A stretch of 43,894 nt of DNA from contig JBBQYF010000002.1 in the NCBI GenBank assembly GCA_038208955.1, positions 1-43,894 on the forward strand, read 5' to 3'. Positions 1-43,894 of the stretch are shown one piece after another. A model generated the notes under the pieces. It saw only the letters and a list, made by a program, of their open reading frames with translations, was not told the DNA's origin and searched no databases. Made by a program: the position numbers and the translations under genes. The stretch comes from Elusimicrobiota bacterium. GTDB lineage: Bacteria > Elusimicrobiota > Elusimicrobia > 2-01-FULL-59-12. Numbering within the stretch: position 1 is the stretch's first letter; every line of letters starts with the position of its first letter.

Positions 1-1389
1 GATATCGATCCCGTTTATCCCATTGCCCGAACCCTGGAGGCCGTTTGTGATGAACGACACATTGGGATAAATTTGAAGAGCGCCCGCTCCATTAGCCGCG
101 AACGTAGACCCCTCGACCGTCAACTGGCCATTGACATCCGAGGGTGCCGCGATTCCATACCCTTGATTTCCAATAAACTGGCCGGAAAGCACCGTCACTG
201 TGGAGTCATTAACAATACTAAGACCCCCAGTTCCACCATTGTTGTTTGCCGAGGTGTTCTTCAGTTGCGCTTGGCTATTGACCGTCACTTCTATACCGTT
301 TCCACCATTATTGTTTGCCGAACTGTTCTGTATAAATGCCTGGCTATTCCAAGCCACCCGTATACCGTCTACGGCGCTGGAACTAATCTCACATTCGCTC
401 AGCGTCACAGAACTGTTCGTCATATTAATAAGGGGAATAGGCAAATTGGGAAGGGGAATGGTAAAAGGGACATTAATAAGATCAGGTAACTTAGCTTGGT
501 TGAAGAGCCGCCCGACTGCGCCGCCATAACGCATGCGAAGACCTTCTAAGCGGCTACCAGCATTGGTATCTCCGAACTGAAGGCCGTGCCAATCCCCGGG
601 GGCGGGAGTGGACCCGGCACCGTCATTATTCGTATCACCCCCTACCGAATCATCCCGAAGGCTGGTAAAAATTACAGGATTTGCCTGCGTCCCTTGAACC
701 GACAATGCCCCATCGTCGATGACCCAGATCCCTCCCGGATAGTCTACGCTGTTGATTGGGTCCTTAAACAGTTTGATCACCACCCCTTCCCCAATCGTCA
801 ATTGACCCCCCGAAGCAACAAGTATCTTGCTCCCACGAATCACATACGGCAGTCCGATGGCGGTCAAAGTTAACGGTGTAAAGAGATTACCACCCAGGAC
901 ATCTATGCCGTTAATGAGCGACCCAAATGCCTGGTTTCCTGAGCCGCTGGGCATAGAGGCTAAGTCAACAAGAATGGCAGAAGCCGCCATGCTAGATATC
1001 GTGACATTCTTGAACTGCGGGGAGGCGCCGGAAAGCTGGACCTGTTGCCCGAAACGGATGATGACACTGGAGAGCTGCGTGGCGGATGTGGAATTATTAA
1101 ATTGCACCGATCCCCATTGGCCTGGCGCCGCTTGGGTCGTACCCTCTTGGCGAGAGCTGATGGTTATGGGATTGGCGTTGGTCCCAAGCGCGAGCAGAAC
1201 ACCATCGACAGTGAAGTTCGTCCCGGGAGACATTTCGATGAGAACACCCGGATCGATTGTTAAGCTTTGCGTCGCTAAAACAGAAATGTCAGTCGTCGCA
1301 ACGTAGGGACTTCCTGACAGAGGAAGGGAACCGCTGAGAGGCCCAGACAGTGTCGTAGCGTCGCAATAAGTCGCGCTCAGAAAAACCAT
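1..1389 (-). CDS. Secreted right-handed parallel beta-helix repeat protein, N-terminal 463 codons (C-terminus lies beyond the window start)
   Basis: Hand translation of the minus strand from ATG 1389..1387 stays open to nt 1: MVFLSATYCDATTLSG... It is absent from the ORF track because no stop lies inside the window. It contains ~22-residue units typical of PbH1 beta-helix coils, e.g. NSSANNNGGNGIEVTVNSQAQLK / NTSANNNGGTGGLSIVNDSTVTV / GNQGYGIAAPSDVNGQLTVEGS, mirrored by a ~66-bp DNA periodicity near 200-360. An alternative in-frame ATG lies at 1419..1417. The plus-strand ORFs here (73..489, 827..1306 etc.) look like low-complexity shadows. Confidence 0.6.
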   Translation of the reverse strand, partial: MVFLSATYCDATTLSGPLSGSLPLSGSPYVATTDISVLATQSLTIDPGVLIEMSPGTNFTVDGVLLALGTNANPITISSRQEGTTQAAPGQWGSVQFNNSTSATQLSSVIIRFGQQVQLSGASPQFKNVTISSMAASAILVDLASMPSGSGNQAFGSLINGIDVLGGNLFTPLTLTAIGLPYVIRGSKILVASGGQLTIGEGVVIKLFKDPINSVDYPGGIWVIDDGALSVQGTQANPVIFTSLRDDSVGGDTNNDGAGSTPAPGDWHGLQFGDTNAGSRLEGLRMRYGGAVGRLFNQAKLPDLINVPFTIPLPNLPIPLINMTNSSVTLSECEISSSAVDGIRVAWNSQAFIQNSSANNNGGNGIEVTVNSQAQLKNTSANNNGGTGGLSIVNDSTVTVLSGQFIGNQGYGIAAPSDVNGQLTVEGSTFAANGAGALQIYPNVSFITNGLQGSGNGINGIDI

Positions 1390-1797
1390 GAGCGCCCCCC
1401 CGAAGGCAGGTTGTATACATCTCTGCAAATTCCGGCAGCGAAGTGTTTTTATGAGAGGTGTCTTCCCGAAGTGACGACCTACTTTTTTTCTGTCTCGGAT
1501 CTCGTCTTAGGAAAGCGGTTGATCATATAAAACGGGGTCATATATGTCCATTTCTCAACTACATTGCGGAGTTCAATATGCTAGTGCAACACGCTGCAGG
1601 TTCGAAGGTCTTCTCTACAATGAGGGGCCATGACCTATAAGCACATGAGCTCCAAGCAACGCGATCAACTCGCTGTCTGACGGAGCCGGGCCTTTCATTG
1701 CAAGACATAGCGACTGGGAGCTAGCTCGCATGAGCGCAGCATGGCGCGGCAGGGTTATGGCAACGGCCGCCAGCCACGAACGATCAAGACGTCGCTC

Positions 1798-2064
1798 TCA
1801 GGGATGTGCTGGCGGGGTGAAGACGTGCAAAGAGATGGAGAAAACGCTGAGCGTGATGACTTCCTGAAGGACCTTCAGCTGCGGGAGTGAAAACTCGCCG
1901 TAGCCGATGCGGTTGGCCGGGACAGCGAAACAATATTCCGCAAGGGCGACAAGCCATCTAAGCGCAATTGCAAGCCACAACGGCCAGTCGCGGTGTTTGA
2001 GAGAGCCATACCAGGCGTACGTCATGAACGAGTTCGAGAGGACGAGCAGAGCGATTGTTTTCGT
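1798..2064 (-). pseudogene. DMT_6 / DUF486-type small membrane protein, apparently degraded (lost initiator, premature stop)
   Basis: ORF 1798..2025 reads MTYAWYGSLKHRDWPLW...EYCFAVPANRIGYGEFSLPQLKVLQEVITL. This matches the core I recall for DMT_6 proteins (FMTFAWYGHLK ... EYCFQVPANRIG ... QLKxxQEVITL). In-frame codons 2064..2026 read TKTIALLVLSNSF, i.e. the family N-terminus (MKTI...). The expected initiator position is ACG, and the frame is closed upstream by TGA 2085..2083. The ORF ends about 25 aa short of the usual length at TGA 1800..1798, and a hydrophobic stretch (ERRLDRSWLAAVAITL) continues in frame. Confidence 0.4.
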
Positions 2065-2082
2065 CGGTGCTGCAGGGGCTGC

Positions 2083-2490
2083 TCAGGCTTCCCAGTCTTT
2101 TTGAACTTTTCGGTTCTGTTTTTTGGCGGCTTGATGGTGCTTGTTATCGAGCATCTTATTTTTAGCGCGGCGGGAACGTCGGCGTTTCTGGCGGCGAATT
2201 TTTTCGCGAAGCTGGACGGCTTTGGTCTCTCGGCCGAGAACGTCGCTTTCGATTTTCTCGACCAACCGGCGCCGCGCCAAGTAGCGGTTGACGGCTTGCG
2301 ACCGGTCGTCTTGGCATTTCACAAGAATACCCGTCGGCCGATGGAGGAGTTGAACGCAACTGGACGTTTTGTTCACATGCTGCCCGCCCGCACCACCCGA
2401 ACGTACGAACGTCTCGTCGATATCCTGCTCCGAGATGCCGAGCGACTTCATTTTCTCGCGCAGCGCGGCTTCTTTTTGCGAAGAAATCAT
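2083..2490 (-). CDS. GGQ-motif mini class-I release factor / peptidyl-tRNA hydrolase domain protein (ArfB/ICT1-like ribosome rescue candidate)
   Basis: 135-aa ORF with [40 protein letters not shown] (RF-1 domain GGQ loop). A strongly basic C-terminal tail ([14 protein letters not shown]...) resembles ArfB. Its start codon directly abuts the stop of the upstream aminopeptidase gene (2490/2491). Confidence 0.8.
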
Positions 2491-4953
2491 TTACTTCTTA
2501 TCGCTAGAAGGAAATTCCTGGTCCATGCCCTTTCGGATTTTGCGCACCGCTTCTTCGGCCGTGCGCTTGAGACGTCCATCGAGATCGCCCGTTGTGTAGG
2601 CCATTAACGCGTCTGTCGTCCGCTCATCGGCAAAGGTGCTGAGCGCACGCACCACCGTCAGACGCACGAGCAGATAGGAATCTTTCAAGAGTTCGATCAG
2701 GTGGTTCTGAATATCCTCCCGGCCCTTGCCCAGCGCACCCAAGCGCCGAATGGCGGTCATGCGGACATTTGGATGCTGTCCGTAACGACTGTATTCTTTG
2801 AGAATCAGGATTGATTCGGCTAGTTGCAATGAACCAATCGCGTCCAGTGCGGCAATTCGCAGGACTTCGTTCCAGGAGTCGCGCTCGAGCCAACCTTTGA
2901 AGGTGCTGAGTAGTCCAGGATCACGCATGCGTCCCAGGGCGCGGATCGCTTCGGCCTGCGCAAAATAACTTTTTTCATTCTCGTAAACAGCCTTGATCTC
3001 TCCCAATACCCTTGATGACGGGTAATGGCCGAGCCCTTCATAGATCGCCCGCCTGGTTTTTGGATGCACCACCTGGCGCAATCCCTCCAGCAAGCCGTCA
3101 AGCGCCGATGGCGTGGCGGCCCGACCGAGAGCGCGCGCGACTTCCATCTGCGTTCCCCAGAATTTTTCTTTAAGCAATGCTTGGCGCAGCGCCTGCACCG
3201 CCGCGGGACTGGCGAGCGTTCCCAGCACTTGCGCTGCCTGCAGGCGTCCGAGAACATGCGGATCCTCGGCCAGCTGCGTGATCCACATCGATTCTGGCTT
3301 CGCCACATCGACGCGTTTGAGGATGGAATGATCCGGATCGAAGAGAAACAATTGCGGCGCCGCGCTCAGATCGAAGACGAACAGATGCTCTTTTTTACTG
3401 ATTGTTTCGGTGAACCGTTTTTCTTGCCCGTTCACGTAAAAGGCGAAGGTTATCGCGACGGTGTAGAGTCCCGTTTCGTCGCTCACGGGCTGCATCTGCA
3501 AGACCCGGACCGACACCTGGCGTTTTTTGGCGTCCCACCAATAGCGAACTTTGAATTCGGGATGCCCAGCTTTATAAATCCACTGGTCAAAAAATGGCCG
3601 CATATTTTTGCCGGTGGCGGCCCCGATCGCTTCGATCAGATCGACCGTCTCAACGCCTTGGGCTTTATGCCGCGTCAGATAAAGATTCATCGAACGCCAG
3701 AACGCGTCGTCGCCCAGGAGCCGCCGGATCATGTGCAAAATCAGCGATCCTTTTTCGTAGAGGTGCCGGTCAAAGAGATCGTTTGTATTTTTGTACATCC
3801 GCGTGACCATCGGGCGCCGGTAGCGCTCTTTGTCCTCGTCGAAATAAGCTTGCGCGTTCTCGTGAAGTTCGTAAGCAAACTCCTCGGCACCCATGTCATA
3901 TTCCTTAAACAACGCTTCAAAATAGGTGGCAAAACTTTCATTGAGCCAGGCATGCGACCAGTCCTTGCAGGTCACGAGATCGCCGAACCATTGATGCGCC
4001 AGTTCGTGGGCGACTAGAGGGTCGCTTGAAAAATCGAGGTGCGCCCGCTCATCGTGCAGCGTGAGCGCCGTCTGAGTGGTCGCTGAGGTGTTTTCCATCC
4101 CCCCGTAAATAAAATCAATCGCCGCCACTTGCGAATATTTGGCGTAGGCATACGGCACCCCCAAACGCTTGGAATAAAATTCCATCATCTTGGGTGTTTT
4201 GCCAAACGCCCGGCGCGCGTCGTCTTCGCGTCCCGGCGTGACGTAATAGAGCACCGGCACGCGGTTCCAATGATCGCGAATTTCGGTAAATTTACCGACG
4301 ACTAGTGAAACGAGATAGGGCGGATGCGGAATATTGTGCTTCCAATGAAACGTGGTGGTCCGGCCCTTGTGGCGCGTGGAAAGAAGCGCCCCATTTGAAA
4401 TGGCCTGGTAGCCTGACGGAACTTTGGCGATCATTTCCGTCGTCGCGCGTTCTTGGGGCGCATCGTGGCATGGAAACCAGTAGCGGTTGTATTCATCTTC
4501 GCCCTGCGTCCAGGCCTGAGTCGGTTTTGTCGGGTAGTGCTTGTCGGGACCCACAAAATGCAATCCAAGTTTGGGCTTCGTCACCCGGTAAAAGATGGCG
4601 ACGTCGCGGCTGGCTCCGCGCTTGAGAGGCAGGGGCCAGTGGACAATCAATTTGCGTCCGTCATAGTCGTAGCGCAATGCTTTATTGTTTGAAACGACCT
4701 TGCTGATTTCGAACTGTACGGCGTCGAACACCATTTGATTGACACTATCGGCAACGGCCGTCAAGGACACCGTGCAAACGCCGGACAACGTCTTGCGAGC
4801 GAAATCGAGAGCCACCTCCAAGCGAATATGGCGCGTGTCGATCGGGCGATCCGGGGCGTAGTGGGGTGTCGACCCCGCATAAGCAAAACGACCATCTGCC
4901 GCCCAGTCGCTCGCTAGCCCTTTGCACTGAAAAAATTCATGACTTAAATTCAA
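2491..4953 (-). CDS. M1-family zinc aminopeptidase (aminopeptidase N-like) with C-terminal HEAT-like repeats
   Basis: 820-aa ORF with the exopeptidase motif GGMENTS, the zinc motif HELAHQWFGD followed by WLNESFATYFE (HEXXH-18-E), and a helical repeat C-terminus (AAQVLGTLASPAAVQAL..., AIRALGRMRDP..., AIRRLGALG...). TTG start at 4953 is preceded by AGGAGG with 5-nt spacing. Confidence 0.85.
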   Translation of the reverse strand: MNLSHEFFQCKGLASDWAADGRFAYAGSTPHYAPDRPIDTRHIRLEVALDFARKTLSGVCTVSLTAVADSVNQMVFDAVQFEISKVVSNNKALRYDYDGRKLIVHWPLPLKRGASRDVAIFYRVTKPKLGLHFVGPDKHYPTKPTQAWTQGEDEYNRYWFPCHDAPQERATTEMIAKVPSGYQAISNGALLSTRHKGRTTTFHWKHNIPHPPYLVSLVVGKFTEIRDHWNRVPVLYYVTPGREDDARRAFGKTPKMMEFYSKRLGVPYAYAKYSQVAAIDFIYGGMENTSATTQTALTLHDERAHLDFSSDPLVAHELAHQWFGDLVTCKDWSHAWLNESFATYFEALFKEYDMGAEEFAYELHENAQAYFDEDKERYRRPMVTRMYKNTNDLFDRHLYEKGSLILHMIRRLLGDDAFWRSMNLYLTRHKAQGVETVDLIEAIGAATGKNMRPFFDQWIYKAGHPEFKVRYWWDAKKRQVSVRVLQMQPVSDETGLYTVAITFAFYVNGQEKRFTETISKKEHLFVFDLSAAPQLFLFDPDHSILKRVDVAKPESMWITQLAEDPHVLGRLQAAQVLGTLASPAAVQALRQALLKEKFWGTQMEVARALGRAATPSALDGLLEGLRQVVHPKTRRAIYEGLGHYPSSRVLGEIKAVYENEKSYFAQAEAIRALGRMRDPGLLSTFKGWLERDSWNEVLRIAALDAIGSLQLAESILILKEYSRYGQHPNVRMTAIRRLGALGKGREDIQNHLIELLKDSYLLVRLTVVRALSTFADERTTDALMAYTTGDLDGRLKRTAEEAVRKIRKGMDQEFPSSDKK

Positions 4954-5055
4954 GACGGCCTCCTAGATTTCGGTACGCATGGTTTCGAAAACGGTTCATT
5001 CTACCAATTTCGCGTTTTAGCCGACGGAGTCGCCGGCAACCCTGGCGCCATGAAG

Positions 5056-5064
5056 TGCTAAAAT
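5056..5064 (+). promoter_or_regulatory. Candidate extended -10 element (TGcTAAAAT) ending 6 nt before the hemD-hemE ATG, possible leaderless start
   Basis: tgc taaaat at 5056..5064, with the ATG at 5071. No Shine-Dalgarno sequence lies between them. No convincing -35 was seen. This is pattern match only. Confidence 0.25.
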
Positions 5065-5070
5065 ACTCCG

Positions 5071-7017
5071 ATGAGCGAAGGATCGTCAGAAAACCGCGGT
5101 TTTGAAGGCCTGCGCGTCGTTTCCTTTGAGAGCCGCCGGAGCGGGGATATGGCGGATTTAATCGCCCGGCGCGGCGGTCGAGCCGTCGTCGCCCCGTCCA
5201 TGCGGGAAGTGCCCCTGGGGGAAAACGCGGAGGCTCTCGCCTTTGGTCAGCGTCTGGCGGCGGGCGAGATCGACATCACATTGTTCATGACTGCCGGCGG
5301 GACCCGGGTGTTGCTAAACGTTCTTCAAACCCAAATGACCCGGGCGGCTACCCTGCGCGCTTTTTCCAAGATCCGGCTCATGGCGCGCGGCACGAAACCC
5401 CTGGAAGCATTACGTAGCGAGGGGCTCTCGGCCGTCACCGTCGTCCCCGAACCCGCCACTTGGCGGGAAGTATTGACGACGATCGACCAGCTGGGTTCCC
5501 TTGCGGGCAAAACCGTCGCCATTCAGGAATCGGGCGCCGTCCATCAAGAACTGCTGGTGGGTTTGTCCCAGCGCGGGGCCAAGGTCATCGAAGTGCACGT
5601 TTATCGCTGGGCGTTGCCAGAAGATCTTCAACCGCTCCGCGACGCCCTGCAAGCGGTCATCGAGGGCCAAGTGGATGTCGTATTGTTTACCAATTCGACA
5701 CAGATCGATCATGTCTTGCGTATCGCTCGGGAAGAAGGCGTTGAACAGGAATTCCGCGACGCCCTGTCACGGGTCGTCGTGGCGTCGGTCGGACCTTCCT
5801 GTACCCAATTTTTGGACGAGTATGGACTGCCTGTCGACGTCGAACCGGAGCAGCCGACCATGAATAACCTCGTCGAAGAAGCCAGTCGCAAGGGACCCGG
5901 TATCTTGTCGCTCAAACGCTCTCGTTTCGAACCCTCAGGTGCCTCCTCTACTTCGCGCCAGGACGCCGCGCCGGACTTGGTCTTGCAAAATTCTGCCTTT
6001 CTAAAGGCTTGTCGCCGTGAAGCCACGTCTTTCACGCCGATTTGGCTGATGCGCCAAGCGGGACGTTACATGAAAGAGTACCGGGATCTGCGCGCTCGCC
6101 ATAGTTTTCTCGATCTCTGCAAAGATTCCGATCTGGCCTGCGAAGTGTCGGTCTATGCGGTGGAGCGCTTGGGCGTCGACGCCGCGATCATATTTTCGGA
6201 CATTCTCCTGATTCTCGAACCACTGGGTTTAAATCTGGAATATGCCAAGGGCGAAGGACCGATCATTCATAATCCGGTGCGCAACGAGGCCGACGTAGCG
6301 CGTCTGCGTCCCCTCCGGCAACCCGATGCTCTTGCTTTCGTCTACGAAGCCATTCGCAAAACGCGGGCCGCGCTGCCGCCGCACATTCCACTGATCGGAT
6401 TTGCCGGCGCTCCCTTTACGCTGGCGTCCTATATGATCGAAGGACAGGGATCGCGCAACTTTATCTACACGAAGACCCTCATGCATCAGCATCCAAGCTC
6501 TTGGCATCAGCTCATGACGACGCTCTCCGACAGCCTGATCGTTTATTTGAACGCGCAGATCGCGGCCGGTGCCCAAGTGGTGCAACTTTTTGACAGCTGG
6601 GTGGGCTGTTTATCGCCGGAGGATTACAAGACGTACGTTCAGCCTTACAGCCGTCGCGTGATTCGCGGTGTCACCCCGGGGACACCCGTCATCCATTTCG
6701 GAACCCAAACCGGAACGTTTCTGGAACTGATGCGCGATGCGGGCGGCGACGTCATCGGACTCGATTGGCGGGTTGAGCTCGATGTGGCTTGGGAACGCCT
6801 GGGTCGCGTGGCCATCCAGGGCAATCTCGATCCCGTGGCGCTTTTTGCCGAACCCGCGGCGATTAAACAGCAGGTCAAACGAATCCTCGCCCAGGCGGCC
6901 GGCCGCCCGGGCCATATTTTTAATTTGGGTCATGGCGTTCTGCCCAACACCCCCGTCGGCCATGTCAAAGCTCTCGTCGATGCGGTACATGAACTTTCGG
7001 CCGCGAGGCGCGAGTGA
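5071..7017 (+). CDS. hemE: Fused uroporphyrinogen-III synthase (HemD, N-terminal ~280 aa) / uroporphyrinogen decarboxylase (HemE, C-terminal ~345 aa)
   Basis: Single 648-aa ORF. The N-terminal half has a HEM4-like two-lobed pattern (LRVVSFESRRSGDMADLIARRGG..., VDVVLFTNSTQIDHVL...). A Ser/Pro-rich linker (about nt 5900-5980) follows, then the HemE signature FTPIWLMRQAGRYMKEYR ... AAIIFSDILL ... FNLGHGVLP. Confidence 0.85.
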   Translation: MSEGSSENRGFEGLRVVSFESRRSGDMADLIARRGGRAVVAPSMREVPLGENAEALAFGQRLAAGEIDITLFMTAGGTRVLLNVLQTQMTRAATLRAFSKIRLMARGTKPLEALRSEGLSAVTVVPEPATWREVLTTIDQLGSLAGKTVAIQESGAVHQELLVGLSQRGAKVIEVHVYRWALPEDLQPLRDALQAVIEGQVDVVLFTNSTQIDHVLRIAREEGVEQEFRDALSRVVVASVGPSCTQFLDEYGLPVDVEPEQPTMNNLVEEASRKGPGILSLKRSRFEPSGASSTSRQDAAPDLVLQNSAFLKACRREATSFTPIWLMRQAGRYMKEYRDLRARHSFLDLCKDSDLACEVSVYAVERLGVDAAIIFSDILLILEPLGLNLEYAKGEGPIIHNPVRNEADVARLRPLRQPDALAFVYEAIRKTRAALPPHIPLIGFAGAPFTLASYMIEGQGSRNFIYTKTLMHQHPSSWHQLMTTLSDSLIVYLNAQIAAGAQVVQLFDSWVGCLSPEDYKTYVQPYSRRVIRGVTPGTPVIHFGTQTGTFLELMRDAGGDVIGLDWRVELDVAWERLGRVAIQGNLDPVALFAEPAAIKQQVKRILAQAAGRPGHIFNLGHGVLPNTPVGHVKALVDAVHELSAARRE

Positions 7018-8054
7018 CAGCGCCAGCCTATGACGCCGTCCTCTTCATTTCGTTCGGAGGTCCCGAGAAGTCTGACGATGTCATGCCGTTCCTCGAAGTG
7101 GTTACGAAGGGCCGCGGCATTCCGCGCGAGCGGCTTCTCGATGTGGCTCATCATTACGAACAAATCGGCGGCGCGTCTCCGATCAATGAGATCACACGTC
7201 GCCAGGCGGAGGCATTAGAGCGCGAACTCCGGGCGCAAAATAATCCTCTCAAGGTGTATGTCGGCCAGCGAAATTGGCATCCCTTCGTTGAAGAGACCCT
7301 TCGCGCCATGGCGGCCGACGGCGTTCGGCGTGCCGTGGGATTTATTACGGCGGCCCATCGCACGGAGGCGAGCTTAGACCGTTACATTCAAAGCGTCGAT
7401 CAAGCGCGCGAGCGCATCGGCCCCTCAGCGCCCGTGATTGATTATGTCGATCCTTGGTTCGATCATCCTTTGTTTGTCGAAGCTATTTCCCAGCGCATCC
7501 GGGAAGTTCTTCAGTCCACTGCCGCAGCGACCATGCTGATGAACATTCCATGGTTATTCGTCGCCCACAGCATTCCCTGCGCGATGGCCCAGGACTCATC
7601 CTATGTGCAAGACCTTGAACGCACCGCCGGGCTCGTTTGCGAATCGTTCGGAAAAAAAGATTGGCGACTGGCTTATTCCAGCCGCAGCGGCAACCCCCGC
7701 GATCCTTGGCTGCTGCCGGATATTAATGACGCCATTCGCGCGGAAGCCGCGCGAGGTATCGGCGCCGTTTTGCTGGTCACGATCGGCTTTCTAGCCGATC
7801 ATGTCGAAGTATTATTCGACCAGGATATCGAAGCGCGCGAAACGGCCCAGCAAGAAGGCTTACGATTTCACCGTACCGCTACAGTCGGTGATCATCCCCA
7901 GTTTGTTAGGATGATGGCCTCGGTGGTGACGCGCCGAATGACGTCGGGGGACGCGCCCGAACAGCGGCGATCGGTGCGCCCATTGGACGTGCGTTGCTTT
8001 TGTTTTCCCGAGTCGGCCGCGCCACCCTGCAAGCGGCCGGCCGCGGCTCTCTAA
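7014..8054 (+). CDS. hemH: Ferrochelatase (HemH/CpfC family) with Cys-rich C-terminal tail
   Basis: 346-aa ORF: AVLFISFGGPEKSDDVMPFLEVV...SPIN, WLFVAHSIPC, FLADHVEVLFD are ferrochelatase hallmarks. GTG start 7014 overlaps the hemE TGA (GTGA). The tail is RCFCFPESAAPPC. Confidence 0.85.
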   Translation: MTAPAYDAVLFISFGGPEKSDDVMPFLEVVTKGRGIPRERLLDVAHHYEQIGGASPINEITRRQAEALERELRAQNNPLKVYVGQRNWHPFVEETLRAMAADGVRRAVGFITAAHRTEASLDRYIQSVDQARERIGPSAPVIDYVDPWFDHPLFVEAISQRIREVLQSTAAATMLMNIPWLFVAHSIPCAMAQDSSYVQDLERTAGLVCESFGKKDWRLAYSSRSGNPRDPWLLPDINDAIRAEAARGIGAVLLVTIGFLADHVEVLFDQDIEARETAQQEGLRFHRTATVGDHPQFVRMMASVVTRRMTSGDAPEQRRSVRPLDVRCFCFPESAAPPCKRPAAAL

Positions 8055-8059
8055 AATCT

Positions 8060-9484
8060 ATGCGAACCAATCGTGCAGTCATTATTGGCGGTGGAATCAC
8101 CGGCCTGACAGCGGCCTACCGTCTGACGCAACGTCTGTCGATCCTCGGCCGCCCTTTTGAAGTTCTCTTGCTCGAGGCCACGGACCGCCTGGGTGGGGCA
8201 ATTGCCACGGTTCCGGGCGAGGGATATATCCTGGAAGCGGGGCCGGATTGTTTTTTATCGGAAAAAAAGCGCGGCGTCGGACTGTGCGAAGAATTGGGGC
8301 TTCGCCGTGATCTACGGCCGACGCGTTCCGAAAATCGTCGCAGTTTTATCCTGCGCGGAAAGAAACTTTATCCCGTCCCTGACGGTTTCTACCTGATCGC
8401 GCCGTCGCGCTTGTACCCGATCCTGATGAGCCCCTTGCTGTCGCTGAAGGGAAAATTGAGGTTGCTCAAAGAATTCTTTATTGCGACGGGAACGAACGAA
8501 GACGAAACCTTGGGATCGTTTGTCCGCCGGCGGCTGGGTCCGGAAGTCTTAGAGCGGCTCGCCCAACCTCTAGCGGGCGGGATCTATGCGGCCGATCCCG
8601 ACCAGCTCAGCTTGAGAGCCACATTCCCGCAGTTTTTAGAAATGGAAAAACGCGGCAGCGTGATTCGCGCCTTGATGGGTAAAGACGACGAGCCGGCCGC
8701 TCAAGCGAGCGGAGCGCGTTACAGTTTATTTGTGACGCTGGAAAAAGGCATGCAAACGTTGACGGACCGTTTGGCCGAGCTCATCGGGCCCGCGGTCATT
8801 CGAACGGGGACGCAGGTCACCTCCCTCGCCAAGACGGCCCTTTCGGAAGGGTTCCAAGGCTGGCGGCTGACGCTTTCCAGCGGCGAGACTCTGGAGGCGG
8901 ACAGCGTTTGCTTGGCCGGACCCGCGCACAACGCGGCTCGATTGTTACAAGGTCCCCAGCCCGCTCTTAGCAAACGCCTCGCGGAAATTCCTTATTCTGA
9001 TTCGTTAACGGTTCATTTCGCTTTTCCCGCCAGTAACATTAAACATCCCTTGAACGGCTTCGGCGTGGTGGTACCCACAACGGAAAAACGCACGATCACG
9101 GCTTGTACGTTCGTTCACAGAAAATTCGAGGGCCGGGCGCCCAAAGGTATTGCCTTGCTGCGCGCTTTCACAGGCGGTAAAAATGCGCAAACGCTCTGGC
9201 CGCGCTCCGACGCCGAAGTTCAGGAAAAAATGCTAGTGGATTTGCGCGCGATCCTGGGAATTACCGGGCCTCCGCTTTTCACTTACACGTCGCGGTACCG
9301 GGCTTCACTTCCGCAGTACAGCGTCGGGCATGTCAGCCGAGTCGCTGATATCGATGAAAAACTTGGGCAAATTCCTAGTCTGATTATTGCGGGAAATTGG
9401 CGGTCGGGCGTCGGCATTCCGGACTGTATCGAAAGCGGTGAACGCGCCGCCGAAGCGATGATCATCCATCTGTGCAAGATTTAG
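8060..9484 (+). CDS. hemY: FAD-dependent protoporphyrinogen/coproporphyrinogen III oxidase, HemY (CgdC) type
   Basis: MRTNRAVIIGGGITGLTAAYRL dinucleotide-binding N-terminus, ~475 aa, positioned after hemE-hemH. The ORF track starts at 7994. I prefer ATG 8060, 5 nt after the hemH stop, because homologues start just before the GxGxxG motif. Confidence 0.8.
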   Translation: MRTNRAVIIGGGITGLTAAYRLTQRLSILGRPFEVLLLEATDRLGGAIATVPGEGYILEAGPDCFLSEKKRGVGLCEELGLRRDLRPTRSENRRSFILRGKKLYPVPDGFYLIAPSRLYPILMSPLLSLKGKLRLLKEFFIATGTNEDETLGSFVRRRLGPEVLERLAQPLAGGIYAADPDQLSLRATFPQFLEMEKRGSVIRALMGKDDEPAAQASGARYSLFVTLEKGMQTLTDRLAELIGPAVIRTGTQVTSLAKTALSEGFQGWRLTLSSGETLEADSVCLAGPAHNAARLLQGPQPALSKRLAEIPYSDSLTVHFAFPASNIKHPLNGFGVVVPTTEKRTITACTFVHRKFEGRAPKGIALLRAFTGGKNAQTLWPRSDAEVQEKMLVDLRAILGITGPPLFTYTSRYRASLPQYSVGHVSRVADIDEKLGQIPSLIIAGNWRSGVGIPDCIESGERAAEAMIIHLCKI

Positions 9485-9497
9485 GAAGAGCGACGTC

Positions 9498-11540
9498 TTA
9501 CTTATTTTGCAATGCGTGCAAGACCTGTTTTTTGGTGAGAAATTCCGACATCGTGATCGGCGTTTGGTTGGGTTTATAAAGAACGTTGAAGGGAATTCCG
9601 GCGCGGTTGAATTTTTTTAAATACTCCCCGATGAGATCGTTGTGGTTGGTCCAATCGGCACGCATCATCACGACGTTGTGAGTGCGAAACGCTTGTTCCA
9701 CTTCGGCCGACTGCAGCACAAAGCGTTCGTTGAACTTGCAGGTGAAGCACCAGTCTGCCGTGACGTCGACGAAAACTGTTCTCCCCTCCGACAATCGCCG
9801 CGCAATCAGAGCTTCGTCGAAGGGGATCCACGCAACGCCCGCGCTTTCGATCACAGGCGATGGTCGACCCGCCGGTGAATGAAGCTGTGCGTAAAGAATC
9901 GTGAGCAGCCAAACCCCGGTCGCCGCCAGAAGGATGCCCATGACGGCTTTAACGCGCAGCATCCAAACCCCGGGTTTTGGCAGCCACCGGACCGATCCGG
10001 GGAAAACAGCCAAGGCTAGATAAGGAAATGCCATACCGACTCCCGCGGCGATAAAAATAAATACCACCGTTCCAGCTGTCTGCGTCAGCGCAAACCCCAT
10101 TGCCGTCCCGAGAAACGGCGCCGAACAGGGCGTCGCTAAAAGCGTCGCAAATATCCCCGAGACAAAATAGGACATGATCGTTTCGCCCCGGCCGAAGGTT
10201 GTGGCAAAATGCCCGAACACTCGCGGCATGCCGATTTCGAAGGCGCCCCAAAGGTTCAAGGCGAATCCAAAAACAATAGCCGCCATCAGCGCCACGAAGA
10301 GCGGTTGTTGAAATTGAATCCCCCAACCGATCGCATGACCTGTCGCACGCAAGGCGATGGCGGCCGCCGCCAATCCCAAGAATGAAACGAGGATGCCCGC
10401 GGCCGATGCCAGGGAACGGCGAATCACGACCGTGCGAGAATGGCCGCCTGCTTGCAGGACGCCCAGAAGCTTGATCGCCAAGACCGGCAATACGCAAGGC
10501 ATCACGTTTAGAATCAGCCCGCCGAGAAACCCCAATAACATCAACCAGCCCAACGACCGGGATCCGAGAGAGGACGACGGGGTCGATGGGGCGGCCATGG
10601 GATCCGGAACCGTGGGTGGGGTCCACGGGTCGGACGGAATTTTTTCCACCAATAACTTCCGGTGATCGTCCAGTGCCAGACGCTTGCCACGGTAATTTTC
10701 TTCGGTGAATGTATAGGCGAATTCCAGCACTGGCGGAAAAGGTCCGCCGGTTATCGTGCTAACCGGTACACGAATTCGTAAATCGCGCGTCGGGGTTTCA
10801 TCCTTCGCCGGGACGCCAAAGGTGAACCGTTCGTTGCGCTCAAAAAAAATGTCGGCCTGTCTTGGCACCAAGGGTTCGGGTCCGTGAACAACCCATTCAA
10901 TATAGGTACCGTGGGAATTTTGAATTAATCGCGGGTGGAGGACCAGTTCGGGGTGTACCTCCGGTGAAACAGCCACTTGATCGCGAAAACTGTTGATCGC
11001 CCGGGAAGCTTCCGCATCGACGATGTCCGTCGTCCCGCTCGGTACGTCTAAACGCAGCGTCACTTTATAGGGCACGCAGGAATCGGCACAAGTGAGATAA
11101 CTAATCTGGACCGCCAGTTGCACCGCTCCGCCGCGGCGCGTCACGCGAACGGGGTAGACAACATTTTCTTCGTACCCGTAGGCGGCGATCTCACCCGGCA
11201 AACTATAACGGTGCGGAGCGGGCCAAAACCAAATCGGGTTTTTGATCCCGCTGGAACCCTCCCAGGACGCTTTGGGTGGATACCCATAATCCCCGGCGTT
11301 TTTCCAATAGACATGCCAGCCCGCGATCGGCTGAAATTGCACGCCCAGCCACAGATCGGCCGGTGTAGCGACTTGGTCGAGCGAACTGAGCAACCGCAAC
11401 TTCCCATGTTTATTGGATTGCCAAGGACTCGCCGCTCCCGATACGGCCGACGAAAGAAGGACCATAAAAGCGAACGCGCCCAGTAATGGGGAACGGTTTA
11501 TTCGAACGGTTGTAGAAGCCGCGACCGGATGCATAGCCAC
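9498..11540 (-). CDS. dsbD: DsbD-family thiol:disulfide reductase (periplasmic N-domain, CcdA-like membrane core, C-terminal thioredoxin domain)
   Basis: 680-aa ORF. The N-domain has ISYLTCADSCVPY. The membrane core has Cys in LNVMPCVLPVLAIK and LATPCSAPFLG. The C-terminal thioredoxin fold has VDVTADWCFTCK. Confidence 0.8.
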   Translation of the reverse strand: MAMHPVAASTTVRINRSPLLGAFAFMVLLSSAVSGAASPWQSNKHGKLRLLSSLDQVATPADLWLGVQFQPIAGWHVYWKNAGDYGYPPKASWEGSSGIKNPIWFWPAPHRYSLPGEIAAYGYEENVVYPVRVTRRGGAVQLAVQISYLTCADSCVPYKVTLRLDVPSGTTDIVDAEASRAINSFRDQVAVSPEVHPELVLHPRLIQNSHGTYIEWVVHGPEPLVPRQADIFFERNERFTFGVPAKDETPTRDLRIRVPVSTITGGPFPPVLEFAYTFTEENYRGKRLALDDHRKLLVEKIPSDPWTPPTVPDPMAAPSTPSSSLGSRSLGWLMLLGFLGGLILNVMPCVLPVLAIKLLGVLQAGGHSRTVVIRRSLASAAGILVSFLGLAAAAIALRATGHAIGWGIQFQQPLFVALMAAIVFGFALNLWGAFEIGMPRVFGHFATTFGRGETIMSYFVSGIFATLLATPCSAPFLGTAMGFALTQTAGTVVFIFIAAGVGMAFPYLALAVFPGSVRWLPKPGVWMLRVKAVMGILLAATGVWLLTILYAQLHSPAGRPSPVIESAGVAWIPFDEALIARRLSEGRTVFVDVTADWCFTCKFNERFVLQSAEVEQAFRTHNVVMMRADWTNHNDLIGEYLKKFNRAGIPFNVLYKPNQTPITMSEFLTKKQVLHALQNK

Positions 11541-11645
11541 AATTGTACCGCATAGCGGATTCAGGTTTTGCCACCCGTGCGATTAACTATCAGGAGTTAG
11601 TCACCTAGTCCTAATTCCAATGGCTTAGATCACCCTCTGTTGCCG

Positions 11646-11662
11646 GTTAGACCAGGTCTAAC
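11646..11662. repeat. 17-bp palindrome gttagacc-a-ggtctaac; the 8-mer gttagacc recurs at 11681..11688 overlapping the IS left end
   Basis: Read directly from the sequence: 11646..11653 is the reverse complement of 11655..11662, and a third copy lies at 11681..11688. Confidence 0.6.
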
Positions 11663-11685
11663 AGATCAACCTAGCGCGCCGTTAG

Positions 11686-13325
11686 ACCTGGAGACTGTGT
11701 CATTACGCTCTATCCGTCGTTCCCCGCGGCCTGTGGCGGGGAGTGGATCAATAGGGATTCCTCAGAATAAATTGCCCGCAGGTCAGGTCGTGAACGCAGT
11801 CCGGTTCGAATCGAAGCCGCGAATCAGTTCTGTCACAGCGTCTGAAGTTTTGGCAAGAGTCCGCCAACCCCAACTAAAGTCATCATGCGGCTAATGTTGA
11901 AGCACGTGGCCAGTAGCGCCGTTTCCGCGCGAACGCCCGCGAGCCCTCGCAATAGAAAAGCCTGAACCCCAAGGTTGTGTTTGATGTGGCCGAACGGATG
12001 CTCCACTTTGCATGGCCGCTGCGCATAGAGAACCTGACCCGCCAGCGACTCGTAACGCGCTCGTACTACCGGACGAATTTCTTCTAAGGGCACGCGGGCG
12101 ATGGTTCGGCCCGTCAAACTTTTTGTGCAGGCCCTCTTGTGGGGACAGGCCCGGCAGATCTTGGCATTAGACACCGCATAAATTCGATGCTGCGTCCTTT
12201 TGTCCGTCGAGCGGTACCCAAGCGTTTGTCCGACGGGACACGTATAACAATCCCGGAGGGCGTCATAGCGAAATTGATCTTTTGTGAACGGACCCGGCAC
12301 CCCGTAATCGTTGGGTTTGACCACAACCGCAATTCCTTGATCTTCCAATTCTTTCCAGGCGTGGTTGTGGTCATAGCCCGCATCCGCGCAGATCGTCTCG
12401 CACGGTTTCCCGAGTGTGCTGTTGGCTTGTATGGTTTGGTTCGCCAGTTGATGTCGGTCGTTCCCGTCGTCCACCGCATCGCTTTGAACAATCAGACTGT
12501 TCTTGTCATCGACCACCCGTTGCACGTTGTACGCCGCATGCGTCCCTTGGCGTCCCTGCATATGTCGACAGTCTGGATCGGTTGTGTTCAAGACGGGCTT
12601 ATTACTTTTCTTGAGTGCCTCCGCGATCGCTTGCACTTTTGCCTTCAGAGCTTCGGCGTCTTGAAGTTCCGGATGATTCACAAGCGATGTGTCCTCGGAT
12701 TCCGACGCATCCACGTTTTCACATTCCTTTAAAATCCGCTCAATGTGTTCATCGGTCCTCTTGAGCACCCGGTCGCACCGTTCCTGAGACCCGCTTTCCC
12801 GCATGCCCGCGTTGGCTCGAATCTTCGTTCCGTCAACGAATAGCTTGTTGCCCTCGATAAGTCCCAACTGCAGACACAACCGCACGCACTGCTTTAAGAT
12901 TCCTTTCAGGGCGTCGCGGTGATCACGGCGAAATCGTGCGATCGTTTTGTGATCAGGTTTGAGTCCTCCGACCAACCACATAAAACTGACGTTGTGATAC
13001 AGCGCGCGTTCGAGTTTGCGCGAACTACGAATGCCGTAGGCGTAGCCGTACACGAGCAACTTCACCATCGCCTGCGGATCAAATTCCGGCGGCCCGATTT
13101 GATCGTCATCCAACACAATACCGAGTTCTTTAAAATCTAATTGATTCACAAACGCGTCGTAGACCCGCACCGGATCCCTAGGCCCGACATACTCTTCCAT
13201 GCTGGCGGGAAATAACTGCGTTTGCTGGCGTTCGCCTCGGACGTAAGCCATTCTCGCTCCCTTCACAACACATTAACGGTCGCTTAATTTTATAAAACGG
13301 ATGCGTTATGACACAGTCTCCAGGT
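11686..13325 (-). mobile_element. IS1182-family insertion sequence (~1640 bp)
   Basis: Perfect 18-bp terminal inverted repeats: acctggagactgtgtcat (11686..11703) and atgacacagtctccaggt (13308..13325). They flank a single 477-aa transposase ORF. No clean target-site duplication was identified. Confidence 0.8.
11833..13266 (-). CDS. IS1182-family DDE transposase
   Basis: The N-terminus MAYVRGERQQTQLFPASMEEYVGPRDPVRVYDAFVNQLDF matches the IS1182/IS5-like N-terminal domain as I recall it (Y.....Q..LFP..L...I....PVR.ID.FV..LD). The C-terminal part has the DDE region with HPFGHIK. A more likely start is Met6 (13251). Confidence 0.85.
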   Translation of the reverse strand: MKGARMAYVRGERQQTQLFPASMEEYVGPRDPVRVYDAFVNQLDFKELGIVLDDDQIGPPEFDPQAMVKLLVYGYAYGIRSSRKLERALYHNVSFMWLVGGLKPDHKTIARFRRDHRDALKGILKQCVRLCLQLGLIEGNKLFVDGTKIRANAGMRESGSQERCDRVLKRTDEHIERILKECENVDASESEDTSLVNHPELQDAEALKAKVQAIAEALKKSNKPVLNTTDPDCRHMQGRQGTHAAYNVQRVVDDKNSLIVQSDAVDDGNDRHQLANQTIQANSTLGKPCETICADAGYDHNHAWKELEDQGIAVVVKPNDYGVPGPFTKDQFRYDALRDCYTCPVGQTLGYRSTDKRTQHRIYAVSNAKICRACPHKRACTKSLTGRTIARVPLEEIRPVVRARYESLAGQVLYAQRPCKVEHPFGHIKHNLGVQAFLLRGLAGVRAETALLATCFNISRMMTLVGVGGLLPKLQTL

Positions 13326-13434
13326 ACAGATCTCAGATCTACAGGTCCTTTCAACCTAGGCACGGCCTGCAGGAATTAACTTAAAGTCAACCTAGCTGTA
13401 ACCGAATTGACATCTCGGGTCAGTAGACTTTCTC

Positions 13435-14499
13435 ATGGGTGAGAAAGGTCGCGACGTACTATTCAGGCTCGCGGTAGGAGTATTCGCACTTGTCACGAAC
13501 GCTCGAGCGGCGGGCACCACCGGTGCCTCATTCCTGGATATTCCAACTGGCGCCGGCCCGGCGTCCATGGGATCGGCCTATACCGCGCTAGCGACCGATG
13601 CCTACGCGCCGGTGTGGAATCCCGCGGGCTTAGGCTTTCTTGAAACACCTCAAATCGCGGGTCAACATCTTTCTTACCTTGAATCGATACACGACGAATT
13701 CCTTGCCGGAGTCTATCCGCTGAGGCCTGGCAAATCTATCGGTTTCTCCGCCCAATACCTCGGATCGGGCGATATTACCGGGACCGATACTTCCGGTGCC
13801 AACACGGGGACGTATTCCGATATGTTTGCGGCTTACGCGCTTGCTTACGGCCAAGCCATCAACGAAAAATTGGCTTTTGGGTTGACGGGGAAACTTATCC
13901 ATGGAAGGCTTGATGATGTTACCGCGAATGCCTATGCGGCAGATTTTGGCACTCTCTATAAATTGAGTGACCGTATCAATCTAGGAGCCAGCTTGGCCAA
14001 TGTCGGAAGTCATTTAACATTTTTAAACAGCGGCGACAGTCTTCCCCTGACCTTTCGATTGGGGGGGTCTTATCAACCCACTCCACATTGGACCCTAACG
14101 AGCGATTTTGTAGCGCCCAAGAGCGAGCCTTTGGGGTTGCACTTCGGCGGCGAATGGAAACCCATTGCGCTGGTTGGAATTCGCGCTGGTTACCGCACCG
14201 ATACGACCAAAGGTTTGTCGGCCCTCGCCGGGTTTAGCACGGGGATTGGGTTGGACGTTTGGGGGCAAGAATTTGCCTACGCCTGGGTTCCTTACGGCGA
14301 TTTGGGAAATACCAATTATTTTTCGCTTGTGCTGCGGTTCGGAGCGCCGGGTGAACCGCATAAGAATTTGACAGAAGGCCGGGAGAATCGGAGCGAGCGA
14401 AGCGTTCGATCCTCGGAAAACCCCTATTCTGAAGAAGAAGATTCAGACGGTAAATTAATGGATTTGATGTTGCGGGACAAATCATCCCAACCCAAGTAG
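13435..14499 (+). CDS. PorV/PorQ-like outer-membrane beta-barrel protein with a 52-aa hydrophilic C-terminal tail
   Basis: Signal peptide (VGVFALVTNARA), then GTTGASFLDIPTGAGPASMGSAYTALATDAYAPVWNPAGLG. This resembles the PorV/PorQ (also UPF0164) N-terminal signature I recall (FL.i...AR..aMGgA..A..D....i..NPAgL). Alternating barrel strands end in NYFSLVLRF. An acidic/Ser-rich tail occupies 14341..14496. Confidence 0.6.
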   Translation: MGEKGRDVLFRLAVGVFALVTNARAAGTTGASFLDIPTGAGPASMGSAYTALATDAYAPVWNPAGLGFLETPQIAGQHLSYLESIHDEFLAGVYPLRPGKSIGFSAQYLGSGDITGTDTSGANTGTYSDMFAAYALAYGQAINEKLAFGLTGKLIHGRLDDVTANAYAADFGTLYKLSDRINLGASLANVGSHLTFLNSGDSLPLTFRLGGSYQPTPHWTLTSDFVAPKSEPLGLHFGGEWKPIALVGIRAGYRTDTTKGLSALAGFSTGIGLDVWGQEFAYAWVPYGDLGNTNYFSLVLRFGAPGEPHKNLTEGRENRSERSVRSSENPYSEEEDSDGKLMDLMLRDKSSQPK

Positions 14500-14514
14500 C
14501 TTCTTATTAAATCT

Positions 14515-17500
14515 ATGACCTATTCATTGCCCAATAAATCGAGGCTATTAAAATCACACTCCGCGATTGTGATTGCGATGCTTTTCACGGCTGGCATGGT
14601 AAGTCCCATATTGGCGATTACGTTTGCAGGACCCACCATCGTTTCCGGCGTCGATTCCGGTGGAGCGGTGCACAACGCGCCGAGCGATTGGACGAGTGCG
14701 ATGGGCACCTGGAATGCGAAGGCCGCGCATTACAATCCCGCCACACACAAACTGGTTTTCGAGACATACCGGGTAGACATTCAAGGAGGATCCCTTAGCG
14801 CGGGCACCATCCAGGCTTCGGTCGAATCCAGCACTGGCGGATTGACAAAGGTGGGCAACTATTATGTCGCCGGTCCAGGCAGCCGCACGTCGGCATCGAC
14901 GGGTACGGATGTTTTGTATACGTCCAACAGGGACGGGTCTAACCCCTTTTGCATCGGCTGCACTGACGTACAAGATGGAGTCAACGGCGTAACCATTTAT
15001 AAAAGCGCGCCGAGTACCTCAGCAAGCCCGGTGACGCCGCTGCGTCGACCCGGCGCAATCGTTTATGCCAATCAGAATAAGGATCTGGCGGCCTGGTACC
15101 CGAATGGCCAATGGATGGTGGCCTCGGTAGAAATGCCCACCCACGCCATTTCCCACTCCATCGGGAACGGCGAGATTGGAATGTTTAACGATCTCTGGGC
15201 CATATCCGCCGACGGTAAAACCTGGGTCCAGCTCACGGATTTTGCTTCTACTTGGGAGTTCAAGGATCCAACGGCGTCTATGCCCTTTGCATGCTACGAC
15301 TCAGCCAATTGCACGACCCGTTGTCAGTATTCTCACGCGGGAAACACGGCGCCTTATGAATCGTACTCCTGCAGCAGTGTTGGAAATGCGCCGCCTTCCT
15401 CTGGCGTAATGCGGGTGACCCTTGGGAACAATTTGGATGGTCCCAATGGCGGAGCGCCGATGGTGTGGGGCGAGCGAGTAGGAATTGATTTCCGGTACAC
15501 CTGGGCGGGAAGCTTGCAGTTGGCGACGGCAGAACTCGTCATGACGGGGGGCCTTCCGACCATTATCGGATACAAACGAAACATGACGCCCATGCCGAGT
15601 TCGCCGGACGGCCTCAATGTGTGGGTGAATAGAAGCCCCACGAAAGTGATTGCCGCCGGTTATGAACCTTTCTCGTTTTCGCAGGATGACAAAATCATCG
15701 GTTTTGGCTCCGATGCCTTCACCTCCACATCCGATCCCAACGTCACACAGCCCATTTCACGTGTCAGCGAGGCTTTTACCGACGCCATTGCTTGGCGGTG
15801 GAGCGATGCGGTGCCTACGTTGAACGATATTTCAAAGTATGACACCGCCTTCGCCTACCAGCCCAATGCCGCTACTGCGCCGGCTAACGCGTACGGACAC
15901 TGGGAGGATGCCATCGTTTTTGGTTTAGGACCGGATGATTCCAGTTTGGTGGATTTTACTTCCAGCGCCAATTTAAATCCAGCTTGGAACCCCTCGACCT
16001 CTAGCAATTTCGGCCTTGATGCGTGGGTCATTCCTTTAGATAGGTCACAGCCGGCGAGTAGAGTAAGCACTTTCAATGTGCCCGGAACGAGAATCTATAG
16101 CTACCCGACTGCTTCGGACCCAGCGGACAATGGATTTTTCTTAACCGTCCTCCCGGCGGGCAGCAATTTGCCGGGAAATCTATACAAAATTACAGAAGTC
16201 GTCGCCAGCGGGACGCAAGTACTTACCACGATCACGGTAGCTCCGGTTAGCCCAACCATGTCAATAAATGCAACTCAAAAATTCACGGCATCCGGATTCG
16301 ACCAATCCGGAAATCCAATGAACCCACAGCCGAATTTTACATGGACCGTTTCCGGCGGCGGCGCCATCGATAGTTCCGGGCTGTTTACGCCGTCCGCGAC
16401 GGGCGGACCATTAACGGTGACGGCCGCTGCGTCGAGTGTATCCGGCACAGCGCAAGTCACGGTAGGCGACCCTAATGTTATCCCTCCAGATACTTCCGTG
16501 ACCAAGTGGGCGGAAATAAACAACGAACTGACGACGGACCTTAATAATTATGCTTCGACCATTGCATCCAATTGGAACGGCCAAAAGTACGCTGGCGCTC
16601 ATTTTTCCGCGGACATCTATCCTGCCGACAATGCCGCCAATAACAGAGTGGGCACGGATCCCGCTTACCTGACTAATACGGTCTTTCCCTGGATAGACGC
16701 AATGGCGGGCCTTGGAATAAAGGCAATGAAAGTGACCGTGAGCTTTCCGGTGCTTTACCCCGATTACTACACCTACTTAAACGGAGGGGATGCTACAAAA
16801 GGGGCCGCGCAGTATAACGCGACGGTGGCGGCTTATCAACAGATTGCGCAGCATGTGCGGAGTAAGGCTTTAAAGCTGATAGTCGTCAGTTTATGTGTGG
16901 CTCCTTGGGAAAATCCAAGAATCGTTAACTACTATCCAACGCTTGGTGCGAGTGGGGATTTAACTAAATATAAGGCGGGCCGCAGTCAAGTGCTCATCAC
17001 ATTAGCCAAGACGATGAATCCCGACTACTTGATCATGCAGCCCGAACCTCAAACAGAATCCGACAATATTAAAGTTTTGGACCCCGCCCTGTCACTCAAT
17101 AACCCGAGCACCGATGCCGCCATGCTGCAGGGATTTATAACGGATCTCGGTGTGGCGAATATCCCGGGTTTACATACCACGATGCTGTTAGGAACGGGGA
17201 TGGGAACGTGGCAGCTCAATTTTGAAGATGGCGCGCCGGCAACCCCCGGATTTAAAAACGCTATTGTCGGGTTAACGAACCTGGATTTGGTTGATATACA
17301 CGTTTATCCCGTTTACACGATTGGCGGAAGCAATTTTCTAGACCGCATCGCGGAGCTCGCCACGGCGGCCCATTCCCATGGAAAGAAAGCCGGCATGAGC
17401 GAAGCTTGGGCCTATAAAGAGCAGTCGGCAGAAGCGATAAAAGGGGCAACCACCACCGAGATATATTCTCGCGATATTTACAGTTTCTGGTCGACGCTCG

Positions 17501-19464
17501 ACACCCTATTTCTGAAAAATATGGTCAATGTGACGCATTGGCAGCAACTCGAATTTATGAGCCCATTTTTCGATCAATACTTCCTGGCTTATACGGATTA
17601 TCTGAACACCCCATCCCCCTGCGGCCCCTTTTCGACCAACCCGCCAGACGTTATGTGCCAGGGAACGACGGGGACTCCGAACGCGAATAATTTAACAGTG
17701 ATTGCTAAAGGCGCCTCTGGCGCCGCTTTGGGTTCGACGCCTATCCCTTATACGGCAACCGGGCTTGCTTACAAGTTGATGATTGCAACAACGCAGACGT
17801 TAACGACCATCACGGTTGCTCCGACCAATCAGACCGTGGGACTGGGTCAGACACAAGCCTTTACGGCTTCAGCGTTTGACCAGTTTGGCAATGCGATGAG
17901 CACGCCGCCCACTTTTACGTGGACCGTATCCGGTGGAGGATCGATCACTAGTTCGGGTTTATTTACGGCGGGCATCGTCGCCGGCGGACCCTATACGGTA
18001 GCCGCGGCATCAGGGGGTAAATCTGGATCGGCTCAAGTAATGGTTGCCGACGGAGCACCCACTGTGGCGACAGCCGCGTCAGCTTTGCCAAACCCAGTGA
18101 CCGGGACGAATACGACCTTATCAGTGCTTGGGTCCGATGCGGCGGGCCAATCCAGTTTGACTTACGCCTGGGCGCCCATAGGAGTGCCGCCGGCCCCGGT
18201 ATCTTTCAGCCGGACCGGCACAAACGCCGCCCAGAGCGCAGTAGCCACTTTTACGAAAGCCGGCACTTACAGCTTACAAGCGACGATCACTAATCCCAGT
18301 GGCCTCCACGCCAATAGCGTCGTCACCGTGTTGGTGAGTCAGACGTTAACGACCATCACGGTTGCTCCGACCAATCAGACCGTGGGACTGGGTCAGACAC
18401 AAGCCTTTACGGCTTCAGCGTTTGACCAGTTTGGCAATGCGATGAGCACGCCGCCCACTTTTACGTGGACCGTTTCCGGTGGAGGATCGATCACTAGCTT
18501 TGGTTTGTTTAACGCCGGGACGACTGTGGGCGCCTTTACGGTGACGGCAACCGCCGGGGGAAAGACCGGCGCTACGCAAGTGACCGTGGCTTCGACTGTT
18601 CCTACCCCGATTAGCGTTTCAATTAACAGTCCGGCCGAAGGTTCGACGGTTTCTGGGACTATTAGGATCACTGCAAGCGTTTCGGGCACCATACCCGTAG
18701 CCAAAATGGAATTTCGGGTGGATGGCGCCTTGGTCGGCACGCTCCTCAGTGCTCCTTACAATTTCGACTGGGATAGCTCTCTCGCTGCCGACGGCGATCA
18801 TACGCTAGCATTAACGGCATTAGACGCGTCGAATAATCCGACTTCGGCCGAAGTCCACGTGTTGGTGAATAATACCTCCAACGCCGCCTTGCCGCCGCCA
18901 ACTCTCAATTTGCCGAGCGACTTGCCCGTCAACGGAACGCTTACTGTGGGTTATCCGCCAAGTTATGACATTGCTTACTTCCAATGGAGCATTACTCCGG
19001 TTAAGGACCCCAATGCGGGCAATGGCGTCGCCGCGGATGCGCCAGTGGCAAGTTTTCCAACTCCCCAAAAAACCGCCGATCTGTCGATTCTAAATTTAAG
19101 GCCTGGGATGTACGTGATTACCGTTGTCGCGGCGGACGGTAGCGGGCGTCTTTCGGCCCCGGCTTCAGCCATCGTAACGCTGCTTAGTAGCGATTTGCCC
19201 GGCTTCCGGGTTTATCCAAATCCTTGGCGCAGCGACCGCCATAGCGGCATGAATCTGAGCTTTGATCATCTGACGGCAGGTTGCACCATCAAAATTTTTG
19301 ACACATCCGCGCACCTGATCAAAACCTTGACTGCCGCCTCCGACAACGTGGGATGGGATTTAACGAATGAGTCGGGTCATAAAGTCTCTTCCGGAATTTA
19401 TATTTACTACCTCACAGATGCCGCAGGCGCTAAAGCCCACGGCAAATTTACGATTATCAATTAG
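14515..19464 (+). CDS. Giant secreted multidomain surface protein: N-terminal ~550-aa domain, three Big_2-like Ig modules, putative clan GH-A-like TIM-barrel region, further Ig-like modules, T9SS type-A / FlgD-Ig-like C-terminal sorting domain
   Basis: 1649-aa ORF with an N-terminal signal-anchor (SAIVIAMLFTAGMVSPILA).
- Big_2-like modules: TITVAP...Q.FTAS.FDQ.GN....P.FTWTVSGGG.I...GLF, three copies.
- Central region (about 16480-17780) has IMQPEPQTE and GMSEAWAY, tentatively the acid/base and nucleophile Glu of a GH-A fold.
- An Ig module: ISVSINSPAEGSTVSGTIRITASV.
- The last ~85 aa (19204..19461: VYPNPW...CTIKIFD...GWDLTNESGHKVSSGIYIYY...KFTII) fit the T9SS C-terminal domain pattern. Confidence 0.8.
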   Translation: MTYSLPNKSRLLKSHSAIVIAMLFTAGMVSPILAITFAGPTIVSGVDSGGAVHNAPSDWTSAMGTWNAKAAHYNPATHKLVFETYRVDIQGGSLSAGTIQASVESSTGGLTKVGNYYVAGPGSRTSASTGTDVLYTSNRDGSNPFCIGCTDVQDGVNGVTIYKSAPSTSASPVTPLRRPGAIVYANQNKDLAAWYPNGQWMVASVEMPTHAISHSIGNGEIGMFNDLWAISADGKTWVQLTDFASTWEFKDPTASMPFACYDSANCTTRCQYSHAGNTAPYESYSCSSVGNAPPSSGVMRVTLGNNLDGPNGGAPMVWGERVGIDFRYTWAGSLQLATAELVMTGGLPTIIGYKRNMTPMPSSPDGLNVWVNRSPTKVIAAGYEPFSFSQDDKIIGFGSDAFTSTSDPNVTQPISRVSEAFTDAIAWRWSDAVPTLNDISKYDTAFAYQPNAATAPANAYGHWEDAIVFGLGPDDSSLVDFTSSANLNPAWNPSTSSNFGLDAWVIPLDRSQPASRVSTFNVPGTRIYSYPTASDPADNGFFLTVLPAGSNLPGNLYKITEVVASGTQVLTTITVAPVSPTMSINATQKFTASGFDQSGNPMNPQPNFTWTVSGGGAIDSSGLFTPSATGGPLTVTAAASSVSGTAQVTVGDPNVIPPDTSVTKWAEINNELTTDLNNYASTIASNWNGQKYAGAHFSADIYPADNAANNRVGTDPAYLTNTVFPWIDAMAGLGIKAMKVTVSFPVLYPDYYTYLNGGDATKGAAQYNATVAAYQQIAQHVRSKALKLIVVSLCVAPWENPRIVNYYPTLGASGDLTKYKAGRSQVLITLAKTMNPDYLIMQPEPQTESDNIKVLDPALSLNNPSTDAAMLQGFITDLGVANIPGLHTTMLLGTGMGTWQLNFEDGAPATPGFKNAIVGLTNLDLVDIHVYPVYTIGGSNFLDRIAELATAAHSHGKKAGMSEAWAYKEQSAEAIKGATTTEIYSRDIYSFWSTLDTLFLKNMVNVTHWQQLEFMSPFFDQYFLAYTDYLNTPSPCGPFSTNPPDVMCQGTTGTPNANNLTVIAKGASGAALGSTPIPYTATGLAYKLMIATTQTLTTITVAPTNQTVGLGQTQAFTASAFDQFGNAMSTPPTFTWTVSGGGSITSSGLFTAGIVAGGPYTVAAASGGKSGSAQVMVADGAPTVATAASALPNPVTGTNTTLSVLGSDAAGQSSLTYAWAPIGVPPAPVSFSRTGTNAAQSAVATFTKAGTYSLQATITNPSGLHANSVVTVLVSQTLTTITVAPTNQTVGLGQTQAFTASAFDQFGNAMSTPPTFTWTVSGGGSITSFGLFNAGTTVGAFTVTATAGGKTGATQVTVASTVPTPISVSINSPAEGSTVSGTIRITASVSGTIPVAKMEFRVDGALVGTLLSAPYNFDWDSSLAADGDHTLALTALDASNNPTSAEVHVLVNNTSNAALPPPTLNLPSDLPVNGTLTVGYPPSYDIAYFQWSITPVKDPNAGNGVAADAPVASFPTPQKTADLSILNLRPGMYVITVVAADGSGRLSAPASAIVTLLSSDLPGFRVYPNPWRSDRHSGMNLSFDHLTAGCTIKIFDTSAHLIKTLTAASDNVGWDLTNESGHKVSSGIYIYYLTDAAGAKAHGKFTIIN
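17794..17951 (+). repeat. Copy 1 of a 158-bp near-identical intragenic duplication (Big_2 module)
   Basis: cagacgttaacgaccatcacggttgctccgaccaatcag... matches 18340..18497 with one mismatch seen by eye (17928 a versus t). Similarity decays after cactag. Confidence 0.85.
18340..18497 (+). repeat. Copy 2 of the 158-bp intragenic duplication (offset 546 bp)
   Basis: Same as above. Both copies encode QTLTTITVAPTNQTVGLGQTQAFTASAFDQFGNAMSTPPTFTWTVSGGGSITS. Confidence 0.85.
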
Positions 19465-19682
19465 TTAGGCGGCGCAACACTCGTGCGCGTTCCTGTGTAT
19501 ATCCACGCATGGGATTTTCTCGGTCACCCCTCTTCCTCTTCAGGCGGCGAAAGTTTTTTATCCAACTGTAAGACTTTTCGTAATTGCCCCTGCGCTCCCG
19601 GGTGTAATTGATTTCGACTTTATGGAGCTTAAGCATCACCTAATCCCATCTTTGAGCGTGGGAAGGTCAAAATTTCACGGCG

Positions 19683-20301
19683 TTAAGTCGGACAGGCATG
19701 CAATCGGTTCAGCATTTCTTCGAGTGTCGGGGTAGCGGCGGGATCTTCGGCGTGAACGTAGGCGCGCAAAACGGCGAGGTGTTCCGCGTGTTATTTTCGC
19801 GGCTTCGCGATCGATTGTGTGATTTCCAAAGAGGGCGGACCGAAGGCTGCTTCGAACTGATGCAAGGCGCAACAGTCTGCATTGAGCTCGTCGACAGCGC
19901 GCAAGGCTTCTTTGACGAAGGCTTCCGTTTGATCGGAGTATGCCTTGAATGATTGCGCGTTTTGTGGGTCGGCGATTGGCTTTCCACGTAAACTTACGTG
20001 AACCCCGCTGCGCTGCAAACGCAAGGGGCCTTCGCCACCCAAAACCGCATATCGTTTTTGCAAAATTTCTTCTAATGCCGTCCGTTCAGCTTGATCGCGT
20101 GGCATTGATAAACAATTCAAACTCTGAAACGCCGCCGGATAAATGAAATAGACCTTCCAGTAAGTCGACTTCCTCGTCTTGCGATGGCGCACCAATTCGG
20201 ACGCTAAACGAATCATCCCGTAGGCCGGCGGCAACCAAATAATCTCGGGCAATACGTTCCAGGTGCTGTTCCCAGATGGGATCGAGATCGGGCGTGGGCA
20301 A
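19683..20301 (-). pseudogene. Disrupted gene of unknown function (one frameshift plus one in-frame TAA)
   Basis: ORF 20086..20301 (MPTPDLDPIWEQHLERIARDYLVAAGL...ELFINATRSS) runs into ORF 19791..20252 in another frame. The protein-like part of the second ORF begins only at ...PRDQAERTALEEILQKRY. After TAA 19793..19791 the same frame continues open (HAEHLAVLRAYVHAEDPAATPTLEEMLNRLHACPT) to TAA 19685..19683. No family was recognised. Confidence 0.35.
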
Positions 20302-20455
20302 CGTTGGAAGTTGACGCTCGATTACGTCGGCGGCGCTCCCTTAGAGTAAATCCAAAACGCAGAGGCCGATAACACTAATTCAATAAGAAGCTTCTCAGGA
20401 AGCTGAAAAATAAAAAGCGATAATAGTAATAGAACCATCGAAGGAGATACAGCCT

Positions 20456-21940
20456 ATGTCAAACCCGTCGCCTACAGGCTTTAACCATAAAATATCACTG
20501 TTGGTCCGTTCGAATTTCCCTTACTTCTTGCCTTATGGCATTTTGCTGCTGCCATCATTCCTTACCTCGATTCGGGCGCAACCATTTCTTTACGTCGGCT
20601 CTCAGGTTGCCGCCTGGCTCGGGCAGTCGATAATCCTCGTAAAGTTGGTTGCCGAGGCGATGGACCGGCCCACGGGCGTCCGGTCATGGTTTGTCAAAGG
20701 CATTTGTTGTGCTCCCAAGCTGGCCTGGACAGGCTTTAAGATCTTTGGGCTACAGCTGGTTGGCTGGATTGTCTTTTCTATTCTGGGATTCCTCTTTGGC
20801 CGCCAACTGGGCCTAGGACATATCCGAGGAATGCCGGTCACCATCGTTGTCGCCCTTTTATTGCCCAGTCTGTTCATTGGTACGCGCTGTGCGTTCGCGT
20901 TACCTCTGGCACTCAGCGACCCCGCGCCCTATTCCAAGCAGCCGATCCGGGCCAGCTTCCGATTAACCCGCCGATACTGGCTACCTATTTGCTCATTGGC
21001 CTTGGGTCTTTTCGTATTGACTTGGCCTATTTTCTTCGCCTTTTCCCACGCCAGAAAGCAGCCTGTCGGGTGGTCGGTGCTGAGCATACTGCTATGGCCT
21101 ACGGCTTACTGGATTTTCATGTCCGTTGCGGTCCTCCTTTGCGCCGATGCTGTTGCCAACACGCCAGCAGTCCCTTTAACCGACCGCAAGATGTCCCCGA
21201 TCACTCGCGTTTTCGGTGGTCTGGGATTGATGGCCGTGATCGCATTGATCCTGTGGGCCTCGATCGCCCGAGGGCGAATTTCTAGAAGCTTGGCCCTAAC
21301 TCGAACGGTTGTCCATGCCGTCAGAGAGACAGTGGCCTTGCAGAAGAAGGGGCTCCTTCGCGTCCAGCCCGGCGAGATTGTCGAAAACTATCCTGGAAAC
21401 CACGTGAAGAACCGATATGCGACTTCCGGGCAGTCGAAAGGCACAAGCGTTGATTACTACGAAAACGGCCAAAAAAAGTCTGAGACGATTATGGAGCATG
21501 GCCAGCGCATTGCCTGGCGGGCATGGTTCCAAGATGGACAGTTGGAAGGCGAAACCCTCTTCAGGGAAGGACAACCGACGCTAACGAAGTATTGGTATCC
21601 GAGTGGGAAGATTCATTCGACGGACGAGTTTTCTGCGATTGGTAAACGCAAAACGACAATGTTTTACCAGGACGGCCATAAACAATCAGAAATGACCATG
21701 AAAGACGATCGTCCCATCGGCCAGATTACGAACTGGTATCCAACGGGACAGATCTCCTATCAAAATACCCTCTCAGAAGATGGAAGTCATTCCCACCTTG
21801 TCCAATATTATCCCGATGGAAAAAAGCGCGGCGAAGAAAACTATTATCTCAGTAAGAAAGACGGCGAGCAAACCTATTGGGACCCATCCGGTAAAGCAAT
21901 CAAAGTGCATTACAAAGACGGCGTCAAATTGCCGGGATAA
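20456..21940 (+). CDS. Polytopic membrane protein with C-terminal MORN-variant (YwqK-like) repeats
   Basis: 494-aa ORF with an AAGGAG RBS 8 nt upstream. The N-terminal ~280 aa carry several hydrophobic helices. The C-terminal half has repeated Y..nGqk....... units (YYENGQKKSE, WFQDGQLEGE, YWYPSGKIHS, FYQDGHKQSE, NWYPTGQISY, YYPDGKKRGE). Confidence 0.7.
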   Translation: MSNPSPTGFNHKISLLVRSNFPYFLPYGILLLPSFLTSIRAQPFLYVGSQVAAWLGQSIILVKLVAEAMDRPTGVRSWFVKGICCAPKLAWTGFKIFGLQLVGWIVFSILGFLFGRQLGLGHIRGMPVTIVVALLLPSLFIGTRCAFALPLALSDPAPYSKQPIRASFRLTRRYWLPICSLALGLFVLTWPIFFAFSHARKQPVGWSVLSILLWPTAYWIFMSVAVLLCADAVANTPAVPLTDRKMSPITRVFGGLGLMAVIALILWASIARGRISRSLALTRTVVHAVRETVALQKKGLLRVQPGEIVENYPGNHVKNRYATSGQSKGTSVDYYENGQKKSETIMEHGQRIAWRAWFQDGQLEGETLFREGQPTLTKYWYPSGKIHSTDEFSAIGKRKTTMFYQDGHKQSEMTMKDDRPIGQITNWYPTGQISYQNTLSEDGSHSHLVQYYPDGKKRGEENYYLSKKDGEQTYWDPSGKAIKVHYKDGVKLPG

Positions 21941-22025
21941 GAACAGTGCAAGCAGCCCTCCTTTATGTCCATGTATGTACCTGTTTTCAAGTACTGAGCA
22001 GGAACCGTTACGTCCTAAATCCAAA

Positions 22026-22055
22026 GAGCCCTTCAGCTGGTTGGCTGAAGGGCTC
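22026..22055. terminator. Perfect 12-bp stem / 6-nt loop hairpin between convergent genes
   Basis: gagcccttcagc tggttg gctgaagggctc. On the minus strand it is followed by TTTGGATTT. There is no T-run on the plus strand. Confidence 0.4.
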
Positions 22056-22192
22056 GCTAGTCCAAATTGGCTCGCCTTATTGGATGCGATTCGCAACTGG
22101 CTTATAGCCCCCAACGCTGAAATAGCATCGCTCCAATATGATGTTCCATTGAGCTTATCCGGCACATAAAATTTTCGCGGATGTGCGAAGGA

Positions 22193-23500
22193 TTAAGCTA
22201 TCCCGTCATCACGGCTTATGTCCCGAAAAGCAATTACCCACGCAAGGAGCGTCGTATAAATCATGCCTTGGAAGATACTCTGAAGTCGGTAAAAGTCCAT
22301 TCCAGGTGTATTGGATTGAGTAATCGTTTTCGCGCCACCGAAAATCCAATCTCCAGCAAAAAGGCCAATAAACACCGCCATAGGGGTGCTGATGATGAGT
22401 CGGGTTTTTAAACTGCCGCATTGATCAAGACGCCACAAGCCCATCAGCCAGATAATAAATCCACTTGCCAGGGAACTGAGTACCCCAAAAAACGGAGGGA
22501 CAATACTCGTCCAAACTGGACCGATCCACCAACCCATGTAAGGGAACACCCCTAATGAAGGCGTGAAAATAAGTGCGTAAAGTAATGATCTAGATGAGCG
22601 ACCCGAAAATCGACGACGCCATTTTTTCCAGAAAAGAACGCCTAAAGGCAACCAAATCGCATAGGCCAATACAAAAAAGATCATCCGGCGCATGACCGCC
22701 TGGTCGTAGCCGGACGGATGGAGAACGAAAGATAACGGACTTTTATACTCCGCAAGATAATTGTTCTCCCACTGATGTTGCTGTACTTTTTGTCGTTCGT
22801 AAATGCTCGGCGGAGGCGCTGCCACGGCAATCCCTGTGGTTTGGGCGAGAGTAATTTCTGTCTCGTAAGCTGCTGACATCCGTGGAGCCGCTCCAATCCG
22901 TGTGCCGCCGTGCGAGGGATCATCCGTCCACCATTCGGAATCCAGAATAAATTCTCCCGCATTGGTAAAACCGTCGGGCGCAGACGATTCACTAACGAAC
23001 TCATAAAGACCTGTGATTTGATCAGGATTGTAGGGAATCGCTTTGCTTCCACCTGGCGAAAGAAAAGGAAAATCGAACAGAGCGGTCGGATTTCCGTGTC
23101 GAAAACCATTTGCATTTAGATTCTTGGGGACCAACCAATAGCGATCACTGTTATTTCGGATCACATATCCCCAACCGACGCGGCCACCCGGCTGACAAAG
23201 AAGCTTCGCATTAGGAGGCGTCGCTTTGAACGTGATCGAATCCTCAGCCTTGGCCCGAGTTGGAATAGCCCCCAGAAATAAAATAAGAGCATAGAGATAT
23301 CTGTAACGAATAATGGATGTTCCTCCCGCGATGAAACCTTCGTTTTTGGTACGGACAGGCAAGATATTGGTCTCCCGACTAGGATTCGGGCGCTCGCCCG
23401 CCTGGGGTATGGCGGGCTCACCTAGACTAAAGAGCAGAACTCCCCCAGACCGACGGTAATCGAACACCAACGGAGCAAATAAATGGGGTTTCGAGCTCAA
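22193..23500 (-). CDS. Hypothetical protein: secreted/periplasmic N-terminal domain plus C-terminal multi-helix membrane domain
   Basis: 435-aa ORF with no recognisable motif. A signal-anchor-like segment (YLYALILFLGAIPTRAKA) lies ~70 aa into the ORF. The true start may therefore be TTG 23362 (GGGAGA upstream). The C-terminal ~170 aa are hydrophobic. Confidence 0.5.
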   Translation of the reverse strand: MSSKPHLFAPLVFDYRRSGGVLLFSLGEPAIPQAGERPNPSRETNILPVRTKNEGFIAGGTSIIRYRYLYALILFLGAIPTRAKAEDSITFKATPPNAKLLCQPGGRVGWGYVIRNNSDRYWLVPKNLNANGFRHGNPTALFDFPFLSPGGSKAIPYNPDQITGLYEFVSESSAPDGFTNAGEFILDSEWWTDDPSHGGTRIGAAPRMSAAYETEITLAQTTGIAVAAPPPSIYERQKVQQHQWENNYLAEYKSPLSFVLHPSGYDQAVMRRMIFFVLAYAIWLPLGVLFWKKWRRRFSGRSSRSLLYALIFTPSLGVFPYMGWWIGPVWTSIVPPFFGVLSSLASGFIIWLMGLWRLDQCGSLKTRLIISTPMAVFIGLFAGDWIFGGAKTITQSNTPGMDFYRLQSIFQGMIYTTLLAWVIAFRDISRDDGIA

Positions 23501-23661
23501 TGTTCACTCCTGTTGCGTATTTCCAGTTTCCAATCGACTTCCCATTCGAGACCGTAAATCGCAAAAAAGGCCTTATATTGCTTCTTTCACCCCAAGAGGC
23601 CACTGTGATCCGGTCCAAACAGCGCCGCTACCGACCCCTCCGCGAGCCCTCCATAAAGGGG

Positions 23662-23985
23662 ATGTTGCAGTTGGGGGTCCGACTGCGATTCGAACTTTCG
23701 AGCGATCCCAAGCTTTCCCGAGTTGCTCTTGCAAGACGGCAGGGGCTGGAGCCGACGGTCCTCACGCGGCTCCTTCACCTCACGAATTTGGCTCCGGAGA
23801 TCCAAGAGCACATCCGCGGGATGCCGGCCATGGCCCGTGCCGGGCCAATTACACTGGGCCGGTTGGTGCCGCTGGCGCGAAGCCCGGACCGGCACTACCA
23901 GCTCGAAGAATTCCGCAAACTCCTACTCCGCCCCGCCCGAATCCGAAAACCCCGAACCACCGAAGCTCTCTCTTCAAAGATCTGA
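23662..23985 (+). CDS. Small helix-turn-helix protein of the type often found beside recombinase genes
   Basis: ALARRQGLEPTVLTRLLHLTNLAPEIQEHI resembles the LA..LGVSRARVTQ.L.LL.LAPEIQE pattern I recall from small HTH proteins adjacent to serine recombinases. The start is set at the first ATG before the HTH; the ORF track gives 23500. No recombinase partner is present. Confidence 0.45.
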   Translation: MLQLGVRLRFELSSDPKLSRVALARRQGLEPTVLTRLLHLTNLAPEIQEHIRGMPAMARAGPITLGRLVPLARSPDRHYQLEEFRKLLLRPARIRKPRTTEALSSKI

Positions 23986-24690
23986 AAATTCCAAGCACCC
24001 CGCGGCCATCTCCGACCACGTGTGCCCTCTGGAAAGTTTTTCGGACTCCGCTTTCCGGCCCTGGTCATGCAGAAAAGAGAGTAGTTGTTGAAGGGCTTTT
24101 TCGCGATCCTCATCTGTTTTGGTGAGCGCGAGAGACTTTCGACAATAACGTTCCTGTCTCTTAACGTCACCTAATACCCCGAATGTTTCTGCCGCCCACA
24201 TGAAGGCTTTCCATTCCGAGTGATGATTGGAAAGGGTTTCAGCCGTTAGCTTTTTTGCTCTCGCCCCTCGCCCTGTCTGTGCCAAGAGATAGGCTTTGAG
24301 GCACTTAAATTGTCCTGAAGCCGCGACAGTCGCCCAGGCATCACAAAGGGAAATTCCCTGGCTCACACGCCCGGCCCCCAACAATCTGAATGGCAGAAAT
24401 TCCAGCCAGTCCACAAAGTTCTCGTGCGCCGTGGCTTTGATGACGTTCCAATAGCGGGGGCGGTCTTTGACCGCGTGAAATACCTGCATGGCCAGCGGGT
24501 ACTCTGGAGCGGTCGCCAGAGGCTCATCATTGAACCGATCAAAGAAACGATCGATGCGCTCGACCAACGACCCCAGTTGTTCGCGATGAACAAGTCGATC
24601 GAAGGTGCGTCGATCTTCAAAGGTAGATGCCTGCAAGAGGTCCTCACGCAATGCGACCCAATTTCGTGATCCAATATTTGTCCCGGTCAT
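23974..24690 (-). CDS. Hypothetical protein (238 aa)
   Basis: Intact ORF with a GAGGA RBS. It starts 31 nt downstream (minus strand) of the tRNA-like fragment. No motif was recognised. Confidence 0.5.
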   Translation of the reverse strand: MTGTNIGSRNWVALREDLLQASTFEDRRTFDRLVHREQLGSLVERIDRFFDRFNDEPLATAPEYPLAMQVFHAVKDRPRYWNVIKATAHENFVDWLEFLPFRLLGAGRVSQGISLCDAWATVAASGQFKCLKAYLLAQTGRGARAKKLTAETLSNHHSEWKAFMWAAETFGVLGDVKRQERYCRKSLALTKTDEDREKALQQLLSFLHDQGRKAESEKLSRGHTWSEMAAGCLEFSDL

Positions 24691-24721
24691 CGTGTCCTCA
24701 TACTCTCTTCACATTCAAAAT

Positions 24722-24762
24722 CTGCCGAACTAGGATTCGAACCTAGACTAATGGATTCAGAG
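24722..24762 (-). other. tRNA-Gln(CUG)-like 3-prime half (anticodon loop to discriminator), putative att core of the adjacent element
   Basis: The minus strand reads ctCTGaa tccat tagt ctagg ttcgaat cctag ttcggca g. That is an anticodon loop with CUG, the 3-prime anticodon stem strand, a 4-nt variable loop, a perfect T-arm (5-bp stem, TTCGAAT loop), a 7-nt acceptor 3-prime strand and discriminator G. The implied U1:A72 plus G73 fit what I recall of bacterial tRNA-Gln. No matching 5-prime acceptor strand (tgccgaa), D-arm or good 5-prime anticodon stem strand lies upstream. That sequence is integrase coding DNA, with the stop TAG at 24745..24743 inside the T-stem. Confidence 0.6.
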
Positions 24763-26074
24763 TCTGTTGTGCCAGGGTCGATTTCTGCGAGTGACATATC
24801 GGTCTATTCTCTTGATAATCAATGCATTTGGCAATACCTTCGGAATTCGTGACGATTTCATTTGCTGACAATTTGCTGACAATTTTCCCCGAAAATTTAC
24901 CTTGCCGGCGATAGCCGCTTTCACAGAAATCGCACAAGCCGAGGGTGTTCATACGCGTTTCTGGCCGTACTCGATTGCAATTCGTGCAGGGAGAGGGTTC
25001 TTGCACTGATGGCCATTTGTAGAGATCTTGAAGGATTTTCCCCGCTTCCTGAAGGTCCTCATTCGCAGCCCCGACATATCTCTGCGTGGTATTTAGGTCG
25101 CCATGCCCCAGGTATTGCTGGACCGAGGCAATGTCCGTGCCATTTTTGAGCATCATCCGAGCCCCTGTCCGTCTCAAGTCACGGAATTGAAGATGAGACA
25201 TTCCAGCTCGCCGCCTCGCAGCCTTAAATTCCTTTTCGTGGTTCTTGAAATCCAAAATCTTGTCCCCGGGCGCAGTGTTGATAAGTTCCCACATGGCAGG
25301 CGTTATTGGAGGTGCGAATGGCCTACCGCTCTTTCGTTGCAAGCCGCTAAAAATGTTGTTCCCACGATCTATGTGTCTTGCCTTGCTCAGAGCTCTCAAA
25401 TCGCCGGGGCGAAGGATAGAATGAACTGCCGCCAGTAAACACCGCCGCAGACGGATGGTTGCGCACATCATAAAGGCCGAGAATTGGTCGGGCGTGAGAA
25501 CTACCTTGCGAACCAGGTCCTTCTCGCTTTCCCTTTCGATATATTTGCAGGGGTTTCGTCTTGGAAGGTTTACGCCAGCAAGGTCCGCAATCTCCCTGCG
25601 CTCTTGCCACTCATCCAGTTTTGTGAACAAGCCGCTTATTGTGGCGAGGTGACGATTGACCGTGCTTTTCTTGATACCGCGCTTTTGTAATATTGCTACG
25701 TGAGATTCGACGTCAAGAGTCGTTATTGTCTCGACGTGGCGGTGTGCTACGTGAGCCATGAACAGGTTCAGATGCCTTAGGTACCCGTTGGGATTGACTA
25801 GCTTCTTCAGGTGATTTTCCCAATAGATGTCACCGGCTCGCTCAATTACGATGGACCGCGCCAACACCTCTAGTCCGTGACGATCGCCGCGCCATTCCTT
25901 ACGTTTATTTTCACAAATCCGCTCGGCGTCCATGAAAACAGTCGGTTCATCCACCCTTCCGACTCTTGCGTAAAATTCGGGATGTTGGTTGTGACGTAGA
26001 CGCACTACAACGTAACGTCTCTTCTCAACGAATATTCCCGGCTTTAAGTTTTTAGGGATGTACGGCTGCGGCAT
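24743..26074 (-). CDS. Tyrosine recombinase/integrase with a 110-aa extension after the catalytic Tyr
   Basis: 443-aa ORF with SILRPGDLRAL (Arg I region), FRDLRRTGARMM (box II), and LGHGDLNTTQRY (His ... catalytic Tyr, codon 25078..25076). The extension contains CTNC-x17-CDFC. The last 6 codons (TLNPLV) overlap the tRNA-like fragment. Confidence 0.85.
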   Translation of the reverse strand: MPQPYIPKNLKPGIFVEKRRYVVVRLRHNQHPEFYARVGRVDEPTVFMDAERICENKRKEWRGDRHGLEVLARSIVIERAGDIYWENHLKKLVNPNGYLRHLNLFMAHVAHRHVETITTLDVESHVAILQKRGIKKSTVNRHLATISGLFTKLDEWQERREIADLAGVNLPRRNPCKYIERESEKDLVRKVVLTPDQFSAFMMCATIRLRRCLLAAVHSILRPGDLRALSKARHIDRGNNIFSGLQRKSGRPFAPPITPAMWELINTAPGDKILDFKNHEKEFKAARRRAGMSHLQFRDLRRTGARMMLKNGTDIASVQQYLGHGDLNTTQRYVGAANEDLQEAGKILQDLYKWPSVQEPSPCTNCNRVRPETRMNTLGLCDFCESGYRRQGKFSGKIVSKLSANEIVTNSEGIAKCIDYQENRPICHSQKSTLAQQTLNPLV

Positions 26075-26104
26075 GGCAAGACTCCTTTACGGCTAGGGCC
26101 TCAA

Positions 26105-26329
26105 TTATACCCGGGTATTGACGGGGTTGACTGCCCTTGTTGCAGCCCATTTTCGGATAGTTGGCACATGGAATCGCAGGGCTGACTTCTTGCCTTCGCC
26201 TAGTTTGACGTATGGGATTATTCCCTTACATACCCAATCACGGACAGTACGCTCTTCGACAGCAAGCATTTTGGCGATCGTCCCGGCCCTGGCGAGTTCG
26301 ATCATGGATTCGTTCAATTCAGTAGACAT
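26105..26329 (-). CDS. Excisionase-type (MerR-like) HTH DNA-binding protein
   Basis: TIAKMLAVEERTVRDWVCKGIIPYVKLGEGKKSALRFHVPTIRKW fits the excisionase-family HTH pattern. The start is set at ATG 26329 (AAGGAG, 7-nt spacer) rather than the track start 26398. Confidence 0.7.
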   Translation of the reverse strand: MSTELNESMIELARAGTIAKMLAVEERTVRDWVCKGIIPYVKLGEGKKSALRFHVPTIRKWAATRAVNPVNTRV

Positions 26330-26399
26330 CACTGGTCTCCTTGGACTGGCGTGATCCTTCCCACGAATTTGGTGCAACCGATGCGTTGCTGAAGGCAAT

Positions 26400-26690
26400 T
26401 CATCGTGACGTCTCTAATGGCCCTTTTGCAGGTGCGCCCTTCGCGATGCTGATAGCGACATCTTTTGTCTCAACATTTACCTTGGCCACGATTTGAATGA
26501 CGGCATGTGTATCCGCATCTGGAGTGCCATTGAGAACAAGATCCAGGATGATGCTGTTTAATCTAACCTTCCTCGCCCACTCGGCGACGAATTCTGCCTC
26601 CGGCGTTGTGCAACCGCCTTGACCTTGGCATAGGGCTACTATCAGTAAGTCCATTTCCTGCGTTGTCAGTAAATCGTTTGGTGTTTCCAT
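26400..26690 (-). CDS. Hypothetical island protein (96 aa)
   Basis: Intact ORF with an AAAGGAG RBS at 6-nt spacing. No motif was recognised. Confidence 0.5.
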   Translation of the reverse strand: METPNDLLTTQEMDLLIVALCQGQGGCTTPEAEFVAEWARKVRLNSIILDLVLNGTPDADTHAVIQIVAKVNVETKDVAISIAKGAPAKGPLETSR

Positions 26691-26741
26691 TCGAATCTCC
26701 TTTAACCGATGGTGTTTGCGCGCTTTCTCACGCGTACGGAC

Positions 26742-27047
26742 TCAGTTTGAAAATGTTCGGTCCGCATGGGCATCATTGCCCGATTGGTCACGCTGGTTGG
26801 ACATCAGGACCGCAAGCAGCACAATAAGTTTTGGGACTTCATCAAGCGGAAGGCAGATGTGCGGATCATGAGACATCGGAGAAATATTTTCACTTAGACC
26901 AAGCGATATCTCGGCGTAGACTTTTCCGCTCTCATCTCTCCACACTCCGGCTCTTAACGCCTTGCCATCGCTTACTTCCACTTCGCTAACGATATCGACG
27001 TCTATCATCTTCATTTTAATTTCTCCTTTAGTTTGTATTTGGGTCAT
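26742..27047 (-). CDS. Hypothetical island protein (90-101 aa)
   Basis: Intact ORF. The internal ATG 27014 has an AAAGGAG RBS at 8-nt spacing and may be the real start. The track start 27047 overlaps the upstream stop by 4 nt. Confidence 0.45.
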   Translation of the reverse strand: MTQIQTKGEIKMKMIDVDIVSEVEVSDGKALRAGVWRDESGKVYAEISLGLSENISPMSHDPHICLPLDEVPKLIVLLAVLMSNQRDQSGNDAHADRTFSN

Positions 27048-27361
27048 ATTCCATTAGCCTTGCGACATTCAGGTCGCAGGATATTGCGGCGGCGCACTCG
27101 CTTTTCATGCAGAGTTTGATCGGACTCTGGCTTTCCATCTGGCTCATCGCATCGCCTCCGGATTTCTTTAGGGTCATCAGAACGGGTTCCTAGGCTTGCT
27201 AAATCCGCCATTGCGCAGGTGGATCTCTGATTCCTTGACCATTGACCCGCACAGCGGCGGCTGCAGGTCCTGCCGAAGCCGTTTTTCAAGTTGTCTACCC
27301 TAGCGCTGAATATCTCTCCGCATACCTGGCAAATAGAAGCCTCGCGCCGATGCTGGTTCAT
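27044..27361 (-). CDS. Small zinc-ribbon-like protein
   Basis: CQVCGEIFSARVDNLKNGFGRTCSRRCAG (CxxC ... CxxxC). It overlaps both neighbouring ORFs by 4 nt. Confidence 0.5.
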   Translation of the reverse strand: MNQHRREASICQVCGEIFSARVDNLKNGFGRTCSRRCAGQWSRNQRSTCAMADLASLGTRSDDPKEIRRRCDEPDGKPESDQTLHEKRVRRRNILRPECRKANGI

Positions 27362-27738
27362 TGCCGCTCCTCACGGATTTGGGGGTTAGGAAATCCGGCG
27401 TTTCGGAAAATTTGCAAGATCGCCTGTGGCGTAAGAGCGGGAATTGACGCGGACCAATCAATAGCTGGCAGCTTGGGGCGTGGGCGATTCAGACTCCTCA
27501 ACAAAGCCCGTATGCCTTCTCCTTCTTTGTACTCAACATTTTCACCACTAGACGGTTTACAGTTGGGAGGCAAATGGTGAGGTGCATTTTCACCATTTGC
27601 CACCATTTCGCCATTTGAACCTACGTTCAAATGGTTAGATGGCGCGAAAAGGTGAAATTGTTCCTGACCATTTCGTTTATCGATAAATGGCGATGTTTTA
27701 TCTTGTGCCTTAAATGGTTCGCGATTAGTAGGCATCAC
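27358..27738 (-). CDS. Hypothetical island protein (126 aa) whose 5-prime part carries the iteron-like repeats
   Basis: Intact ORF coupled by 4-nt overlaps on both sides. The N-terminal third is low complexity because of the CCATTT/AAATGG repeats. Confidence 0.4.
   Translation of the reverse strand: MMPTNREPFKAQDKTSPFIDKRNGQEQFHLFAPSNHLNVGSNGEMVANGENAPHHLPPNCKPSSGENVEYKEGEGIRALLRSLNRPRPKLPAIDWSASIPALTPQAILQIFRNAGFPNPQIREERQ
27571..27717. repeat. Iteron-like cluster: 8 copies of CCATTT/AAATGG including two perfect 10-bp inverted repeats; candidate replication origin or operator array
   Basis: Hexamers lie at 27572-77, 27593-98, 27603-08, 27611-16, 27629-34, 27668-73, 27685-90 and 27712-17. 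The inverted repeats are caaatggtga (27571-80) / tcaccatttg (27590-99), and ccatttgaac (27611-20) / gttcaaatgg (27625-34) with spacer ctac. Confidence 0.6.
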
Positions 27739-29240
27739 AATATGTTCTCGAGCTCCTCCGCAGTAGGGAGAGGGATTTCGACATCCTTGATGGACTTACC
27801 AAACGCAAATTTTTTCGTCTTACCTTGCCCTTTTCCGCCAGGATCAGTCATCTCCAGGCATCCCAGGTCTAGGGCCTCGTTCGTGTACTTCCTGACGGTA
27901 TTACGATTCCATTTCAAAGCCCTTTCCAAATCAGCATAGGTAAGTTCAATATCGCCACTCTTTTCTGCCTCTTCCACCAACTGAACGCATTTAGGGGTCG
28001 CACCACGTAAAACCTGTCTAAGGATCGGAACTGCGAGCTCGCGTGCGAGCCGGTAATCATCCAGCGAAGCCTCAATGCAAGGCGAACCTTTGTAATCGCG
28101 CCTAGTCCGTTGGTATTGATGCAACAAAGCGGAGGCCTCGATTAGTGCCATAAACCGAGGCCGATCTCGCCTCACTCGTAAGGGTTTCGATGGGAAGGGA
28201 ATTTTCGCCGCGTAAGGAATTAAAACAGGCAACGTCTGTAAGAGCCTTTGGGCATTTTGCCATCGCATTAAAACGTATTGCCTTTCCTCGGTCGTCAATG
28301 GTTCCGTATAACGCTGATTTTGAGCCTGAAATATTCTTTCCGTTTGCCGTTCAGATTCGTCGATATAGATCTCAAAGTTTCGAGTTTCATTTTCTGCGTG
28401 CAGATGCGCCTCCGTCGTTGTCTCGATAAAGGCCGCGGGACCCTCCACCCGCTTTTCCACAGTTTCCATGCCACCGGTGTCACTTTTCTGAACAACCCAA
28501 AAGGAAATTTCCTTTTCACTTTGCATTGTCCGAATAGAGTAATCTCCCGCCTCTGATCCTGGTCGCTCGGCAATAAGAATCACTTTGTGTCGGAGGGACG
28601 TGGTGGTATGAAAAAGAGCGCGGGGAGATACCCCTGACAGCTTAATCACTGCTTCTGGCGGCAAGAAATCCAAGACAGACTCTGCTCGATGGTTTTTCCC
28701 ACCAGAGCTTTCACCCTTAATGGTCGTATTGATTGGAGAATCGGAAAGACGGGAGGTTCCAGCTAGGAGTAGGTAGAGTTTATTCGTATCCTCCCCTACG
28801 CTGCCAAGCCTCTCGATGTCAGTCATGAATTTTTCGAGCATTGCCGGATCGTAAAGCAGCTCTTCGGCTTTGCGCTTTTCATCTTCACTCATGGGTTTGA
28901 GAGTCGCTTTTTCCGTCTTAGATGCGTGGGTAGCCGAGGACAGCCGGATAAAATCATCCAGGTCAATCAGAGTCTGTTCTAATGGGAGGTGATACTCTTC
29001 GGGACATTGCCCTATAAAGCGTTTGCGTCCCGATGAGGACGCAAGAATCACGGTATCTCGCGCCGAGGGGACAACCCCATCTTTGAAATCGAGGCAAGCT
29101 GAAACACGCTTCTTATCAAACGAGTAACCTAGTGCGCGCAGGGTTCCGCTACGACCTACCGTGCACGTAATCTCGTTGCCCTCCTTAACGAATTGAGGGG
29201 ATGTAGTGTCTTGCGCTGTTGATGAGTTTTGCGAAGTCAT
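27735..29240 (-). CDS. P-loop NTPase, putative replicative helicase/initiator partner of the Toprim primase
   Basis: ~500-aa ORF with a Walker-A-like TTIKGESSGGKNH, a hydrophobic strand plus acidic residue (KVILIAERPGSE) and a downstream NETRNFEIYIDESE. The start is set at ATG 29240 (GGAGG, 8-nt spacer); the track start is 29276. The family was not recognised precisely. Confidence 0.55.
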   Translation of the reverse strand: MTSQNSSTAQDTTSPQFVKEGNEITCTVGRSGTLRALGYSFDKKRVSACLDFKDGVVPSARDTVILASSSGRKRFIGQCPEEYHLPLEQTLIDLDDFIRLSSATHASKTEKATLKPMSEDEKRKAEELLYDPAMLEKFMTDIERLGSVGEDTNKLYLLLAGTSRLSDSPINTTIKGESSGGKNHRAESVLDFLPPEAVIKLSGVSPRALFHTTTSLRHKVILIAERPGSEAGDYSIRTMQSEKEISFWVVQKSDTGGMETVEKRVEGPAAFIETTTEAHLHAENETRNFEIYIDESERQTERIFQAQNQRYTEPLTTEERQYVLMRWQNAQRLLQTLPVLIPYAAKIPFPSKPLRVRRDRPRFMALIEASALLHQYQRTRRDYKGSPCIEASLDDYRLARELAVPILRQVLRGATPKCVQLVEEAEKSGDIELTYADLERALKWNRNTVRKYTNEALDLGCLEMTDPGGKGQGKTKKFAFGKSIKDVEIPLPTAEELENIL

Positions 29241-29895
29241 GTCGTGTTCCTCCATCTCGAAAAAAATCTGATACATCTTTCTTGTCCGGTGTGCCTGGTA
29301 ATGGAAGGTCGATGATTCTTACTTCCTTCGCTACGGCAGAGAGGATTCGGGCTACCTTCGCCGCGCCTTTTCTCCCACTCAAATCGCGGTCGTAACAAAT
29401 CCAACATCGCTTCCCAGCGAAAAGCGCGGTCCATTCGTCCAACCAGGTCATCGACCCTGCTGTATGAGAAATTGCGTTATCGAAGCCTTGATCATGCGAC
29501 CGGAAGCAATCCCATTCGCCCTCATGGAGAATTACTTCAGGTTTGGAGCGGTCGCCAATCCATTGAGCACGGTATCCCGGGGGAGAGACGCTCCATCGGG
29601 TCTGCTTCGTCGGTTCCATATATCGGTAAACCCGGAGGATAGGTCCAGCGGGTATGATGATGCAGGGTTCCGAGCAAACGTACCCGCGCCGTCCCGATCC
29701 CAAGCGTTTGTCGTAGCGTTCCACAATTCCCTGCTGAACGTTAAACTTCGCCAAGGTGGTGAGCGCATACCCTTTATTGTTGGCTGCCATCCACTGCAAG
29801 GCGTGGAGTCCCAAGGCTTCCTGTTTGATCAGTTTGAAATAAATGGGTTGATCCTTCCGTAAGGTTTGTTTGTATTGCTGTGTAGTCAAGCTCAT
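29185..29895 (-). CDS. Toprim-domain DNA primase-like protein
   Basis: EVILHEGEWDCF (Toprim Glu) and WICYDRDLSGRKGA (DxD) with a C-terminal DVSDFFRDGGT. The start is set at ATG 29895, which overlaps the upstream TGA (ATGA); the track start is 30021. Confidence 0.7.
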   Translation of the reverse strand: MSLTTQQYKQTLRKDQPIYFKLIKQEALGLHALQWMAANNKGYALTTLAKFNVQQGIVERYDKRLGSGRRGYVCSEPCIIIPAGPILRVYRYMEPTKQTRWSVSPPGYRAQWIGDRSKPEVILHEGEWDCFRSHDQGFDNAISHTAGSMTWLDEWTALFAGKRCWICYDRDLSGRKGAAKVARILSAVAKEVRIIDLPLPGTPDKKDVSDFFRDGGTRHDFAKLINSARHYIPSIR

Positions 29896-30179
29896 TTGGA
29901 CTCCGATTTCCGTAGTGAGTTGCGAGCGCACCCGTCCCGTTCTGCTTGAAAGAGCCGGTCCTTCAGTTCTCTCATACTGTTGAAAAAGTCTTTGGCAGGC
30001 AACTTTAGCCCCGAGGACCAATAGTCTTGAACCATGCTTTCGCAGCGCAACTTATCTTCAAAAACAAAGTGCGCCTTTCCATCGCGCCAATCGAGACGAA
30101 CAAGACGCTGGCCAGCAGCTTTAAGCGCGGAGCCTATTTGAAGATTGCGGGTTTGAAATTCGGTAGGTTGGTTTTGCAT
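29892..30179 (-). CDS. Small phage-type protein (DUF5659-like by recollection)
   Basis: IGSALKAAGQRLVRLDWRDGKAHFVFEDKLRCESMVQDYWSSGLKLPAKDFFNSMRELKDRL resembles the pattern I recall for DUF5659 (A..L...G..l......g....F.F.d.......y......v.a..f......lK..i). It is the first gene of the coupled island operon. Confidence 0.4.
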   Translation of the reverse strand: MQNQPTEFQTRNLQIGSALKAAGQRLVRLDWRDGKAHFVFEDKLRCESMVQDYWSSGLKLPAKDFFNSMRELKDRLFQAERDGCARNSLRKSESK

Positions 30180-30310
30180 CTCATCTCCCTTGGCTGAAAC
30201 TTAGACCCATCGTAAGCCAAATGAGATGACATGGGAATCCCCTACATTTTCATAATTAGTAAGAACGTGGAATTACGAAAAGGTAAGGGGTTGCGTATTT
30301 GTTCGAAGCG

Positions 30311-31273
30311 TTAACTACTGACGACGCGAGTGTTCCAGGAAGGTAGCTGTATTTCTATCATTGGGTACGGCCAAAGGGAAACAAGGCTGGACTTTTCAAT
30401 ACCTTGCGGGGATGGCCAATCTCCGATACGCAAGCCGCGCCACAGCCAATCGAGTTGCGATACGGGCTCTTCCTGCAGAGTTCGATCAATATTAGCTAAG
30501 GATGAAGAGGTGCCGAATAAAGAGAGGATAGTTTCAATTAGCGTCGAACCATACAAAGGGTCTTTCTCCGCGTTCCAAAAGCAAAGAAGATCACGCAGCC
30601 GAGAGACAAGTAGACGTCGAGCACGGTCCCCTCTCGGACCACGCCGAGTTGCTTCAATCCGTCGCCAAGCTGACGCTACCCCACGAGCAGGTTTGCGATT
30701 GATGGCTCTTTCGACGGCTTCGATGTCTTTTGACGGGACAAATTTTAGTATCTCCAAAATTCTTCGGAGATTCGTGAACGCTTCGGCTTCGCCCTCTCCT
30801 TCGTTTTGAGGGTCCACCGTCTTCAATAATGCCGCGCGTGATTGAGCCGCTTCAAGAAGAAAAGGTATCTCATTTAACTTTTTGAGCGAACGGATCAGGT
30901 TGGATCGCTTGCGATTGGTTTTGAAGCCTGGTCCTACATCTGCTAACCTGGGGATGTCTCCCTGTTGCTGATTGAAAAGTATCGCCCACGAGAGAACATC
31001 AACGCTTTTTATCGAGGGAAGGGAAAATTTGCATAGCTTCTCCAATCCGCTTTTAGATTGATCGCTAAGATCACCGAATGGAAAGTTGCGATTCGTCAGT
31101 GGGAGCTTGTCCCGATATGCCTTCTCCTCTGGAGTTTTAGGTTCAAGTTCCAGAGGCGATGGCAGCCAGTTCGAAGCACGAGCCTTACGCGCTTCTTGAT
31201 AAACCCGTTTTAGGCTCTGAAAATGTTCATTATTATCTATTGGCATCTCTATCTCGGAACTGCTGTGCAACAT
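30311..31273 (-). CDS. Hypothetical island protein (320 aa), separate transcription unit
   Basis: Intact ORF with no recognisable motif. It is separated by 131 nt from the downstream operon. Confidence 0.5.
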   Translation of the reverse strand: MLHSSSEIEMPIDNNEHFQSLKRVYQEARKARASNWLPSPLELEPKTPEEKAYRDKLPLTNRNFPFGDLSDQSKSGLEKLCKFSLPSIKSVDVLSWAILFNQQQGDIPRLADVGPGFKTNRKRSNLIRSLKKLNEIPFLLEAAQSRAALLKTVDPQNEGEGEAEAFTNLRRILEILKFVPSKDIEAVERAINRKPARGVASAWRRIEATRRGPRGDRARRLLVSRLRDLLCFWNAEKDPLYGSTLIETILSLFGTSSSLANIDRTLQEEPVSQLDWLWRGLRIGDWPSPQGIEKSSLVSLWPYPMIEIQLPSWNTRVVSS

Positions 31274-31597
31274 CAGGTCCCTATAAAAACAGCCAGTGCC
31301 CCGCTGAAGAACGGAGGACTGGCCGAAATAAGTTGGTCGGCGTCTTCAGTCGCCTGAACCTATTTTACTTTGTAAGGGAAGATGCGCAACGCTCCCGTCA
31401 TATCGTCTTCATACGATGAATAGGTCACCTCCTTGCGGTTAGAGGTTCGGCCTACCATAATCCGCAAGCTTCCACTGGGTCCTACGGCTGCGCCGGGCTT
31501 TCCTATCTTTCCGTGAGTTCGATACGGACGGAATGAAAGTCTATTCATGCGCTAGGCGGAAGAAGAAATGGCGTATATGTTTTTTGAATTCGCTTGT

Positions 31598-32983
31598 CTA
31601 TTTGACTGCAAGCACTAACACTACATTACAACTTACAGGTTGGGGAAACGCCGCGCACACATTTGGAGCGCTTCGGAGAAGGTTGGATAGGCGTGAAAAA
31701 GATTCCGCAGCTGGCCCGGCCGTCTGGCGCTTTTGAAGCGCCAGCGCTGCCTCGTGAATCACCTCACCGGCGCGCGGGGACACGAGACTTACCCCCAAAA
31801 GCCGCTGTGTCGATCGCTCCGCCACCATCTTCACAACACCCTTTGTTTTTCCCTGCAGCCATGCCCGAGGAACATCCTTTAGAGGAATCGATCGGGAGAT
31901 GATCCGCAGACCCTTCGCACGCGCCTGTGATTCCGTCAATCCCACGCACGCCACCTCAGGAGTTGTAAAGACCACGCGAGGCATCGCGCTGTAATCAATC
32001 GTGCGACGTATTGAGGGGCGAAGCGCATTAGCGGCTGCTTCAGCACCTTGGCGTTTGGCCGCATAGACGTTTCTGTTTGGACAATGGCAGGAGATGCAAT
32101 CGCCGGCCGCCCAAAAGTGGCTGATATTGGTTTGGAGGTGACGTCCGACGACAACCTGGCCTTCGGCGTTAAGCCGTACGCCTGTGGCCTCAATCCCCAT
32201 GCCTGATGTACTGGCCGTCCAGCCCGACGCGACTAAAAGTCGCTCGGCTCGGATCACAAACTGCTTTCCTTTTACATCGCGCAGCGACAGAACCACGTGA
32301 TTTTTGTCCGCGTCGACTTTTTTAACCATGCAGCGAAATAACAGGTTTAGACGCTCATCTTGCAAAACATCTTGTATCGCGTGACCCACTTCCGGTTCTT
32401 CAGAAGCGAGCAAACGAGGATCCTTGGAGATGAGCGTGACCCGCACGCCGAAATGGGACAGCATCTGCCCTAGCTCCAAACCAAGCGGTCCCGTGCCTAT
32501 AACCACCATCGTACGCGGCAGTTTGGGTAATTCAAAAATGGTATTGCTCGTCAGGTAGGGCACAAGTTCGAGCCCTTGAATCGCCGGAATGGTGGGGTGG
32601 CCCCCTGCTGCAATCAGGCCGCGCGCGAAACGGAGCACTTCGTCATTGACGCTCAGCGTGTGAGACGATTGAAAGACACCGTGGCCAACGATATAGATCA
32701 GGCGTTTTCGATGGCGCCGGACAAAATCTGCCTTTGCTTTCCGGCCGTCATCGATTATTTTATTTTTTTCAGAGACGGCTGCAGCCCAACGCCTGCGGTG
32801 GCTTCCCGATAGGGCCGCCGCATGCAGCAGAAACTTACTCGGGACACACCCGCGATTGAGGCAAGTACCGCCGATCGGACCTTGTTCCACCATCGCGACG
32901 CAGGCACCGAGGTGTAGTGCTTCGTCTGCCGCCGCGAATGCCGCAGAACCCCCGCCGAGAATCAAAAGGTCAAATATCTTCAT
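31598..32983 (-). CDS. Class-I pyridine nucleotide-disulfide oxidoreductase (MerA/Lpd-like core) with a 3-prime frameshift
   Basis: LLILGGGSAAFAAA (FAD GxGxxA), redox-active GGTCLNRGCVPSK, VVIGTGPLGLELGQ (NAD site), and FWAAGDC. The family C-terminal motif is encoded out of frame (see findings). Confidence 0.8.
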   Translation of the reverse strand: MKIFDLLILGGGSAAFAAADEALHLGACVAMVEQGPIGGTCLNRGCVPSKFLLHAAALSGSHRRRWAAAVSEKNKIIDDGRKAKADFVRRHRKRLIYIVGHGVFQSSHTLSVNDEVLRFARGLIAAGGHPTIPAIQGLELVPYLTSNTIFELPKLPRTMVVIGTGPLGLELGQMLSHFGVRVTLISKDPRLLASEEPEVGHAIQDVLQDERLNLLFRCMVKKVDADKNHVVLSLRDVKGKQFVIRAERLLVASGWTASTSGMGIEATGVRLNAEGQVVVGRHLQTNISHFWAAGDCISCHCPNRNVYAAKRQGAEAAANALRPSIRRTIDYSAMPRVVFTTPEVACVGLTESQARAKGLRIISRSIPLKDVPRAWLQGKTKGVVKMVAERSTQRLLGVSLVSPRAGEVIHEAALALQKRQTAGPAAESFSRLSNLLRSAPNVCAAFPQPVSCNVVLVLAVK

Positions 32984-33159
32984 GGGGTGTTATTTATTTT
33001 CATTAAACAATAACATCTTGATAAACGCGGCATCTCGTCTTGTGTCGTCGGTAATTCTAAGCGCTTCGGACTAGGTCAAACGTGACATGTTTTGCCTCCT
33101 AAGGTTAGTAACAACAGATTTGTTATTCGCGTGATGGGCTGAGACTTAAAAGACATGCT

Positions 33160-33818
33160 CTAATGCGCTCCTTTTTTTCTTTCTTTCTCCGGAAAAACAT
33201 TGTGCGGCTCGATGTCGGTTCGTTCCCGCGCAATTCGCGCCAGCTCAATGGCGATCCGTTCCGGTGGGAGGACGTAATCGACTAGCCCCGTCGCCATCGC
33301 ATGCGCCGGCATAGATTCATCTTCGGCTGAGTAGGTGTCTTCCGCAAAGGTGATTCCCCCCGCCGTCTTGATCATATTCAGCGCGTGTGAGCCATCCCCG
33401 TCACCTCCCGACAAAATAACTGCGATGGCATTACAGCCTTGATCTGCGGCTAAGGAACGTAAGAAATAATCAATCGGCATGAATGGAGCCTTTGTGACTT
33501 TTCGCACGGCCAGTGTCAAAACGCCGCGTTGAATGCTCATGAGGGCATTGGAGGGCATGACGTACACATGGTTCGGTTCGATGGGTGTTTGATCCGTGAC
33601 TTCAGTGACGGGTAACTGGGTCCGGCGTGAGAGCAGGTCAGTCAGCAGGCTTTTATGGTCAGCGGCCAAATGTTGAATAGCTACAAAAGCCATTCCCGTA
33701 TCCACGGGCATAAACTGCAGAAGCTGCGTAAATGCTTTCAGTCCTCCGATGGAGGCACCTATGCCAACGATAGGAACGATTTATCTTGGAAGGATTTAGG
33801 GCGGAGAAGCTTTTTCAC
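33160..33818 (-). pseudogene. CheB-type methylesterase-domain paralog with a frameshift at about codon 15
   Basis: The track ORF 33160..33711 starts at MPVDTGMAFVAIQHL. The same frame continues upstream as IVPIVGIGASIGGLKAFTQLLQF (containing the GxSxG nucleophile motif) up to TAA 33783..33781, with no start codon. In the +1 frame, GTG 33818 gives VKKLLRPKSFQDKSF, which parallels KKLPP...SPNKSFPVVGVGASAGG of the 1308-aa protein. Confidence 0.6.
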
Positions 33819-33829
33819 GGTAAGCTCTT

Positions 33830-34138
33830 TCATTTATCAATCTGATGGGCGAGCCTAAAATCGAGATCCGTCAGGCCGCCTGATGAATGAGTTGAGAGAG
33901 TTAATTGGACTTTGTTGTATTGGATGGTTATATCAGGGTGATGATCCAGTTTTTGGGCGAGCGTCGCTACATGCTTCACAAACGCCATGGCTTTCACAAA
34001 GTCGGCAAAGCGGTATCGTCGGTTAATTTCTTTTCCCCTACGTTTCCAGCGAGGAATTTTCTTCATCCCTTTTTGAATATCTGCTGCACTGAGTTTTTGA
34101 TCGGGATGAACAGAACTTACATGGCTTCGGGTACTCAT
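33830..34138 (-). CDS. Pterin-4-alpha-carbinolamine dehydratase (PCD/DCoH family)
   Basis: 102-aa ORF with FADFVKAMAFVKHVATLAQKLDHHPDITIQYNKVQLTLSTHSSGGLT. The ATG overlaps the upstream TGA (ATGA). Confidence 0.8.
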   Translation of the reverse strand: MSTRSHVSSVHPDQKLSAADIQKGMKKIPRWKRRGKEINRRYRFADFVKAMAFVKHVATLAQKLDHHPDITIQYNKVQLTLSTHSSGGLTDLDFRLAHQIDK

Positions 34139-35733
34139 AAAAATTCCTCCTTACGGGAAATCGCGTCAGGCAACGCAGGTGTCCCTGCACCTTTTTTGTC
34201 TTGAAGGGATTCGAGATTGGAATTGGCTGGTCCATTCATGACTTTTCCCAGCGGATCAAATCGTGACCCGTGGGCAGGGCAGTCCCAGCTGTTTTCATCG
34301 GCGTTCCATCGGACTAAACCCCCGAGATGAGGGCACACGGCCGAACAGGCGTGAACGGTCCCTTGGGAATCGCGGTAGACCGCGATCTTCTTGACCCCCT
34401 CGCGCAATACTTCACCGCATCCCGGCTTTATGTCTTTCACCGCTTTAACACTGCCGGGCGTTAACCAATCCAAATACTGCGGAACCACGTTGAGAATACC
34501 TTTGATGAACTCTCCCGCGGCACTGATCGTCTTGCGTTTCGGATCGTAAAGCGATGCCCAGGCATTGGGCCGTCCTTGGATCAGATCCGTGATTAAAAGT
34601 CCGGCGATCGTTCCATGGGTCAAGCCGTTTCCGCAATCTCCAGTGGCAATATAAACATTCGAGTCATCTAAGGGATTTCTCCCAATAAAGGCCAGACCAT
34701 CTATGGTGTCGATGATTTGTCCTGACCAGCGGTATTCCACCTGTTTTAGGGTGGGGAATCGTTCTCGCGCCCAGGCTTCCAGTTCTCGATAGGGCGTTTC
34801 CGTATCGTCTTTCTGGCCCGTTCTGTGATCTTCGCCACCAATAATCAACATCTCATCAACCGACTCTCCTTCTGGCATTTCCAGACGTATATAATGATAA
34901 GGGTCCGGAGTATCCCAATAGAGGGCATGCGGCACCGCCCCCCGTGGAAGGGGGGCCGCGATCACGTAGCTGCGATAGGCAGCCTGCTTGGTATGCATGA
35001 CCACCCGATCATTAATGGGCACATTCGTGGCGATAACAATGTGTTTAGCCGTTACCTTATGGCCGCTCTTTGTCAAAGTCGCTAGTTCTTTACCCGATAG
35101 GATTTCAGTCACGTGCGTATGGGTAAAGATTCGCACCCCGCGTTCTGTCATTTTAGAGGCCAATGCGGATAAATATTTCAGGGGATGAAATTGTGCTTGG
35201 CGTGGAAATTGTAAGCAACGTCCCGTGTCATAGGATTTCCAAGGAGATTTTGGAGCCCACAATACAGGAATCCCTGCTCGTTGAGCCGCTTCAAATTCTT
35301 TTTCCAGCTCAGATTGATCGCTTTCAGGGGGGACAAACAGGTACCCCTCCACCCGTTCAAATTGGCACTCTATTTTTTCTTCGCTGACAATCCGCTCGAC
35401 TTCATTAATCGCGGCAGCGTGGCTCTCGGCCGCGAGTCGTGCCCCCTCTTTGCCATGCTTTTCCTCTAGGACATAATAGCGATCATCAAGGACGTTGGTG
35501 AGATGCGCGCTGGTACGCCCCGTTTCGCCGCTTCCTATTTCGCCATCCTCAACTAAGACGACAGAAAGACCTTCACGAGCGGCTAAGTAGGCCGTCGTAA
35601 GTCCTGCGATACCCGCCCCGACAACACACACATCACATGAAACATTATCGGTTAAGCTCGGATAAGAAGGCCGTTTTACCTCTTGCAGCCAAATGGACTG
35701 CGCATTCCCAGAAGATCTATCTGGAGAAGTCAT
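34135..35733 (-). CDS. FAD-dependent oxidoreductase (DAO-like) fused to a C-terminal Rieske [2Fe-2S] domain
   Basis: CDVCVVGAGIAGLTTAY dinucleotide fold at the N-terminus. The C-terminus has CPHLGG...CPAHGSRF (CxH ... CxxH). Confidence 0.8.
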   Translation of the reverse strand: MTSPDRSSGNAQSIWLQEVKRPSYPSLTDNVSCDVCVVGAGIAGLTTAYLAAREGLSVVLVEDGEIGSGETGRTSAHLTNVLDDRYYVLEEKHGKEGARLAAESHAAAINEVERIVSEEKIECQFERVEGYLFVPPESDQSELEKEFEAAQRAGIPVLWAPKSPWKSYDTGRCLQFPRQAQFHPLKYLSALASKMTERGVRIFTHTHVTEILSGKELATLTKSGHKVTAKHIVIATNVPINDRVVMHTKQAAYRSYVIAAPLPRGAVPHALYWDTPDPYHYIRLEMPEGESVDEMLIIGGEDHRTGQKDDTETPYRELEAWARERFPTLKQVEYRWSGQIIDTIDGLAFIGRNPLDDSNVYIATGDCGNGLTHGTIAGLLITDLIQGRPNAWASLYDPKRKTISAAGEFIKGILNVVPQYLDWLTPGSVKAVKDIKPGCGEVLREGVKKIAVYRDSQGTVHACSAVCPHLGGLVRWNADENSWDCPAHGSRFDPLGKVMNGPANSNLESLQDKKGAGTPALPDAISRKEEFL

Positions 35734-35789
35734 GAAAGTTCAACACTCGAAGGATGCAGCAAAGCTCTGGCTTTAAGGATGTCGTTCAT
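35730..35789 (-). CDS. 19-codon upstream ORF translationally coupled to the FAD/Rieske gene
   Basis: AAGGAG, a 5-nt spacer, then ATG 35789: MNDILKARALLHPSSVELS. Its TGA overlaps the ATG of the 532-aa gene (tcATGA), and that gene has no RBS of its own. It is too short for the ORF track. Confidence 0.35.
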   Translation of the reverse strand: MNDILKARALLHPSSVELS

Positions 35790-35818
35790 AGAATCTCCTT
35801 GGGTTTATAAGACAAAAT

Positions 35819-35944
35819 TTACAGTTTTCCCAGCACCATCAGAATCACCAGGACCAATAGGATGGTTCCCAACCCTCCGCTTGGATAATATCCCCAGCCC
35901 GAGCTATAGGGCCAAGCTCCGTTAGCCGCGCGGCTTTGTGGCAA
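35819..35944 (-). CDS. Small membrane peptide resembling the C-terminal half of DUF3309 proteins (41 codons from TTG)
   Basis: Hand translation gives ...NGAWPYSSGWGYYPSGGLGTILLVLVILMVLGKL*. I recall DUF3309 peptides as two helices joined by P.WPYSR.WGY.PSGGLG..L.I.LI.LL.GRI. The only possible start is TTG 35944, and no RBS is present. The frame opens inside the 3-prime end of the CheB-like gene, and the first helix is missing. Confidence 0.3.
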   Translation of the reverse strand: MPQSRAANGAWPYSSGWGYYPSGGLGTILLVLVILMVLGKL

Positions 35945-36548
35945 GGAGTTTTCTTTTTGAGGAGACCAATCTTTTTAGTTCATCGGGAATTTTTTCAGGG
36001 GGCATGACGAAATCAACATAACCTGAAGCCTGAGCACCAAGAGGCATGTCGGTTACTTCGGCAGACTGGTCCTGAGCAAAGGTTGTTCCTCTCTTTGCCT
36101 TGATGCGCTTGCATCCCTCAGTCCCGTCGCCATCATACCCAGAGAGGACAATGCCGATCGCACGAGCCCCCATCGCCTCGGCTAAAGAAATCAAAAACAA
36201 ATTGATCTGCTTCTTGCTACTCGTGCGCGGGGAGACGACTTTGAAGGTATAGCCCTCGATGAGAAGATCCGCGTTCGGGGGGATCACGTAGACGCGATTC
36301 CTCTGGGCCTGCATCCCATCCGTAGCCACCCGGACTGGCATTTTCGTGTGACGCGACAGAATGTGAGCTAACTGACTACTGGCGGTGGGATTCATATGAG
36401 AAATAATGACAAAGGCCATGCCTGTATTAGAAGGCAGGGCGTCCAAGAGCGCCTTGTAGGCGTTAAGAGCTCCGGCTGAGCCCCCGATGCCGACAATGAA
36501 AGCAGGACGCAATGTGTCCATGATCTCCGTTACCCCCCCCAGCTTCAA
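35922..36548 (-). CDS. Stand-alone CheB-type methylesterase domain (no receiver domain)
   Basis: IVGIGGSAGALNAYKALL (GxSxG Ser), FVIISHM (His) and VLSGYDGDGTEG (Asp) match the CheB catalytic-domain triad motifs. TTG 36548 overlaps the kaiC-like TGA. An alternative ATG lies at 36521. Confidence 0.8.
   Translation of the reverse strand: MKLGGVTEIMDTLRPAFIVGIGGSAGALNAYKALLDALPSNTGMAFVIISHMNPTASSQLAHILSRHTKMPVRVATDGMQAQRNRVYVIPPNADLLIEGYTFKVVSPRTSSKKQINLFLISLAEAMGARAIGIVLSGYDGDGTEGCKRIKAKRGTTFAQDQSAEVTDMPLGAQASGYVDFVMPPEKIPDELKRLVSSKRKLLATKPRG
36533..36540 (-). repeat. G8 homopolymer (C8 on the plus strand) at the kaiC-like / CheB-like junction
   Basis: Read directly: ttaccccccccagc. It lies in codons 3-6 if TTG 36548 is the start, or in the RBS region if ATG 36521 is the start. 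Confidence 0.9.
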
Positions 36549-38044
36549 TTCGTATCCTTTATATCAACCTTCTTTTTAGGACTAGGGCCTACGGCAGGAT
36601 CCATCGGTGCTAACTTAATTCCATCATCACTCAAAATCAATTTGTGGACGTCACTGTCGTGGCCCGTGCCACGAGACTTCACAATGAAAAGTCCACGAAT
36701 GCGTTTTTTACTCGTACCTTCTTCTAATTCTCTCACGATGATCCACGTGTCGATTAAAGACGAAACGCCGATTTCGCCGCTCGTGTCATTTGCTGAGGCT
36801 GCAGAAACAAGACTGGTGAAAAACGTCGTGATGCCACTGGATTTCAGCAGATCAATCATGCGCGTAATCATCGATCGAATTTCACGCTCGTCCCCCTCTC
36901 CAATAAGACTGGTCAGGGGATCGATGACCACCGATTTGGGTTTGAAACTTCCAACGAGCTTATACAAATCGAGTAAATGCATCTCTAAACCAAAAAAGGA
37001 AGGTCTCACAGACACAATCTTTAAGAGTCCTTTTTTGATCCATGGCGCAAAATCAATACCGATAGAACTCATGTTTTGAATGAGTTGCCCGGAAGATTCT
37101 TCATAAGACAAGAAAATACACCGCTCTCCACGTTTACAGCTTCCTATTGCGAATGCACCTGCGAGACTTGTTTTTCCTGTGCCTGCCGTGCCCGAAGCCA
37201 GTACCGTGCTGCCTCGGGTATATCCTGGTTTACCCCAGAACAGTTTGTCGAGCGATGGAATTCCTGTTGACACTTTCTGCGCTGTGCCGGGCTGATCAAG
37301 CCCTGCGGAGGTAATCGGAATAACGGAAAGTCCTTCTTGATCAATGACGAAGGGATATTCGTTGGCTCCATGATTGGAACCCCGATATTTAAGGACGCGA
37401 ATTCTACGGACAGCAATTTGTTCTTTAACTCTGTTATCCAACAGAATGATGCAATCGGAAATGTACTCCTCCAAGCCATGACGCGTATAAGAGCCTCGTC
37501 CCGGCTCGCCGGTCACGATAGACGTCACTTGTTTGTCTTTAAGCCACCGAAAAAGTCTTTTACTTTCTAAGCGATGAATGCCGGTATCGGTGATGCCTGC
37601 AAAGAGAGATTCAATAGAATCTAAAACAACGCGTTTGGCGCCAATGGAATCAATGGCATGTTCCAAACGAACGAGTATTCCCTCAAGATTAAAGTCGGTC
37701 TCTTGAACGTCTTTGCGCTCCAGAATAACATGTTCAACCAGAATTTTCTTTCGTGAAACATGCCCTGATAAATCCAGGTTGATAGAAGCCACGTCTTTAT
37801 AAAGTTCATCGGGTGTCTCTTCAAAGGACATTAAGACACCTGGCTCGTTATAATCGGTCGCGCCCTTGATTAGAAAATCTATCCCCAAAAGGGTTTTCCC
37901 TGAGCCCGCACCTCCGGAAATTAAAGTGGTTCTATTTTTCGGGAACCCACCTTCGGTAACCTCGTCTAGGCCTTTGATGCCGGTGGGGCACTTGTCTAAT
38001 GGTTTACGTTTAAGGGAGATTTTTGTCTTTAGAATTTTAGGCAT
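36545..38044 (-). CDS. KaiC-like double RecA-superfamily ATPase
   Basis: 499-aa ORF with two homologous halves.
- Half 1: TGIKGLDEVTEGGFP, Walker A LISGGAGSGKT, SFEET.
- Half 2: TGIPSLDKLF, Walker A LASGTAGTGKT, SYEES, and VSSLIDTWII...FIVKSRGTGHD.
A GAGGA RBS lies 7 nt upstream. Confidence 0.85.
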   Translation of the reverse strand: MPKILKTKISLKRKPLDKCPTGIKGLDEVTEGGFPKNRTTLISGGAGSGKTLLGIDFLIKGATDYNEPGVLMSFEETPDELYKDVASINLDLSGHVSRKKILVEHVILERKDVQETDFNLEGILVRLEHAIDSIGAKRVVLDSIESLFAGITDTGIHRLESKRLFRWLKDKQVTSIVTGEPGRGSYTRHGLEEYISDCIILLDNRVKEQIAVRRIRVLKYRGSNHGANEYPFVIDQEGLSVIPITSAGLDQPGTAQKVSTGIPSLDKLFWGKPGYTRGSTVLASGTAGTGKTSLAGAFAIGSCKRGERCIFLSYEESSGQLIQNMSSIGIDFAPWIKKGLLKIVSVRPSFFGLEMHLLDLYKLVGSFKPKSVVIDPLTSLIGEGDEREIRSMITRMIDLLKSSGITTFFTSLVSAASANDTSGEIGVSSLIDTWIIVRELEEGTSKKRIRGLFIVKSRGTGHDSDVHKLILSDDGIKLAPMDPAVGPSPKKKVDIKDTN

Positions 38045-38071
38045 AGTGTGATCCTCGTTTGCTGTGAATGA

Positions 38072-39859
38072 CTAGACATGTGGAGCTTGCTTGGCGGCAT
38101 CTAAGACTTCCCGCACTTTATGACACAGGCCCTCTGGACTAAATGTTTTCTCAATAAAGTTGATCGTGGGATCGACGCCCCCTCGTTCGGCAATGAGTTC
38201 TTGATTGTAGCCCGACATATAGAGAACGGCCATGTTCGGGCGTTTGGGGACGACCAGCTTGGCCAACTCATTTCCGTTCATGCCCGGCATAATAACGTCC
38301 GTCAACAAAAGATCGATGGGCCCTTCATGCTTGTCGCAGATGTCGATCGCGGCTTGCCCGCTGCGTGCATGAAGGACGGTGTACCCTTTCTTACGCAACG
38401 CCCGGACCACCACTCTGCGGACGATGTCTTCGTCTTCAGTGACGAGAATAGTCTCCGAACCTCCCCCGGCTTCTCGGCGCTCGAAACGCCGGCGTTCGGG
38501 ATCAGGCGATTGTTCCACACGAGGAAAATAAATACGAAAGGTCGTTCCCTTCCCCGGCGCGCTCTCCACCACAATATCGCCGTTCGCCTTCTTGACAATG
38601 CCATAGACATTCGCCAGCCCTAGGCCGGTTCCCTTTTCCCCTTTCGTCGAAAAGAAAGGTTCAAACATGTGTTTGAGAGTTTCTTGCGACATCCCGCTGC
38701 CACTATCGGAGACCGTCACGACCACATAAGGGCCAGGCTTCACGTCGAAAAGCCCCTTCAAATGCCCCTCTTCCAAATCCATATTTGAAGTCTGCAGGGT
38801 AAGCTTGCCGCCGGTCAGCATCGCATCGCGGGCATTGAGTCCGAGATTAAGAACCACTTGTTCCAAATTCCCCGGATCCATATGCACCGATCCTAATTGA
38901 GGATCTAGCACCGTGGTCATTTCGATGTCTTCCCCCAGGAGCCGTCTAAAGAGACCGTCCATAGCACTAATAACCTCATTGAGGTTCAGAACTCGGGGAT
39001 TCACCACTTGCCGCCGGCCAAACGCTAAAAGCTGTTTCGTGATGACCGCGGCTTTCCGTGCCGCGCCAATAATTTGATCCATATCCTCGACATCCGCACT
39101 GGCCGGCATGAGCCTTTTTTGAAGGTCCTCCGCAATCCCCAAAATCCCCGTCATCAAATTATTAAAGTCATGCGCCACGCCGCCCGCCAAGCGTCCAATG
39201 GCTTCCAACTTTTCCGCCTGATGCAGCGCCTGTTGCATGTGGACGAGCTCTTCGGTTCTCTGTTTGACCCGCCCCTCAAGCTCGGCCGCCCACACCGCCG
39301 CTACGGCTTCACGCTCTTCATGGAGCAGCTTGATACGGTCTTCGGCTTGCTTGGAAGCCGTTAAGTCCCGAATCAATTTCGCGTATCCACGCAGCTGCTT
39401 CTCTTTCTCAAAGAGAAAGAGCGGCCGCATATAGCCCGTCGCCCAGAACCGGGTCCCGTCTTTGCGCATATGCCAACGGTCATCCGTCGCGCGGCCGATC
39501 GTTTGCGAGAGCTCCATTTCCTGCTCCGGAATCTTAGCGGCAATGTCTTCCGGGCTAAAGATGCGATGCACTTTCTGACCCAAGATCTCTTTTTCACTAA
39601 AGCCTAAAATTTGTTCTGCCCCCGCACTCCAGCCGGTGATCGTCCCATGCACGTCGAGGAGCATGAGCGCATAATCCTTAATGCTTTCTAAGACAAACCC
39701 CAGCCGTTCTTGCGCATCGCAAAGGTCTTCTCTCAGACGAATGGGGTCGGCTTGTTCCATCTCCGGGCGGGATTTAATCGGCGCATCATTCCCCGGGAGC
39801 GTGGGAGCCTCCGGGGCTACGGGAGTCGGCGAAGGGACTTTCGAGGAATGATCAGACAT
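38072..39859 (-). CDS. Hybrid sensor kinase: PAS - HisKA - HATPase_c - receiver
   Basis: PAS (GTITGWSAGAEQILGFSEKEILG...RKDGTRFWA), H-box LAGGVAHDFNNLMTGILG, N/G boxes (LNLGLNARDAM, DSGSGM, GTGLGLA) and REC (ILVTEDED...LLLTDVIMPGMNG). The start is set at ATG 39859, which overlaps the upstream stop by 8 nt; the track start is 39907. Confidence 0.85.
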   Translation of the reverse strand: MSDHSSKVPSPTPVAPEAPTLPGNDAPIKSRPEMEQADPIRLREDLCDAQERLGFVLESIKDYALMLLDVHGTITGWSAGAEQILGFSEKEILGQKVHRIFSPEDIAAKIPEQEMELSQTIGRATDDRWHMRKDGTRFWATGYMRPLFLFEKEKQLRGYAKLIRDLTASKQAEDRIKLLHEEREAVAAVWAAELEGRVKQRTEELVHMQQALHQAEKLEAIGRLAGGVAHDFNNLMTGILGIAEDLQKRLMPASADVEDMDQIIGAARKAAVITKQLLAFGRRQVVNPRVLNLNEVISAMDGLFRRLLGEDIEMTTVLDPQLGSVHMDPGNLEQVVLNLGLNARDAMLTGGKLTLQTSNMDLEEGHLKGLFDVKPGPYVVVTVSDSGSGMSQETLKHMFEPFFSTKGEKGTGLGLANVYGIVKKANGDIVVESAPGKGTTFRIYFPRVEQSPDPERRRFERREAGGGSETILVTEDEDIVRRVVVRALRKKGYTVLHARSGQAAIDICDKHEGPIDLLLTDVIMPGMNGNELAKLVVPKRPNMAVLYMSGYNQELIAERGGVDPTINFIEKTFSPEGLCHKVREVLDAAKQAPHV

Positions 39860-42800
39860 GTGGAGGCCTCCCTGACTCGCTTGACGAGGAAGCTTGCTTC
39901 GCACCATCTAAGACTTCCCGCACTTTATGGCAGAGGCCCTCACCGGTAAATGTTTTCTCAATAAAGTTTGTGCCAGGCTCTAGGACGCCGCGCTGACTGA
40001 TGATCTCCTGGTTATAGCCGGACATATAAAGAACGGACATGCCCGGTCGTTTGGACGCGATCGTCTTGGCCAACTCGCTTCCGTTCATGCCCGGCATAAT
40101 AACGTCCGTCAACAGAAGATCGATGGGCCCCTCATGCTTGCCGCTGATGTCGATCGCGACTTGCCCGTTGCGTGCATGAAGGACGGTGTATCCTCTCTTG
40201 CGCAAGGCTTTGACGACCACTTTTCGAGCGATGTCTTCGTCTTCGGTCAGGAGAATCGTCTCAGAACCTCCTCGCGCGTCCCGGCGATCCGCATTTCGTC
40301 GGTCGGCATTGGGAGATGCCTCCACACGAGGAAAGTAAATTCGGAAGGTCGTACCCTTTCCCAGGTCGCTCTTCACCCGAATGTCGCCACCCGCTTGCTT
40401 CACGATACCGTAGACGTTGGCGAGGCCTAGGCCCGCGCCCTTTCCCCCTTTCGTCGTAAAGAAAGGGTCAAACATGTGATCCAGGATTTCGGGAGCCATC
40501 CCGCACCCGGTATCCGATACTGTTAGGACGACGTAGGGGCCGGGCTTCGCGGCAAAATTCCCTATGACGTGATTTTCATCTAAGTTCACATTCGCCGTTT
40601 CCAGGGTGAGCTTGCCGCCGGCGAGCATCGCATCGCGGGCATTGAGTCCGAGATTGAGAATCACCTGTTCCAAATTTCCGGGATCGATGTGCATCGACCC
40701 TAGTTGGGGATCTAACACCGTTTTCACGTCGATGTCTTCCCCCAAAAGCCGTCGAAAAAGTCCGTCCATCGTGGCAATGATTTCATTGAGATTGAGAACC
40801 TGGGGATTGATGACTTGCCGCCGGCCAAACGCCAAAAGCTGTTTGGTAATGACCGTTGCTTTTCGGGCCGCGCTGATAATATGTTCCAAATCCGCTCGGT
40901 GCGGACTTCCCGGGCCCAACTCCGCGTGGAGATCGTCTGTAATTCCCAAAATCCCGGTCATCAAATTATTAAAGTCATGCGCCACGCCGCCCGCTAAGCG
41001 ACCGATGGCTTCCAGTTTTTCCGCCTGATGCAACGCATTTTGCGACCGGACGAGCTCTTCGGTCCGTTGTTTCACCTGCGTTTCCAGCTCCGTCGCCCAG
41101 ACCACCGCGGCGGCCTGGCGCTCTTTGGCCAGCTGAATGTCCGAAAAAGATAAAACGACCCCGTCGATCTTGTCATCCAAGGTTTTGTAGGGCTGAGCCC
41201 GCAAGTTATACCAATGGCCTTCCCGGTCCTGGATCTCACGCTGCTCAATGACGAGGGTGCCCAGGACAGACGTAATCAGCGGCCTTAAATCAGGGGGAGA
41301 GAGGGCGAGGTTTAATTCGTGAATGGATTTACCGATATCGACGTGTGCAATGTGTAGCAGCTTTTCAGCGGCCGGCGTAAGCCGCCGGATATGCTGGTCT
41401 TTCCCGAGGATGACGATCGGGACATTGGCCCCGCCCATCAAATTCACCAAATCGTCGTTCAGATGGGTCAGTTCCACATTGCGACTATTCAACTCTTCGT
41501 TCAGCGTGGTGGTTTCTTCGTTGGTGGATTGCAGCTCTTCCTTTGCGGTTTGCAATTCCTCGTTGGCGCTTTGGAACTCTTCATTGGTCGATAGAGCTTC
41601 CTCGTTCGCCGATTTCAGTTCATCATTCACGCTTTCCTGATCGTTAATCGTCGACTGGAGATAATTCTTGGTCGCGGTCAGCTCTTTTTTAAGGCGGATA
41701 TTTTCCAGTTCGGCGATCTGGCAAGCGGTCTTGTAATCGCGAGGGTTGCCGGCGCTCTGTCCGCGACGCGCCCTCTTGCTCTCGGGGGGATCGCTCGGGA
41801 GCGCCTCTTCAAACAAGACCAGAAAGTGCGCCTCGCGGGTAGGGACCTGGGTCAGAGGAACGACTTCTATCGTCACGTTTCTAAAATGGCCGCCCCGTCT
41901 GATCCGAGAGCCTTCCGCTCGGACGGGATGATTCTCCTTCTTGGCTTTATGAATGGCCGGGCGCAGCTCGAGTAGTAGTCCTTCTTTGGCCAGTTTTAAG
42001 AGATTCAGGCTCGCCGTGCCGGCGACATGTTCCAAGTACTGATTGACGGGGCCGCGGAACTCCACAATCTTCATGGACCCGTCAATGATGACGCCCGCGA
42101 GGGCCCGTTTCTCGAGCACATATTGATCAGCCTCTTGGTGCATGGTCGGGGGGCTCTTGACTTCGTTCGGCCTCTTCGGCATTTCAGGCGGTGTTCGCAA
42201 GGTCGGATAGTCCGCGTGACTGAATACGGGATGCTGCCCGACCGCGACGTTTTTCTTCGCATAAATCTTCACCTTTTTATCGAGTGGACTAAAAAGAGTC
42301 GAAAAAGCACCCAAGGCTTCGGAATTTCCCAACAGCAAGATCCCGGTCGACTTGAGAGAATAATTGAAAACGGCCATCACCTGTTTTTGCAGCACGGGAC
42401 CTAAATAAATCAGGACGTTGCGACACGAGATTAAATCCAATTTGGAGAAGGGAGGATCTTTAGCGACATTCTGCTTCGCGAAGATGCAAACATCTTTGAC
42501 GGATTTATTAATTTGATATCCGCCGGAGACCGCGGTGAAGAATCGGCGCCGACGTTCTGCCGAGACCCGTGCCACCGCGGCTTCCGTGTAAAGCCCCGTC
42601 CGGGCTCGCTGGAGGGGTCGATCTCCAATATCGGTACCAAACACCTGGATCGGAACTCTTTGATCGCCGAGAAATTCCAGTAAGCAGATAACCACCGAAT
42701 AGACTTCTTCGCCCGTGGCACATCCCGGCACCCAGATACGGATCGGTTCACTCACCGCTCTATTCTTCATCAAGCGCGGAAATACATTGGTCTTTAGCGT

Positions 42801-43742
42801 CTCGAAGGTCTCCGGATCACGGAAGAATTCGGTCACATGAATCAAAATATCATCGTAGAGAAACCCAATTTCTTCCGACTCGGCTTTGAGAATCTTGACG
42901 TACTCTTTGAGCGAGGTGACCCTTTGAACCACCATCCGCCGGGTGATTCGGCGCTTAAGGGTGGCTTGCTTATAATGGGTGAAATCGACGCCTCGGGCCC
43001 GGTGTAAAAGAGAATAAATCGTTGCAAGCCCATCGTCCTCTGGCAATAATTCCTCGCCGGAAACCTTTCGTAGCCGGTCAGCGGTGGGATCGCGCGCAAT
43101 GCGCACCAGTTCTTTCGCGATTCCTGCAGGAGGAAGAACGAAATCGACGAGCCCCGTCGCCATCGCGGTCGCCGGCATGGACCCGGTCTTGGCCGAAGCA
43201 TCTTGGGCAAAGGTGATTCCCCCTTCCGCTTTAATCGCCTCAAGCGCGTGAGAGCCGTCGCCGTCACCCCCGGAAAGAATGACCGCAATCGCCTCACTGC
43301 CTTTATCCGCGGCCAGCGACCGCAAGAAATAATCTATCGGCATGAAAGGACTACCGGCCTCTTTTCGTCCGGTCAGCGTCAAGACGCCCCTGTGAATACT
43401 CATCTGGGTGTTAGGCGGGATGACGTACACGTGGTTGGGTTCGACAGGCGTCTTATCGATTGCTTCCGTGACGGGTAACTTCGTCTGTCGCGAGAGAATG
43501 TCCGCGAGCAGGCTTTTATGGTCCGCGGATAAGTGTTGGATCAAGATAAACGCCATTCCCGTATCGATGGGCAAAGCGGTTAGGAGCTGTGTAAAAGCTT
43601 CCAGTCCTCCAGCCGATGCGCCGACGCCAACAACTGGAAAGGATTTATTCGGAGATTGAGAGGGTTGGATGGAAAGGATTGGGGGAAGCTTTTTAGCCGT
43701 CACAGATCGCCCCTGAGAACTGCCACCGTTACGGGAAGTCAT
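39852..43742 (-). CDS. CheB methylesterase - CheR methyltransferase - PAS - coiled coil - PAS - HisKA - HATPase_c - receiver fusion protein
   Basis: Domain order read from the translation:
- CheB domain: VGVGASAGGLEAF, ILIQHL, LSGGDGDGS.
- CheR: THYKQATLKRRITRRM, IWVPGCATGEEVYS, ISCRNVLIY.
- PAS-like region, NEEL heptad coiled coil, second PAS.
- Kinase and REC: AHDFNNLM H-box, HATPase boxes, REC (LLLTDVIMPGMNG).
The start is set at ATG 43742 (GGGGG RBS); the track TTG is at 43778. Confidence 0.85.
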   Translation of the reverse strand: MTSRNGGSSQGRSVTAKKLPPILSIQPSQSPNKSFPVVGVGASAGGLEAFTQLLTALPIDTGMAFILIQHLSADHKSLLADILSRQTKLPVTEAIDKTPVEPNHVYVIPPNTQMSIHRGVLTLTGRKEAGSPFMPIDYFLRSLAADKGSEAIAVILSGGDGDGSHALEAIKAEGGITFAQDASAKTGSMPATAMATGLVDFVLPPAGIAKELVRIARDPTADRLRKVSGEELLPEDDGLATIYSLLHRARGVDFTHYKQATLKRRITRRMVVQRVTSLKEYVKILKAESEEIGFLYDDILIHVTEFFRDPETFETLKTNVFPRLMKNRAVSEPIRIWVPGCATGEEVYSVVICLLEFLGDQRVPIQVFGTDIGDRPLQRARTGLYTEAAVARVSAERRRRFFTAVSGGYQINKSVKDVCIFAKQNVAKDPPFSKLDLISCRNVLIYLGPVLQKQVMAVFNYSLKSTGILLLGNSEALGAFSTLFSPLDKKVKIYAKKNVAVGQHPVFSHADYPTLRTPPEMPKRPNEVKSPPTMHQEADQYVLEKRALAGVIIDGSMKIVEFRGPVNQYLEHVAGTASLNLLKLAKEGLLLELRPAIHKAKKENHPVRAEGSRIRRGGHFRNVTIEVVPLTQVPTREAHFLVLFEEALPSDPPESKRARRGQSAGNPRDYKTACQIAELENIRLKKELTATKNYLQSTINDQESVNDELKSANEEALSTNEEFQSANEELQTAKEELQSTNEETTTLNEELNSRNVELTHLNDDLVNLMGGANVPIVILGKDQHIRRLTPAAEKLLHIAHVDIGKSIHELNLALSPPDLRPLITSVLGTLVIEQREIQDREGHWYNLRAQPYKTLDDKIDGVVLSFSDIQLAKERQAAAVVWATELETQVKQRTEELVRSQNALHQAEKLEAIGRLAGGVAHDFNNLMTGILGITDDLHAELGPGSPHRADLEHIISAARKATVITKQLLAFGRRQVINPQVLNLNEIIATMDGLFRRLLGEDIDVKTVLDPQLGSMHIDPGNLEQVILNLGLNARDAMLAGGKLTLETANVNLDENHVIGNFAAKPGPYVVLTVSDTGCGMAPEILDHMFDPFFTTKGGKGAGLGLANVYGIVKQAGGDIRVKSDLGKGTTFRIYFPRVEASPNADRRNADRRDARGGSETILLTEDEDIARKVVVKALRKRGYTVLHARNGQVAIDISGKHEGPIDLLLTDVIMPGMNGSELAKTIASKRPGMSVLYMSGYNQEIISQRGVLEPGTNFIEKTFTGEGLCHKVREVLDGAKQASSSSESGRPPHV
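41445..41640 (-). repeat. 21-bp (heptad) periodic coding repeat: [S/T]xNEE[L/F]Q coiled coil
   Basis: It encodes NDELKSANEEALSTNEEFQSANEELQTAKEELQSTNEETTTLNEELNSRNVELTHLNDDL. The DNA shows recurring ctcttc/ctcctc-gtt units every 21 nt. Confidence 0.7.
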
Positions 43743-43894
43743 AATGCCCCCTTCTGGTGGATCTGGAACTGAGAGCAATGGAGCTGGTAAAAGAGTCCAT
43801 CGACGCGACTAGTCACGGTGACTTCCCTTTCAGATACTAATTCAAAAGTAGTCTGCGACGGCCCCAAGGCGCTCCTGGTGGATGCCAAACCCCG
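43739..43894 (-). CDS. 3-prime end of an upstream gene, coupled to the CheB-CheR fusion gene (partial, unknown function)
   Basis: The minus-strand frame is open from the window edge for 51 codons (...EREVTVTSRVDGLFYQLHCSQFQIHQKGAL). It ends at TGA 43741..43739, overlapping ATG 43742 (ATGA). It is too short to identify. Confidence 0.3.
   Translation of the reverse strand, partial: RGLASTRSALGPSQTTFELVSEREVTVTSRVDGLFYQLHCSQFQIHQKGAL

Follow-up and report, generated by a model that had tools for sequence, protein, structure and literature searches.

Genes and proteins of the operon

The window analysed here is a stretch of 43,894 nucleotides from an Elusimicrobiota bacterium (contig JBBQYF010000002.1, positions 1 to 43,894), and its last part carries an operon of five minus-strand genes (Table 1), all of them real ORFs by ORF calling, translation and Pfam searches. 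They are as tightly packed as an earlier note on this DNA had described: the TGA of the partial ORF (43741-43739) overlaps the ATG of the fusion kinase in an ATGA junction, the second kinase starts inside the end of the gene before it, with an 8-nt overlap (start context GGGAGG-N7-ATG), and kaiC is preceded by a 27-nt gap containing GAGGA. The same note had started the cheB-like gene at TTG 36548, overlapping the kaiC TGA; homology instead favors ATG 36521 (MDTLRPAFIVGIGG) as the most likely start, which leaves a gap of 23 nt after kaiC and no overlap. The proposed domains were recovered in Pfam searches (PF06745 in two stretches, CheB_methylest, CheR, PAS, HATPase_c and REC). A scan of all window ORFs from 150 aa upward, minus six lying within or overlapping longer annotated ORFs, revealed no gene for KaiA, KaiB, a methyl-accepting chemoreceptor (MCP), CheA, CheW or a DNA-binding response regulator, in agreement with the note. 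The kaiC–cheB pair, referred to below as the cassette, here comes immediately after the genes of two resident hybrid histidine kinases, and the arrangement HK-REC, PAS-HK-REC, kaiC, cheB is also found on an identical 5,954-bp contig (L006).

Table 1. Positions of the operon genes, their domains and a further CheB-domain gene in the window.
Feature	Position	Strand	Basis and remarks
Partial ORF	43739..43894	-	3' end only, cut by the window edge; no Pfam family
CheB-CheR-coiled coil-PAS_10-HisKA-HATPase_c-REC fusion kinase	39852..43778	-	1308 aa; Pfam; likely start ATG 43742
Fusion kinase, CheB domain	43107-43631	-	Pfam
Fusion kinase, CheR_N + CheR	42273-43025	-	Pfam
Fusion kinase, heptad array in the coiled coil	41460..41606	-	aa 725-773; NEEALST NEEFQSA NEELQTA KEELQST NEETTTL NEELNSR NVELTHL
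Fusion kinase, PAS_10	41133-41447	-	Pfam
Fusion kinase, HisKA + HATPase_c	40326-41003	-	Pfam
Fusion kinase, REC	39921-40256	-	Pfam
PAS-HisKA-HATPase_c-REC hybrid histidine kinase	38072..39907	-	611 aa; Pfam; likely start ATG 39859
kaiC-like gene (cassette gene 1)	36545..38044	-	499 aa; Pfam PF06745, NF006799
Ser428-Ser429 codons, predicted autophosphorylation pair	36758..36763	-	Alignment to KaiC_RS
REC-less cheB-like gene (cassette gene 2)	35922..36521	-	199 aa from ATG 36521 (35922-36548, 208 aa if TTG 36548)
Third CheB-domain gene	33160..33817	-	PF01339, E 3e-41; match begins at profile position 20

A third CheB-domain gene, separated from the operon by two unrelated genes, had been overlooked earlier. 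An in-frame TAA stands directly before IVPIVGIGASIGG and the N-terminus is encoded in a different frame, so that the gene appears disrupted or recoded at this A-run. The repaired protein shares 72% identity with the fusion kinase's CheB domain, of which it is a paralogue, and 44% with the solo CheB.

The KaiC-like protein carries two tandem RecA-like KaiC domains (PF06745 in two stretches, E 2e-107) and passes NCBIfam NF006799 (590.8 bits, cut-off 408), while it stays below the cyanobacterial equivalog TIGR02655 (286.8 bits against a cut-off of 546.25). Both Walker A loops (GGAGSGKT, aa 44-51; GTAGTGKT, aa 285-292) and both paired catalytic glutamate motifs (SFEET, aa 73-77; SYEES, aa 313-317) are kept, as the note had stated, and it had rightly placed a Ser-Ser in the position of the KaiC phosphosite: Ser428 and Ser429 align with S413/S414 (GLSSLMDGW) of Rhodobacter sphaeroides KaiC (KaiC_RS), and they presumably correspond to S431/T432 of S. 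elongatus KaiC. Identity is 70-85% in 80 genomes. Over 80 cassette KaiCs, the core residues of the Walker A loops and of the glutamate motifs and the GVSSLIDTW segment around the serine pair lie in columns that are at least 95% conserved. The closest solved structure is that of KaiC_RS (8DB3/8DBA, E 2e-141; residues 16-481 aligned; about 46% identity by tblastn), in which S413 and S414 have been replaced by glutamate (S413E/S414E) as phosphomimetics and by alanine (PMC10076222). The KaiC-like protein lacks the coiled-coil extension that KaiC2-clade members have at their C-terminus and that is tied to KaiA-independent activation (499 aa versus 568); the alignment stops at residue 481, and what follows is a short 18-aa basic tail. 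We predict from these alignments a double RecA-type ATPase and autokinase of the Ser-Ser (KaiC2-like) type.

The solo CheB-like protein covers the entire CheB_methylest profile (PF01339, E 8e-50) and has no N-terminal receiver domain (199-208 aa, no Response_reg match). Its Ser-His-Asp triad was aligned to Thermotoga maritima CheB (3SFT) and is well conserved, both in the loci (Ser 64/64, His 60/64, Asp 62/64) and in metagenome relatives (each residue in 119/119); the solo forms also retain the GGSAG and GxDG motifs. The motifs reported earlier for the methylation enzymes were all located, including GASAGG (aa 53) and the CheR motif GCATGEE (aa 352) in the fusion kinase. With 106 and 96 bits, the solo protein does not come near the cut-offs of the NCBIfam CheB models (342 and 293). 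It shares 47% identity with the kinase-type CheB domain and matches chemotaxis CheB at E 2e-19, placing it by sequence closer to the kinase type; its relatives are labeled "two-component system CheB/CheR fusion protein" by JGI.

The kaiC–cheB cassette across genomes

Linkage of the two genes was near-obligate in both directions. All 81 kaiC-seeded loci with about 200 bp or more of sequence 3' of kaiC (81 of 85 loci) had a same-strand solo cheB next, and seeding with the cheB-like protein gave 69 loci, 67 of them with kaiC directly upstream. All-against-all ORF clustering of 163 loci showed that only kaiC and cheB were universal. The conserved unit is kaiC plus a REC-less cheB, not the whole operon: relatives of the CheB/CheR-PAS kinase adjoined the cassette in 19/146 loci, and in 5/26 when only loci with 5 kb or more to each side were counted, which makes this kinase an accessory partner (13-19% of loci). 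The linkage that the earlier note had set as a test held elsewhere for kaiC and the REC-less CheB, with the CheB/CheR-HK fusion as an accessory. We found no paper in the literature that describes the kaiC–cheB-like pairing.

Searching 1.65 Mb of flanking DNA from 168 sources with validated queries, we found no KaiB (phmmer, 0/168; the positive control, L168, gave two matches), no CheW (0/168) and a single MCP (1/168). In the nearest KaiC relatives (L168) a kaiB gene occupies the same position as the cassette cheB. Gene content and the conserved link support the proposal that kaiC is coupled to enzymes of the CheB/CheR type in the absence of chemoreceptors, CheA, CheW, KaiA and KaiB. Ordinary chemotaxis adaptation, with CheB and CheR serving chemoreceptors encoded elsewhere and kaiC a chance neighbor, is extremely improbable. 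The catalytic motifs are indeed those of CheB and CheR, but the linkage recurs in about 150 independent contexts, and these statistics already contradict such a reading; the near absence of CheW and MCP genes, the missing receiver domain and the low CheB score of the solo protein also speak against it. The cassette hosts, with taxon labels mostly from metagenome bins, include Flavobacterium, Mucilaginibacter and Chitinophagaceae, groups that are not usually known to carry chemotaxis genes, which speaks against chemotaxis as well.

The base composition of the cassette is also distinctive. The kaiC gene has a GC content of 45.5% (GC3 44%) compared to 53-55% (GC3 60-62%) for its neighbors, and no 1500-bp tile of the window is this low (mean 53.2%, sd 2.9), which confirms the dip over 36545-38044 that the note had described. 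The note had taken the dip to suggest that kaiC was acquired separately, which the dip does not show. Low GC is family-wide: kaiC GC is lower than that of its flanks in 66/93 loci, and kaiC GC3 is lower than cheB GC3 in 80/93. Moreover, both genes share unsaturated synonymous sites, with a four-fold-site identity between phyla of 0.54 for kaiC and 0.50 for cheB versus 0.26 expected, whereas the synonymous sites of neighboring CheB/CheR kinase genes are saturated. On this evidence the pair has moved recently, as one cassette, among many bacterial phyla, which accounts for the low GC across the family.

Such recent spread between phyla, a GC content low relative to the hosts and the proximity of some loci to integrases, AbiE or toxin-antitoxin genes might suggest a selfish or defense-type mobile module outside cellular signaling, with the kinases as incidental neighbors. 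We regard this as very unlikely. No specific PADLOC model matched (KaiC only at P-loop level, mad8, 28.8 bits; solo CheB not at all), a search for phage or plasmid copies of the cassette found none, and ORF clustering of the 163 loci revealed no recurrent flanking mobility gene. The cassette is repeatedly associated or fused with signaling proteins, and its dN/dS, by a rough estimate, is about 0.15-0.3, which also argues against this explanation.

The fusions vary in their output. In Acidobacteriota the CheB-like domain, again right after kaiC, is fused to a Crp-type regulator, often without the catalytic His (kept in 56/120 and lost in 64/120 Crp-fused forms), and at one locus (L078) a cassette-type CheB is fused to CheB-CheR-coil-PAS, which ties the cassette CheB to the fusion kinases. 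A CheB-like gene in the kaiB position where KaiB is absent, attached to such differing outputs and prone to lose its His, could mean that the protein is mainly a KaiB-like reader of KaiC state, which binds KaiC in one of its states, feeds back on KaiC ATPase activity or phosphorylation and passes the state to outputs, hydrolysis being secondary or directed at a small molecule. This is an unlikely reading in our view, because the intact triad and the GGSAG and GxDG motifs of the solo forms argue for selection on catalysis, and because the CheB-like fold is unrelated to that of KaiB.

The CheB/CheR fusion kinase and its heptad array

The domains of the 1308-aa kinase all scored above the Pfam cut-offs except for a weak HisKA (24.3 bits versus 26.9), and its architecture is exactly that of the JGI "Two-component system CheB/CheR fusion protein", which we take to be KEGG K13924. 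Our literature search turned up neither functional work on this architecture nor any mention of a heptad array or of a link to KaiC for such kinases. The coiled coil of the kinase contains four matches to [EQ][EQ]xx[AST][AST] at a spacing of 7. In each of the 15 related fusion kinases there are 2-6 EE-x-x-S/T-A/T heptads, the heptad columns are conserved in their alignment, and the density of the motif is 2.65 per 1000 aa, as opposed to 0.014 in about 4,190 control ORFs. These heptads resemble the receptor methylation consensus, Glu-Glu-X-X-Ala-Ser/Thr. The array is likely to represent a candidate built-in methyl-accepting segment, and the idea that the methylation pair lacks a substrate is probably wrong.

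The earlier note had named either KaiC or the kinases as possible targets. None of KaiC, the solo CheB and the second kinase has the motif, which favors the fusion kinase over KaiC as the target. In the alternative, the modified protein is KaiC: the CheB-like enzyme would deamidate or demethylate one of its Gln or Glu residues, CheR would methylate it where present, and a covalent layer would be added to the phospho-cycle. Strict adjacency, the lack of any other conserved neighbor in most cassettes, and the His-less Crp-fused forms, which could be former enzymes that still bind KaiC, speak for it. We nonetheless consider it rather improbable: the four tandem sites of the fusion kinase have no counterpart in KaiC, only one-way deamidation would be available where CheR is missing, and no KaiC position changes together with the loss of the CheB His.

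A proposed circuit and its relation to known systems

With the fusion kinase as the favored target, we tentatively propose, at somewhat less than even confidence, that the region is a signaling operon built around a mobile, KaiB-less KaiC and a REC-less CheB esterase, in which KaiC gates an esterase that tunes methylation of the fusion kinase. The KaiC hexamer would hydrolyze ATP and autophosphorylate on Ser428/Ser429, so that its state reflects energy, temperature or elapsed time. This state would determine whether the CheB-like esterase binds or how active it is, with KaiC standing in for the phosphorylated REC domain of canonical CheB. The esterase and the fusion kinase's CheR and CheB domains would then jointly set the methylation of the heptads in the coiled coil of that same kinase, and the methylation level would tune kinase output to the fused REC domains. 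Where such a kinase is lacking, the CheB-like domain fused to a Crp-type regulator may read KaiC directly, making catalysis dispensable. The KaiC–CheB-like contact, the direction of control and the identity of the substrate are what we infer; inter-protein covariation between KaiC and the CheB-like protein gave no localized signal, which speaks against the proposal, as does the lack of KaiC changes accompanying loss of the CheB His. Within the available DNA, a CheR-containing gene is missing from about 80% of cassettes, and for these the proposed substrate would be encoded elsewhere or would not exist.

Among the closest known counterparts is the KaiBC hourglass of Rhodobacter (Cereibacter) sphaeroides (8DBA/8FWJ, PMC10076222), which likewise has tandem KaiC domains and a Ser-Ser pair but no KaiA. 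In contrast to that system, the cassette has no kaiB nearby and a CheB-type hydrolase gene follows kaiC, and its 499-aa KaiC ends in the short basic tail where the 568-aa KaiC_RS has a coiled-coil extension of roughly 50 aa. An analogy to the KaiC-SasA/CikA-RpaA output of S. elongatus is plausible. In both, histidine kinases accompany a KaiC-type protein, and the variant of Acidobacteriota adds a transcription factor; here, however, the coupling domain would be CheB-like rather than KaiB/thioredoxin-like, and the hybrid kinases carry CheB/CheR. Non-cyanobacterial KaiC proteins without KaiA/KaiB have also been described in operons with kinases and receivers, as in the KaiB-less kaiC-histidine kinase pairs of Ramlibacter tataouinensis and Pseudomonas, for which stress or hourglass roles were proposed (PMC3164672; bioRxiv 10.1101/2022.01.26.477890). 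Unlike the cassette, these have Nt_HK, REC or CsrA-type neighbors and no CheB, and the phosphosite of the kaiC-Nt_HK group in the Ramlibacter classification is SY/TY/SF (PMC3164672) as compared to Ser-Ser here. Chemotaxis adaptation, in which CheR and CheB act on MCPs, uses the same catalytic domains, Ser-His-Asp triad and GCATGEE SAM motif; it differs in its MCP, CheA and CheW, all missing from the window, in the REC domain that the solo CheB lacks, and in the candidate methyl-accepting segment, which here lies inside the kinase that carries CheB and CheR.

More tentatively still, it is possible that a slow KaiC ATPase/autokinase controls a glutamate methylesterase, coupling a phosphorylation timer or energy sensor to a methylation "memory" on the coiled coil of the receptor-less CheB/CheR kinases or on KaiC, and that this KaiB-replacing class of partner has lately swept, through horizontal transfer, across at least a dozen phyla. 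If true, this self-contained circuit would represent a new class of KaiC partner in place of KaiB.

Operon organization and the KaiC-like protein

The earlier note had claimed five packed minus-strand genes at 35922-43894, and the ORF list bore this out with four complete genes and a partial one (see the table). All motifs that it quoted were found where it had placed them, as were the operon junction ATGA at 43742, the 8-nt overlap of the second kinase ATG (39859) with the upstream stop, with GGGAGG upstream, and the 27-nt gap containing GAGGA that precedes kaiC. The cheB-like gene had been given a start at TTG 36548, overlapping kaiC; since its homologues start M-x-x-L-R-P-x-F-I-V-G-I-G-G, we consider ATG 36521, 23 nt past the kaiC stop, the more likely start. 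As also proposed, no KaiA, KaiB, MCP, CheA, CheW or DNA-binding response regulator was encoded by the scanned window ORFs (at least 150 aa, minus six within or overlapping longer annotated ORFs). A promoter and terminator scan of 33000-43894 returned counts no higher than shuffled sequence, and Rfam gave zero matches in the window and five loci.

Coordinates of features in the window and, in the last row, in comparison loci
Feature	Position	Strand	Basis or remark
Stand-alone CheB_methylest domain gene	35922-36548	-	Pfam
Double KaiC domain gene	36545-38044	-	Pfam
PAS-HisKA-HATPase_c-REC gene (second kinase)	38072-39907	-	Pfam
CheB_methylest-CheR_N-CheR-PAS_10-HisKA-HATPase_c-REC gene (fusion kinase)	39852-43778	-	Pfam
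Heptads NEEALST NEEFQSA NEELQTA KEELQST NEETTTL NEELNSR	aa 725-773, nt 41460-41606	-	Coiled coil between CheR and PAS_10 of the fusion kinase
Third CheB-domain gene	33160-33817	-	In-frame TAA immediately before IVPIVGIGASIGG
Phage-type integrase	24743-26074		Side observation
Toprim-like gene	29185-30021		Side observation; neighbours unannotated
DDE transposase	11833-13266		Side observation
CheB-Crp fusion	L023 11537-12754		Also at L034, L060, L166, L167

Several features lie outside the operon. The third CheB-domain gene has its N-terminus (GTG..KKLLRPKSFQDK) in a different frame, at an AAA run; the disruption may reflect a one-base error in the assembly, a frameshift in a pseudogene or recoding, and once repaired the protein shares 72% identity with the fusion-kinase CheB domain. 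The integrase, the Toprim-like gene with its neighbours (24743-30021) and the transposase look like mobile-element remnants, 1.5-20 kb off the operon. A haem-synthesis cluster (5071-9484, plus strand) holds a HemD-HemE fusion (HEM4 and URO-D in a single 648-aa ORF), with ferrochelatase and a protoporphyrinogen-oxidase-like flavoprotein downstream. The window also encodes a weakly PorV-like protein, and a 5,954-bp contig labelled Elusimicrobiota (L006) is identical to window sequence, which makes this label doubtful.

The closest solved structure to the KaiC-like protein was that of R. sphaeroides KaiC (8DB3/8DBA; E 2e-141; ~46% identity). Ser428/Ser429 of the window protein align with its S413/S414, previously reported as the two serine sites of the kaiC2 subgroup (Nature 2023; PMC10076222). 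The protein clears the general NCBIfam KaiC model and fails the cyanobacterial equivalog. Whereas R. sphaeroides KaiC has a 50-residue coiled-coil extension that permits autophosphorylation without KaiA, the window protein lacks this extension and ends in a short basic tail instead. Such a tail is semi-conserved among relatives, roughly as PMD-(8-12 residues)-QKKKVGKN-SE-QK (KaiC C-termini of comparison loci L001-L085); that of the window (36548-36601) is a shortened version, PKKKVDIKDTN. The tail may be a docking peptide, analogous to the C-terminal tethers by which receptors hold CheR and CheB.

The kaiC-cheB pair and its fusions

A KaiC protein search restricted to one genome per species gave 80 loci at 70-85% identity. 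The hosts named in the record titles include Bacteroidota, Bdellovibrionota, Acidobacteriota, Verrucomicrobiota, Planctomycetota, Nitrospirota, Gemmatimonadota, Myxococcota, Fibrobacterota, Pseudomonadota, a melainabacterium and others, the taxon names coming mostly from metagenome bins. Mucilaginibacter aurantiaciroseus RB4R14 is a cultured carrier (L027), and many carrier bins are named after cold or high-latitude sites (ant_bin, MDV, Chersky, palsa/bog/fen, GL_UP, Erken; record titles, L006-L085), a pattern that may reflect either enrichment or bias of the database. Of 85 loci, 81 had at least about 200 bp downstream of kaiC, and in all 81 a stand-alone CheB-domain gene lay 0-300 nt after it on the same strand. 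Conversely, a metagenome scan seeded with the CheB-like protein gave 69 loci whose upstream sequence reached 300 bp or more, 67 of them with kaiC immediately upstream. When 4,208 ORFs of 163 loci were clustered all against all, only two families proved universal, kaiC (144 loci) and cheB-like (143); the remaining recurrent small ORFs were antisense shadows within these genes, and the next real families were CheB/CheR kinases (13 loci), CheB-Crp fusions (7), a short-chain dehydrogenase (7) and single receivers (6 and 5). The linkage suggested earlier is thus near-obligate for kaiC and a receiver-less CheB, and its extension to CheB/CheR kinases applies to a minority of loci. We conclude that kaiC and cheB very likely form a single functional unit.

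KaiB and CheW were not found in 1.65 Mb around these cassettes (queries validated against PDB; positive control detected), and an MCP occurred at one locus only; that this is ordinary chemotaxis with kaiC as a chance neighbour seems to us extremely improbable. Plasmids and phages held no cassette-type copy. The nearest plasmid-borne relatives and best plasmid matches, at 52% identity, were kaiC-kaiB clusters in which kaiB follows kaiC, whereas in the cassette the cheB-like gene does so. A CheB-like protein acting essentially as a KaiB-like reader or feedback factor is, in our estimation, unlikely.

The cassette CheB could be aligned with CheB catalytic domains of solved structure, its Ser, His and Asp matching theirs in position. 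The triad is retained in the locus sequences (Ser 64/64, His 60/64, Asp 62/64) and in 119/119 metagenome relatives. The protein lacks a receiver domain, scores far under the NCBIfam CheB cut-offs and is nearer to the fusion-kinase CheB domain (47% identity) than to chemotaxis CheB. Acidobacteriota loci carry a fusion gene, still directly behind kaiC, in which the CheB domain is joined to a Crp-type regulator (cNMP_binding-HTH_Crp_2). This is a large family, with the architecture present in 120/120 best hits, in which Ser (118/120) and Asp (114/120) are kept and the catalytic His is found in only 56/120, being replaced in 64/120. Such sequence patterns suggest that catalysis by the cassette CheB matters in its free form. 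At L166, a degenerate 181-aa CheB lies between kaiC and the CheB-Crp fusion. At another comparison locus (L078, 9540-13061), a cassette-type CheB forms the N-terminus of a CheB-CheR-coil-PAS protein. This ORF, from an Anaeromyxobacteraceae bin and directly after kaiC, runs from the cassette-type CheB through a second CheB, CheR_N-CheR and a heptad coil to PAS domains. Taken together, the Crp and kinase fusions suggest that coupling to KaiC would be the constant role of the cassette CheB domain, with exchangeable outputs.

Composition, mobility and age of the cassette

The GC dip claimed for kaiC was confirmed by computation (45.5% GC; GC3 0.44 vs 0.60-0.62 in neighbours), kaiC lying below every 1500-bp tile of the window. 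Across loci, kaiC GC was below the flanks in 66/93 (mean -0.059, p = 7e-9), its GC3 was below that of cheB in 80/93, and the slope of kaiC GC on host GC was only 0.41; the dip in the window is therefore a family property. Hosts span 32-73% GC (L001-L165), and cheB GC is also below the flanks, less so than that of kaiC.

At four-fold degenerate third positions, identity between the window kaiC and 111 other cassettes averaged 54% (maximum 72%), where composition predicts 26%; the figure for cheB was 50%, and random locus pairs gave 45% for kaiC and cheB alike. The signal was uniform along the gene, which makes a local RNA element unlikely. As a control, the cassette-adjoining CheB/CheR kinase genes were at saturation (0.23-0.37 vs 0.23-0.33 expected). 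These synonymous sites indicate that the kaiC-cheB pair was transferred between phyla recently (dS ~0.35-0.9, Jukes-Cantor estimate), and the adjoining kinases appear to be old residents. The analysis led us to reject extreme purifying selection as the cause of the ~80% inter-phylum protein identity; since synonymous sites are unsaturated, that identity owes more to recency than to extraordinary constraint.

No transfer vehicle emerged: locus clustering showed no recurrent mobility gene flanking the cassette, and a tRNA scan of the window found none and hence no obvious integration site. PADLOC gave nothing specific, which argues against a defence cassette, and we regard a selfish or defence role as very improbable. 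Upstream of many cassettes in different hosts (L009, L100, L104, L142, L153, L026, L089 and others), an AT-rich stretch of ~170-250 bp is conserved; it contains a TATAAT-like box and an AAGGA RBS and looks like a promoter plus RBS. The window cassette is without this stretch, its kaiC lying close behind the kinase gene.

The heptad array and a tentative signalling chain

The classical receptor methylation consensus is Glu-Glu-X-X-Ala-Ser/Thr. In the 1308-aa fusion kinase, [EQ][EQ]xx[AST][AST] occurs four times at intervals of exactly 7 residues, a pattern which we take to fit this consensus. KaiC, the solo CheB and the second kinase had zero matches; we consider it unlikely that KaiC itself is the substrate. 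Two to six such heptads were present in 15/15 cassette-adjoining fusion kinases, at a density of 2.65 per 1000 residues vs 0.014 in control ORFs (~190-fold enrichment). The array is thus a possible built-in methyl-accepting segment with four candidate glutamate pairs, E726/727, E733/734, E740/741 and E747/748. The earlier note had described a methylation pair that was MCP-less, with no chemoreceptor substrate: the lack of an MCP stands, but a lack of any substrate is probably untrue because the fusion kinase carries the array.

As our preferred reading, we tentatively propose a chain that, taken whole, falls somewhat short of probable. The nucleotide or phospho-state of KaiC would gate the free CheB-type esterase, which would oppose the CheR domain of the fusion kinase, alongside that kinase's CheB domain, on the heptad array; heptad methylation would then tune kinase output to the fused receivers, and through the Crp fusions KaiC would reach transcription by a shorter route. 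Inter-protein covariation (mutual information, APC, 113 KaiC-CheB pairs) placed its top-scoring pairs at scattered positions (0.28 vs 0.66 intra-protein) and gave no readable interface, and the KaiC residues lost along with the CheB catalytic His were only conservative lineage markers; neither analysis discriminates among this chain and its rivals.

These results address the roles and partners of KaiC homologues outside cyanobacteria. KaiC is so far known in the company of KaiB, SasA-like kinases and receivers. The Ramlibacter tataouinensis genome paper distinguished kaiB-linked, Nt_HK-linked and diverse kaiC contexts, with CheB unmentioned (PMC3164672), and a Pseudomonas study reported HK, REC and CsrA neighbours (bioRxiv 10.1101/2022.01.26.477890). 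We found no description of the kaiC-cheB pairing or of fusion-kinase function in the full-text literature, from which subscription papers are mostly absent; within that searchable literature the pairing, fusions, mobility and heptad array are undescribed. It is uncommon for regulatory genes to have passed between phyla so recently that their synonymous sites are still unsaturated. The system is also amenable to testing, with two small soluble proteins, defined phosphosites, the candidate glutamate pairs and a cultured carrier. Within KaiC-centred signalling, the CheB-type protein, as a near-obligate partner, represents a class of KaiC companion that is new and that connects two classic bacterial post-translational systems, namely methylation-based adaptation by CheR/CheB and the phospho-cycle of KaiC. 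For the CheB/CheR fusion kinases, which are widespread but unstudied, the heptad array provides a candidate methyl-accepting segment of their own.
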